A stretch of DNA of 64,000 nucleotides from Mytilus trossulus (GCF_036588685.1 NC_086380.1:70618001-70682000), one strand, 5' to 3'; shown: positions 1-64,000, counted from the stretch's first letter. Numbers and translations: made by a program. Notes: generated by a model not told the origin, from the sequence alone.

Positions 1-100
1 GCCCAGTATTAATCAATGAAATCCAGTAAAACCCGGGTTTTCCTTCTATTTCCCAGTGGGCTGGGCAATACTCATAAAACCCGGGTTTTTGCCAACCCTG
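1..100. mobile_element. Probable terminal fragment of a non-autonomous DNA transposon/MITE
   Basis: Repeated palindromic AAACCCGGGTTT motifs ending in GCCAACCCTG (CAGGGTTGGC-type TIR); homology to the paralogous locus near 47780 starts just after position 100. Confidence 0.35.
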
Positions 101-423
101 TTTCAAAGTTGTATAAAATCCTATTTTTGCAAATTTAAACTCAGATATTCCCCCTTTTATATTTGTACAGATCCTGTCAATATACTATTCAATACGACAC
201 AAAACTTATTTATCTGTTTTAGTAATCTCATCATCACATTAGGAAATATTTCACTGATATTTTAATAAGGCATTAATGTATTGGTGACATTAGAAAACAA
301 ATGTTATTTTATAAAATATTTATCATTTTCAATCAGGTTTATTATATACCACATCTGTCATAACTTTTGGATCTGCCACATCGTGTTTCTCAGTCCACCA
401 GTCGAACGAATTTCATTTTTAGT

Positions 424-1468
424 ATGACAAAAATATTCTCAGTTCTTCTTTTTTTTAGTTTTTCTTGTTTATCTGAGTTTGGAACCACATTTGCTGTATA
501 TATAGAACAGACCACTACATACAGAAATGACTATAGCGTTTATTCAAAGAAGACCACGACAAACATGGATGCTGGTAGGGTATCTCCAAAACAGACCATG
601 ACATACAAAGATGATGGTGGTGTATCTTCAAAGCAGATCACGACAAACATAGATGATGGTGGTGTATCGTCAAAGCAGACCACGACATACTTAGATGATG
701 GTGGTGTATCTTCAAAGCAGACCACGACATACATAGATGATGGTGGTGTATCTTCAGAGCCGACCACGACATACATAGATGATGGTGATGTATCTTCAGA
801 ACAGACCACGACATACATGGATGATGGTGGTATAGCTACAGAGCAGACCACGACATACATAGATGATAGTGGTGTATCTTCAGATCAGACCACGACATAC
901 ATAGATGATGGTGGTGTTTCTTCAGAGCAGACCCCGACATACATAGATGATGGTGATGATGGTGGCATATTTTCAGAGCGGACCACGACATACATGGATG
1001 ATGGTGGTGTATCTTCAGAACAGACCACGACATACATAGATGATGGTGGTGTTTCTTCAGAGCAGACCCCGACATACATAGATGATGGTGGTGTATCTTC
1101 AGATCAGAGTACGACATACATAGATGATGGTGGTGTAGTTTCAGAGCAGACCCCGAAATATGACTATAGTGTATCTTCAGAGCAGACCACGACATACATA
1201 ATTGATGGTGGTGTATCTTCAAAGCAGACATCGACATACATAGATGATTGCGGTGTATCCTCAGGGCAGACCACGACATACATAGATGACTATGGTGTAG
1301 TTTCAGAGCAGACCAGGACATACATAGATGATAATGGTGTATCTTCAGAACAGACCACGACATACATAGATGATGGTGGTATATCTACAGAGCAGACTGC
1401 AGAATTCATGGATGACTATGGTGTATCATTGAAGACAGCTGTAGAAATAAATTATGTGGAAAAAATAA
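424..1468 (+). CDS. Coding exon 1 of repeat-ectodomain GPCR paralogue A: signal peptide plus about 22 copies of a 14-aa repeat (EQTTTYIDDGGVSS)
   Basis: ATG at 424, hydrophobic leader MTKIFSVLLFFSFSCLSEFGTTFA, open 42-bp tandem repeat, phase-1 donor A|GTAAGT at 1468/1469; upstream acceptor-like TTTTCAATCAG near 336. Confidence 0.8.
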
Positions 1469-2612
1469 GTAAGTATTAAAACAATTTAATGAAACAAATA
1501 TTGTTTCATAGTTTCCTTTTGTCTATTTTACACTGTTGTTTGATACATTTTGTGCATTTACTTCAAATATATTTCTGTCAATTTTAAACTAGTTCAATGT
1601 ATTGGTTTTACTTCCCAGCTAGTTAATTACTATTTTTTCATTAATCAAGAGAAAAATTGCAATAAAAAAACTTGGGGCGACTATAAAATCTGCATTAGCT
1701 TTTCATTGAACTGCTCATTTTTTTTATTGATCAACATCAATTTAATTTAAAAAAAAAACCATATAATGCATCATATTAACGCAGATTGTTCTAGGGTCAA
1801 TTAAAAAAAAATAGTTTCGGTTACAGAATCTTTCTTTTTTTTATTCTGCAACTGTGCTACTTTTGCAGTCAAATTGCTTAGACCATATATATGTATATGT
1901 GTCATATGTGATACACAGAGTTTTTAATCGTATATGGCTTAATTTATAACATCAATGAATAATACAGGAGTCGGCTTCGCAAATTTTTTTGACGTTGCCC
2001 ACTTCAAATTCAAAATATTTCATTTGGAACCGTTGTTAGAGTATTGTCTCGAATATGAAATGTATTTGTAGTCAGATCAGTACAGGCTGGTGCAGCCTCG
2101 CATTCTGTACCAAGTCAGGAACATGTCAGTTGTTTTACTCTATCTCTGGTCTTATATCGTTTACATTTGTCATGAATATCAATCTATTGGCTGATATCGT
2201 TTACATTTGTCTGTTTTCATGGAATTCTCCTGTAGAAATTCACCTTGGAGTTTGGTATTTTTGTTTCACTTTCTTTTCATTCTTCTTTTTTCTACGCCTT
2301 ATACATGTTATACACATAAACTTTCTATTTCAAGAAAATGTTAATCTATTCAATATATACTTGTTTGTGTAGTCAAACTGCATTTACCGTATACATATTG
2401 TATACAGACATTTCATCAATTCGGTATTGGTCTGTTCATAATTATAAATTAATTGCTAACTAAACTTTGATTGTTTCTGAATGCTTATGATTTTTTACAC
2501 AACGAATAGACTTCTGTACCTTAGCTGTTATTGACAAAATCTTTTGAAATCCTGAGCCTTCATTGCTCTTCAACTTTATGTACTTTATTTTGTGTTTCAT
2601 TACTTTTTATGC

Positions 2613-2658
2613 GAGCGTCACTGATGAGTCTTTTGTTGACGAAACGTGCGACTGGCGT
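2613..2658 (+). ncRNA. Degenerate type I hammerhead ribozyme (retrozyme fragment)
   Basis: GAGCGTCA CTGATGAG TC-loop-GAC GAAAC GTGC GAC TGGCG; cleavage triplet reads GAC instead of GTC. Confidence 0.6.
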
Positions 2659-3258
2659 TCAAAGTCTTAAGCCTGATATCTACTATGAGTTTATATGCAT
2701 ACGGTATTACGCATTATATTTGATGTTGAAGCGTTTCCTTGAGTGTTATCATTGAAATTAATACGAATACTGGTTTTCGGAAAAGTTTGACGTCGTCCGC
2801 CACAAATTTAAATAATGGTTGTTACCTATTAGAAAACTATTCGTTTGGAACAGTTTAAAAGTTGCAGTATAAGTAGAACGACCATACATTATCTAAAAAA
2901 ATACAAACTATATTCAATTCAACTCCTAACAGGAATAAATGGTTAGCAATGCTTTGCATGCTAACTGTTTGACTGACTTTCTAAGCATTGTACAAATATG
3001 TATTTTATAGATTATGGAAGTTAACGTTTTGAAAAAACAAAATAAAGCTTCTACTCTTCATGTTACTCTATTATTTTAACACCCTGAAGTATCCAAGTAC
3101 ACCATGATACGTAGCCGAACGGTATACAGGGTACTGAAGGGTGTTGAAATACCCATATCTATGGATTTGAACGTAGATAACGAATTATCCCCGGTCTAAG
3201 TCTGAATCGGGCCAGTTTTATGGAAATTCAGGTACAAAGTGTAACGTGAAAACGACGT

Positions 3259-4573
3259 TTTAAGCTCACCTGGACCAAAGGGCCAAGTGAGCTTTTCTCA
3301 TCACTTGGTGTCCGTCGTCGTTAATTTTTACAAACATCTTCTCCTCCGCCAAACCAACCAAGATGCCCGCCATGGCTAAAATTAGAAGGGGATATCAAGT
3401 TTTGAAATTGTCCGGTGTTCCGCCAAACCAACCAAGATGGCCGCCATGGCTAAAAATATAACATAGGGGTAAAATATATATTTTGGCTTATAACCCTAAA
3501 ACCAAAGCATTAAGAGCAAATCTTACATGAGGCAAAATTGTTAATCAAGTCAAGATCTAACTGCTCTAAAATTTTCAGATAAATTGGACAACCAGTTTTG
3601 GGTTGCTGCCCTCCTGAATTAGTAATTTTAAGGACATTTTGTCATTTTCGGTTTACTATCTTGAATACTTTTGTAGATAGAGATAAACTGTAAACAGCAA
3701 AATTGTTCAGGAAAGTAAGATCTACAAACCATCATCAAAATAGTCAGTTGACCCCTAAAAAGGAGTTATTGCCCTTTATAGTCATTTTTTACCAATTATT
3801 CGTAAATTTTTGTTATCTTTTACAATTGATTGATTGTTGGTTGCTTAACGTCCAGTGGCAAATATTTCATGCATATTCAGGACGATTATCTTTCACAAAA
3901 GTCTTCTCCTCTGAAAAAAACTGGGCTAAATTTAACCAAACTTAGCCAAAGTCATGTTTAGGGTATGTAGTTTAAAAATGTGTGCGGTGACCCAGCCAAT
4001 CGACTAAGATGGCCGCCATGGCTGAAAATAGAACATAATGGTTAAGTGTAGATTTTGGCTTATAACTCTGAAAACCAAAGCATTTACAGCAAATCTTACA
4101 AAAGGGTTAAATTGGTTATCTAGTCAATATCTTTCTGCACTGAAATTTTCAGATGAATCGGACAACTGGTTGTTGGGTTGCTGCCCCTCAATTGGTAATT
4201 TTTAAGGAAATTTTGCCCTTTTGGTTATTATCTTGAATACTATTTTAGAAGATGTAAACTGTAAACGGCAATAATGTTCAACAAATTAGTTCTACAAATA
4301 AGTCAACTTCACGAAAATGATCAGTTGACTCTTTAAGGAGTTATTGCTTTTTATAGTCAATTTTTAACAAGTGTTAACAAAATATTTTCCTCTGTAACTA
4401 AAGGGCAAAGTTCATTACAAAAAATTGTAAGCAGCAAGAATGTTTTGTAAAGTTAGATTTACAAACACATCACCATCACCAAAACACATTTTTTTCATGA
4501 ATCCATCTGTGTCCTTTGTTTAATATGCACATATACCAAGTTGAGAGACACAGGCTCTTTAGAGGTTCTAGTT
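3259..4573 (+). mobile_element. Helentron/HINE-like non-autonomous element with internal degenerate tandem repeats
   Basis: 5' T-run then AGCTCACCTGG...GTGAGC hairpin, short GTCC/GTC microsatellite, repeated AAGATGGCCGCCATGGCT units, 3' hairpin-like AGGCTCTTTAGAGGTTCTAG followed by a T-run. Confidence 0.55.
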
Positions 4574-5307
4574 TAATTATCCTAAAAAGTTTTAATGAAA
4601 TTTGAAAATTTCACATAATTTTTACGGGGTGTAGGGTACTTGGTAGAACCCTACAGGTAGTCAAATGTAAGACGTTTTTTAACACGGAGACAGAGAAAAT
4701 CGATTGAGTTAAATTTGGCGCTCAATGTTGTGAGAGTTACGTCATAGATGGTGTGAAGTCAACGTGAGTCATTTGCATAGCTAGGTCAGTAGTCCCATTC
4801 CTTGAAAATATGGCAGTCATTTGATGCATTTAATGAAGTTAGTGTAAATAATCAGCATAATAGAACAAAATCGTTAATTTATTAAATATTTAATTACAAA
4901 CATCATGGATAATCTTAAATTTTCAATATTTCACAAGGAGAAATCATGGAACTAAGGAAAACTTGCGTGAAGTTCCCCGGGATAATGGTTAGCAAAGTCC
5001 GGGAATACGGGTTATCAACACCTAGGAGCTATGGGTTTTGTAACGACGTGAATTAACCAATCAAATTCCTAGATATATTCTAAGCCGGGGATTTATATTC
5101 ATAAACAAAGTCTTGTTTATATCACTTTGATGATTGGATATTTATATCACAAATGAAAGATGTTGAGACAAATCTTGTACCTTTTTGTGTAACTTAGTGA
5201 TTGTTATAATTGACAAGAATTTGCGATTTAAATAAATTCATTTTTTCAATAAAATATCTATTAATTAAATAAACTAATCAAAGATACAAGGACAACATTT
5301 TGTATAT

Positions 5308-5353
5308 ACGTCAGACGCTCGTTTCGTCTACAAAAGACTCATCAGTTACGCTC
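5308..5353 (-). ncRNA. Type I hammerhead ribozyme, core intact, stem I imperfect (retrozyme fragment)
   Basis: Minus strand GAGCGTAA CTGATGAG TCTTTTGTAGAC GAAAC GAGC GTC TGACGT. Confidence 0.6.
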
Positions 5354-7500
5354 GTATCCAAAAAAGTTTAAAGGTCAAAATGTTACAATGATGAGGGAAG
5401 TTTTTAACGACATTGACGGGGTATACAGCCCTTGCACTGTCGGTCTTAGTACAAAATGATTCTTCTATAAGTCTATTCTTTTTCAAAGGTACAGCTTAGT
5501 AGGTATAACTCCTCTATAAGAATGGCAAAGTCTTCCACAAAATATCCAGTAATTGAAGAAACGTTTACAAAATCATCACAATAAAATTATATTGTAGTGA
5601 TTTTGTATTCGTTTCTTCATCATTGTACTGGGTCTGAATAAGACCAAAAACAGCTGAAATAGCGCCGCACTCTGTGACTGTGGGTTTTATTTACCTAAAT
5701 TATGTTTTTGCTTCATTATACATGTATAAAGTTTATTTGGAATAGTAAACATGGTAAAGTATCTGAATATATGTTTTGATCTCATTTAATATTCCGCGCT
5801 TACACAGTGATATTGTTCATTTTGTGTCATGTAATATATTCTTGACAAGGGAGATAATTTCAGCATCTCTGTTACATTCCTCCTTTCTTATATTTCGAAT
5901 TACAGTGAAGTTTTATTTGAGTTGAGCTTTCGAAATAATCTCACATTGTCTTTCATCACATTGCTTTTACACATTCATCAAAGTCAACCCTAAGCAGAAA
6001 ACAACTGATAAAGTGCAAAGTTGTACTGCTACTATATGCTTAAAAATGATTCCATGTTTTGAGAATGTTTCGATGCGGGTTTAACATCTCTGGCTTTCCA
6101 ATGTTTAGGTTCGAGTGATTCTTTAAAAAAACGCCTCTGACGCACGAAATTTATATCTGTGTTATTTTCATTTATTATTACCACTAAATGTTATAATAAA
6201 GATTTTACATCAAATCGTTAAAAAATTTGTTTGCTTTTAAACTAAAGCAAAAAGAATAATACATTTGTTTCCGCTAACCCTACCTACCATACTTTTTAGT
6301 TTCTACTCTAAAACGTTTTATGCCATTTTGGAACAAGCATTGTTAAAGTCAGACTTATACTCTAGTAGTAACAAGCAAAATAATGTTTGTAAAATAATAT
6401 GATATTGCCTATACTATTTTTGTTCAACACGTTAGGGAAAACACATGTATTTTATTTTTTGCCTTAACAAATATATATGTGAAACGGTTCAGGAGTTATT
6501 TACAAATATGGCAGTCAGACTGCTACACAACAGATAATTTCAAAAATTCTTTAACAATTATGAAGTGCGGACTGCCCTGTTACACTCGGTGTATGTGGGA
6601 TTTCTGTTGCTTACTATTTCGTTTATATGTTTTCTTTTGTTCATGCTGTTGTTTATATGTTTTCTTTTGTTCATGCTGCTGTCTGTCTGATTTCTAGTTA
6701 TAGTTATTGATCCTTGATGTCTTTAACTATAATGATCTTCAATGATAACAAATAATTGAAAAAAAAAAATTCAATGAACGAAAGCGTGTGCACATAAGAA
6801 TCAGATTAAGTACTAAATGACATGCCGCATAGGTTTAGGAAAGTGTAAAACAAATGTCCATATAATTTGAGAAAAAAAGAAAACTAGAATGAAAAATTAG
6901 CGAATATCAATGTGAGATATCTTGATTTTGTACAAAACTCCATACAATTATAATCCGGTTCAAGACCCATTTGGGATTTTAAAAGACTTTCTAGAAACTA
7001 AAATTGATATACAAAAGGAAATAAACATCTATGTGATGCATAGTTTTAAAACCAAAACATGTCAACAAAACAAGAGATAAACTCGCTAGATTTGAGCGAT
7101 GTAGTGATAGGAATGATGAGTTGAGTGCTTTGAAAATAAAAGTGGTGGAATATACGAAACTGACATTCAAAAATTACCATTGCAAAAATAAGCTTCAAAT
7201 GTGTTACTGTAATTGATAAAAAGCTCCCCTAAACAAAAACAAAAACAAAAACAAAAACAAAAACATTATTTGTTCAACACGTACAGTTCCCAAATTCCTA
7301 ATTGAAGTATTCAAACGAGGTATACTTTTCCATCCCTGAGAAAGAGTTCGTTTCTAGTATACAGAGTTCCCCATGCCTGAGATAGAGGTCGTTCCTAGTA
7401 TAAAAATGAAGTAGAGTTTTCCATGCCTGAGATAGAGGTCGTTGCTAGTATACAAATGAAGAAGCGCTTCCCATGCCTGAGAAAGAGGTCATTACTAGTT

Positions 7501-8022
7501 AATAGTTATCAAAAGTACCAGGATTATAATTTTATACGCCAGACGCGCGTTTCGTCTACATAAGACTCATCAGTGACGCTCAGATCAAAATATTTAAAAA
7601 GCCAAACAAATACAAAGTTGAAGAGCATTATGGACCCAAAATTCCAAAAAGTTGTGCCAAATACGGCTAAGGGAATCTACTCCTAAGGTAAGAAAATCCT
7701 TAGTTTTTCGAAAAATTCAAAGTTTTGTAAACAGAAAATTTATAAAAATGACCATATAATTGATATTCATGTCAACACCGAAGTGCTGACTACTGGGCTG
7801 GTGATACCCTCGGGGACGAAACGTCCACCAGCAGTGGCATCGACCCAGTGGTGTAAATAGTTATCAAAAGTACCAGGATAATAATTTTATACGCCAGACG
7901 CGCGTTTCGTCTACATAAGACTCATCAGTGACGCTCAGATCAAAATAGTTAAAAACCCAAACAAATACAAAGTTGAAGAGCATTAAGGACCCAAAATTCC
8001 AAAAAGTTGTGACAAATACGGC
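7501..8022 (-). mobile_element. Non-LTR retrozyme: about 1.5 tandem copies of a 355-bp unit, each with a minimal type I hammerhead (7536-7580 and 7891-7935)
   Basis: Direct repeat starting at 7501 and 7856; minus strand AGCGTCA CTGATGAG TCTTATGTAGAC GAAAC GCGC GTC TGGCGT gives stems I and II, palindromic stem III and a GUC site. Confidence 0.85.
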
Positions 8023-8392
8023 TTATTGGTAACAGATATCCTAGAAGACAGATTTTATATTGATTATAGATATTTTTATCTCAGTCTACGTCGGGGCTTT
8101 TATAAGCAGACTTTACAATATGGCTTTTGCTCATTTTTGAAGGTCGTACGGTGATCTAGTTTTGTTCACATTTATATCATTTGGACACCGGTTGATAGAT
8201 GTCCAATCGGCAATTTAACCATATATCCGAATAATGAAAATTTTATCAAACACACCACTTTTTTCAAATTAGTACCACACAGTCGCTTTATAAGTACTTT
8301 TTTATTTGGTGTTTTTTTACCGTACAATCAAGTGTTCTGATATTTGTTATAAATATTTGCATAGTATTATGGAACACTTTTATATATTTCAG

Positions 8393-10086
8393 AATATAAG
8401 AACCAGATGAAATGCGAAATTATTGATTTGACGGATATCGTTTTGCCATCTGCTTGGGGACAGGTGTACCCTGTCAACAAATCAGGTCAGTCGCTTCTGA
8501 TATGGTTTGATGACTTCAACTATCTTTCATTTACCATCAGAAAGAATTGTGTTAACCTCGCATTAGATATGTTTCTCGATAAAATAATAGATGTAGCGTA
8601 TTTACAAGACTTTTTAACAAAATGCCCGGATGGAACATTCATTCAAAACATATTTTGTGACTCTTCTGTGGCCTATAATGTCAGCTACATCAAAGAAGTT
8701 TTTCCACACTTTTGCAATGTACAGATATATTTTACCGATAAGTTGAACCATTGCACAGCGCAATTTAATGCATTTTTGGAATCAAAAAAATATTTATTAA
8801 CAAATGCGGACATCTACAATTTCCTTACAAATAAAACAATCTGCTGGGATTACGTTTATTTCACTTATATGTTTAATGTTGCGTTTTCGTTGAAAGAAAT
8901 AAGTGATGATAGAAATAACGTTAAAACAGGTAGTTTATCAATGCATCACATCACATCAAGTGCATATTTCTATATCACACTGAAATACGAATCATGTAAA
9001 ACACAATTTCTTCATTACATCTATTGGAATGGTTTACATGTGAAAGAAAACGACACGTACCTCCTGAGTATTGATGATGTCATCACGTTTAATGAGGAAA
9101 ATAATTGTATTCACGTCCGTTTTCCGTGCCCAGATGAATATAGGCAGATCATTTTAGGATTACCAAAGTCAGCAGTAGTTTATTTAGAAACCGCAATAGC
9201 AGTAGAAGTGACACTTGTAAACAGTTTCATGTTATATATATTTCTGCAAAAGAAGAATCGAACACCCGTCACTTTACTCCTTTCAGCACTGGCTATATCT
9301 GATACTACAACTGCAATCTTGATGACAATTCCAACATGTATTGCCTATCAGATATATGGTTACCAGATTGATTACAGTGATATAATGCCATATTGGTATA
9401 TATTTGACTATCCACAATGTATAATGTATTTATTACTTAATGACTTGAAGTATACCTTCCACTTTGTATCAGTTTTAATAACAACACTTTTAGGTCTACA
9501 GAAAACTGCTGCTCTTCTATTTCCAATGTGGAGCAAACGCCATTTGAGTAATACTGTGAGTGTAGTATGTTCAGTTTGTATAGTTATCTTTTGTTTAGGT
9601 ATTTTTTCCCCTCTTCTGTATAGTTCATTGTTATTTGAAGAGATTCAAGGCAGTTGTTGTCAAAAAAAATCTGATGAAAAATACGGTTACATGTATGATA
9701 TAGTTCACGGTTGTACCATTCTAGTATGTTCAATTTTAATTGTCTGTACAGTTTATATAGTATGCAAGTTAACAATTTGTAGAAGAAATCTTCCATGGAC
9801 TGATAGTTTGGCTGTTCAGAAAAGAAACCGAATGTCAGCATTAACAGTAGTTTTCATTTGTATTATATTTGTTTTATCAGAGTCCATGTCTATTGTTCAC
9901 TTGTTATTTTATTTTCAATTATTCAGTTCATTCCCATTGCTTGTCAATATCATACAATACACAGACCTCAGTCTTATCATTGGATTCTCTTTCAACTTTA
10001 TAATTTATATTGTAATGAGTAGAGAGTTTCGAACTAAATTGTTGATTACCGGTACAAATATAGTAAGACGTTGCAAATGTTGGTAA
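8393..10086 (+). CDS. Coding exon 2 of GPCR paralogue A: about 250-aa Cys-containing ectodomain plus rhodopsin-like 7TM domain (FMRFamide-receptor/Srw-like); spliced protein predicted at 912 aa
   Basis: Acceptor TATTTCAG at 8392 in phase with exon 1; TM2 LAISD, TM3 end LQKTAALLFP, TM7 NFIIY, helix 8 MSREFR, C-terminal Cys cluster. Confidence 0.85.
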
Positions 10087-10789
10087 CGTGGATATTCTGC
10101 CATATCAGACCATCCGTCAATTTTTGCTTGTAATTCTTGTCCTGTAATGATGTTCCTCGTGGGGTTTTGATGACGTGATTACTTGACCGTGTATTTATTG
10201 TTATTGTTTGATTACCAAAGTTAAATATTTCATGATTATTTGATTATTTTAGACTGTAATTTTGATTATTTGATTATTTTAGACTGTAATTCTGATTATT
10301 TGATTATTTTAGACTGTAATTTTGATTATTTGATTATCTTGTTAAAAATAATTACTGATTATATTGGGGGGAAATGTGATTATGTGATTACTTTGACACC
10401 CCATGAGGAATAGATTAATAAACATAGAGCCAGATTATATTTACCGAAAAAGATTTATATGGGCAGATGAGGTCATTCTGACATAAACATTTCAAAAATT
10501 TTAAAATTTTGCAATACCAACACTTATGTATACTGTCATGTTAGGAATTTTTGATAGATATATTGTTGAATGGAAACGCATTAGTAAATCTTTCAGGCAG
10601 GCAAATGGGCGAATCAAGTTGAGAAAATATACCAAAACTGTTGAAGCCTTTTAGTGAAAGAATTGCATTTGCAAAATTTAGACGTTAAATTGTGTAACAA
10701 AACCTGTAATTTTGTTTTGACAAGATGCCGTGAAGCTTTTAATTTTAAATACGTATAACAATTATGCTGTATATTTTAACCATTTATTT

Positions 10790-11382
10790 TCACCATTCAT
10801 GTTCACCATTCATGTTCACCATTCATGTTCACCATTCATGTTCACCATTCATGTTCACCATTCATGTTCACCATTCATGTTTACCATTCATGTTCACCAT
10901 TCATGTTTACCATTCATGTTCACCATTCATGTTCACCATTCATGTTTACCATTCATGTTTACCATTCATGTTCACCATTCATGTTTACCATTCATGTTCA
11001 CCATTCATGTTCACCATTCATGTTCACCATTCATGTTTACCATTCATGTTCACCATTCATGTTCACCATTCATGTTTACCATTCATGTTCACCATTCATG
11101 TTCACCATTCATGTTCACCATTCATGTTCACCATTCATGTTCACCATTCATGTTCACCATTCATGTTTACCATTTATGTTCACCATTCATGTTTACCATT
11201 CATGTTCACCATTCATGTTTACCATTCATGTTCACCATTCATGTTTACCATTCATGTTCACCATTCATATTCACAATTCATGTTCACCATTCATGTTCAC
11301 AATTCATGTTCACCATTCATGTTTACCATTCATGTTAACCATTCATGTTTACCATTCATGTTCACCATTCATGTTCACCATT
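10790..11382. repeat. 13-bp minisatellite (GTTCACCATTCAT / GTTTACCATTCAT)n
   Basis: Direct inspection; explains three overlapping repetitive ORFs. Confidence 0.95.
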
Positions 11383-12194
11383 TATTAATGTATATAAATG
11401 TTGTTTAGGGATGCCTGCCTGTCATGTTTTGGATTTTTTATCAGATTTTCGGAATCCTCTGGTTTTATCCATTTAAATGCCTTTAGATATTTTCCCCATT
11501 AACCCCCATTTTTCTTTTTATAAATCTTTTAAATGAATAATTATAAGTCATTTATAAAAGTCTTATAAACTTTTATTTCTTTTTTTAAAAGTATTTGAGA
11601 ACTTTTACGGGTTAATGATAAAGCTATGAAAAATCAAGAGAGAACATTTTCCCGCCAAAATTCCAATGGTTAATTTCTCGAAATCAAGCACATTGACCCC
11701 TATATTTTTTTGGCTTTTTTTGATTCTTCAATTCATTCCCTATCAATACATACTATTTTTATGAAAAGTAATTTATTTTGAAACTGAGCAGCGAACATCC
11801 TTAAGTTATTATCGTCCTTCATTACTTTGTACAAATTGACTCATGTGTTTACAAAAAATACATCTTTTATACCTGACGATACGGTGAGCTCTGTAATAGT
11901 ATGATTTAAACCAAACTTCTCGTGTATTCTCCGTTGATAAATTAAGGTGAGGTTTGCGGTCACAAGGAGATAACTTGTATAAAATAGTGGATTACGATTG
12001 ATTCATTTGAGCATTTAAAATCAAGCGATATTTGCCGTGTTGGTTGAAAATTTATTTTATTGATCGTCTGCAAAATGTTAAGAACTAAAACAGGAAAATT
12101 TTAATCTACAAAATCCTTTAGACATTTTTAAGAAAGTAAAGTTCTAACTTCATAATGTCTACTTGACTTAGATTAATTTGATTATTGTTTGTGT

Positions 12195-12530
12195 ATCTTT
12201 TGGCTATATCGCTCGTCATGTGTTTTGGCTATATCGCTCGTCATGTGTTTTGATTATATTGCTCGTCATGCGTTTTGGTCATATCGCTCGTCATGTGTTT
12301 TGGTTATATCGCTCGTCATGTGTTTTGGTCATATCGCTCGTCATGTGTTTTGGTCAAATCGCTCGTCATGTGTTTTGGTCAAATCGCTCGTCATGTGTTT
12401 TTGTCATATCGCTCGTCATGTGTTTTGGTCAAATCGCTCGTCATGTGTTTTGGTCATTTCGCTCGTTATGTGTTTTGGTCATATCGCTCGTCATGTGTTT
12501 TGGTCATATCGCTCGTTATGTGTTTTGGTC
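12195..12530. repeat. 25-bp minisatellite (ATATCGCTCGTCATGTGTTTTGGTC)n
   Basis: Direct inspection, about 13 units. Confidence 0.95.
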
Positions 12531-14939
12531 TGATACCTTCTTGACTTTCTAATGTTAAGCTTTGCGCACGCACACAATAAATGAGTGGGTTTTTTCTTCT
12601 TTTAAGTGAGGAAGATCTTCAAAAATGTACAAATTTTGGTAACATGGAAACATAAAGTGTGCCTCTTCGAAATTTAATTTTGGGAAATGTTAAATATGTG
12701 AGAACTCCACAAACTTCTCATATGTAAGAATCTATCTAAAATTTTCTCCAAATGTTTTACTTACTAATTGTGGATGCAGTCGCCTTATTGGGTGTATTTT
12801 TTTTAGTTGAATTAACATCATTATATCGCATGATATAAAACTCAAAAATGACAGATTAATGCACTGTTATTTAATTGAATTTATTTCAGTATGCAATATT
12901 TTTTTAATATTTTGTTTATATCACATGTTTTGCTTTTGGCATATATATATAAACTATTTTGTGCCTCACAAAAAAAGTGTACAAATTGCTGAAAAGTTTT
13001 ACATACTATACCGGTATATAACTTATCTATTATATGTAATTTTACAATTCTTTTAAAAATAAAATGAATATATTGATTGCTGTTACTTATTTTAGAACAG
13101 TTTACTCCATTTAAAAGAAGTTATCATAGGTATCGTCGGGACTTTTAAGTCAATTTCGGAGGACCTGTAGAAAACGTCCATTGTCCAAACATAAAATAGA
13201 GTTTTATATACTTATAGCCTACCTCCAATAGTTTTATTATTATTGCCAATATGCCAGAAGTAAACAACGAGTTTATGTGATTGGTTGTCTCGATTGTGTA
13301 ATATATTGTTACAATAACCGTGCAGTTTCACTTTTCGATCCACTGTTCTGTTCAGCTACGCCTCGGGCTTTAAATATTCATGAAACGTAACCAAGTATTA
13401 TCTAACCTATTAAAAGGCCTCACAGCCTTGACTTATTCGAAAACAAGTACTGTATTTACATTTTCTTTGTCACTTTTTTTGGCAAGAATTTTGGACTATA
13501 ATGTTCCCGTAGGCATTGTTAAACACATCTAAGTTTTTTTTAATTGTTAATTGGACGATTGAATCACAGCCGACGGGAGATGCTAACTTTAATTTTATCA
13601 AAGGATCGTCTTAGATCTCCTCACGTCACTTTGAAAACTTCGAAATTAGCGGGAAATGTATTTTCCGTTCCAGTCAAGCCGACATGCACATAACCCAGCA
13701 AACTGTTCATTGTCTAAGCATCTTAGTTGTCGTTTGAATTAAAAAAAAAAAGTGTATTGTCCAATTTTCTTGTGTACCGTCGTCCTTCTTCTTTTCTAGC
13801 CAAGGGTTACGATCCATTCCAGAGGAGGAGACTGTATCGAAAACTTTGGCTACCAAAGAAGTCTATCAAGCCCACTGTCAAATTTAAGGAGGGCGTCTTT
13901 GTGTATTGGACCGCAGTGGCGTAGCTTTACCTCTGTTATTACTGAGGCAAGTGGGTGTAGGATGAAGGTTCTATTAAAAATAATAGCAGCCATTTTATTT
14001 TATATTACCATAGTTATGTTATTTTTAATACTCCCGAGTACCCATATCATAAAGTAAATGCCATAGCTCTTTTATTGGTTGTTCTTCGCCTTGATTTTTG
14101 TTTGAAGGTCTTCAGATTTGACTGAAAAGCTGACAAATTTACATTTTCAACAAAGTTTTGAAACGGTTCCTACTTTGAAAGGGACAATAGAAGTAATGAC
14201 GGACGCATTAACCTAACAGATGTATGTTTAATTCTTAATTCTTCATACTAAATGACCACAGTGTTTGGTTGAAACAGTTAATGTATAAATTATATTCCCG
14301 CCCCCCAAAAAATGCCTTTCACGCTATGACGTCGTAGAAAGCCATTGCAGCAACAATAAAAATACTTAGTATCCTTTCAAGATATCATTATTATATGAAA
14401 TAATCGTGCTATGATATATGTACCGCATAAAACGTGTCATGAATGTTTTAAAATCGTTCATTTAATACCTCCATATGATATGATGCAAAACAAATTCAAA
14501 TAGAAAAATATCTTAAATATCACAAAGCCTAAAGAAATGGAGACACATCTCTCCTGCAGTTCCCATAACACCTGTCTTTTTTTATGTTTGACATGTCTGT
14601 AAGTTTTCCATACTACATTTTCTTACATTTTCATATATAAATTCACATAAAAAAACTTTTATTTCAATAAAACAAATCATAAAATACAACGTCATAATTA
14701 TTCTGCCCTGACTGGTGTTCAATGTATTTTTCTCGGCTTGATTCTTCAAATGAAATGTTTTCGTCTTCAAATGAGTCTCGTTTATAACTTGGTAAAGGTG
14801 GGAGTAGCGAATACCCCGATAATGGTGACGTACTACGTCACAATTTTAATAGATTTCTATCTATAATTGGTCGAAGTTTTTGTTATCTAGAGGCAGAGAC
14901 TGGTTGGTTTGTTGTATTCTACTTTGCAATAAATAAGGA

Positions 14940-15458
14940 ATTCATTAGCACAAGTTGTAAACACACAAACTCGAAATGATAACATTTTAGATCTTGTGTT
15001 AACAAATTATCCAGCCATCATTGAAAAAACTGAAACCTTGCCCCATTAGGGGAGACAAACCATGATATTGTATTTATAGTGTGTTTACTATCATTAAAAG
15101 ATGCCAATCCAAGGCACGTAAAGTATATCAATATAAAAATGCAAACTGGCAAAAAATAAAAGAGGATATAGATTTAATCTATCAAAAGATCATACATGAA
15201 AAAGATAGTGAAGATACAAACACTCTTTGGTTGATATTTAAAAACTCATTACAAAACACTATCACTGAGAACATGCCACAGAAAATGATGTGAAATATTA
15301 AAATTTTCTTTGGATAACAGACAGTATAAGCCGGCAAATGAAATAGTACAAGAAAAATTATCAAAAGTATAAATTGAAAGGTAAAAGGGAAACTAGACCA
15401 ACTCAAAAAATTAAAACATAATATTCAAAAACAACACAGAACATCTTATTGGAATTAT
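14940..15458 (+). pseudogene. 5' part of a decayed LINE ORF2 (end of APE endonuclease and linker), interrupted by the Polinton
   Basis: Translates QVVNTQTRNDNILDLVLTNYP and VYQYKNANW; frame continues across the Polinton as QHRTSYWNY|IENMI. Confidence 0.8.
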
Positions 15459-15939
15459 AGTAGTATATATTGTGTGGCAGCAGCAAATATTTTTGCCACG
15501 TTGACAAAAATTTTGCCCCCGTCAGCAAAAATTGCATAATATATTTGTTGGATAATATCAAAATATTGATTTTTAATTTGTAAAATATAAAAGAATGTTT
15601 TTATTTTTTTTTTCACTGCATTAAACAATTTTAATGCATTACCAATCAATTTAACATTGTTGATATGCTGGATATGGAAGTAGTAAAAGTAAATTGAACA
15701 TTTAAAAAAAAATTTCATTTCATTAAACAATTTAACGCATTACCAATCATTTAAATTGTTGATATGCTGGATATGGAAGTAGTAAAAGGAACATTTAAAA
15801 CAATTTGAGAGCTTTAATTTGATAAAAGTTTAATTGGTAAATATAATAATTAACCCTAACCCTAACCCTAACCCTAACCCTAACCCTAACCCAAACAAAA
15901 ATATCATACATTATAAATTATTATTATTATTAATAAAAC
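15459..15939 (+). repeat. Left TIR of the Polinton, including (TAACCC)7 at 15851-15892
   Basis: Reverse complement of about 32925-33411; outer ~150 bp clearly alignable, inner part patchy. Confidence 0.8.
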
Positions 15940-16296
15940 ATGGATGAGATAGAATCATGTGAAAATATAGCCAGACTTGATAACATATTCGATATAATAT
16001 ATGCAAAGTCAGTTTTTGACATTCTGAAGAAGGAAAATCAAGTGGAACACATAAGTGGAGGAAATGCATGGGATTTTTTTTATCAAGTAGAAACAGATAA
16101 AGTGTACACCGATTTTGTTAATTTAGTCAGACAATCAAATATTCCAGATAATGTGAGAGTCTACTATCAACTTACATTTTTACAATCAACAGATTGGAAA
16201 AATACTATATTGAAAACACCGCACAGAGCATCTCGCATAATAGATAAAGTTGAAAAAATGATAGATTTGGAACCTATTTTTAACAATGGAAAATGA
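15940..16296 (+). CDS. Polinton hypothetical protein (118 aa)
   Basis: ATG in AAAACATGG context directly after the TIR; overlaps the integrase start. Confidence 0.65.
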   Translation: MDEIESCENIARLDNIFDIIYAKSVFDILKKENQVEHISGGNAWDFFYQVETDKVYTDFVNLVRQSNIPDNVRVYYQLTFLQSTDWKNTILKTPHRASRIIDKVEKMIDLEPIFNNGK

Positions 16297-17440
16297 TGAT
16301 TTAGATGAAAAACTTAGGAATGTATATTACAATACAGCAAATGGGGGAGCATACCTAAGTGCTGAAAAAATTTATCAAACGTTGAAGACATCAAGAGATG
16401 GAAATGTACCAAGCGTATACAAGATCAGGAAATGGATGGAAAAAATAGACGACTACAATTTACAAAAACCTGTAAAACGTAGAATTAAAAGAGTGAAAAT
16501 AATTGTATCGGAACCGTATGAGCAATACGATGCTGACCTTATGGATGTATCCAACATACAGAAATATAACAATAAGACACGTTTCCTGTTGGTTGTTATC
16601 GATATTTTCACACGGTTTTTATGGATTTATCCATTAAAAAACAAGTTTGGGAAGACAGTAGCTGATGCATTTGAAAAAATCTTCAAACATGGTAAAATCC
16701 CTTTGAAGGTTTCCACAGATGCGGGAACTGAATTCAAAAACAAAGATTTGAAACGTGTGTTTAAAAAATATGACATTTACCATCATGTCTATTTAAATTC
16801 CGACAGTAGTAAAGCGTCAATAGCAGAGAGGGTCAATTTGACATTTCGGAGGATGATGTTCCGATATTTTACAAAGCATAGAACTTATAGCTATCTCAAT
16901 GTTCTACAAAATTTGGTAGCAAGTTATAATGCAACGCCACATAGAAGTTTAAATAATACAGCTCCAAAAGATGTGAATGAGAAAAACAAATATGATTTGT
17001 GGGCATATATGTATATTAAAACTCCACCCAAAGAAAAACGAATCAGAGAAAAGAAAGAAACATTAAAAGTACAACGTAAAAGAGGGAAACAGTTTCATTT
17101 TAAAATCAATGACATGGTAAGACTGAGCCATTTGAAGAAACCGTTTCAAAGAGCTTATCAGCAACAGTGGACCTCCGAAATATTTAAAATATATAGACGA
17201 TTTCTAATACATGGGAAAATCTTTTATAAAGTACAAGATTTTTTGGACAAGGAAGTTGTAGGCAATTTCAATTATACAGAGTTGCAGCGTGTGAAAAAGG
17301 AGGCTGACGCATTGTGGTTTGTTGAGAAAGTGCTTAAATGGCGAAGGCGGAATGGTCAACGTGAGGGTTATGTAAAATTCCAGGATTCGGATAAACGTTT
17401 TTGTCAGTGGATTCCTGAGAGAGATATTGTTGACTTATAA
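16286..17440 (+). CDS. Retroviral-like (rve) DDE integrase with C-terminal chromodomain-like region
   Basis: YDADLMD, STDAGTEF, SIAERVN triad; YNATPHRSL; C-terminal VEKVLKWRRRNGQREGYVKF...QWIP. Confidence 0.95.
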   Translation: MENDDLDEKLRNVYYNTANGGAYLSAEKIYQTLKTSRDGNVPSVYKIRKWMEKIDDYNLQKPVKRRIKRVKIIVSEPYEQYDADLMDVSNIQKYNNKTRFLLVVIDIFTRFLWIYPLKNKFGKTVADAFEKIFKHGKIPLKVSTDAGTEFKNKDLKRVFKKYDIYHHVYLNSDSSKASIAERVNLTFRRMMFRYFTKHRTYSYLNVLQNLVASYNATPHRSLNNTAPKDVNEKNKYDLWAYMYIKTPPKEKRIREKKETLKVQRKRGKQFHFKINDMVRLSHLKKPFQRAYQQQWTSEIFKIYRRFLIHGKIFYKVQDFLDKEVVGNFNYTELQRVKKEADALWFVEKVLKWRRRNGQREGYVKFQDSDKRFCQWIPERDIVDL

Positions 17441-17441
17441 A

Positions 17442-17849
17442 ATGAGCTTTTACATGGTCATTAACAGTAACAAAAATTTAGACATTTACCCACATAACAG
17501 ACCACACAAATTCCGTACATATCTTCAGACGCCAATAGTGATGAAATCAAAATGGAAAGTCGCATTAGTTGATATTAAATTATCATCAAATAATGATCTA
17601 TATATATATGCAAACATATGCGGTGATGTAATAGTCGATGGTAACAAACAACCCTTATTGAAGCGAATATGTTGCTGCTCTCAAACTGAATACTACCACT
17701 TTGATCAACTTGCATACATTCCAGTGGTGAAAAGTGAAATAAGAGACATTGAATTCTTTATTACTGACATGCAAGGGAGTCATGCATCATTTTTTAAAAA
17801 TCCAGTGTCGATTACACTGCACTTCAGGTCGTATCCATACTTTGCATGA
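17442..17849 (+). CDS. Polinton minor capsid protein (penton-like), compact 135 aa
   Basis: N-terminal MSFYMVINSN...YPHN...F...L...WKVALVDI and C-terminal YIPV...IEFFITD...ITLHFR pattern typical of Polinton minor capsid proteins. Confidence 0.75.
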   Translation: MSFYMVINSNKNLDIYPHNRPHKFRTYLQTPIVMKSKWKVALVDIKLSSNNDLYIYANICGDVIVDGNKQPLLKRICCCSQTEYYHFDQLAYIPVVKSEIRDIEFFITDMQGSHASFFKNPVSITLHFRSYPYFA

Positions 17850-18316
17850 TAATCATGGAATTGAACAATTCTCAATATGTGCTAGACCCTAGGACATGGA
17901 TAATGTACTATGAAAATCTAGCGAATGACAAACATCACAATTCATATCTTAATAATTCATACAGAAGAACTATCCAGAGTGGTGGTTCCCTCACTAATTC
18001 AGCAGCTAGCTTCATGGAACCAATCACATTACCACAAAGTAAACCACATGCGCAATCACCCATTAAACTTGTAACACATGCACAGCAGCAGGTGGAAAAT
18101 GCTAAGTCGGAAATTAGTCGAGCTGTGAAAAAGATAAAACGCAAACGTGGGAAGTTACAAAACAGTAATAGAAAAAGCCATAGAGGGGAGCAGAAGAAAA
18201 CGAAAAAGACAAAGAAAGGAGGAAGGAAAAATAAAACAAACAGTAAGAAAGGAAGTGTACAGAGTGTGAAAAAAAGATTAAAGAATCAGCTAATTGAAAA
18301 GGATATTTTCCAGTAA
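17846..18316 (+). CDS. Lys/Arg-rich putative virion core/DNA-condensing protein
   Basis: Strongly basic C-terminal half ending DIFQ; lies between penton and MCP; ATGA overlap. Confidence 0.6.
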   Translation: MIIMELNNSQYVLDPRTWIMYYENLANDKHHNSYLNNSYRRTIQSGGSLTNSAASFMEPITLPQSKPHAQSPIKLVTHAQQQVENAKSEISRAVKKIKRKRGKLQNSNRKSHRGEQKKTKKTKKGGRKNKTNSKKGSVQSVKKRLKNQLIEKDIFQ

Positions 18317-18324
18317 AATTCAAA

Positions 18325-19647
18325 ATGGCTAAAATAAATCCTGAAACATTTCATGAGCTGCAACCAAGTCAGTTGTCTTTATTCAATCTACCAGGTCATC
18401 AAACTGCAGTCACAAGAATCACATATGAACATATTCGACCAGCTGCAACTTTTACAAAGACATCGCCAATAGAGTTTCACATATCTGGTGGAACAGAGTA
18501 TCTAGACTTAAGTAAATCAACAATGCATGTACGTCTAAGACTTAAAAGAGGAGATGGAACCATAGCAGATAGCAGTGACGTTAATTGCGGGCCTGTGAAC
18601 TATGTTTTGCATGCATTATTTAATCAAATAGATGTTTTAATTCAAAATAAAATTGTCACATCTTCAACAGGATTTTACCCTTACAAAGCTTATATGCAAA
18701 CTTTATTGAAATATGGGAAAGAAGCTAAAGAATCGCAGCTCTCAAGTCAATTATGGATAGACGATCATCAAGGAACATTGGATGATGCAGATTGTAACAC
18801 AGGATCAAATCTTGGGCTCTACAGAAGAACAGCATACATAAAAAATGGTAAAACTGTTGATCTTGAAGGAAACATTTTCCATCCCCTGTTTTCAATGAAT
18901 CGTTACATATTAAATCAAGTAGGAGTTACTGTGAAATTCTACAGATCGAGACCAGAATTTTATCTAATGTCGGTTGATGAAGATGCTGATTATTACCTTG
19001 AGATTGAAGATATGTATCTATCAATAGCAAAGATCCACGTTCACCCCGGCATTGTATATGGCCACGATTCTATACTCAGGACAGTAAACGCTAAATATCC
19101 CATTGTGCAAAATGATGTTCGCACAATTTCACTTCCAGCTGGTCAAATAAGTTTTAACTTCAACAACATATTCCAGAATAATAGACCCAATAAGGTATTG
19201 ATAGCCTTTACGGGGAGTCAAAACATAGCAGGTGACTACTCACTATGTCCGTGGACATTCAAACATTGCCACCTAAGTGAAATAAATCTTAAAGTTGAGG
19301 GAGTGCCAGTTTCCGGGAATCCTGTCAGAGTAAAATTTGACTCGTCAAGTGGAGAATCATCCATTGTTGCATTTCGCAATCTATTTGAGGTTGCTGGGAA
19401 AACTCTGCAAGACTGTGGTAATGGATTAAACAGAGACAGTTTTTCTGAAGGATATGCCTTGTATGCCTTTCAACTGGAACCAATTTTTGAAGGTTTAGAT
19501 TATTTAACATTGAAAAGGAATGAACGTGTCAATTTGGAATGCACATTTGATTCTCCCCTCACTGAACCAACAACTATAATCATTTATAGTGAATTTAGTG
19601 GATATTTTGAAATAACTCAAACTCGAGACATCATAATTCAAGAATGA
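18325..19647 (+). CDS. Double jelly-roll major capsid protein (Polinton PY/hexon-like)
   Basis: 440 aa; PIEFHISG..YLDL, PVNYVLHALFNQID, YPYKAY, GYALYAFQL motifs typical of Polinton MCPs. Confidence 0.9.
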   Translation: MAKINPETFHELQPSQLSLFNLPGHQTAVTRITYEHIRPAATFTKTSPIEFHISGGTEYLDLSKSTMHVRLRLKRGDGTIADSSDVNCGPVNYVLHALFNQIDVLIQNKIVTSSTGFYPYKAYMQTLLKYGKEAKESQLSSQLWIDDHQGTLDDADCNTGSNLGLYRRTAYIKNGKTVDLEGNIFHPLFSMNRYILNQVGVTVKFYRSRPEFYLMSVDEDADYYLEIEDMYLSIAKIHVHPGIVYGHDSILRTVNAKYPIVQNDVRTISLPAGQISFNFNNIFQNNRPNKVLIAFTGSQNIAGDYSLCPWTFKHCHLSEINLKVEGVPVSGNPVRVKFDSSSGESSIVAFRNLFEVAGKTLQDCGNGLNRDSFSEGYALYAFQLEPIFEGLDYLTLKRNERVNLECTFDSPLTEPTTIIIYSEFSGYFEITQTRDIIIQE

Positions 19648-20111
19648 ACACTATGCAATTGGAGTGTATGATTAATTGTGATGAACTAATGAAGGATAAA
19701 ATTGTTGGTATATTTGCAGCAGATCAGATACCTAAGATAGTGAGAAATCGACCCATGGGATTTATTTGTAACACTGAAAATCATTTTGAGAATGGTGCAC
19801 ACTGGATCGCCTTTTTCATAAATGAGGAACGAAGAGGGATATTTTTCGACAGCTTCGCACACTCTCCCGATTATTATTCACGTCACTTCTTAAAATTCTT
19901 TGAACACAATGCGATATCTCTGGAAATAAATCAAAAACGATTACAGAGTGAGAATTCATCAGTATGCGGTCAATATTGCATTTTCATCTTATCACTCTTA
20001 TGTAGAGAGTATGATCTAACTAACATTCACGATTTTTTCAGTGATAATCATCAAGCAAACGACATCTTTGTTTTCAATGTGATTGGTAAAACCTATTCAC
20101 ACTGCATATGA
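19644..20111 (+). CDS. Adenain-like cysteine maturation protease
   Basis: GAHW (His), FFDSF (Asp), LQ...VCGQYC (Gln, Cys). Confidence 0.92.
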   Translation: MNTMQLECMINCDELMKDKIVGIFAADQIPKIVRNRPMGFICNTENHFENGAHWIAFFINEERRGIFFDSFAHSPDYYSRHFLKFFEHNAISLEINQKRLQSENSSVCGQYCIFILSLLCREYDLTNIHDFFSDNHQANDIFVFNVIGKTYSHCI

Positions 20112-20173
20112 AAAAGTGTTTAAAATGATGAGACACATGGTAACAATCATCATTCGAGCAAGAGGTGATCATC

Positions 20174-20815
20174 ATGAGTTTGGTGAAATTTCAAACACCC
20201 ATGACTTCAATATGTGTCGGTCCAACGGGTTCAGGAAAAACTACATACATTAAAAGATTATTAGAGAACGCTCAGGAAATGTTTACAATACCACCTCAGA
20301 AGATATACTACTGTTACAGCATATGGCAAGATGTCTTCGATGAATTGAAAAAAACTGTCTCCAACATTTCATTTCAACTGGAACTGCCTGATGAAAGTGA
20401 TTTTCTTGTTGATAAGGATATACACACATTATGGATCATTGATGATAAAATGGATGAAGTAGTGGACTGTAAACTGATGCAGAAGATTTATTGCGTTTTA
20501 AGTCATCACACCTTAACATCAATTATTTTTATACTACAAAATTTATATCAGAAGGGGAAGGTTATGCGATCAATCAGTTTGAATTCTCACGTCTTTTTTC
20601 TTTTCAAAAATGGTAGAGATTCACTGCAAATACAATCTTTAGCTCGACAAATGTTTCCAGGTCAAGTTCGCTTTTTCATGGACGTTTACCAACGTGCAAT
20701 TAGCAGACCATACAATTGATTGATAGTGGATATAGCACCAGGTTCAAACCCTGAATATCAGTTGCGCGCAAATCCTTTTCCGGGGGAGGACACGATTGTT
20801 TATCAACCAAAATGA
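20174..20815 (+). pseudogene. A32/FtsK-like packaging ATPase with an in-frame TGA at 20717-20719
   Basis: Walker A GPTGSGKT, Walker B WIIDD, SHH, ILQN; conserved-looking tail LIVD...LRANPFPGE continues 31 codons past the stop to an ATGA overlap at 20812-20815. Confidence 0.85.
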
Positions 20816-21153
20816 TTTTAAAAGAATCAAGTAGAAGCTTCCTTAAATTATTGGCGAACACTACACCTGAACAATCTGCTCAAATCATAAAAAGCACGGA
20901 CCACAGACAATTACAACTATTAGTAGAAATAGTATTCAACTGTCTAAAAAGCGTCATACCATTGTCTGAGAGGGTTAAAAGGAATCTTTCAACTTTTGCA
21001 AAGTTCATTCGTGCTGTGGTAGTTAATAATATAACACCTCAGTTGAGGAGAAAACGTTTACTGAAGATAATTGTTATTATTCCAACATTGATATCATCTT
21101 TTTTCAAATACTATGACTCGGGAGTTAATACTATTACCCAAGGAGAAATATGA
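20812..21153 (+). CDS. Small helical basic Polinton protein (113 aa)
   Basis: EIVFNCLKSVIPLS pattern resembles a recurrent Polinton small ORF; overlaps both neighbours. Confidence 0.6.
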   Translation: MILKESSRSFLKLLANTTPEQSAQIIKSTDHRQLQLLVEIVFNCLKSVIPLSERVKRNLSTFAKFIRAVVVNNITPQLRRKRLLKIIVIIPTLISSFFKYYDSGVNTITQGEI

Positions 21154-21507
21154 AAGATTGATGAATATGTCCAACCAATGTGAAATTGTTAATGTGAAAG
21201 AAAAAGAAAAGGAATATGATGGTAAAGATAGTGACAGTATAAAAACAGAAATAAACCTAGAAGAAGATGTAACCAAACAACATGGTAGTGGTCAGGTTTT
21301 GCAAAAACAGAATTGAAAAATTTAAAAGAAACTGTAGATCGATCAAAATCAGACAATCAAGAGGAAAATAGGATGGATGTTGATGAATATGATGGTGCAG
21401 CAGAGGGTTAAGCTATCAAGATGTCTCCTGAAAAATTCTTAAGAAATGTGGAAAAATCGCAAAATCGCAAAAGATTAAAGAGTAAATGGTTATCATTTCA
21501 TTTGTAA
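21113..21507 (+). pseudogene. Disrupted small Polinton ORF (frameshift near 21305 plus an internal stop)
   Basis: Starts MTRELILLPKEKYERL; another frame continues with similar composition through one TAA to ...KSKWLSFHL* at 21507. Confidence 0.5.
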
Positions 21508-21644
21508 TGAAGAAGTGGATTATTTAAAACTATTGGAGACTTCAATCAATCACTTGTATTTTTCTTTAAATTTGTCTATATTTATATATGTATATAATAT
21601 ATTGTCTATTTGTATATTTACACTGTGTACCTTTAAATTTAATT

Positions 21645-21716
21645 AATAAAATAAATATTTAGATAACATATGTTCGCCTATTAGTTCTAGTCCACGATCG
21701 CGTAGTATATATAAAA
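21645..21716 (+). promoter_or_regulatory. AATAAA polyA signal for the structural cluster (21645-21650) and TATA box for PolB (21708-21716)
   Basis: TATATAAAA about 35 bp upstream of the PolB ATG; motif-only evidence in AT-rich DNA. Confidence 0.45.
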
Positions 21717-21747
21717 CGTTGAAAGTGCTATTGATATCACAATTGTC

Positions 21748-24700
21748 ATGGCTGATGATCATTTCTGCGAGGATTTATTGCGTCTTTATCCTGACAGTAA
21801 CCCTCAATATCAACAGCAGTTGCGAGAGTTAAATGATCGATTGAGTGTTGATAATGACAACAGATCAAATCTTACGGTTAAGGTCTATTCATGTTATTAT
21901 TGTAAACTTCTGTTTGATCACCCTTCCAAACTGAAGAGACACCAGAGAAACAGTTGTACATTTCCATGTCGACAATGTGATAGACATTTTGATTCAGCGG
22001 AAAATTTGTTTAAACATAGCAACATCGATCATACAACTTATCAGACTGGTTCAGGAAACACTGATTCAAATTCACATACTACAATCAAACATAAAAGTGT
22101 GGATAAGTCTGCTCTCTTGGGAATAGCACGAGCTCGTTTCATTTATCCGAATGAGGATAATGGGGAAAAGTATGATCTTCTAGCATTTTTATCTGGAATT
22201 AAGCATGAGGTAAAAACTCATTTACAAGAGATGTGTGTTGAACTCGGTCATATTAAGTGGTATATGAATTGTCTTGTGCAAATGATCAAGCCGAATGGAG
22301 GTGAAGGTGGTAATGATTTAAAGAATAATGCACATTTTATCTCGAAGACATCGAATCTAGTTGATAGAGCAAATATAGATGATGAACATGATATTAATGT
22401 GACATATCAAAAAATATTCAAAAGTTTTGATGAGTATATACGAAATGGGAGCGGTTGGTCATTAGATCATATTAAACACATTGAGATTAATACAGCTAAA
22501 TATAAACCTTTAGGCGGTGGATCGTATATACCCCTACCAAGAACTCTTGCTGCAACCAGAGCGTTACTCAACATAAGAAACTTAGATGAAAAATGTTTTG
22601 TATATGCTATTATAGCATCCATACATCCTACGTGTTCAGGTGACCCTTCTAAAGTGCATCACTACATCCCATATGAACATGAATTGAACATGGAAGGTAT
22701 ACAATTGCCCGTTGCACCATCATTTGTGAGTAAATTTGAAAGGCAGAATAACATTTCAGTAATGGTGTTAGGATTTGAAGAGGGTGAATTTTTCCCCCTC
22801 CATGTAACAGGTCTAAGAGAAGCTCATCATGAAGTTGACTTATTGTATTTGAAAAGTGGGAATAAAAGTCACTGGTGTTTGATTACAGATCTCAATAGAC
22901 TTTTATATCGAACAAAATGCTTGGGACGCAGTCATAAGTATTGCAGATTCTGTTTATCAGGTTTCACCAGTGAACATACTTTAGAGAAACATATAAAATA
23001 CTGCTCAAAATTTGAAGCTCAACATGTGACATATCCCACCAAGGGGGTAGACGATATACTAACATTTCAAGATCACGCCAAACAGTTACAAACATCATTT
23101 GTTATTTATGCTGACATGGAAACATTTTGCGAACCTATGGTTACTGAAGAGCCAGAAGATAATCGAACCAGCACAACGAAATTAACAAAGTTGATACCAT
23201 GCGGGTACGGTTATCAAGTTGTTTGCATCGATGACAGATACACTCAACCACCTAAAATATATAGAGGTGAAAATGTTAGTGAACACTTCCTTCATAGTCT
23301 TCTTGACGAAAATAAACGTATAAAGGCTATTTTGAACAATCCTGAACCCTTGTGCATGACTGTTGAAGATGAGGAAGATTTTCAATCAAGTACACATTGC
23401 CACATTTGCATGGAAGAATTTACAGATTCCACTATCCGCGTTCGAGACCATGCACATGTTTCAGGTAAATTTCGTGGCGCTTCATGCAGAGATTGCAATC
23501 TTAATTTTAAAGAACACACATTCGTGCCAGTTATATTTCATAACCTGAAACAGTTTGATGCACATTTAATCTGTTCCTCGATAGGTATTTTCAAGAGTGA
23601 AGAAATTGGCTGCATAGCCACGAATGCAGAAAAGTACATCAGTTTCAACCTATCCAATCTGCGCTTTATCGATTCATACCAGTTTTTGAATTGTTCACTA
23701 GAGGAATTGGTATCGTCAATGTCTAAGGAGAATCCGAAAGAAACATTTAAACATTTTACAAAAGAATTTGATGATGATAAGCGGATTGCTCTTTTGTTGA
23801 AAAAAGGAACATATCCTTACGAATACATTGACAATGCAGCAAGGTTCAATGAAACTGAATTACCCTCTATAGACAAATTCTACAGCAATTTATCAGAGAA
23901 AACAATTAGTCAAACCGAGTATGAACATGCGCAACGGGTATGGAATCAAATGAATATTAAGAATATAGGCGAATATCACGATCTTTATCTAAAAACTGAC
24001 GTTCTATTATTAGCTGATGTATTTGAAACTTTCAGGAAGAAGTGGATAACGAACTATTCCCTCGACCCTGCAAATTATTACACTCTTCCAGGGCTTTCCT
24101 GGCAATCTGCATTGAAAATGACTGGTGTGAGACTTGAGCTATTGACAGATCCTACAATGTGGCTCTTCTTTGAGCAGAGTATACGAGGAGGTTTAACAAT
24201 GGTGAGCTGCAGACATGCAAAAGCAAACAATCCCTACTTGAGCAATTATGATCCAGCTTTACCAACTTCATACTTGATGTATGTAGATGCGAACAATTTA
24301 TACGGTTTAAGCATGAGCATGCCATTAGCTGTGGGGAAATTCCAGTGGTTGTCAGAAGAGGAAATAAACGATTTCAATGTCTTAAATGTATCCAATAACG
24401 CTGACATCGGATATGTCATTGAATGCGATTTGGATTACCCAGATAACTTACACGATCTTCACAATGATTTTCCTCTTGCAGTTGAAAAAGGAGTGATAAC
24501 AAATGAAATGCTTTCACCTCATTCACGTCATCTGTATGAGCAAGCAAATGATGATGGGAAAGAATACCAACCGAGCACCAAATTGCTAGCTACTTTGAAA
24601 GATAAAAAGCATTACATCTTGCACTATGTGAATCTAAAGTTATACCTCAAACTAGGTTTGGTTTTGAAGAAGATTCACAATATAGTTTCATTTGAACAGC

Positions 24701-25551
24701 GTCCATGGTTGAAACAGTATATTGACTTCAATACCGAAATGAGGAAAAAGGCTACTAGCAATTTCGAGCAAAAACTTTTTAAAAATGGCAACAATGCTAT
24801 TTTCGGTAAATCAATGGAATCGTTGCGGAAACATATCAACTTCTCTCTCTGTCATAGGTGGGATAAGTTTCAAAAACTTACTGCAAAATCATCATTTAAA
24901 AGCTTTAAGATATTCAACGACCACTTGTGCGGCGTGCTACAAACCAAAACAAAAATTTTCTTCAACAAACCAATTTACCTAGGACAAATGATTCTCGATC
25001 TGTCAAAGGCGCACATGGTTGATTACTACTACAACCACATGAAAAAACTATACAAGGAGAATGTAACATTATGTTACACAGATACTGACAGTTTCATTAT
25101 GCATGTGAGAACTGATGACATATATAGAGACATGTCGTTAAACAGTGAGCTATATGACTTTTCAAATTATCCAGCTGATCACCCTCTTTACACCAAAGAC
25201 AGGAAATCGATTATTGGTTTATTCAAAGATGAATGCAAGTCCATTCAAATGGTGGAATATATCGGACTAAGAGCAAAAATGTATAGTTTTATCACCGCAG
25301 ACGACAAGGAAACTGTAGTAGCAAAGGGTATTAAAACCCGAAATGTTAGATTCGAACAATATAAAAACACCTTGTTCAATTGTTCTCCACTACTCTCGCA
25401 TATGTACACTTTGAGAAGTTTCAACCATCAGATTCACATGGTGAAGGTTGTGAAAAGTGGACTATCACCATATGATGACAAGAGACACTTGCTGGATGAT
25501 AATGTGCATTCGCTAGCATATTTTCATAGAAAATTAAAAGAAAAACATTAA
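21748..25551 (+). CDS. Protein-primed family B DNA polymerase with N-terminal zinc fingers, terminal-protein/OTU-like region and an endonuclease VII-like insert
   Basis: Exo I YADMET, Exo II FHNLKQFD, Exo III YLKTD; Pol A YVDANNLYG, B KNGNNAIFGK, C YTDTDS; CHIC...RDHAH..GKFRG..C..CN insert; intact 1267 aa. Confidence 0.97.
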   Translation: MADDHFCEDLLRLYPDSNPQYQQQLRELNDRLSVDNDNRSNLTVKVYSCYYCKLLFDHPSKLKRHQRNSCTFPCRQCDRHFDSAENLFKHSNIDHTTYQTGSGNTDSNSHTTIKHKSVDKSALLGIARARFIYPNEDNGEKYDLLAFLSGIKHEVKTHLQEMCVELGHIKWYMNCLVQMIKPNGGEGGNDLKNNAHFISKTSNLVDRANIDDEHDINVTYQKIFKSFDEYIRNGSGWSLDHIKHIEINTAKYKPLGGGSYIPLPRTLAATRALLNIRNLDEKCFVYAIIASIHPTCSGDPSKVHHYIPYEHELNMEGIQLPVAPSFVSKFERQNNISVMVLGFEEGEFFPLHVTGLREAHHEVDLLYLKSGNKSHWCLITDLNRLLYRTKCLGRSHKYCRFCLSGFTSEHTLEKHIKYCSKFEAQHVTYPTKGVDDILTFQDHAKQLQTSFVIYADMETFCEPMVTEEPEDNRTSTTKLTKLIPCGYGYQVVCIDDRYTQPPKIYRGENVSEHFLHSLLDENKRIKAILNNPEPLCMTVEDEEDFQSSTHCHICMEEFTDSTIRVRDHAHVSGKFRGASCRDCNLNFKEHTFVPVIFHNLKQFDAHLICSSIGIFKSEEIGCIATNAEKYISFNLSNLRFIDSYQFLNCSLEELVSSMSKENPKETFKHFTKEFDDDKRIALLLKKGTYPYEYIDNAARFNETELPSIDKFYSNLSEKTISQTEYEHAQRVWNQMNIKNIGEYHDLYLKTDVLLLADVFETFRKKWITNYSLDPANYYTLPGLSWQSALKMTGVRLELLTDPTMWLFFEQSIRGGLTMVSCRHAKANNPYLSNYDPALPTSYLMYVDANNLYGLSMSMPLAVGKFQWLSEEEINDFNVLNVSNNADIGYVIECDLDYPDNLHDLHNDFPLAVEKGVITNEMLSPHSRHLYEQANDDGKEYQPSTKLLATLKDKKHYILHYVNLKLYLKLGLVLKKIHNIVSFEQRPWLKQYIDFNTEMRKKATSNFEQKLFKNGNNAIFGKSMESLRKHINFSLCHRWDKFQKLTAKSSFKSFKIFNDHLCGVLQTKTKIFFNKPIYLGQMILDLSKAHMVDYYYNHMKKLYKENVTLCYTDTDSFIMHVRTDDIYRDMSLNSELYDFSNYPADHPLYTKDRKSIIGLFKDECKSIQMVEYIGLRAKMYSFITADDKETVVAKGIKTRNVRFEQYKNTLFNCSPLLSHMYTLRSFNHQIHMVKVVKSGLSPYDDKRHLLDDNVHSLAYFHRKLKEKH

Positions 25552-25849
25552 TACAATTGTAAATTGAAAAAAAAATCCATATCCGTAATAAATTCAAGAA
25601 AAAGAAAACACACTGTACAATAATTATATAATATTTTATTTCATGTAAATAAATATATGATTTTATAATAAAATATATCAACATATTTAAGTTTTATCCG
25701 TTTGCTATCAACCTGGGGAAGTGAAATACATAGGGCAATGGGGAGTAGCATGGTAAAATGGCGACTTTAACTTAAAAACCCCAATGAAAATACATAACTT
25801 TAAAACCCAAATGGACCTTCAAACAAACTTCAAACATAATGACAATAGG

Positions 25850-26250
25850 ACAATGGGGAATAACACCTTCAAACATTAAGGCAATAGGACAATGGGGAAT
25901 AACACCTTCAAACATAGGACAATGTGAAATAACACCTTCGAACATTAGAACAATGGGGAATAGCACCTTCAAACATTAGAACAATGGGGAATAACACCTT
26001 CAAACATTATGTCAATGGGGAATAACACCTTCAAATGGGGAATAACACCTTCAAACACACCAGTGAAATACATTGGACAATGGGGAATAACACCTTCAAA
26101 CACGATGAAAATATTACAAATAAATTTTAGATTAAAATATAAGAGACATATTCTTTGGTAAATTAAACACAATTATGAAAATGGGGAATTACACCTTCAA
26201 ACGCACCAGTGAAATACATTGTGCAATGGGGAAAAAGACCTTCAAACACG
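25850..26250. repeat. Irregular tandem array of CAATGGGGAATAACACCTTCAAAC inside the Polinton
   Basis: About 9-10 copies with variable spacers between the convergent 3' ends of PolB and the minus-strand accessory genes. Confidence 0.85.
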
Positions 26251-26317
26251 ATGAAAATATTACAAATAAATTTCTTAAATTTTAGATTAAAATATATGAG
26301 ACATATTCTTTGGTAAA

Positions 26318-27486
26318 TTAAACACGTGAAAATCGCATGTTTAATATTTTCCTTAAAATATCGGAAAAGTTCTCCCTATTGAACAAAAGTCCGAGTGAAT
26401 TTAAAACAGACCCTGGGACGTTCTTTAAATGAATGAATATCTCTTCAGATGTGAAATGGCTGCATTCCCTTATCATTTTATTTAATTGATATCTTTGATC
26501 AAAAATTTCCTCGGCAGCATTAAACACATCTAATTCGGCAAATCCAGGATTTAAAACAAATTGAAAGTCTGCATAATCCATAAAAATAATTAAAATTGGT
26601 GAGGGAATTTTACAAAAAAAATCTCTCATTTGAATATCACATTTTGTTGTTAATTTATTATAAATACATGCAACAGATAAAGTTCTTAATGAAGGTGGAG
26701 CTGACCGCTTTCGTTTTTCACTCAGTGTCTTTTTTTCTACTTCTTCTCCCATTGTCCTTTTTCTGTTCTGATTGGCTAAAAGAAATAAATAAGATACATA
26801 AACTCTAGTAAAATAGTTTTCACATCATAAATCTACAGATACATGCATGAAAACAAATGAACAAAGTGCGACACCTGTATTAAGAAATTGGATTTCATAA
26901 TGGAGATTTCTAAAATAAATGAAAAGGATGAATTGAGTAGTGCAAATGTGGAAGAATATTCACTTAAAATGACAGATGAGCATGATTACAATTTTATCAA
27001 TATGGATACAGCTGAAATCAGTGACCAGTTTCCACAACTGCACAGGCTTGGTGCAAAGATGAAAATTGTCGGATTGTTATTCTGTTCGATAACTCTAGCA
27101 GTTATATTAATAAATGGGCCATTAAACAGTGAAAATGATCCTCCATTCATATCTGATGATGTTAAACGAAACAGTAGCGGAAACGATTTATTTTGTAATA
27201 AAATGGACACTTTTGCTTTATCTGAAGATATTTTTGTAAATACATGTATATTGAATAGTGAACTGTTTGTATTATTGAGAAATGATCCTCTTAGAAATGA
27301 GATCGCTTTAAATCAAAGGCAATGGTTTTATCTTAAAGCGAGTATTTCACATATTGATAAATCAATCTTTGATTGGAAAAATGTTGCTAAGTTATAAATG
27401 ATTTCTATCCTAACTATTGTATATAAGAACATATTAGAAACAGAATAAAAATTTGATCACTTACTGGTGTTATCTTCACTCGCCAT
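26318..27486 (-). CDS. Two-exon Polinton accessory gene, join(27486..27465, 26775..26318), 159 aa, BC-box-like motif
   Basis: AAGATGG start, phase-1 donor GTAAGT at 27464, acceptor TTTCTTTTAG at 26776, in-frame join MASEDNTTNQNRKRTMGEE; motif PPSLRTLSVACI. Confidence 0.65.
26900..27397 (+). CDS. Hydrophobic segment plus degenerate PC4/Sub1-like domain protein, nested antisense in an intron
   Basis: KIVGLLFCSITLAVILI segment; C-terminal FALSEDIFV...IALNQRQWFYLK...ID resembles the PC4 fold pattern. Confidence 0.55.
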   Translation: MEISKINEKDELSSANVEEYSLKMTDEHDYNFINMDTAEISDQFPQLHRLGAKMKIVGLLFCSITLAVILINGPLNSENDPPFISDDVKRNSSGNDLFCNKMDTFALSEDIFVNTCILNSELFVLLRNDPLRNEIALNQRQWFYLKASISHIDKSIFDWKNVAKL

Positions 27487-27708
27487 CTTCAACTGCTTCA
27501 GAAAGTATGAATCCAGCTCCAGCTGTTTTCTTTTTCTTCTTTAGCCCCTTGAACGGGCCAGATTCTGCTGCAACAATCACCTTTCTGACGTCCGACTCTG
27601 ACACTCCCGCCTCCTCATCGCTATCGCTGATAGCAATCACCTTTCTCTAAAATAAGAATATCATAATATAGAAAATTATCTTAAAATTTTAAAGTTATTT
27701 CAATGTTT

Positions 27709-27741
<33 letters not shown>

Positions 27742-27888
27742 CTTTTTATGGTACATTTAATTGGATAATTACTTTAAATTCATAAACTTGAAAATTATAA
27801 CTACTTATTTTGATTTACATAGAAAAAAAAAAAAAAAAAGTTGTTTTACCTTTCTTTTCAAAGTAACTTTTTTTACTTCTTCTTCTTC

Positions 27889-27920
<32 letters not shown>

Positions 27921-28875
27921 CTTCTTCTTCTTCTTCTTCTTCTTCTTCTTCTTCTTCCTCTTCAACAACTATAACCTTCTTTTTCCTGCTAGGTTTTTGC
28001 AGCTAAAAAAATTAATATATAATAAAAACAATTGAACGTGTAAGAAATCATATAAATCAACGTTTGCTGTGGGAAAGAAATTCGTATTTATTAGCGGTTG
28101 AGAAATTTACCTAGAAACAAAAATGTTGAAATATCTGCAACTGAACGTTTATCAAAACATTTTTTACTTGCTATCAATAACTTTGAAAATTAATACTAAC
28201 AGTGGTGAAATCAACCCAGAAACAAGTGAAATATCTGCAGCTGAACGCAAGCCGCTTGTAAATACTCTCTATCAATAACTTACTTTTAACTAAAACGTTT
28301 GTTGTATATTAAACCTATAAAGTATATATTTATGTTCAATTATTTGCTGTTGAAGGATAATTAGAACGTTTATCATATAGTTTTTACTCGCTTTCAATAA
28401 CTTTGAAAATTATGTGTACTTACTAGCAGTAGTGAAATTTACGAAAAAACATATAAGGTGAAACATCTGCAGCTGGTGCTTTTATTAAACACTCGCAATA
28501 TCTTACTTTAAAATAATTTTGTAGATCGCTCCTATTTCTTAGAGAATAAAATATATATCACGCTCAACTATTTGCTGCTGAACGATAATAATTTAGCTAT
28601 ATGTTCATGTAAATATTTACTGCTAAATATTAGAAATCACTAACCTGTTTTTTTATTTCTGCCTCAGCTTTTAAAAGAACTGGCTTCAGATTGCATAGCT
28701 CTTTAAACTCATCAGTCCCAAGAGTTATGCTTCTGCTACTTGTTAAACTGCCTATGTGGATATAAACATATCCCTTGTACGGTGTAACCGCAATGTTCTT
28801 CTTTCTTCCAAAATTCAACTCAGCCCGCTCTACTTCTCCACCAAATCCCCTCATGTACTCAACCTGGTTCATCAT
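27476..28875 (-). CDS. Three-exon PC4-like ssDNA-binding protein with poly-Glu and basic tail, join(28875..28645, 28002..27850, 27646..27476), 184 aa
   Basis: GT-AG introns with T-rich acceptors, both phase 0; exon 1 FGRKKNIAVTPYKGYVYIHI...ITLGTDEFKEL; the (TTC)n microsatellite is the poly-E tract. Confidence 0.75.
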
Positions 28876-31431
28876 TTTTATCGCTTTATGATAGAATTGA
28901 GTGTACCGCGTTAATAAAGGAATAAAGCTTCCGTTTCATTAAATTATGAATAATAGTTTCCAACACTTATTTACTCCTAAAGGCTCGCCAACCTTCCATT
29001 ATCCATGTTACACCATTTTATTAATTCATATGTAATTTCAGTGTAGATCTGTCCCGATCGCGATTTTTCATGTCAGATTGATCTCCAATATTGCGGCAGT
29101 ATTTGGATAATACACCTTCTGTTTACATTAAATCTTAGTTCATCAGTTTAAATATAAAGTGTTTATCACCTTTCAAATTTGAAAAGTGATCATTACTCAA
29201 TAAATTTTGATTGTTTTTATTTAAGATCAATTATATATTATAGATTTGTTCGAACCGGATTTTGATGGTTATTTTTTACATCTCATTACTATTTTTTCTC
29301 TCTATATATAATTTTTCCTTCATTAAAACAAAACCTATTTTCTTTTCTTTTCTTTGGATCATATTTTCAATGGTAAATCGAGTTGGATTTTGACGATTAT
29401 TTTTACATCTCATTACTATCTCCTTTTTTTTTCTCTCTCTCTCTCGCTCTAATTTTTTTCATCGTTAAAACACCTTTTTTCTTTTCTTTGGATCATAGTT
29501 TCAATGGTGAATCCTATCTCCTTTTTCTCTCTCTCTATTTTTTCCTTCGTTAGAACATAAGCGACTTTTTTCTTTTCTTTGGATCATCTTTTCTTTGGAT
29601 CATATTTTCAATGGTGGATCATATCTCCTTTTTCTCTCTCTCTCTATTTTTCCCCCTACATGCTACTTTTTTCTTTTCTTTTCTTTGGATCGTAGTTAAT
29701 TGTTTTGCTCATGACTTTTTTGCAGCTAGCTAATTTTTCCCATGTGTAAATATTTCATTTGATAAGATTTGAGATTGAAGCTTGTGGATTACCATCTTTT
29801 ATAATTAATAGTTGATAAAAATGTTTTAAGCAAAGTTTTTGTTTTGCAAATTTCTAGATATGCTCTTTTCTTTTCTTTGGATCATTGTAAATGGCGAATC
29901 TTGTTTTGTTCATGACTTTTTTTTCAGCTAGCTTCTTTTTTCCTGTGTAAATATTTCATTTTCTTGACAAGATTTGAGATTGAAGCTTGTGGTTTGACCT
30001 CTTTGAAGAGTTGTCTCATCAGCAATTAAACCATATTTCTTTTATAATTAATAAATTTAAAGTAGATAAAAATTAATTAAGCAAAGTTTTTGTTTGCAAA
30101 TTTCTAGATGATATACAAATGGTGTCAACTGGTAATCATCCACATTGATTGGGGTAGCAATGCAGTGGGAAAAGTTTAAGAAAAGTCTAATTTATTAACA
30201 CATATCAAATACAAATACTTTATTCCATGAAACAACATAGTAAGTTTCAAAACAAATCAAGTTTTCTGCACTATTTATATAACAATTGTAAATAATATAA
30301 ACAAGAGAACTATCAAATGAAATTTGGTTATAAAAAACTTACATCATTTGTAATGCACCATTTTTTTCACATAAAACATGTTATAGAAAGCACCATGACA
30401 GCGGTTACAAATCAAGAATTTTTATATATTTATCTCTAGGTTTAACTTAATCATATAGCACTATAAAAAGTAATAAAAACAAAAGAAAAAAAGTTTAAGC
30501 AAACACAATATGATAAAATATGCGATAATATGTTGTAATTAAATTTGGATGCTGTAAATTCTCATATGAAAAAATTCCAAAGATGAAAATGATGATAAAG
30601 TAAACATAAAAACAAAAAGTTCTCCAAACATTATATACATATATATATTATTTACATATATACAATAATACCAATCATATTTGTTTTTTAATTTAATTTA
30701 TTTCTATTACAAAACTAAACATATGTAAATGGAAAACTAAAAAGAATAATTTAATGAAAGGAATAGATTAATAATGAACTTTAATACCAGAGAAAGTAGA
30801 TTATTTAATGAAAAGAATAGATTTATAATGAAATTTATGGTTTGAATGAGCATGAAACATATAAACTAAGGTGAATTTATAAAAACAAACTACATGTATA
30901 CTACTATTTACAATATAATAAAATGAGAGTAGAGAAATGCGAGTATAATCAAAATCTTTTCTTTAATTAAAATAAAGTGTAACTAATCCAAATAAATCAA
31001 ATGAAAGAAAATTGAAAAGTTTTGGTGATATAATTTTTCATAATATAAGTAGATTTGTAGAATACATCCTCATCAGTGATTATTAAAATTTAGATAACAG
31101 TGTATAAATAAGTTTATAAAATTTAGAAAAAAGATTATAAAATTTAGAAAAAAAAAAATAAAAAAAATATAAAATTTAGAAAAAAAATTTAAAAAATTTC
31201 ATAAAATTTAAAAGTTTAGAAAATTAATCATAGGTTAGTCTCTGTGGCCGAATAGATATCCTGTTTGATCTTCTCAATATTCTTGGTGGTTGTTGTTGTG
31301 CTGGGGCTACTCGTCTGTTATTTTCACGTGGTGGAAAAAAATAATTTATAATTTCTTGAAGCCTTTCATAAATTGCGATGAGGATATATTCTACAAATTA
31401 AAAAGTAGTAAATACAGAGATAGATATTAAC

Positions 31432-32773
31432 TTAAACAGTTTTTTTTGGTGTATTAACAAAATCTGCAATTTCTATTTCGGATAGTGAATCTGCATCGAC
31501 ATTGAAGGAGAATTGGTGTTGGCGGAAATTGGTTTTTGCAGTTCTCTTCTTTTTGCAGATGCAAAATAACATCAGCGACAAGAGCATAACACATGCTAGA
31601 GATGCTGTAAAGATAAATTTGAATATGTCACTTACTTTAAAAATTATAAAATATATTGATATATATAAATAGATTAGACCATTGGTTTTTCTGTTTGAAT
31701 TGTCTTTATAGCTTACTGTTTGGTGTGAGCTTTTGCTCTGTGTTGAAGGTCATACTTTGATCTATAATACATTGGCACTCATACCGCATCTTTTTCTTAT
31801 TTATAAATAAGTGTTTTTATTAGAACATGTATATATTTTTATTTTATTTATTTATTTTATTTTTATATTGTTTGTCAATCAAATAAATAAATTAAATTTA
31901 GATACTTACCAAAAATCATTATAAGAATGATCTTAATATTATCTAGACCCTTGTCTTCCTCCTGTGCATGTGGTGTTGACTTCTGAAATAAAGAAATAAA
32001 ATCATGTATTTCATGAAAATGTTGATATTAAAAAATCTTATCCTTCACATTTTAATTTGTTTTTAAGCACTATACTATAGAGAATACAAATTGACTCGTT
32101 CATGTACATGTATTTCCTAATAAAAATAGAAAACAAAACGGACGTTTTAATTAAAAAAATATCAGATAAATGCTTACCAGTTGTTTATCAGTGGTGCCGA
32201 TTGACAATGTGGATCCTGGTGTTACTCTTGTTGCTGCTGTTGTTGTTGTAGAAGCTATGACTCCATTCTGTAAAAAAAAAATATACATAATGTAAGAAAT
32301 GTTTTACACAATAAAATTAATAAATAATATATAAGATCTGCTCATAGTTTAGGTTGTTTCTAGTCACTTTACATATAGAGACAATACTACGTGATTACTT
32401 TAAAGCTCTTATTATTCTGTTATTCTTTTCTAATTTCCTATATACTTACATCACAATGTATACCATTAACAATTGTTATTGTTTCTGGTGCTGCTAAAAC
32501 ATTGCTGCATTTAGAATTTCCTTGTTTGATCTCAATTGAATGCAGGTCTCTATTATTTGCAAGGTCCAATTGTCCGGCAACAAAAAATCTTTCGAATACG
32601 ACTTTCTTTACATCTAGTCGGATTCTGGTGTTGTAGAGCCCTGCTCCAGTCCATCTGCAATGGAGAGTATCCCCCTCCACTGTGCATACATCTCTCAATT
32701 CATGCGAGCATGAAACAGCTGACATTGTGAAACAAATGATGATGAATATAAACATGGTGTTGATGGGTGACAT
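31432..32773 (-). CDS. Four-exon type I membrane protein, join(32773..32450, 32267..32178, 31982..31910, 31604..31432), 219 aa
   Basis: Three GTAAG donors and CAG acceptors with matching phases (0,0,1); signal peptide, 4-Cys ectodomain, Thr-rich stalk, TM IILIMIFASLACVMLLSLMLFCIC, stop-transfer KKKR. Confidence 0.8.
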
Positions 32774-32924
32774 TTTGCAAATATTTTGAGGAATTAAATA
32801 CCCGGATGAGAAATAAAAACAATAGTCTAATTAGGGAATAAATTAGGGGTAATTAATTCCGTGATATATGGTTGGGATAAGAGTGGTAGATGGATAAGGT
32901 TTAATTAATGTTTGAGTATGGATT

Positions 32925-33411
32925 GTTTTAATAAATAATAATAATAGTTTTTACAATATACGCTAGGGTTAGGGTTAATTAATATATTTTCAATTCTTAT
33001 TCATTTTTTGTTACAAATGAAACTTAAAAGTTTTATAAAATTTCTTCTCTCAACGCGAAGTCATTTAATCTTCTATTTTTTCAGTTTTACTTTTAACTTC
33101 TTTATCCAAAATATTAACAATTTAAATTGTCTATATGTTAAATGCGATGGAAAATAAATCATAATATTCTTTTATAAGTGAAAAAACAAAATTTTCATTT
33201 AATATTATACAACAGTTATATTATGTAATTTTCTTGACGTCTGCAAAATTCAACGTGTGAAAAAATCAAAACAGTCTTTTATATTTCTACAAATTTTAAA
33301 ATCCAATATTTTGATATTATTCAACAAATATATTATACAATTTTGCTAGCGGGAACAAATTTTTGTCAACGTGGCAAAAATATTTGCTGCTGCCACACAA
33401 TATATACTACT
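32925..33411 (-). repeat. Right TIR of the Polinton, including TAGGGTTAGGGTTA at 32964-32977
   Basis: Reverse complement of the left end. Confidence 0.8.
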
Positions 33412-33417
33412 AATTAT

Positions 33418-35385
33418 ATTGAAAATATGATATGTGGAATATCAGTTGATGACAACCCTACTACTATATCAAAGTGCTTCCCAAGAAATCTGTAAAACAC
33501 AAAAGTCTGAAAGCTCTAACATACCCCCACTCCGAAAAGAGGGCTCACTATCATCTGACGCAAAGGCAAAATCTAACATTACAAATGAACAGTTCAAAAG
33601 AGCATTCACACCTGTAACATCTACAGATAATCCAATACCAGATAAGGGAATCAGTAAACATCCGCAGATGCTTGATATTACGATACAAAAACAGGGCATA
33701 GAAGAACTTCTAAATAATATCAATATCAACAAAGCCGCTTGGCCTGATCTCATCCATGGAAAAAAATAAAAAGAATGTAAGTCATCTATCACTCCCATCT
33801 TATCAATTATATTCCAAACATCACTGAACTATGGAAAGATCTCAAACGACTGGCGTCACACAAGTGTATGTCAAGCATTCAAAAAAGTCGACAAACACGA
33901 TCCTATAAACTATTGCCCAATATCATTAACTTGCATCTGCTGCAGACTATTAGAACATGTTGTAGCTAGTAGTATCATGAAACATCTGGAAAAAATACAA
34001 TATGACTTACAACATGGTTTTTGATCCTCCCGCTCCTGTGAAACTCAGCTAATATAATTATTCAAGATCTTGCAAATTCAAATAATAAAACCTCCAAATA
34101 GACATCATAACAATGGATTTTGCAAAAGCGTTTGATAAAGTTGCACACATTAACCTCATGTATAAAATTGGTTTCTACGGTATAAATTGCAATGCATATC
34201 ATTGGATTCAAGATTTCTTAACAAACAGAAAACAAACAGTAGTCCTTGAAGGTGAAACATCAAATAAAATTCCTATAACATCTGGGATATCCCGAGGCAC
34301 AGTACTTGGTCCTATTTTATTGTAAATCTTTATCAATGATATAGCAGAATATATTGAACATAGTACATTAAGATTGTTTGCAGATGAAAGCATTATTTAT
34401 AAAAAAAAAATTAAAAAAACAGATGACGCATTTAAATTATAGTCTGACTTAGAAGCGGCCGGCAGGTGGGAGCAGGATTGGCTCAGGCATTTTAACCCTG
34501 ATAAATGCAACATTCTCAATGTAACTCAAAACGGCAAACCTTTAGACTTCGCTTTTAAATTACATAATCTCTTTCTAGAAAAAAGTCGTCTCTACAAAAT
34601 ATTTAGGCTTAACTCTTCAATCAAATTCAAAATGGGACAAACATATCGATAACATGAAATCAAAGGCAAAACAGTTCCTTGTGTGTATTCGAAGAAAGAT
34701 AAAACTAGCCTCACCGAAAGTTCAATCTCTTGGATATAAAGCTCTTGTGCGACCAAAGTTAGAGTACTGCTCAACAATTTGGGACCCACATCAAATCCAG
34801 CAAATCAAAAGTTCAGAGAAAAGCCGGACGCTTCTCATGCAACTGCTTCCATAACACCAGCGCGGCACTGGAATGATGACAGATCTAAATTGGTTACCCC
34901 TGGAAATTAGGCGTTTACGATATGGACTCGTTTTTCTTTTACCAAATTATTAATGAAATTGTTGCAGTCGCTACACTCAAGTTTTGGATCCCACTAGACA
35001 ATAGGACCAGACATAGCAATCCACACTTATTTTGGTAAATACAAACATCTAAAGTGCTTAGACAGTTTTAAATATTCATTATATCCACAAACAGTTATAA
35101 ATTGGAATCATCTGCCACAACAAATAGTATCATGCAGTACAGTACAGGGATTAAAGAGTATGATCTCATAATCTGCTCTTATCCCCATATTCTATCCCTA
35201 ACTATTCAGTTATGAAAACATTTTATCAAAACATTTTTTTTCAAATGTACATACATTATTGTGATTTTTTGATTTTGTTATTTTTGATTTTTTTCTTGTT
35301 TTAAATTATAAATTTCATAGTCGACGCCCGGTGAATAATCTTCAATAATTGAAGGATCGCTAGAAACCTAAATAAGATGAAGAAG
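33418..35385 (+). pseudogene. 3' part of the decayed LINE ORF2 (reverse transcriptase) and 3' UTR
   Basis: DFAKAFDKVAH, GTVLGPILL*IFINDI, LFADE, YKALVRPKLEYCSTIWDPH with many stops and frameshifts; 3' end approximate. Confidence 0.9.
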
Positions 35386-37440
35386 AGGAGATGACATTGG
35401 ACGATCCATTGTTGATTTGAGTGTGTTATTTACTTATAAAGACATAATAGCTAAATAATTCTTAAAGTACGATGAAATATTTTCTTGCATACTGAGAACA
35501 AATTAAAAACTGTAATTTGTTCTACAAAGCGGTCATTTGGGACAAAGGCTGCTGACAAGAAACAAAGGGTAGTTGTAAGGTAGAGGCCAAACTCAGAAAT
35601 AGTGGTGACGTTGCTTCACTTAACTATCAACAAAGCATAGTAATGAGGACTTAACCGCTGTTTCGCAGTTCGGGTAGATGCAGAAGACTAACTAAGGGCG
35701 TTGAATTTGCTGTTGGTGTGAATGCATATCTAGTGATGCGTATACATACATCCCGTACCATGTGAACCATAGAAAGTGGTGGATTGAACCTGGTTTCATA
35801 GCGTTAAACCTCACACTTGTATGACAGTCGAATCAAATTCTTTCCATCATAGCTTCAACGATATGCAGTGGCTACCTTAGCTAGCTTCCTGTAAAGGCAA
35901 GCACATTTTACCATGTGTTTATTTAATTTATTTGTTAACTTGTTTCATTGTTTGATTTGTTTATGTATTTTCTCTTTTTGTTTTTTATCTATAAATCTAT
36001 TGATTTCTTTTGATGTTATCTATTCTTTTTTTTAATTTTTTTTTGTGTGATATCGTTGTGACTTTTCTTTATTTGTTATTTAGTACTGATGTATTGATAT
36101 TTGTTTTTATTAATTTAGCTCTTATATCTTGTTTTTTTTATTAACTACTGTAAATTTTAAAACGCGCGTGCACATTATTTCAGGTATGTTTCGTTACATA
36201 AGGTTGTATAATTTCTCTGGTATAAAATCACTTGCCTGAGTACTCCTTTAGATCATTATATCGTTACTGTGTATACTAGATTAATTGTCAACATGGAGAC
36301 ACAAAAGAACATTCACCAAGACTGCAATCATATTAATACTTAAATTCTGACGTCAAACTCGCGATGATTCTACACCAGAGTTGGTGTTAATCTAGCCATT
36401 CGGTAACAAGACTTAACATATTTCAATCCTCTATGGGTTGATTTTAACATACTGAAATAAAATACAAAAGTAAGAAAGCAATGAACGTGGGTGTATTATT
36501 TAACATTCTATTTTGTGCTTCTTTGTTAAATATTTGTTTGTTTTTGATCTGAATGGGAATGGGATCCGGTGATAACGACTGAACCCTAATTTTGACAGTT
36601 AATCCCTTTTATGTGTTTTTTTTTTATCACGCATCGTTGTTAATTTGATGGAATTTGATACAATTGTCATACAAGTGATAGGTTTAGCACTATAAACCCA
36701 GGTTCAATTCACCATTTTCTTCATAAGAAAATTCCTGTTACGTACCAAGTTAAGAATATGATTGTTATTCGTTTGGTGTGTTTTATCTTTTGATTTTGCT
36801 ATTTTAATTAGAGACTTTCCGTTTTAAATTTCCTCAGAGTATTTTTTTATTTTTCTATTTACTCATTCGTCACAACTCGGCCAATTCCGTACCTTATAAG
36901 GAGAGCTGCGGGTTCAACCGATGATTGCCGATTGCATGTTTACCAGCGAATCCTTAAGTTATCTAAAATATGACCTACAGTAAAAATCCGATTAATTGTC
37001 CTTGTTCCTAATCACAATCCGAGAGCTGGTCTAATGACGTATTCTTGACCATGATTCAGTTGCCCTACAACAGTCTCTGACTGTTCTACTCAAGACTAAG
37101 ATTTGGTCATTTCTAATCTAAAACTAATTTTGATATTTCAACCTTAAAACAATTTTGAACTATTCTATCTGAAAACTGATTCTGACACTTTTACCCTACA
37201 CATGATCTTGATAGTTCTACTTGAGAGAGTTCTGTAATCACAGATTACTTAGACTGTTCTCATTAGTAGCTGTAAAAAACATGCATTAAACTGATCTGAA
37301 CTTTAAATAGCAAAATGGGCTTAAGGAGAATATCAAACCACACCTCATGTCAATTTTTCAGTCTTAATTTTATCAAAGTAAAATTTAAGAAATATATGTT
37401 ATAAATCATATCAGTGCAAAATCACTGATTATTAAATGAA

Positions 37441-37808
37441 GATACCCTTCACTAACCACTGCGATTATGATACCTTCACTGACCACTGAAATGGTAATAC
37501 CCTTCACTGACCACAGAAATGGTAAAACCCTTCACTGACGACTGAGATGATGATATCCTTCACTGACCACTGAGATGTTAATACCCTTCACTGACCACAG
37601 AGATGGTGAAACCTTTTCACTGCTCACTGAGATGATGATACCCTTCACTGACCACTGAGATGTTAATACCCTTCACTGACCACTGAGATGTTAATACCCT
37701 TCACTGACGACTGAGATGGTGAATCTCTTCACTGACCACTGAGATAATGATACCCTTCACTGCCCACTGAGAGGATGATACCCTTTACTGACCACTGAGA
37801 TACCCTTC
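37441..37808. repeat. 28-bp minisatellite (CCCTTCACTGACCACTGAGATGGTGATA)n, left portion
   Basis: Direct inspection; continues at 46877. Confidence 0.95.
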
Positions 37809-39056
37809 ATTAACAGTCTATGGAAGGTGCGATACGATAAAAACTTTTCTTATATCAATGAGCGATATTGTCTTATATCAACGAGTTGCATTGTGGGAAA
37901 TCTCAGACGAATGTTTACATTTTTATGAAGGAACGAAGTTTTCTCGGTATAAAGTAATGATTCTTTTATTAAAACAGGCTGACATTTAACAAGACATACG
38001 TCTGCTGTATAATTTCCATGAATTATGTTAAGTTATACCAAGCAAGGTGTATTTAAACGAGAAAATTGAATTGTTGAATAAATGAGACATAAATGCACGA
38101 TTTATCATTTGTAGATGTACAAATTCAATTAATGTCATGTAGCAAATTATGTGGAACGCAATTGATTTGAATTCAATTGTTGGATAAGCCAAAATCGCCT
38201 AAAAGTCAAAGATACTACTATATTTTAAAATATCAATGCGATGTTTGTCTTATATCATAGCGATATTTTTTTAATATCAAAAATTTAAGAATGCGATAGT
38301 TTTCTAATATAACTGCTATATATAATTTAATATAAAATTAATACGATGATACGTCACAATGCACGTCAAAAGAACCGCAAACATAATTCATAAACTTAGT
38401 TCATGACCGGCTTAATGTTTGAGGATCAATATCACTAAAATTTCGTTAAAACCATGTTGTGCAGCAGAGGTGTTGTCCTCATGCTGATTTCTTAATGTAT
38501 CTTGGGTTTCCGTAATCATCAATTTTTTACTCTGTCTGGTGATTAGCCATACGAGAAACCTACTACCTGTAGGATGGAGTCTAGGTTTTCCTTCCAATAT
38601 ACGATTGCCTACTATGGCTGACGAGTTCAATCTTTTCAATCGGCTTTTCTCTCTGGGTCTGCTCCCATAGCCTTTGATTTTCCCAAAACTAACTACAAGG
38701 CAGTGGTACTATTTACCCATAGTTGGGACAAGGTTGATGAGTGCAAGGGCGTATCCACACGCTGATGGGCCTACACCCTGCATCTCTAGGGCCCTTGCAG
38801 CTCCGGGATACTGTACAATAGTGCCTTGGATGCTCAAACTATTGTAAAATTGTGTATCTGTAACAAAATTAACGCATACACAATCTTATCATGTCTTATA
38901 ATGTTGATTGACCCTATTGATATTTGCAAGTGTTAACAACCTGTTTAGTCTATTGTTTTCAATCACATGGTTTAACCGACTAATTCCGTTTGAAGTGATG
39001 ATGCAATGGGGGAATTTAAATGCGGTTGTAAATAGACTACCAACCTATTAGATTCT

Positions 39057-39530
39057 CAAAGAGGGACGAAAGATACCAAAGGGACAGTCAAACTCATAAA
39101 TCTAAAACAAACTGACAACGCCAAGGCTAAACATGAAAAAGACAAACAGAAAAACAATAGTACACATGACACAACATAGAAAACTAAAGAATAAACAACA
39201 CGAACCCCACCAAAAACTAGGGGTGATCTCAGGTGCTCCGGAAGGGTAAGCAGATCCTGCTCCACATGTGACACCCGTCGTGTTGCTTATGTGATTACAA
39301 ATCCGGTAAATAGTCTAATACGGTAGGTCACATTCATGAAAGGGAAGGGGACTGTAGTTACGACGTAAGGAACATATCCGATATCATTTGTGAAACGGTT
39401 ATTCCATAACGGTCAACCAACTCGTGATGGCGTCCGTAAAATTTACGAAGGAATGATTTCAACTTCACCATTTGGAACTCTTGGATTAATAGCTTATTTG
39501 TGAGCAGTAACCCTCTATCAAGAAAATCAT
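39057..39530 (-). repeat. Interspersed repeat fragment (retroelement 3'-end-like)
   Basis: Resembles a common mussel repeat (GAGCAGGATCTGCTTACCCTTCCGGAGCACCTGAG); recognition from memory only. Confidence 0.4.
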
Positions 39531-39553
39531 TTCTAGTTATTTTTCATTTTCAG

Positions 39554-40258
39554 GGTGCTATAGTAGCTATTAAAAGTATAGATAAATCAAATATCACAAT
39601 AAACAAGCCATCGCTTTTGGAAATTAAAAAAGGTGAGTTCGAATATATTTTTTGTTTCATTGAAACTATTCAAAGACGTACATTAGCTTCAACATTATTA
39701 TTCACGCAAAAATGACTAACAGGTAATATTATCATTCCACTGTAGGGCATAACCGTTAAAATTGTCCGCTCTACGCTTAGAATGGACGTGCTATTTCCTC
39801 TTTTTTCACATCAAAATGAATTACACAAAATTACCTAGAGATTTTTGTGTTTACAATATTTACATAAAAGCTTTATTTTGACTGAGCAGGAATTGGCTGT
39901 CGAAGATAGACAAAGGTAGAGTAGGAATATTTTGATCATGTCATATGCAATGTATATGTGGTTTGTTGCTGTACTAAATTTAGAAACATTGTATCAAATG
40001 TTTGGCTGTGTAAGGTTTATGCTTTAAACGTTTGATTATGTTAGCTTTTGATTCTGTTTGCATGCTTATTATAATGAAAACAACACTGTATCAAGTCCCA
40101 TGGATGTGCTTTTCCTTATTTACCATCATTATTGCTATATTACTTTTTTACAGATTAAAAATCTGCTGAATGACCATATTGTTCGTTTTCTCGGTTCTTG
40201 CATCGACCCTCCAAATATGTGTATTAAAACAGAGTACTGTCAGAAGGGCAGCTTACAG
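39554..40258 (+). pseudogene. Two orphan exons (39554-39632, 40154-40258) of a receptor guanylyl cyclase kinase-homology domain
   Basis: GAIVAIKSI...LLEIKK and IKNLLNDHIVRFLGSCIDPPNMCIKTEYCQKGSLQ with AG/GT borders; first exon is 79 nt, so the join is frameshifted by one A. Confidence 0.75.
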
Positions 40259-41753
40259 GTATTAACAAAAGCCAATTGTACACTTTCTCGATGAATGCAT
40301 TTACCCTCCAAACATGTGTAGTATAACAGAAGGGCAGCTTACACGTAAAATAAAAGCTGATTCAGCAGCATAGATAATCCACTTTATTTAAGACCTAAGT
40401 GAACTTTACAACTAATTTTTATTTGTACTAGTTTATTAACTTAATTGGGTTATCTGCCGTTTATAAGAGAAAACATATTAGAAATAACAAATACATGATA
40501 CCTTTTCTACGCTATCTCTGACATATATACAAACGATTAAAGTGACGTCAGTTGTTTATAAAATGTATTTACTTAAGACTCACTATAATGGTTTGCTACG
40601 GAATGACGGAATTTCGAAATTACGGAAATTCAGAATTACGGATTTTCGGAATTACGGAATTACGGATTTTCGGAATTACGGAATTTCGAACAAGGGTAAA
40701 GCTATATGGCACCGACAACTTCGTTACGGACCATACATATCATTACTAAAAAAAAAACATTCTTTCAAACAGTCCAATCCAATACAGCTCCAAATAACAA
40801 TAAATATTCAAATGGTAAAATAAATATTCCAAACAAATTAAAATATACAAATGCTGATGTCCCGAACTTTGAGGATACCAACTGAGTGGCCTCAGACTAT
40901 AAATTGAATAACTTCAGATACAACGAAAATCAAAAATCGTGTTAAACAGAAAATGTATTTATTTTTAACATAGAAAAAATATTGAGAAGGAAAACAGTTC
41001 TTTTTTATATCAAAGACTTTTCCCGTTGGTAAATCGATATCACTATGAACATAATCAGCTCGCCGCCTGGACGCTCTTTTACATCGCGATGACCGTGAGA
41101 GCATTCCGTTGCTTTGTTACCACAGAGATTTGACTTGCGTTTTCGACTAGTAATCGATCATATAAATAACAATCTGTATCGCTTGTTATAAATTCATTTC
41201 TTCAATGGATACTAAAAACAAATGAATAAGATGTAATTGTCTGTTGACGTTAGAAATGTGTATATTTTTTCTATATTTTTCTTTATTTATACATTTAGAT
41301 CGTTCAGTGCCGTTTATTTGGTATTTTTATTGACGTAATCGTTCTTGTACCATCATAACTGTCGTTACCTTTAATGCTTTAGAAGTGTGTTTGTCCATAT
41401 TGCACTTAACAAAACATTCAGCACCCAAATGACGTTTTGAAGGACAGGAAAGCAGTTATTTGTTAGGGGTTTATCTGATATAAGATTTATAGGTATATTA
41501 AGAAGATGGTGCATGAGTTGGAATGAGAGAACTTTCCATCAAAGTAATAGTTTGTTTTAAGTAAAACCATTATAGATCAAAGTAGGGCCTTAAACATGGA
41601 GCCTTGACTCTCAGCGAACACCACGCTATATAGGAACCGAAAAATTACTAGTGTTAAACCACTCAAACAGGAAAACCAACAGTCTAATTTGTATAAAAAA
41701 AGGAGATTCAAAATGCACAGGCCAAATTTTGTCGAATCAATCTGAACGAGGAC

Positions 41754-44700
41754 AGTGACGTTACGCACGGTGTTCGGTTTAATAGTGGTAACGTTACGCG
41801 AAATCGTTTTTCTACCATATTTGCCAACTTCTTTACAAAACGTCATAACAATTTTTAAAAACAGATTTCAATTTGATTTCTAAGTATTTATGTAAGAAAA
41901 TGAAGGTTGTTTAGATGACTAATTGTACATTTTTGACACATAAATCTGTATTAAATCATTATCTTAATTTATTAAAGCATATAATTTACATAATTATCAC
42001 ATTTAAAGACTGTCAATTATTGCAAGATGTGTATCCTCGGGCATGGTCAAGATTCCTTCATTACTTGTATCTAAGTCCATGCATATAAATCTCTTTGAAA
42101 CAGCGGGTACCAAAGCTGTTTTACGTTGCAGAAGTTTAAATTTTACCATTCCATCTTCAACTATCAATTTGTTAAAGTAAAGTCCGCGAATAATTTCACT
42201 ACCTTTTAGAAAATGTGCACCCCATTTATCAGTGGTATCGATGCTTAACACTTGTGCTTTTCCCGAAGCTTTCAACAAAAAATAATCATCGTTTGGATCA
42301 TCGGCAACAACGGCAATGCTACATCCTCTGTTGACTAAGTCTTTTATCTCCGTTTCATCCTCGTCTTGAAAATCGTTTTCCCTATTAACCTCATCTTCTC
42401 TTGCCATTCTTATTTTACGTGCCGTTCCGGTGATATGACAATTTTGGCAATGTGAATAGTTGCCATTCAAACACGAATCACATAAGTAACAGGATAATTT
42501 TTTACAGAAATAATTCCGTTTTCAATACAATGTACATTGTGAATAGATCTATTGTTTGGCACTGGTTTAAATCGGTTTTGTTCATCACGTTCTATATTAC
42601 CTAATAATCTAAAAATTCTACGTTTACAACTTGCACTTTCATTTGGTTTTGTTAAATTTTGAATGGCGAATTGATACATATCTTCCGCAGTTTTGATTTT
42701 TACTTTACCTCTAAGAACAGCAATATCGGCCTGTCGTTTAACAAAGCCACCTGCTGCGTCCTGTGGCCCTTTCGCATGACTGGTTTCAAAATTTTTTCGA
42801 AAGTATTGATCAAATCCAAAATCTTCTTTAGAATAACTAAAGTCACCAAGACAATGTCGGCTTTTGTATTGAGCTTGACAACCGTCTGTAAAGTCGTGAA
42901 TCGTATTAAGAGATGCAGAAATGGAACTAAAATAATAAGTTACAAGTTTTTTAATATTATGCGTGAAATACATTTCGTGTGAGTCATCTGGACTAAACAC
43001 AAAAAAATGTTCTGTTATTAAAGATGGGTTTTCGACGGTACTTTCCTCTCCGTCAATTTCTAGTATGGCATGTCTATACACTAATGTTACATGCATAGAT
43101 ATTTCGAGTCTTGCAAAATAAGAAGATTGAATTTCTGTTTTTTCGAAGCATCGATAAGTTTGCGCGAAATTGGTGAGACGGGAAAGTTTTTAAGATATCT
43201 CTGAAGTAGGTAAACATTTCACCAGGCTTTGTTGTTTTGTTGATAAGATTAACTTCCTACGGGACGAACCTTTTGTTTTAATATTTACATACTCGTATCG
43301 CTCCCAGTTAATATCTGGAGCCAATTCGGAAGTATCAAGCTCTTCTTGCATCAAAATCAAACCGTGAATACCGCAATTGTCACAGTTTCTATCGAGACAC
43401 TCAATTTTGTGATATTTTTCCTGAGGATCTTTCTCGCACAAAGTTGTATTAATCAAATCAGAAAGCGTCTCGAATACCTTAATCTGGATTGTATCGGCAA
43501 CATCATGATTTTTCAAAACATTTTTTCTGAACTCCATGCATTTTTGGAAAATACTTTGGGCTTCTATATGGTATCTACAACAGCAAGTAGACCTGTCTTG
43601 TTGTCTAGCTGCTCTTACAAAGTAGGGTCTCAAGTTTTCAAACTTTCGCTGTTTAATATCAATATCAGGATGTGTTGTTCTGAATTTTAAAAAAGCTTCT
43701 GTTTGTGTTTTATTTAACACATGTATCATGTGGCTTGAGTAAATGTTTGGTTCTTATCTTACCCGTTAATGTCTTTTTTGTTTCTTGTAGGTCGAGATAT
43801 TGATGGAGAAAACTAAAAGTCATAAACCGTTTTCTTTTCATCTTCAGACATTGCGTCAGATCTAGTTTTTCTGGAAGTATACGTCCAACTTGATTTTTCA
43901 GTTTGTAGAACACGCGTTCTCGACTTTTGACCTTTTGACAAAGTTTTTACGGGTAGTCCTAAATTTCTGGCTACTTTTACTTTTATTCTATTTTTTGTTC
44001 TTCGTTTCCATTTACAGCTGATGTTATAATTGAAACCGTTTTTCGAGCATCGTCGCTTCTTTGTCCTTTTGTATGGTCTAGTGCAATTTTTATATCTTTG
44101 ATGATAGATGAACCCATCGCGGACATTTCTTTCTGTTCATTAGATGTTAATATTTGAAGTTTCTGTAAAGTAGCGACAGTTGGTGATATACTCGCACGTT
44201 TTATATTGATATATGACGATATCAAAGCTGCACGTTTTGTTGGGGTTCTTGACAAAGCGTCCTTCATTTTTTTCAATGACCTGCATTTTGACATTTTAGT
44301 ATTAAAAAAATTGTCAAGTTCCTCCTTTGAGTATGTCCTGACTAGCTGTTCCCTGCGTTTCCCCCTATGCTTTCTTACATACTGTTTGTTTTTTTCCTTT
44401 AACTTATTCTTTTTATGCCTTTTATTTCTCATGATAAGCGCCTTAGGGTTGAGACTAACATTTTTTTTCTGTTTTTCGCCGACTAGCATTATACTCATTT
44501 TTATGTTCAAGTTTTGAATCATTTTCTGTTGTTTACGCTTCTCGATTTTTTTTGTCTTATACCATAATGTTCTTTCTCTTTTAGTTTGAAAACTTGGTAT
44601 TCGTTGACCCTGAACACTCATTTCTTCCTAAAAAAAATAGAGACAAGGTTTCTTTAACTTCGGTTCTAAAAACAACTATCTGAAGAAAAAAAAAATCATT

Positions 44701-46157
44701 ACTTGTTTTATACATGCTTTAGAGTAAAAGTTGAATTTTCCGTAGCAGAGATGTATTCGACGGACTGGCATTCCATTCGATAAGATGATGTTTTTGCAAA
44801 TATTATCTTACTGTACATGCATGTAATATTTGTCACTGTACTTAACGCAAATATAAATTAAATGAGTAAATATGTAACGATAGTATTCCGATAGTAAAGC
44901 TTTGAGTAGTGAAAATACTTATCGATTATTTGAGGCACGGGCATTTTTAAACTCTGCATGATAATGTTTATTTTTAATCAGGTCGGAAATGTTACTGTTT
45001 TCATCATTAAAAGTATTACGGGTCCATGAAGAACGGGTATATTTTTCCAAGCGTCTTTTATTCAAGCGTATGCAAATGGAAATGGAAATCTTACTAGCAA
45101 AGACTTTAAAACAAAATGTACATATGTAATGTTATTTATAAAAGCGTTTGCGTCTATGAAATACAATCTTCAGTTAATACTAAAATTTAATGTATGCATC
45201 ATATATATCATATTTAGTTTGCACCAATGCGATAACTGAAATTAAGAAATTAGACTACTGTGTAGATACATGCGACAATTTTGGTAATTGTTACAAAATA
45301 TTATATACGTTGACGTTTCCGTGCGAAAACGTTCTTTTTTCACTTGGTAACATTTTGGGGAGACACGAACAACTTTATAGAAATTAATGTATTATTGCGC
45401 GATTCCCGAAAACTAAAGGCTCAAATTAAACCTCTAAAAAATTACTTTTCGGAAATCAACTTATTTTCAAGGATTTATTGGTTTGTACCAAATTGTATCT
45501 CTGTTCATTTATTATAGGTACTAACAAACCTTAACAATTGCTCTTTGGTAACATTTTCGGGAGACACAGAAAAAGTTGTAAAAAATATAAAATGGTATAT
45601 GATACGTTAGATATTGATACATATTCGTAAAATATAATGAAATTACACTTTTAAGTTAAAGCGACATACCTGTTCTATGATTTGTGTGTAAATTCTACAA
45701 TGTCAAACTTCTCGCTATTCGATTTTTGTTTTAAAATTTTCAAGTCTTACAGTTCTACGAAATTTCAAATATGGCCGCTAGACTTTCAACCGACGTCATA
45801 ATAAACCTCCAATTTTAACGTGGTCAATATGATTATATTGATTCCCTCCAAAACATATTTTGTTGAATTCCGTCCAGGAGAAAGCATTTTTTTTTTAATT
45901 TTCATATGACTGGTTAGTTCTTGTTGTTCCGTCTTACATGGGAATTAACGGCAAATAGTTCACGTAAACATCGCATAATCATAAGATAAAACATAGAAAT
46001 TACTTTTTTCCACCTGATTTTATTTTGATTTGTTTCAAATGATGCATCAAGACAGTTTACCGTTTATTAATACGTAGAATATATTTGGTTTTATCTTATT
46101 TGCGCATCAAGACAGTGTCAATTGATAAATAGACCGAATACTGTGCGTAACGTCACT
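41754..46157 (-). mobile_element. Decayed cut-and-paste DNA transposon nested in the 9-kb element (superfamily uncertain)
   Basis: 25-bp inverted repeat AGTGACGTTACGCAC(G/A)GT(G/A)TTCGGT at 41754 and 46157; true termini may lie at about 41716 (CACAG) and 46190 (CAGTG). Confidence 0.7.
42003..44621 (-). pseudogene. Frameshifted DDD/E transposase
   Basis: Collinear ORF fragments with TCCCRYH, NFAQTY...EIQSSYF, FTDGCQAQYK and TSHAKGPQDAAGGFVKR motifs. Confidence 0.8.
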
Positions 46158-46876
46158 ATGATTAATCTTTGTCAAAAGTTAGTTTCAGTGTTATCAATAA
46201 AGACAGTCTTCCATGCATGCGTTGCGAGCAGATCTGATATATATTATTTCGGTGCGTTCCTTATAAATTTGCTAATAGTTATATATATATATATGAATAA
46301 AGATTTTGATACTTAGCTATTTGATTACGACATTGTTAATTAAACCCCATCGGTACTGGCATTTTCAAATTTTGAAAATGGTGGATTGAACCTGGTTATA
46401 TTGCGCTAAACCTGTCACGTGTATGACAGTATCATCAAATTCTGTCATATTTACACCGATGCATGAACAAAACAGACATAATAGGTAAAATTGTCAAAAT
46501 ATGGATACAGCAGTCAAATATTAATACTAATAATTACATATATCGATATTACAAAAACACAGCTATATTTTAAAAGTATTGCATTGATGTTTTAAAAGTA
46601 TCGCATTGTTTATTTATGTAAATAAGAAAAACACAGCACTTCAAATTTTACACGGACATAACCTTTAGCTTCTAACTAACTTCTGAATGTATATTTAGAC
46701 TCAATTGTTGTTTGTATTTGAACAATAGTTTTAAAGTTAGATTTTCTTAATTTTTCGTTGCCGAAAACAACATTTTCCGCATTGAATGTCTGCATATTTA
46801 CAATTGATATTAGACAATATCACTCATTGATATAAGAAAAGTTTTTATCGATACGCTTCTTCCATAGACTGATTAA

Positions 46877-47708
46877 CTACTGAGATGGTGATACCCTTCA
46901 CTGACCACTGAGAAGGTGATACCCTTCACTGACCACTGAGATGGTGATACCCTTCACTGACCACTGAGATGGTGATACCCTTCACTGACCACTGAGATGG
47001 TGATACCCTTCACTGACCACTGTTATGGTGATACCCTTCACTGACCACTGAGATTGTAAATCCCTTCACTGACCACTGAGATGGTGATACCATTCACTGA
47101 CTACTGAGATGGTTATACCCTTCACTGACCACTGAGATGGTTATACCCTTCACTGACTACTTAGGTAATGATACCCTAACTGACCATTGTGATAGTGATA
47201 CCCTTCACTGACCACTGAGATGGTGATACCCTTCACTGACCCCTGAGATGGTTATACCCTTCACTGACCACTGAGATGGTGATACCCTTCACTGACCACT
47301 GAGATGACGATACCCTTCACTGACCACTGAGATGGTGATACCCTTCACTGACCACTGAGATGGTGATACCCTTCACTGACCACTGAGATGGTGATACCCT
47401 TCACCTACCACTGAGAAGGTGATACCCTTCACTGACCACTGAGATGGTGATACCCTTCACTGACCAGTGAGATGGTGATACCCTTCACTGACTACTGAGA
47501 TGGTGATACCCTTCACTGACCACTGAGATGGTTATACCCTTCACTGACCACTGAGATGGTGATACCCTTCACTGACCACTGAGATGGTGATACCCTTCAC
47601 TGACCACTGAGATGGTGATACCCTTCACTGACCACTGAGATGGTGATACCCTTCACTGACCACTGAGATTGTAAATCCCTTCACTGACCACTGAGATGGT
47701 GATACCCT
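46877..47708. repeat. 28-bp minisatellite, right portion (duplicated at about 50141-50972)
   Basis: Direct inspection. Confidence 0.95.
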
Positions 47709-48103
47709 TAATTCATCGAAGATTGATCTTACCTGAGGGAGTTAAAAGTCAACCTATTTAAAATCAGGTAAACTAATGTTGTTTAAAATCCCATTTTTTG
47801 CAAATTTGAACTCAGAAATCCCCCCTCTGTTTATATTTGTAGAATGTCAGTCATATAGTGTTTAATACTTATGGGACGACACATGTCCGAAACTTACTAA
47901 TCTGTTTTTTTTGGTAATCTCGTCATCACATTAGGATATTTTAAAACGGCATAAATGTATTGGTGACATTAGAAAACAAATATTATTTTTTTTTATCAAA
48001 TATTAATCATTTACATTCAGGTTTATTATATATACCACACAACTGTTGGATTTGTCACATCGTGTCTATCAGTCCACCAGTCGAACGAGTTTTATTATAA
48101 GTC

Positions 48104-48874
48104 ATGGCAAAAATGATCTCAGCCCTTCTCTTTGTCAGTTTTTCTTGTTTATCTGAGTTTGGACCTACATTTGCTGAACGTATAAAACAGAACACTACAT
48201 ACACGAATGGCTATGGTGTATCTTTAAAGCAGACCACGACACATATAGATGATGGTGGTGTATCTTCAAAGCAGACCACGATTTACAAAAATGATGGTGG
48301 TGTATCATCAGAACAGACCACGATTTACAAAAATGATGGTGGTGTATCTTCAGAGTCGACCACGACACACATAGATGATGGTGGTGTATCTTTAAAACAG
48401 ACCACGACATGCATAGATGATGGTGGTGTATCTTCAGAACAGACCACGACATACATAGATGATGGTGGTGTATCTTTAAAACAGACCACGACAAACATAG
48501 ATGATGGTGGTGTATCTTTAAAACAGACCACGACATGCATAGATGATGGTGGTGTATCTTTAAAACAGACCACGACATGCATAGATGATGGTGGTGTATC
48601 TTCAGAACAGACCACGACATACATAGATGATGGTGGTGTATCTTTAAAACAGACCACGACATGCATAGATGATGGTGGTGTATCTTCAGAGTCGACCACG
48701 ACACACATAGATGATGGTGGTGTATCTTCAGAACAGACCACGACATACATAGATGATGGTGTTGTATCTTCAGATCAGACGACGACATACATAGATGATG
48801 GTAGTGTATCGTCAGAGCAAAAAAAAGAAAAAGAAAAAGTTGTAAAAAATATAAAATGGTATATGATACGTTAG
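48104..48874 (+). pseudogene. Truncated duplicate of GPCR paralogue B exon 1 (signal peptide plus about 15 repeats, no splice donor)
   Basis: Matches the 51368 ORF until the duplication junction, then reads into unrelated sequence. Confidence 0.6.
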
Positions 48875-51367
48875 ATATTGATACATATTCGTAAAATATA
48901 ATGAAATTACACTTTTAAGTTAAAGCGACATACCTGTTCTATGATTTGTGTGTAAATTCTACAATGTCAAACTTCTCGCTATTCGATTTTTGTTTTAAAA
49001 TTTTCAAGTCTTACAGTTCTACGAAATTTCAAATATGGCCGCTAGACTTTCAACCGACGTCATAATAAACCTCCAATTTTAACGTGGTCAATATGATTAT
49101 ATTGATTCCCTCCAAAACATATTTTGTTGAATTCCGTCCAGGAGAAAGCATTTTTTTTTTAATTTTCATATGACTGGTTAGTTCTTGTTGTTCCGTCTTA
49201 CATGGGAATTAACGGCAAATAGTTCACGTAAACATCGCATAATCATAAGATAAAACATAGAAATTACTTTTTTCCACCTGATTTTATTTTGATTTGTTTC
49301 AAATGATGCATCAAGACAGTTTACCGTTTATTAATACGTAGAATATATTTGGTTTTATCTTATTTGCGCATCAAGACAGTGTCAATTGATAAATAGACCG
49401 AATACTGTGCGTAACGTCACTATGATTAATCTTTGTCAAAAGTTAGTTTCAGTGTTATCAATAAAGACAGTCTTCCATGCATGCGTTGCGAGCAGATCTG
49501 ATATATATTATTTCGGTGCGTTCCTTATAAATTTGCTAATAGTTATATATATATATATGAATAAAGATTTTGATACTTAGCTATTTGATTACGACATTGT
49601 TAATTAAACCCCATCGGTACTGGCATTTTCAAATTTTGAAAATGGTGGATTGAACCTGGTTATATTGCGCTAAACCTGTCACGTGTATGACAGTATCATC
49701 AAATTCTGTCATATTTACACCGATGCATGAACAAAACAGACATAATAGGTAAAATTGTCAAAATATGGATACAGCAGTCAAATATTAATACTAATAATTA
49801 CATATATCGATATTACAAAAACACAGCTATATTTTAAAAGTATTGCATTGATGTTTTAAAAGTATCGCATTGTTTATTTATGTAAATAAGAAAAACACAG
49901 CACTTCAAATTTTACACGGACATAACCTTTAGCTTCTAACTAACTTCTGAATGTATATTTAGACTCAATTGTTGTTTGTATTTGAACAATAGTTTTAAAG
50001 TTAGATTTTCTTAATTTTTCGTTGCCGAAAACAACATTTTCCGCATTGAATGTCTGCATATTTACAATTGATATTAGACAATATCACTCATTGATATAAG
50101 AAAAGTTTTTATCGATACGCTTCTTCCATAGACTGATTAACTACTGAGATGGTGATACCCTTCACTGACCACTGAGAAGGTGATACCCTTCACTGACCAC
50201 TGAGATGGTGATACCCTTCACTGACCACTGAGATGGTGATACCCTTCACTGACCACTGAGATGGTGATACCCTTCACTGACCACTGTTATGGTGATACCC
50301 TTCACTGACCACTGAGATTGTAAATCCCTTCACTGACCACTGAGATGGTGATACCATTCACTGACTACTGAGATGGTTATACCCTTCACTGACCACTGAG
50401 ATGGTTATACCCTTCACTGACTACTTAGGTAATGATACCCTAACTGACCATTGTGATAGTGATACCCTTCACTGACCACTGAGATGGTGATACCCTTCAC
50501 TGACCCCTGAGATGGTTATACCCTTCACTGACCACTGAGATGGTGATACCCTTCACTGACCACTGAGATGACGATACCCTTCACTGACCACTGAGATGGT
50601 GATACCCTTCACTGACCACTGAGATGGTGATACCCTTCACTGACCACTGAGATGGTGATACCCTTCACCTACCACTGAGAAGGTGATACCCTTCACTGAC
50701 CACTGAGATGGTGATACCCTTCACTGACCAGTGAGATGGTGATACCCTTCACTGACTACTGAGATGGTGATACCCTTCACTGACCACTGAGATGGTTATA
50801 CCCTTCACTGACCACTGAGATGGTGATACCCTTCACTGACCACTGAGATGGTGATACCCTTCACTGACCACTGAGATGGTGATACCCTTCACTGACCACT
50901 GAGATGGTGATACCCTTCACTGACCACTGAGATTGTAAATCCCTTCACTGACCACTGAGATGGTGATACCCTTAATTCATCGAAGATTGATCTTACCTGA
51001 GGGAGTTAAAAGTCAACCTATTTAAAATCAGGTAAACTAATGTTGTTTAAAATCCCATTTTTTGCAAATTTGAACTCAGAAATCCCCCCTCTGTTTATAT
51101 TTGTAGAATGTCAGTCATATAGTGTTTAATACTTATGGGACGACACATGTCCGAAACTTACTAATCTGTTTTTTTTGGTAATCTCGTCATCACATTAGGA
51201 TATTTTAAAACGGCATAAATGTATTGGTGACATTAGAAAACAAATATTATTTTTTTTTATCAAATATTAATCATTTACATTCAGGTTTATTATATATACC
51301 ACACAACTGTTGGATTTGTCACATCGTGTCTATCAGTCCACCAGTCGAACGAGTTTTATTATAAGTC

Positions 51368-53906
51368 ATGGCAAAAATGATCTCAGCCCTTCTCTTTGTC
51401 AGTTTTTCTTGTTTATCTGAGTTTGGACCTACATTTGCTGAACGTATAAAACAGAACACTACATACACGAATGGCTATGGTGTATCTTTAAAGCAGACCA
51501 CGACACATATAGATGATGGTGGTGTATCTTCAAAGCAGACCACGATTTACAAAAATGATGGTGGTGTATCATCAGAACAGACCACGATTTACAAAAATGA
51601 TGGTGGTGTATCTTCAGAGTCGACCACGACACACATAGATGATGGTGGTGTATCTTTAAAACAGACCACGACATGCATAGATGATGGTGGTGTATCTTCA
51701 GAACAGACCACGACATACATAGATGATGGTGGTGTATCTTTAAAACAGACCACGACAAACATAGATGATGGTGGTGTATCTTTAAAACAGACCACGACAT
51801 GCATAGATGATGGTGGTGTATCTTCAGAACAGACCACGACATACATAGATGATGGTGGTGTATCTTTAAAACAGACCACGACATGCATAGATGATGGTGG
51901 TGTATCTTCAGAGTCGACCACGACACACATAGATGATGGTGGTGTATCTTCAGAACAGACCACGACATACATAGATGATGGTGTTGTATCTTCAGATCAG
52001 ACGACGACATACATAGATGATGGTAGTGTATCGTCAGAGCAAACCACGACATACATAGATGATGGTGGTGTATCTTCAGGGCACACCACGACATACATAG
52101 ATGATGGTGTTGTATCTTCAGAACAGACCACGACATACATAGATGATGATGGTGTATCTTCAGAGCCGACCACGACATACATAGATGATGGTGTTGTATC
52201 TTCAGAACAGACCACGACATACATAGATGATGATGGTGTATCTTCAGAGCCGACCACGACATACATAGATGATGGTGGTGTATCTTCAGGGCAGACCACG
52301 ACATACATAGATGATGGTGTTGTATCTTCAGAACAGACCACGACATACATAGATGATGATGGTGTATCTTCAGAGCAGACCACGACATACATAGATGATG
52401 GTGGTGTATCTTCAGAACAGACCACGACATACATAGATGATGGTGGTGTATCTTCAGAACAGACCACGACATACATAGATGATGGTGGTGTATCTTTAAA
52501 ACAGACCACGACATGCATAGATGATGGTGGTGTATCTTCAGAACAGACCACGACATACATAGATGATGGTGGTGTATCTTTAAAACAGACCACGACATGC
52601 ATAGATGATGGTGGTGTATCTTCAGAGTCGACCACGACACACATAGATGATGGTGGTGTATCTTCAGAACAGACCACGACATACATAGATGATGGTGTTG
52701 TATCTTCAGATCAGACGACGACATACATAGATGATGGTAGTGTATCGTCAGAGCAAACCACGACATACATAGATGATGGTGGTGTATCTTCAGGGCACAC
52801 CACGACATACATAGATGATGGTGTTGTATCTTCAGAACAGACCACGACATACATAGATGATGATGGTGTATCTTCAGAGCCGACCACGACATACATAGAT
52901 GATGGTGTTGTATCTTCAGAACAGACCACGACATACATAGATGATGATGGTGTATCTTCAGAGCCGACCACGACATACATAGATGATGGTGGTGTATCTT
53001 CAGGGCAGACCACGACATACATAGATGATGGTGGTGTATCTTCAGGGCAGACCACGACATACATAGATGATGGTGGTGTATCTTCAGGGCAGACCACGAC
53101 ATACATAGATGATGGTGGTGTATCTTCAGAACAGACCACGACATACATAGATGATGGTGGTGTATCTTCAGAACAGACCACGACATACATAGATGATGGT
53201 GGTGTATCTTCAGAACAGACCACGACATACATAGATGATGTTGGTGTATCTTCAGAACAGACCACGACATACATAGATGATGGTGGTGTATCTTCAGAAC
53301 AGACCACGACATACATAGATGATGGTGGTGTATCTTCAGAACAGACCACGACATACAAAGATGATGGTGGTGTATCTTCAGAGCCGACCACTACATACAT
53401 AGATGATGGTGGTGTATCTTTAGAGCAGACCACGACATACATAGATGATGGTGGTGTATCTTTAGAGCAGACCACGACATACATAGATGATGGTGGTGTA
53501 TCTTCAGAACAGACCACGACAAACATAGATAATGGTGGTGTATCTTCAAACCAGACGACGACATACATAGATGATGGTGGTGTAACTTTAGAGCAGACCA
53601 CGACAAACATAGATAATGGTGGTGTATCTTCAAACCAGACGACGACATACATAGATGATGGTGGTGTATCATCAAAGCCGACCACGACATACCTAGTTGA
53701 TGTTGGTGTATCTTCAAAACAGACCACGGCATACATAGATGATGGTGGTATAGCTACAGAGCAGACCACGACATACAAAGATGATGATGGTGTACCGTCA
53801 AAGCGGACCACGACATACATAGATGATGGTAATATAGCTACAGATCAGACAAGAAAATTCATGGATGACTATGGTGTATCATTGAAAACAACTGTAGAAA
53901 AAATAA
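51368..53906 (+). CDS. Coding exon 1 of GPCR paralogue B: signal peptide plus about 58 14-aa repeats
   Basis: GTCATGG start, open 42-bp array, phase-1 donor A|GTAAGT at 53906/53907. Confidence 0.8.
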
Positions 53907-54669
53907 GTAAGTATAAAATATTTTTTTTCTGAAAACCAACTTATTAAACAAAAGTGGTATCATAGTTTCCTTTTGGTCTATTTTACATTGTTGTTTGATA
54001 AATTTTGTTTTGTACTTCAATTATAGTTCTGTATTACTAAATGTCAATCAAATCTAGTACAATATATTGATTTTACCACCCTGCTAATTAGTTTCTGTTT
54101 ATCATTCATCAAGAGACAAATACATTAGATTATAATTAGAGCGAATATAATTCTAGATTATCGTTTCATTTAACTGCTCATCTGATCAACACCTATTAAA
54201 TAAAAACACGTATAATCCATCAGATAAACGCAGATTGTTATAGAACTCAATTTCAAAGAAAATATATATTAAGGTTAAAAGAATTTTTTTTTTAAATTCT
54301 GAAACTGTGCTATTTTACAGTCAAATTGCATTGACCATATAATATGTACATGTGATAAACAGAGTTTAATCGTGTCTTGTTTAATTTTTACACTTTAAGG
54401 AATAACACATGAGTCGGTTTCACTAACTATTTACGACTAATTAGTTAAAGTCTTTTGTGAAACCGACTACAGCTTCGAGGAATGTTTACGTTGCCCGCTT
54501 AAAATTCAAAATATTTCATCTGGAACAGTTGTTAGAGTTTCATCTCAAAGAGAATAACTATGCATTGTCTCGAAATATAAAATGTGTAGTCAGCTCAGTG
54601 CAGGATAGAAAGGCCTGATGCAGCCTCTCATTCTGTACCAAACCAGGAATATGACAGTTGTTTTACACT

Positions 54670-55370
54670 CTTGGCTGATATCGTTTACATTTGTCAGTTT
54701 TTTACTCTATCTGTTGGCTGATATCGTTTACATTTGTAGTCAGATCAGTACAGACTGGCGCAGCCTCTTATTCTGTACCAAGTCAGGAATATGACAGTTG
54801 TTTTTCACTCGATCTGTTGGCTGATATAGTTTACATTTGTCAGTTGTTTTTCACTCGATCTGTTGGCTGATATAGTTTACATTTGTCAGTTGTTTTTCAC
54901 TCGATCTGTTGGCTGATATCGTTTACATTTGTCAGTTTTTCACTCGATCTGTTGGCTGATATCGTTTACATTTGTCAGTTTTTCACTCGATCTGTTGGCT
55001 GATATCGTTTACTTTGTCAGTTGTTTTTCACTCGATCTGTTGGCTGATATCGTTTACATTTGCCAGTTGTTTTTTACTCGATCTGTTGGCTGATATCGTT
55101 TTCATTTGTCAGTTTTTCACTCCATCTGTTGGCTGATATCGTTTACATTTGTCAGTTTACAACCTATATGTTGGCTGATATCGTTTACATTTGTCAGTTT
55201 ACACACTATCTGTTAGCTGATATCAGTTACATTTGTCAGTTTACACTCTATCTGTTGGCTGATATCGTTTACATTTGTCAGTTTAAACTCTATTTGTTGG
55301 CTGATATCGTTTACATTTGTCAGTTTACACTCTATCTGTTGGTTGATATCGTTTACATTTGTCAGTTTTT
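54670..55370. repeat. About 42-45-bp intronic minisatellite (CTGTTGGCTGATATCGTTTACATTTGTCAGT...)
   Basis: Many units here; only about 2 units at the paralogous site 2130-2215. Confidence 0.9.
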
Positions 55371-55719
55371 ATGGAATTCCCCTTTTGAAGTTTACCTTGG
55401 AGTTTGGTATTTTCGTTACACTTTTACTTGTTTCTAGGCCTTAAACAAATAAACTTTATATTTCAAGAAAAATATTTAGCTTTTCGATATATATTTTTTG
55501 TGCAGTCAAACTGCATTACCGTATGAATATTATATACATACATAGAGATATTCAAGGAAACCCAAGTGGTCAAATTAACATCAGAATACATGTATATCTG
55601 TCATACTTGGTATTATAAAATTCTCTTTATTTTAAGAACCAAAATATGTGTTTGCCATAATTCTAAAGAACAAAAATAAATATAAAATACTTGTCTGTCC
55701 CCCCCCCCCTTGTTATAGA

Positions 55720-58400
55720 CTTTACAATGATTCTTACAACTGTAGCAGGCTATGCGCTTTTTCTGTTTCCCTCTTCTTATAGTTTTTACAATGATTCTTA
55801 CAACTGTAGCAGGCTATGCGCTTTTTCTGTTTCTCTCTTGTTATATTTTTTACGATGATTCTTACAACTGTAGCAGGCTATGCGCTTTTTCTGTTTCCCT
55901 CTTCTTATAGTTTTTACGATGATTCTTACAACTGTAGCAGGCTTTGCGCTTTTTCTGTTTCTCTCTTGTTATAGTTTTTACGATGATTCTTACAACTGTA
56001 GCAGGCTATGCGCTTTTTCTGTTTCCCTCTTCTTATAGTTTTTACGATGATTCTTACAACTGTAGCAGGCTATGCGCTTTTTCTGTTTCTCTCTTGTTAT
56101 AGTTTTTACGATGATTCTTACGACTGTAGCAGGCTATGCGCTTTTTCTGTTTCCCTCTTCTTATAGTTTTTACGACGGTTCTTAAAAACTGGAGCAAGCT
56201 ATGCGCTTTTTCTGTTTCCCTCTTCTTATAGTTTTTACGACACTTCTTAGAACTTTATCAGCAAGCTATGCACTTCTTCTGTTTCCCTCTTATTAAAGTT
56301 TTTACGACGATTCTTAGAATTGGAGCAAGCTATGCGCTTCTTCTGTTTCCCTCTTGTCATAGTTTTTACGACAATTAATAGAACTAGAGCAAGCTATGCG
56401 CTTCTTAATATAGTTTTAAAGACGATTCCTATAATTGGAGCAATCTATGCGTTCTTCTGTTTCCCTCTTGTTATAGTTTTTACGACAATTCATAGAACTA
56501 GAGCAAGCTATGCGCTTCTTCTGCTTGCCTCTTAATATAGTTTTACGACGATTCTTAATACGGGAGCTAGAGATGCGCTTCTTCTGTTTCCCTCTTTCTC
56601 CTCTTGGAGTTTGGTATTTTCGTTACACTTTTACTTGTCTCTAGGCCTTAAACAAATAAACTTTATATTTCAAGAAAATATTTAGCTTTTCGATATATAT
56701 TTTTTGTGCAGTCAAACTGCATTACCGTATGAATATTATATACATACATAGAGATATTCAAGGAAACCCAAGTGGTCAAATTAACATCAGAATACATGTA
56801 TATCTGTCATACTTGGTATTATAAAATTCTCTTTATTTTAAGAACCTAAATATGTGTTTGCCATAATTCTAAAGAACAAAAATAAATATAAAATACTTGT
56901 CTGTCCCCCCCCCCCTTGTTATAGACTTTACAATGATTCTTACAACTGAAGCAGGCTATGCGCTTTTTCTGTTTCCCTCTTCTTATAGTTTTTACAATGA
57001 TTCTTACAACTGTAGCAGGCTATGCGCTTTTTCTGTTTCTCTCTTGTTATATTTTTTACGATGATTCTTACAACTGTAGCAGGGTATGCGCTTTTTCTGT
57101 TTCCCTCTTCTTACAGTTTTTACGATGATTCTTACAACTGTAGCAGGCTTTGCGCTTTTTCTGTTTCTCTCTTGTTATAGTTTTTACGATGATTCTTACA
57201 ACTGTAGCAGGCTATGCGCTTTTTCTGTTTCCCTCTTCTTATAGTTTTTACGATGATTCTTACAACTGTAGCAGGCTATGCGCTTTTTCTGTTTCCCTCT
57301 TCTTATAGTTTTTACGACGGTTCTTAAAAACTGGAGCAAGCTATGCGCTTTTTCTGTTTCCCTCTTCTTATAGTTTTTACGACACTTCTTAGAACTTTAT
57401 CAGCAAGCTATGCACTTCTTCTGTTTCCCTCTTATTAAAGTTTTTACGACGATTCTTAGAATTGGAGCAAGCTATGCGCTTCTTCTGTTTCCCTCTTGTC
57501 ATAGTTTTTACGACAATTAATAGAACTAGAGCAAGCTATGCGCTTCTTAATATAGTTTTAAAGACGATTCCTATAATTGGAGCAATCTATGCGTTCTTCT
57601 GTTTCCCTCTTGTTATAGTTTTTACGACAATTCATAGAACTAGAGCAAGCTATGCGCTTCTTCTGCTTGCCTCTTAATATAGTTTTACGACGATTCTTAA
57701 TACGGGAGCTAGAGATGCGCTTCTTCTGTTTCCCTCTTTCTCCTCTTAATATAGTTTTACGACGATTCTTAGTACGGGAGCTAGAGATGCGCTTCTTCTG
57801 TTTCCCTCTTTCTAAGAACTGAAGCAAGCTTTGTGATTCTTCTGTTTCCCTCTTGTTATAATTTTTACGACGATTCTAACAACTGGAGCAAGCTATGTGC
57901 TTCTTCTGTTTCCCTTTTCTTATAGTTTTGACAACGATTGTTAGAACAAGAGCAAGCTATGAGCTTTTTATGTTTCTCTCCTGTTATAGGTTTTACGACG
58001 ATTATTTTAACTGGAGCAAGGTATGCACTTCTTTTGTTTGCCTCTTAATATAGTTTGTACGACGATTCTTAAAACTGGAGCAAGCTATGAGCCTCTTCTG
58101 TTTCCCTCTTGTAAAAGTTTTTACGACGATTTTTACAACTTGGGCAAGCTATGTGTTTCTTCTGTTTCCCTATTGTTATAGTTTTTTGGACGATTCTAAG
58201 AACGGAAGCAAGTTGTGCGTTTCTTCTGGTTCCCTCTTTTTTAGAACATGAGCAAGCTGTGCGTTTCTTCTATTTCCCTCTAGTTATAGATTTTAAGACG
58301 ATTCTTAGAACTAGAACAAGCTTGGTGCTTCTTCTGTTTCCCTGTTGTTATAGTTTGTACGACGATTCTTAGAAATTTGAGCAACCTATGCACTTTTTCT
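55720..58400. repeat. 65-bp intronic minisatellite, interrupted by a ~1.2-kb duplication (about 55398-56604 and 56605-57746)
   Basis: Unit GCTATGCGCTTTTTCTGTTTCCCTCTT...; identical ORFs at 56320 and 57462. Confidence 0.9.
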
Positions 58401-59185
58401 TTTATGCCTGATATAACGATAATTACTAGCATTCAAATGAAGTAAAGTTTCCTATGCATGAGATTGTGGTCGTTACTAGTATTCACATGATGTAGAGTTC
58501 CCCATGCCTGATATAGATCATTGCTAGTATTCAAATGAAGTAGAGTTCACAATGCCTGAGATAGAGGTCGTAACTAGTATACAGATACCGTATAAGACAA
58601 AGAAAATATTGATTAAAGATATTTTTGATCTCAAACTACGCAGAGGTTTTTAATAAATGACTTTACGATATGGCTTTTGCTCAGTGTTAAAGGCAGTATA
58701 GTTGAGATATGTCTTATCGGCAATTAAACCATATATCTGAGTTATATTTTACAGTAATGCTTCATCTCGCTATTTACATCTACCCTTAGGCTCGTGAAAA
58801 TGGTTGAATATGATAGTTTTACGAGAAGACAGAGTATTTAATCTCACAACAATAAAACATATAGAAACAACTATAAATGTGATTTAATTAATGTTCGTCA
58901 TTGAAAGTTAGCCGACTGAAAAGTTTAAATGGAAGAAATTTTTTCCTGATACATAAACCTAGGAAATTTCAATTTGTATAGAAAGTAAACTGGATAAAAT
59001 TAGATCTGATGTCTGGATGCCAAATGAGGGTATCTCCCCAAACCAATTCCATGTGTAAAATCTTATCATAAAACGCACAGGCGCTTATAAAGGACTCTTT
59101 TATTTGTTGTTTTACCGTACAATCAAGTATTATTATATTTGTAATAGATATGCATGGTATTATGGAACACTTTTTTCTATTTCAG

Positions 59186-60894
59186 AATATATGAATCGAA
59201 TAAAATGCGAAATAATGAATTTGACGGATATCGTTTTGCCATCTGCTTCGGGACGGGTGTACCCTGTGAATAAATCAAGTCAGTCGCTTCTGATATGGTT
59301 TGATGACTTCAGCTATCTTTCACTTTCCATTAGCAAGAATTGTGTTAGCCTCGCATTAGATATGTTTCTCGACATAATTATAGATGTAGCATATTTACAA
59401 GACTTTCTAACAAAATGCCCGGATAAAACATTCAGTCAAGACATATTGTGTGACTCTACTCTGGCCTATAATGTCAGCTACATTAAAGACGTGTTCCCAC
59501 ACTTTTCCAATGTACAGATATATTTTATCGATAAGTTGGACCACTGCACAGCGCAATTTAATGCATTTTTGGAATCAGAAAACCATTTATTAACAAATGC
59601 AGAAATCTACCATTTCCTTACGAATAAGACAATCTGCTGGAAACATGTTTATTTCACTTATATATTAAATGTTAAGTTTTCGTTGAAAGACTTAAGTGAT
59701 GATAGAAATACCATTAAAACAGGTAGTTTATCAAAGCATAGATCGAAGGCTGACGTATATATCATACTTCAACACCAAGCATGTCAAGAACAATTTCTTC
59801 ATTACATCTATTGGAATGGTTTACATGTGAAAGAAAACGACACGTACCTCCTGAGTATTGATAATATCATCACGTTTAATGAGGGAAACAATTGTATTCA
59901 CGTTCGTGGTCCATGCCCAGATAGATATATCCAGGCCGCACTGGCATTTCCAAAGTCAGCAGTAGTTTATTTGGAAACCGCAATAGCAGTAGAAGTGACA
60001 CTTGTGAACGGTGTCATGTTATATATTTTTCTGCAAAAGAAGAACCGAACACCGGTCACTTTACTCCTTTCAGCTCTGGCTATATCTGATACTACAGTCG
60101 CAATCCTCATGACCATTCCAACATGTATTGCCTTTCAGATATATGGTCACCAGATGGATTACAGAGATATAATGCCTGTGTGGTATATATTTGACTATCC
60201 ACAATGTATAATGTATTTATTTATTGATGAATTGAAGTTTACCTTCCACTTTGTATCAGTTTTAATAACAACACTTTTATGTCTACAAAAAACTGCCGCT
60301 CTTCTATTTCCAATGTGGAGCAAACGCCATTTGAGTAATACTGTGAGTGTAGTATGTTCAGTTTGTATAGTTATCTTTTGTTTTGGTATTTTTACCCCTA
60401 TTCTGTATAGTTCATTTTTAATGGAAGAGGTTCAAGGCAGTTGTTGTCGTAAATCGTCAGTTATATATCCTAAAGTATACACTTACTTGTATACAATAGT
60501 TTACGGGTGTACCATTCTAGCATGTTTAATTGTAATCGTCTTTACAGTTTATATAGTATGCAAGTTAACAATTTGTAGAAGAAATCTTCCATGGACTGAT
60601 AGTTTGGCTGTTCAGAAAAGAAACAGAATTTCAGCATTAACAGTAGTTTTAATTTGTATTATATTTGTTGTATCAGAGTCCGTGTCTATTGTTGCATTTT
60701 CCCATTTTACACTGATGCTTTTTGACATTAACAGTGCATTGCCATTCTATTTAGATATCAAACAATACGTAGATCTCAGTTTAATACTTGGATTCTCTTT
60801 AAACTTTATAATTTATATTGTTATGAGTAGAGAGTTTCGAAATAAATTGTGGATTACCGTTACAAATATTGTAAGATGTTGCAAATGTTGGTAA
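59186..60894 (+). CDS. Coding exon 2 of GPCR paralogue B (ectodomain plus 7TM); spliced protein predicted at 1415 aa
   Basis: Acceptor TATTTCAG at 59185 in phase with exon 1; collinear with 8393-10086. Confidence 0.85.
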
Positions 60895-61369
60895 CGTGGG
60901 TATTCTGGTATTTCAGACCATCCGTCAATTTCTGCTTGTAATTCTTGTCCTCTAACGAGCATCCTCATGGGTTTTTGATTATGTGTTTTTATGATCGTAT
61001 TTTGTTTTTTATTGATCATTTGATAATTTAGGACTGCAATTTTGATAATTTGATTATCCAAAATTTAATTAATGATTATACAGGGAGAAAATGTGATTAT
61101 TTGGATGTTATATTCAGTATATTGATATTTAACATGAATGTAGTTCATGCACTAAACTTTAATCTTTCGCTTTTATCACATGTTTTGCATTTTTTGTATA
61201 TTTATTGATTATATTGTTTTTGTGCCTCACGAAAATGTATTATTTTTGCTGAAATGCAGTTTTACATACTATCTATTACCACATATAAAATTTAAATTAT
61301 GTTTGTTACAAATTTATTAATGATGTTTAAAACAAAATCGTGATTTTTTTAATTATTATTACTTGGTCA

Positions 61370-61705
61370 ATGCCACTACTGAAGGACGTGTCGTCCACGA
61401 GGGTATCACTAGCCCGTAGTCAACACTTCGGGTTGACATGACTATCAATAATGTGGTCATTTTTATAAATTTCCTGTTTACCAAACTTTGAAATTTTTGA
61501 AAAACTTAGGATTTTCTTATTCCAGGCATAGATTACTTAAGCCGTATTTGGCACAACTTTTTGGAATTTTGAATCCTCAATGCTCTTCAACTTTGTACTT
61601 GTTTGGCTTTATACATATTTTGATATGAGCGTCACTGATAAGTCTTTTTAAGATGAAACGCGCGTCTGGCGTACTAAATTATAATCCTGGTACCTTTGAT
61701 AACTA
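61370..61705 (+). mobile_element. Single retrozyme monomer with a mutated hammerhead (61627-61672)
   Basis: Reverse complement of the 355-bp unit at 7501-7855; core reads CTGATAAG instead of CTGATGAG. Confidence 0.75.
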
Positions 61706-64000
61706 ATTAAAAACATCTTACTCCACTAAAAAGAGTCCTATGTATCGTCGATTTCTATGCACCTGTAGATAACGCCCATCGGACATTATATTAAACATAA
61801 TATACTTTTTTATCCAATCATAGCCTACGTACAATTGTTGTACTAGTATTATAATTACAAATAAGCAAGGAGTAAAGAACGAGTTACTTTAAACAGATTT
61901 TATTGTTCAAAATGACAAATGAATCAGACACAAGTTTTTCATCTATGTAACATCTTTTCTAAAAGAACGCGATCATGTGATTAGTTGTCTCGATTGTGTA
62001 AGATATTCTAGAATAACCGTTCAGTATCATTTTTCTATATACTGTTCTTTTCAGTTACGCTTCAGGCTTTAAATACTTATGAAACACGAAAAGACCTCAC
62101 TGTCTTAACCTATTCAAAAAGAGTACTGGTATTGACGTTCTCTTTGTCTTTTTTTTTTTTTTGGGAAAGAATATTGAACTTTAATGTTCCCGCAGGCGAT
62201 GCTGGTCACATCTCAGATTTTTTATTTATTAAGTGGACGAATAAATCATAGCCGATGGGAGACGCTATTCATAATATTAATAAAGGATCGTCATAGATCT
62301 CCTCACGTCACTTTGGAAATTTCAAAATTGGCGGGAAATGTATTTTCCGTTCGAGCCAAGCCGACATGGACATAGACTAGCAAACTGTATTTCCAACGTC
62401 TGTTTATTGTCTACGCATCGTTGTTGTGGGTTGGAATAATAATAAGTCTATTTTCCCATTTTCTTGTGTACCGTCTTTTCATCTTTGCTAGATGGTTACG
62501 ATCCAGTCCAGAGGAAGAGACTGCATCGTAAACAGAGGCTAGCTTAGATGTCTATCAAGCCCATTGTCAAAAAAAATAGGGCTTCTTTGTGTTCTAGACC
62601 GCAGTGGCGTAGCTCTACTTCTGTTATTACTGAGACAAGTGGGTGTAGCCATTTTATTTTATTTAATCATACTTCTGTTAGTTTGACTTGTTCTATTGTT
62701 AATACTCCTGAGTACAGATGAACATCTAAATAAAAGACGGTTCGGGAATGATTGAACAACACGATGTCTTGATAAGCTAGCTATAAACCATATCATTAAT
62801 ATTCGCCATAGCTCTTTTATTGGTTGTTCTTCGTCTGACTGTATTCAAATGTGGCCTTTAATTATTAAGTCTTGTGTAAGACGTGTTTTCATCATTAACC
62901 CTTTCACGTTCAAACAAATTGGACTGAAACTTATGTAAAAGACACTATCGAATTTAATCGAATATAGCATTCGAACTAAAGCTCATACTAAGGTCATGTA
63001 GGATCCATTTGAAAGATAATTGGTTAAATATTTTAAAAATGTAATATATATCAGAAAATTTGTCTTTTTTAGTAACGTAATGTGTTTCTTAAAGTCACGT
63101 GACTTGCGAAAAAAAAGTGAAAAATACAAAATTCTTCAGAAAAAGGTTGTGTGGAGACATTGTTATGGGCTAATAGGATATGATTTTGTTGTCAAAGCAA
63201 TGACCCAAATCTGATATAAACAGAAAAGTTGCTATTATGGTATAGATGGAGGAAATATGTGCTATATGCCTCGCAATGTTGATGCCCGCAACATGCAAAA
63301 TAAAGGATCAGCTGTCCATCCAAATCTATTCCTTGATTTTTTTTTAGGCTAAATCATATTCATTCAAGCAGAAAATAGAATGTTGGATTTAAAAGTAAAG
63401 ATTTAATGACCTACCAATAATAACTTGGTGTTTTGGCCCAAAATGTTGGGGTGGTGAACGGGGAGGGGTGCAATTAGGAGACACATTTTTTAAAAAGAAA
63501 CAAACAGTTTAGAAATTAAGTGTCGATATAACATATGATTGTTGTTAATCTCATTATTTTGAACAAAAAGAGGATAATATCATACCTTGGTTTGCCTAAC
63601 TTATACCGGTTCCTTTATTTCAACAAAAGTGTTTTTCCATAACCAAGCACTTGAAAAACAATGTTCTGTTACATCTATTTCAACTTGTAAACTAAAAACT
63701 TTCATGAACTTTTTTGGGGTTTTGTCTCTTTTTCAATTAGTTTGGAAATGACCACACATTTACAGTGTATTTGAAGTTTATGATTGCGTTGGTACACATT
63801 AAAGCACTCTTTTAACGTTCAAGTTTTAATCAGACTTTGAATAGTTTTCCTCCAAAAATACACTGCATCATTAATAATCATATTGCCCCTGAAATCAACA
63901 GTATATCACTATGAATCACATAGCTGTTATATCGAGTATTGATTTGAGCCCTCCACCACTGCTGTAAGTAACCAAATTTATTTTATTTTGTTACATCTTC

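What the first reader, a model, noticed from the sequence alone, without database searches (positions are those of the whole stretch)
424..10086. Rhodopsin-class GPCR with a signal peptide and a long acidic tandem-repeat stalk, hidden by a 6.9-kb intron
Seen: the repeat ORF ends at a phase-1 GTAAGT donor and the 7TM ORF starts at a phase-1 acceptor. The same phase match holds independently in the paralogue (53906/59186). The joined protein is signal peptide + (EQTTTYIDDGGVSS)n + ~250-aa Cys-rich domain + 7TM. Known: long Thr/Ser stalks are typical of adhesion GPCRs, not FMRFamide/Srw-like class A receptors. Inference: an adhesion-like or surface-sensing class A receptor whose stalk could be O-glycosylated, Tyr-sulfated, Ca2+/mineral-binding, or folded as a beta-solenoid with Thr ladders.
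Basis: partly seen in the sequence, partly recalled or inferred. Interest (0 to 1): 0.85.

Follow-up and report, generated by a model that had tools for sequence, protein, structure and literature searches.

The report
Mussel GPCR with long N-terminal repeat tail
This is a real two-exon mussel gene for a very divergent rhodopsin-type receptor that carries an unclassified 250-residue outer domain and, at its far N-terminus, a fast-changing tail of 21 to 56 copies of a 14-residue Thr/Tyr/Asp-rich unit; public mussel gene models already join the two exons, but I found no paper describing the family.

Summary
Exon 1 (424-1468) encodes a signal peptide and about 21 copies of a 42-bp (14-aa) unit, and ends at a phase-1 GTAAGT donor. 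Exon 2 (8393-10086) starts at a phase-1 acceptor and encodes a 254-aa, 8-Cys ectodomain plus seven TM helices. The paralogue (51368-53906 / 59186-60894) has the same structure with 56 units.

The join is supported in several ways:
- Donor, acceptor and phase are conserved in four close paralogues, and all 9 family members I examined have a signal-peptide exon with a phase-1 donor.
- Neither intron holds a rival signal-peptide exon.
- Most paralogues' exon 2 has no start codon.
- Three Mytilus galloprovincialis gene models carry the identical junction.
- RNA-like contigs cover exon 2 but not unique intron, and two of them begin exactly at 8393.
No read was shown crossing from donor to acceptor.

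The 7TM is class A by profile, but with QKT for DRY, Glu for W6.48 and NFxxY for NPxxY. The ectodomain folds confidently (pLDDT 83) yet matches no Pfam family or PDB fold, and the named hits are all Mytilus. The genome holds at least 45 full-length paralogues.

The repeat lies distal to the ectodomain, so it is a tail, not a stalk. Its units evolve neutrally (pN/pS about 1). It appears to have grown from a single 14-aa segment that is still single-copy in short-tailed paralogues. Its function is inferred only.

The parts
424..495 (+). Copy 1, exon 1: start codon and 24-residue signal peptide (MTKIFSVLLFFSFSCLSEFGTTFA)
   Evidence: Hydrophobic segment at residues 1-25. The same N-terminus is conserved in copy 2, the C4 paralogues and the M. 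galloprovincialis models.
504..1397 (+). Copy 1, exon 1: 42-bp tandem array, about 21 units of consensus EQTTTYIDDGGVSS. The mature tail has pI 4.05, is 30% Ser+Thr and holds 26 Tyr.
   Evidence: TRF. Unit listing. Composition. Unit pN/pS 1.05.
1398..1468 (+). Copy 1, exon 1: non-repeat tail (...YGVSLKTAVEINYVEKI) ending at the phase-1 donor. GTAAGT lies at 1469-1474.
   Evidence: Donor AAAA(A/C)AA|GTAAGTAT is conserved in 4 paralogues. The VEKI tail is conserved in distant paralogues and in P0006.
1469..8392 (+). Intron of 6,924 bp with repeat- or TE-derived segments. It contains no other signal-peptide exon with a phase-1 donor.
   Evidence: Scan. Unique parts 5729-5925 and 6517-6910 have zero depth in all four runs, and the neighbouring bins (5532-5728, 5926-6122, 6911-7304) 0-2.3, while exon 2 is covered.
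8393..9156 (+). Copy 1, exon 2, first part: phase-1 acceptor, then a 254-residue ectodomain with 8 family-conserved Cys and 4 N-glycosylation sequons.
   Evidence: AF2 pLDDT 82.7. No Pfam hit, no PDB sequence hit and no fold match. Two RNA-like contigs begin exactly at 8393.
9157..10086 (+). Copy 1, exon 2, second part: seven TM helices, helix 8, C-terminal KCW and the stop codon. Divergent class A.
   Evidence: Hydropathy. Alignment A2. Pfam 7tm_1 at 25.5 bits for this copy, and 15 of 18 paralogues hit. PDB profile hits are class A only. dN/dS 0.4-0.8.
51368..53906 (+). Copy 2, exon 1: signal peptide plus 56 units, with a phase-1 GTAAGT donor at 53907.
53907..59185 (+). Copy 2 intron (5,279 bp), mostly 42-bp and 64-bp minisatellites.
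59186..60894 (+). Copy 2, exon 2: ectodomain plus 7TM. 78% amino-acid and 87% nucleotide identity to copy 1.
48104..48874 (+). Truncated extra copy of exon 1 (signal peptide plus about 14 units, then unrelated residues and a stop). It has no donor.
   Evidence: It was created by the 99%-identical tandem duplication 45562-48825 / 48826-52089, whose breakpoint lies inside the array.

Best explanation
Positions 424-10086 hold one two-exon gene. A tandem paralogue lies at 51368-60894. Both belong to a mussel-lineage expansion of at least 45 full-length genes in this genome.

Predicted product, from the N-terminus:
- a cleavable signal peptide;
- a distal tail of 14-residue Thr/Ser/Tyr/Asp/Gly-rich units (21 in copy 1, 56 in copy 2);
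- a compact, disulfide-bonded 254-residue ectodomain of unclassified fold, directly before TM1;
- a very divergent class A 7TM core. It keeps N1.50, D2.50, the C3.25-ECL2 cysteines and W4.50. It has QKT in place of DRY, an invariant Glu at 6.48 and NFxxY in place of NPxxY.

Shown or strongly supported: the gene structure, family membership, purifying selection on exon 2, and neutral-like evolution and copy-number change of the repeat.

Inferred mechanism: the conserved ectodomain is the ligand-recognition module of an orphan environmental, chemosensory or immune-type receptor. The tail acts through bulk properties rather than a precise sequence: length, dense Thr/Ser that could carry O-glycans, and negative charge in this subfamily. 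It would be an extended, glycocalyx-like antenna or shield in front of the ectodomain.

Origin: the tail grew by replication slippage or unequal exchange from a single 14-aa segment (EQDRYKMQVYGVSS-like). That segment is still single-copy in short-tailed paralogues.
For: Structure and splicing:
- Coordinates and phases are as stated.
- Donor and acceptor sequences and phase 1 are conserved in copy 1, copy 2 and two chromosome-4 paralogues whose exon 1 is only about 49% identical.
- The homologous phase-1 acceptor is seen in at least 16 paralogues.
- 9 of 9 paralogues examined have an upstream signal-peptide exon with a phase-1 donor, 1.4-6.9 kb away.
- The same scan finds no competing exon inside either intron.
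- Many paralogues have no Met near the start of exon 2.
- M. galloprovincialis models P0002, P0005 and P0008 read ...VEKI-K-YTNRMKCEIIDL across the same junction. P0004 and P0006 show tail + ectodomain + 7TM in other paralogues.
- In four small, RNA-like runs, exon 2 is covered while the unique intron bins read 0 to about 2. Contigs X2-12 and X4-23 start exactly at 8393 with unaligned overhangs.

Class A membership.

Ectodomain:
- 8 conserved Cys and AF2 pLDDT 82.7, pTM 0.77.
- No Pfam hit, no PDB sequence hit, Foldseek best E 0.15, VIA best Z 4.1.
- Only 25 hits among 1.84 billion representative proteins. Every hit that carries a name is Mytilus.

Selection: exon 2 dN/dS is 0.39-0.77. Repeat units have pN/pS 1.05, and their synonymous fraction (0.25) equals the neutral expectation of 0.26.

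Copy number and unit variation: 6, 14, 15, 17, 21, 22, 56 and about 70 units across loci and species. The unit is DRTPTYRNDYGVSS on chromosome 4, a 13-aa EKEADNSTLSYMF-type unit on C11, and a YP-type 14-mer in P0004.

Ancestral single unit.
Against: - No read or contig was shown to cross from 1468 to 8393. Read laying is limited to 6,000 bases on this genome and the intron is 6.9 kb. The overhanging letters at 8393 were not printed.
- The two contigs that start at 8393 are only 86-88% identical to copy 1. They therefore come from a paralogue, an allele or a sister species. One is also clipped at its other end, so aligner clipping at a conservation boundary is not fully excluded.
- The runs are RNA only by inference.
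- The public gene models come from a pipeline that mixes transcripts, protein alignments and ab initio calls (PMC7653742), so they are not proof of transcription.
- Nothing tests glycosylation, ligand binding or G-protein coupling. The non-canonical QKT, E6.48 and NFxxY motifs could mean atypical signalling or none.
- Retention of a 13-14-residue period across distant paralogues, and the AF2 beta-strand pattern, hint at a structural constraint that a purely bulk-property tail would not need.
Confidence: 0.8

Rival explanations
1. The repeat ORF is a separate gene for a secreted repeat protein. It would read through the donor to the stop four codons later (…SKY*). The 7TM exon would be translated from its own Met (8407) or from another 5' exon.
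For: - The frame closes at 1477-1479 if unspliced.
- An in-frame ATG lies at 8407, and the M. coruscus model P0001 starts there.
- Exon-1-only copies exist: 48104-48874, and an inverted copy at C8:70691531-70694634 with no exon 2 within 9.5 kb.
Against: - The donor and its phase are conserved in every paralogue.
- No other signal-peptide exon lies in the introns.
- Most paralogues lack a start codon in exon 2.
- A 254-residue disulfide-rich N-terminal domain needs a signal peptide (established knowledge of GPCR biogenesis).
- Exon 1 and exon 2 are always paired on the same strand.
- The acceptor at 8393 is used.
- Three public models join the two exons.
Confidence: 0.07
2. The gene is as described, but the repeat array is a selectively neutral minisatellite that expanded in a tolerated N-terminal linker. 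It contributes nothing specific to receptor function.
For: - Unit pN/pS is 1.05 and the synonymous fraction equals the neutral expectation.
- Copy number ranges from 1 to about 70 among paralogues and species.
- Charge is not conserved between subfamilies.
- The locus is full of other minisatellites.
Against: - The frame stays open over 846 codons in copy 2. This is only weak evidence (P about 0.09).
- Length differences between units are whole codons.
- Independent amplifications of 13-14-aa Thr/Tyr-containing units occur in at least three subfamilies.
- The tail is retained in both Mytilus species sampled.
Confidence: 0.25
3. The repeat folds into a regular beta structure with one strand per unit (beta-solenoid or beta-roll) and DDGG turns. 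It would present Thr/Tyr ladders or bound Ca2+, forming a specific binding surface for mineral, ice, a cationic ligand or another surface.
For: - The single-sequence AF2 model gives 24 regularly spaced strands, one per unit, at pLDDT 50-65 rather than the 30-40 typical of disorder.
- Its weak Foldseek neighbours are all beta-helices: LpxD, GlmU, CsgA and VacA p55.
- The unit is rich in beta-branched residues followed by a DDGG turn (what the sequence shows).
- The 13-14-residue period is kept in distant paralogues.
Against: - Mean pLDDT is 54.9 and all Foldseek matches have E > 1 and TM-score < 0.25.
- AF2 often builds solenoids on any repeat when given no alignment.
- Units evolve neutrally.
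- The DD turn is replaced by RN in the chromosome-4 paralogue.
- There is no sequence match to any solved structure.
Confidence: 0.15

Closest known systems
Lineage-specific expansions (LSEs) of class A GPCRs in molluscs (PMC11886862, Mol Biol Evol 2025)
   Same: - A large, tandemly clustered, fast-evolving class A-type family with dN/dS 0.4-0.8.
- Restricted to one lineage.
- The receptor body is a single coding exon.
- A chemosensory role is presumed but untested.
   Different: - This family has a conserved 254-residue, 8-Cys ectodomain with no Pfam family or PDB fold match.
- It has an obligatory 5' signal-peptide exon.
- In some members it has a tandem-repeat tail.
- Its core switches are non-canonical: QKT, E6.48 and NFxxY.
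- Term searches in that paper ('ectodomain', 'intron': none; 'N-terminal': once) turned up no such architecture.
Class A receptors with acidic, Tyr-sulfated and O-glycosylated N-termini (chemokine receptors, C5aR). From my own knowledge.
   Same: - A distal N-terminal segment rich in Asp/Glu, Tyr and Thr/Ser on a class A core.
- The family's PDB profile neighbours include peptide and chemoattractant receptors: B1R, SSTR1 and C3aR.
   Different: - Those N-termini are 30-50 residues long, non-repetitive and lead directly into TM1.
- Here there are 300-800 residues of tandem units, followed by a large folded domain.
- Sulfation was not tested.
Adhesion GPCRs with mucin-like Ser/Thr-rich regions, for example ADGRG4/GPR112 (PMC10687090)
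   Same: A very long Ser/Thr-rich, presumably extended extracellular region on a 7TM receptor.
   Different: - Adhesion GPCRs are class B2 and have a GAIN/GPS autoproteolysis domain.
- Their mucin region lies between distal adhesion domains and the membrane.
- Here the core is class A, there is no GAIN/GPS domain, and the repeat is the most distal part.
- Pro is almost absent (1.5%), unlike PTS mucin domains.
Public Mytilus gene models named 'G-protein coupled receptors family 1 profile domain-containing protein': P0002, P0005, P0008 (M. galloprovincialis), P0004 (M. coruscus), P0006 (M. edulis)
   Same: - Same family.
- Same exon 1-exon 2 junction.
- Same signal peptide and the same EQTTTYIDDGGVSS unit.
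   Different: - About 80% amino-acid identity to both window copies.
- 15-17 units instead of 21 or 56.
- Several models are truncated or chimeric at the 3' end.
- All are uncharacterised.

Membership tests
Class A (rhodopsin-like) GPCR, Pfam PF00001 | Seven transmembrane helices with the N-terminus outside | tested here: met
   Seven hydrophobic segments at exon-2 residues about 266-284, 294-312, 357-375, 390-408, 439-457, 483-501 and 523-541. The signal peptide upstream places the N-terminus outside.
Class A (rhodopsin-like) GPCR, Pfam PF00001 | Significant match to the 7tm_1 profile | tested here: inconclusive
   Copy 1 scores 20.4-25.5 bits (E 4e-4 to 1e-5), below the gathering score of 30.5. 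However, 15 of 18 paralogues match at E <= 0.01 (best 4e-11). The family profile hits only class A receptors in the PDB (best 3.9e-5).
Class A (rhodopsin-like) GPCR, Pfam PF00001 | Conserved N1.50, D2.50, C3.25-ECL2 disulfide cysteines and W4.50 | tested here: met
   In alignment A2, N22 and D49 are invariant, C88 is nearly invariant, C167/C168 are invariant and W125 is nearly invariant. Positions were assigned through the HMM alignment to the B1 receptor.
Class A (rhodopsin-like) GPCR, Pfam PF00001 | D/ERY at 3.49-3.51, CWxP in TM6 and NPxxY in TM7 | tested here: not met
   QKT replaces DRY (Q115 and K116 invariant). An invariant Glu (E242) aligns with W6.48, and there is no Pro at 6.50. NFxxY replaces NPxxY (N280, F281 and Y284 invariant).
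Adhesion GPCR (class B2) | GAIN domain with a GPS cleavage site, and a 7tm_2 core | tested here: not met
   No GPS, GAIN or 7tm_2 hit in Pfam for exon 2 or for any of the 18 paralogues. The ectodomain has no PDB fold match.
Nematode-type Srw / FMRFamide-receptor-like chemoreceptors (PF10324) | Match to the Srw profile | tested here: not met
   Only 2 of 18 paralogues match (best E 6.3e-7). Copy 1 and copy 2 do not.
Mucin-type (PTS) tandem-repeat domain | Tandem repeats rich in Pro, Thr and Ser that carry dense O-glycans | tested here: inconclusive
   The repeats are tandem with 30-34% Ser+Thr, but only about 1% Pro (5 of 324 and 7 of 822 residues). O-glycosylation cannot be tested with these tools.

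The most novel reading that the evidence does not exclude
Mussels have evolved their own class of surface sensor. It would be a class A-derived 7TM with rewired activation switches (QKT, E6.48, NFxxY), coupled to a new-fold disulfide ectodomain. At its tip would sit a copy-number-variable Thr/Tyr/Asp repeat that folds into a beta-solenoid or Ca2+-loaded roll, possibly with modified Tyr. That repeat would bind an insoluble or polyvalent target such as mineral, ice, biofilm or byssal/DOPA chemistry. Contact with a surface would then be converted directly into G-protein signalling, and repeat length would tune reach or avidity between individuals.
Probability: 0.08. Interest if true: 0.85.

Novelty: new variant of a known kind. 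Interest (0 to 1): 0.55.

Why it matters
- GPCR diversity. The finding defines a large receptor family, apparently restricted to mussels, that standard class A screens score below threshold. It combines three unusual features:
  - an ectodomain with no known fold;
  - replacement of all three canonical activation motifs, while the structural class A residues are kept;
  - an N-terminal coding minisatellite whose length differs several-fold between paralogues and species.
- Testable questions. How do such receptors signal without DRY, CWxP and NPxxY? What does the new ectodomain bind? Is repeat length a functional polymorphism in an animal already known for extreme gene presence/absence variation?
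- Annotation. The 5' signal-peptide exon lies 1.4-6.9 kb upstream of the receptor exon, and several public models miss it. P0001, P0003, P0012 and P0015 all start inside exon 2.

Tried and rejected
- Joined protein not searched. The exons were handled separately by reference. Only natural database proteins that already span the junction (P0002 and others) were used.
- Read laying could not span copy 1's intron (6.9 kb against the 6,000-base limit). Copy 2's intron is mostly minisatellite, so I did not submit it. The single call covered 4350-10230. The overhang letters at 8393 were not among the rows printed, so the donor partner was not read.
- A search for short Logan protein fragments spanning the junction, using the exon 2 N-terminus as a 150-aa query, found nothing. 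A search with P0002 region 150-330 returned only the four known models.
I could not fetch the Logan contigs of P0011 or P0029, or the M. galloprovincialis loci.
- P0029 (a Logan contig carrying an acidic tail plus ectodomain) has no close counterpart in this genome (32% identity), so it could not serve as a spliced-transcript proof.
I examined five 6-kb stretches instead.
- The ESM Atlas gave no usable hit for the ectodomain. PDB sequence searches of exon 1 and of the ectodomain profile were empty. Pfam hits to exon 1 (YcgJ, zf_VAL1_N) fall below their cut-offs and look like compositional noise.
- ORF maintenance of the array is not statistically convincing on its own (P about 0.09).
- Two literature searches found no description of this architecture.
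- Earlier scan notes on this genome added nothing on this gene.

Full report
**1. What is in the sequence**

The window is bivalve DNA. Every named protein relative is from Mytilus.

Copy 1:
- An ORF starts at ATG 424 and encodes a 24-residue hydrophobic signal peptide.
- It continues through a 42-bp tandem array at 504-1397 (21.2 copies). The only stop-free + frame of the array reads (E/K)QTTTYIDDGGVSS.
- A non-repeat tail follows (...YGVSLKTAVEINYVEKI). A GTAAGT donor starts at 1469, leaving one base of a codon in the exon, which is phase 1.
- After 6,924 bp, a pyrimidine tract and CAG precede 8393. Two bases complete the codon and the frame runs for 563 codons to the stop at 10084-10086.

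Copy 2 repeats this plan: 51368-53906 and 59186-60894, with 56 units.

**2. Is the junction real?**

Openness of the array is weak evidence. Two antisense frames are open as well. From the 49 distinct unit variants, the chance of no stop is only about 0.09. The case rests on other evidence.

(a) Paralogues.
- The genome (1.30 Gb) has at least 78 matches to exon 2, and about 45 of them are full-length single-exon copies.
- EQTTTY-type exons occur only next to the four closest copies: two in this window and two on contig C4. There are also two exon-1-only copies.
- In all four genes the donor (AAAA[A/C]AA|GTAAGTAT), the acceptor (TTT[C/T]AG|AATAT) and phase 1 are conserved. Exon 1 is only about 49% identical between C8 and C4.

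(b) Wider family.
- The homologous phase-1 acceptor is visible in at least 16 paralogues, down to 35% identity.
- I fetched upstream DNA for five more distant paralogues. Each has a signal-peptide exon ending in a phase-1 donor, 1.4-5.3 kb upstream. That makes 9 of 9 examined.
- Running the same scan on both window introns finds no alternative exon.

(c) No start codon. Most paralogues have no Met near the start of exon 2, so that exon cannot stand alone.

(d) Public gene models.
- M. galloprovincialis models P0002, P0005 and P0008 read signal peptide + 15-17 units + ...SVEKI-K-YTNRMKCEIIDL. This is the same junction.
- These models come from a mix of transcript, protein and ab initio evidence (PMC7653742).

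(e) Sequencing runs.
- Four small public runs (81-189 million letters, stored as contigs) were laid on 4350-10230.
- They cover exon 2 at low depth. In all four runs the unique intron bins 5729-5925 and 6517-6910 read zero and the neighbouring bins (5532-5728, 5926-6122, 6911-7304) 0-2.3.
- Run X1 contigs match exon 2 at 96-98% identity.
- Two contigs (X2 record 12 and X4 record 23) begin exactly at 8393, with 10 and 29 unaligned letters beyond. This supports use of the acceptor.
- Both contigs are only 86-88% identical, so they come from a paralogue or a sister taxon. The overhang letters were not shown, so the donor partner was not read.

I put the two-exon gene at about 0.85-0.9.

**3. The 7TM part**

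- Seven hydrophobic segments are present.
- Copy 1 scores below Pfam's 7tm_1 cut-off (20-25 bits against 30.5), but 15 of 18 paralogues match (best 4e-11). Only 2 match Srw.
- A profile of 18 paralogues hits only class A receptors in the PDB: bradykinin B1 at 3.9e-5, then P2Y1, SSTR1, C3aR and rhodopsin.
- Conserved class A features: N1.50, D2.50, C3.25 with the ECL2 Cys-Cys, W4.50, helix 8 and a C-terminal Cys.
- Replaced switches: DRY is QKT (Q and K invariant). W6.48 aligns with an invariant Glu, and there is no P6.50. NPxxY is NFxxY.
- An invariant RRNLPWTD motif sits after TM5.
- dN/dS between paralogues is 0.39-0.77. This indicates functional but fast-evolving genes, as in chemoreceptor-type expansions.

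**4. The ectodomain**

- It has 254 residues, with eight family-conserved Cys and several sequons.
- With the 18-sequence alignment, AlphaFold2 gives pLDDT 82.7 and pTM 0.77: a mixed alpha/beta domain.
- No Pfam family matches and no PDB sequence matches.
- Foldseek's best hit has E 0.15 and TM-score 0.14.
- The exhaustive VIA search gives a best Z of 4.1, below the usual noise level of 7-8. This does not prove a new fold, but no known one was found.
- A profile search of 1.84 billion representative proteins finds only 25 hits. All hits that carry names are Mytilus.

**5. The repeat**

Position. The repeat is N-terminal to the ectodomain, so it is the most distal part of the protein. It is a tail or antenna, not a membrane-proximal stalk.

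Composition. In copies 1 and 2 the mature tail has pI 4.05, is 30-34% Ser+Thr, has one Tyr per unit and almost no Pro.

Evolution of the units.
- Units differ by about 6-9% per site. pN/pS is 1.05, and the synonymous share of distinct variants (0.25) equals the neutral expectation of 0.26.
- Length changes are whole codons.

Copy number across loci and species:

| Locus or model | Units |
|---|---|
| C4a | about 6 |
| Truncated copy (48104) | 14 |
| M. galloprovincialis models | 15-17 |
| Copy 1 | 21 |
| C4b | about 22 |
| Copy 2 | 56 |
| Inverted orphan copy | about 70 |

Unit sequence in other subfamilies.
- C4b: DRTPTYRNDYGVSS, which is not acidic.
- A C11 paralogue: 13-aa EKEADNSTLSYMF-type units with sequons.
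- P0004: a YP-rich 14-mer.

Origin. Short-tailed paralogues read signal peptide + NTTYYNVHPEQDRYKMQVYGVSSEPSVDRYPVEKI. The segment EQDRYKMQVYGVSS matches the E-Q...G-V-S-S frame of the unit. The arrays therefore look like amplifications of one ancestral 14-aa segment. This is an inference.

Structure. A single-sequence AF2 model gives one beta strand per unit at pLDDT about 55, with only insignificant beta-helix neighbours. The solenoid idea stays open but unsupported.

**6. Mechanism**

Most likely this is an orphan receptor of an environmental, chemosensory or immune type. The conserved ectodomain would do the recognition. The tail would act through bulk properties: length, probable O-glycans, and charge in this subfamily. 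Only the architecture and the selection pattern are shown. The rest is inference.

Rivals:
- a separate secreted repeat protein (0.07);
- a functionless neutral minisatellite inside a tolerated linker (0.25);
- a folded Thr/Tyr-ladder or Ca2+-binding solenoid (0.15).

**7. Novelty**

- The gene models exist in public databases as uncharacterised 'GPCR family 1 profile' proteins.
- I found no paper describing the family, its ectodomain or its repeat tail.
- It is best filed as a new variant within mollusc lineage-specific class A expansions (PMC11886862).

**8. Limits**

- One read-laying run of at most 6,000 bases could not span either usable intron.
- The joined protein was deliberately not searched.
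- Tissue of expression is unknown.
- The Polinton-like element elsewhere in the window was only observed.

Noticed in passing
window 45562-52089: A 3,264-bp tandem duplication at 99% identity (45562-48825 and 48826-52089). Its breakpoint lies inside the coding repeat array. The result is a truncated exon 1 (48104-48874) with a signal peptide, about 14 units, a short unrelated end and no donor. It could be a recent event or an assembly artefact.
   Followed up: partly
G000:C8:70691531-70694634 (minus strand, 9.5-12.6 kb past the window end; L034 1516-4637): A third, inverted copy of exon 1 with about 70 units. It has an intact signal peptide and a phase-1 GTAAGT donor, but a frameshift near L034 2154-2175. 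It shares the upstream 28-bp minisatellite and the first intronic 42-bp minisatellite with copy 2. No exon 2 lies within 9.5 kb downstream.
   Followed up: partly
window 16286-25551: A run of same-strand ORFs that looks like a Polinton/Maverick-type element: a 384-aa integrase-like ORF, 140-, 156- and 440-aa ORFs, a 155-aa protease-like ORF, a 184-aa P-loop ATPase-like ORF and a 1,267-aa protein-primed polymerase-like ORF. This was read by eye only. Earlier notes of the scan also call this a Polinton. I observed it only and did not analyse it.
   Followed up: no
window 15851-15896: An interstitial (TAACCC)x7.7 telomere-type hexamer run just upstream of the Polinton-like ORFs.
   Followed up: no
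window 4350-4743, 5138-5531, 7502-8092 (copy 1 intron): Intron segments with very high summed contig depth in all four RNA-like runs (up to about 79,000). Many contigs have rearranged joints between 5.3 kb and 7.6-7.9 kb. This looks like an abundant, transcribed repeat or TE family rather than intron retention.
   Followed up: no
window 10779-11382 and 12198-12530; L031 7210-7823; L032 7666-8258: Minisatellites lie just downstream of the receptor exon: 13-bp x46 and 25-bp x13. ORF-like translations of the 25-bp array resemble arrays found downstream of both chromosome-4 paralogues. The gene duplications therefore seem to have carried their flanking minisatellites along.
   Followed up: no
window 42003-44621 (minus strand): Four consecutive minus-strand ORFs of 155, 209, 179 and 212 aa.
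   Followed up: no
alignment A2 (7TM of 18 paralogues): An invariant intracellular motif RRNLPWTD(S/N) directly after TM5, and a C-terminal KCW, are conserved across the whole family. Neither corresponds to a class A motif that I know.
   Followed up: no
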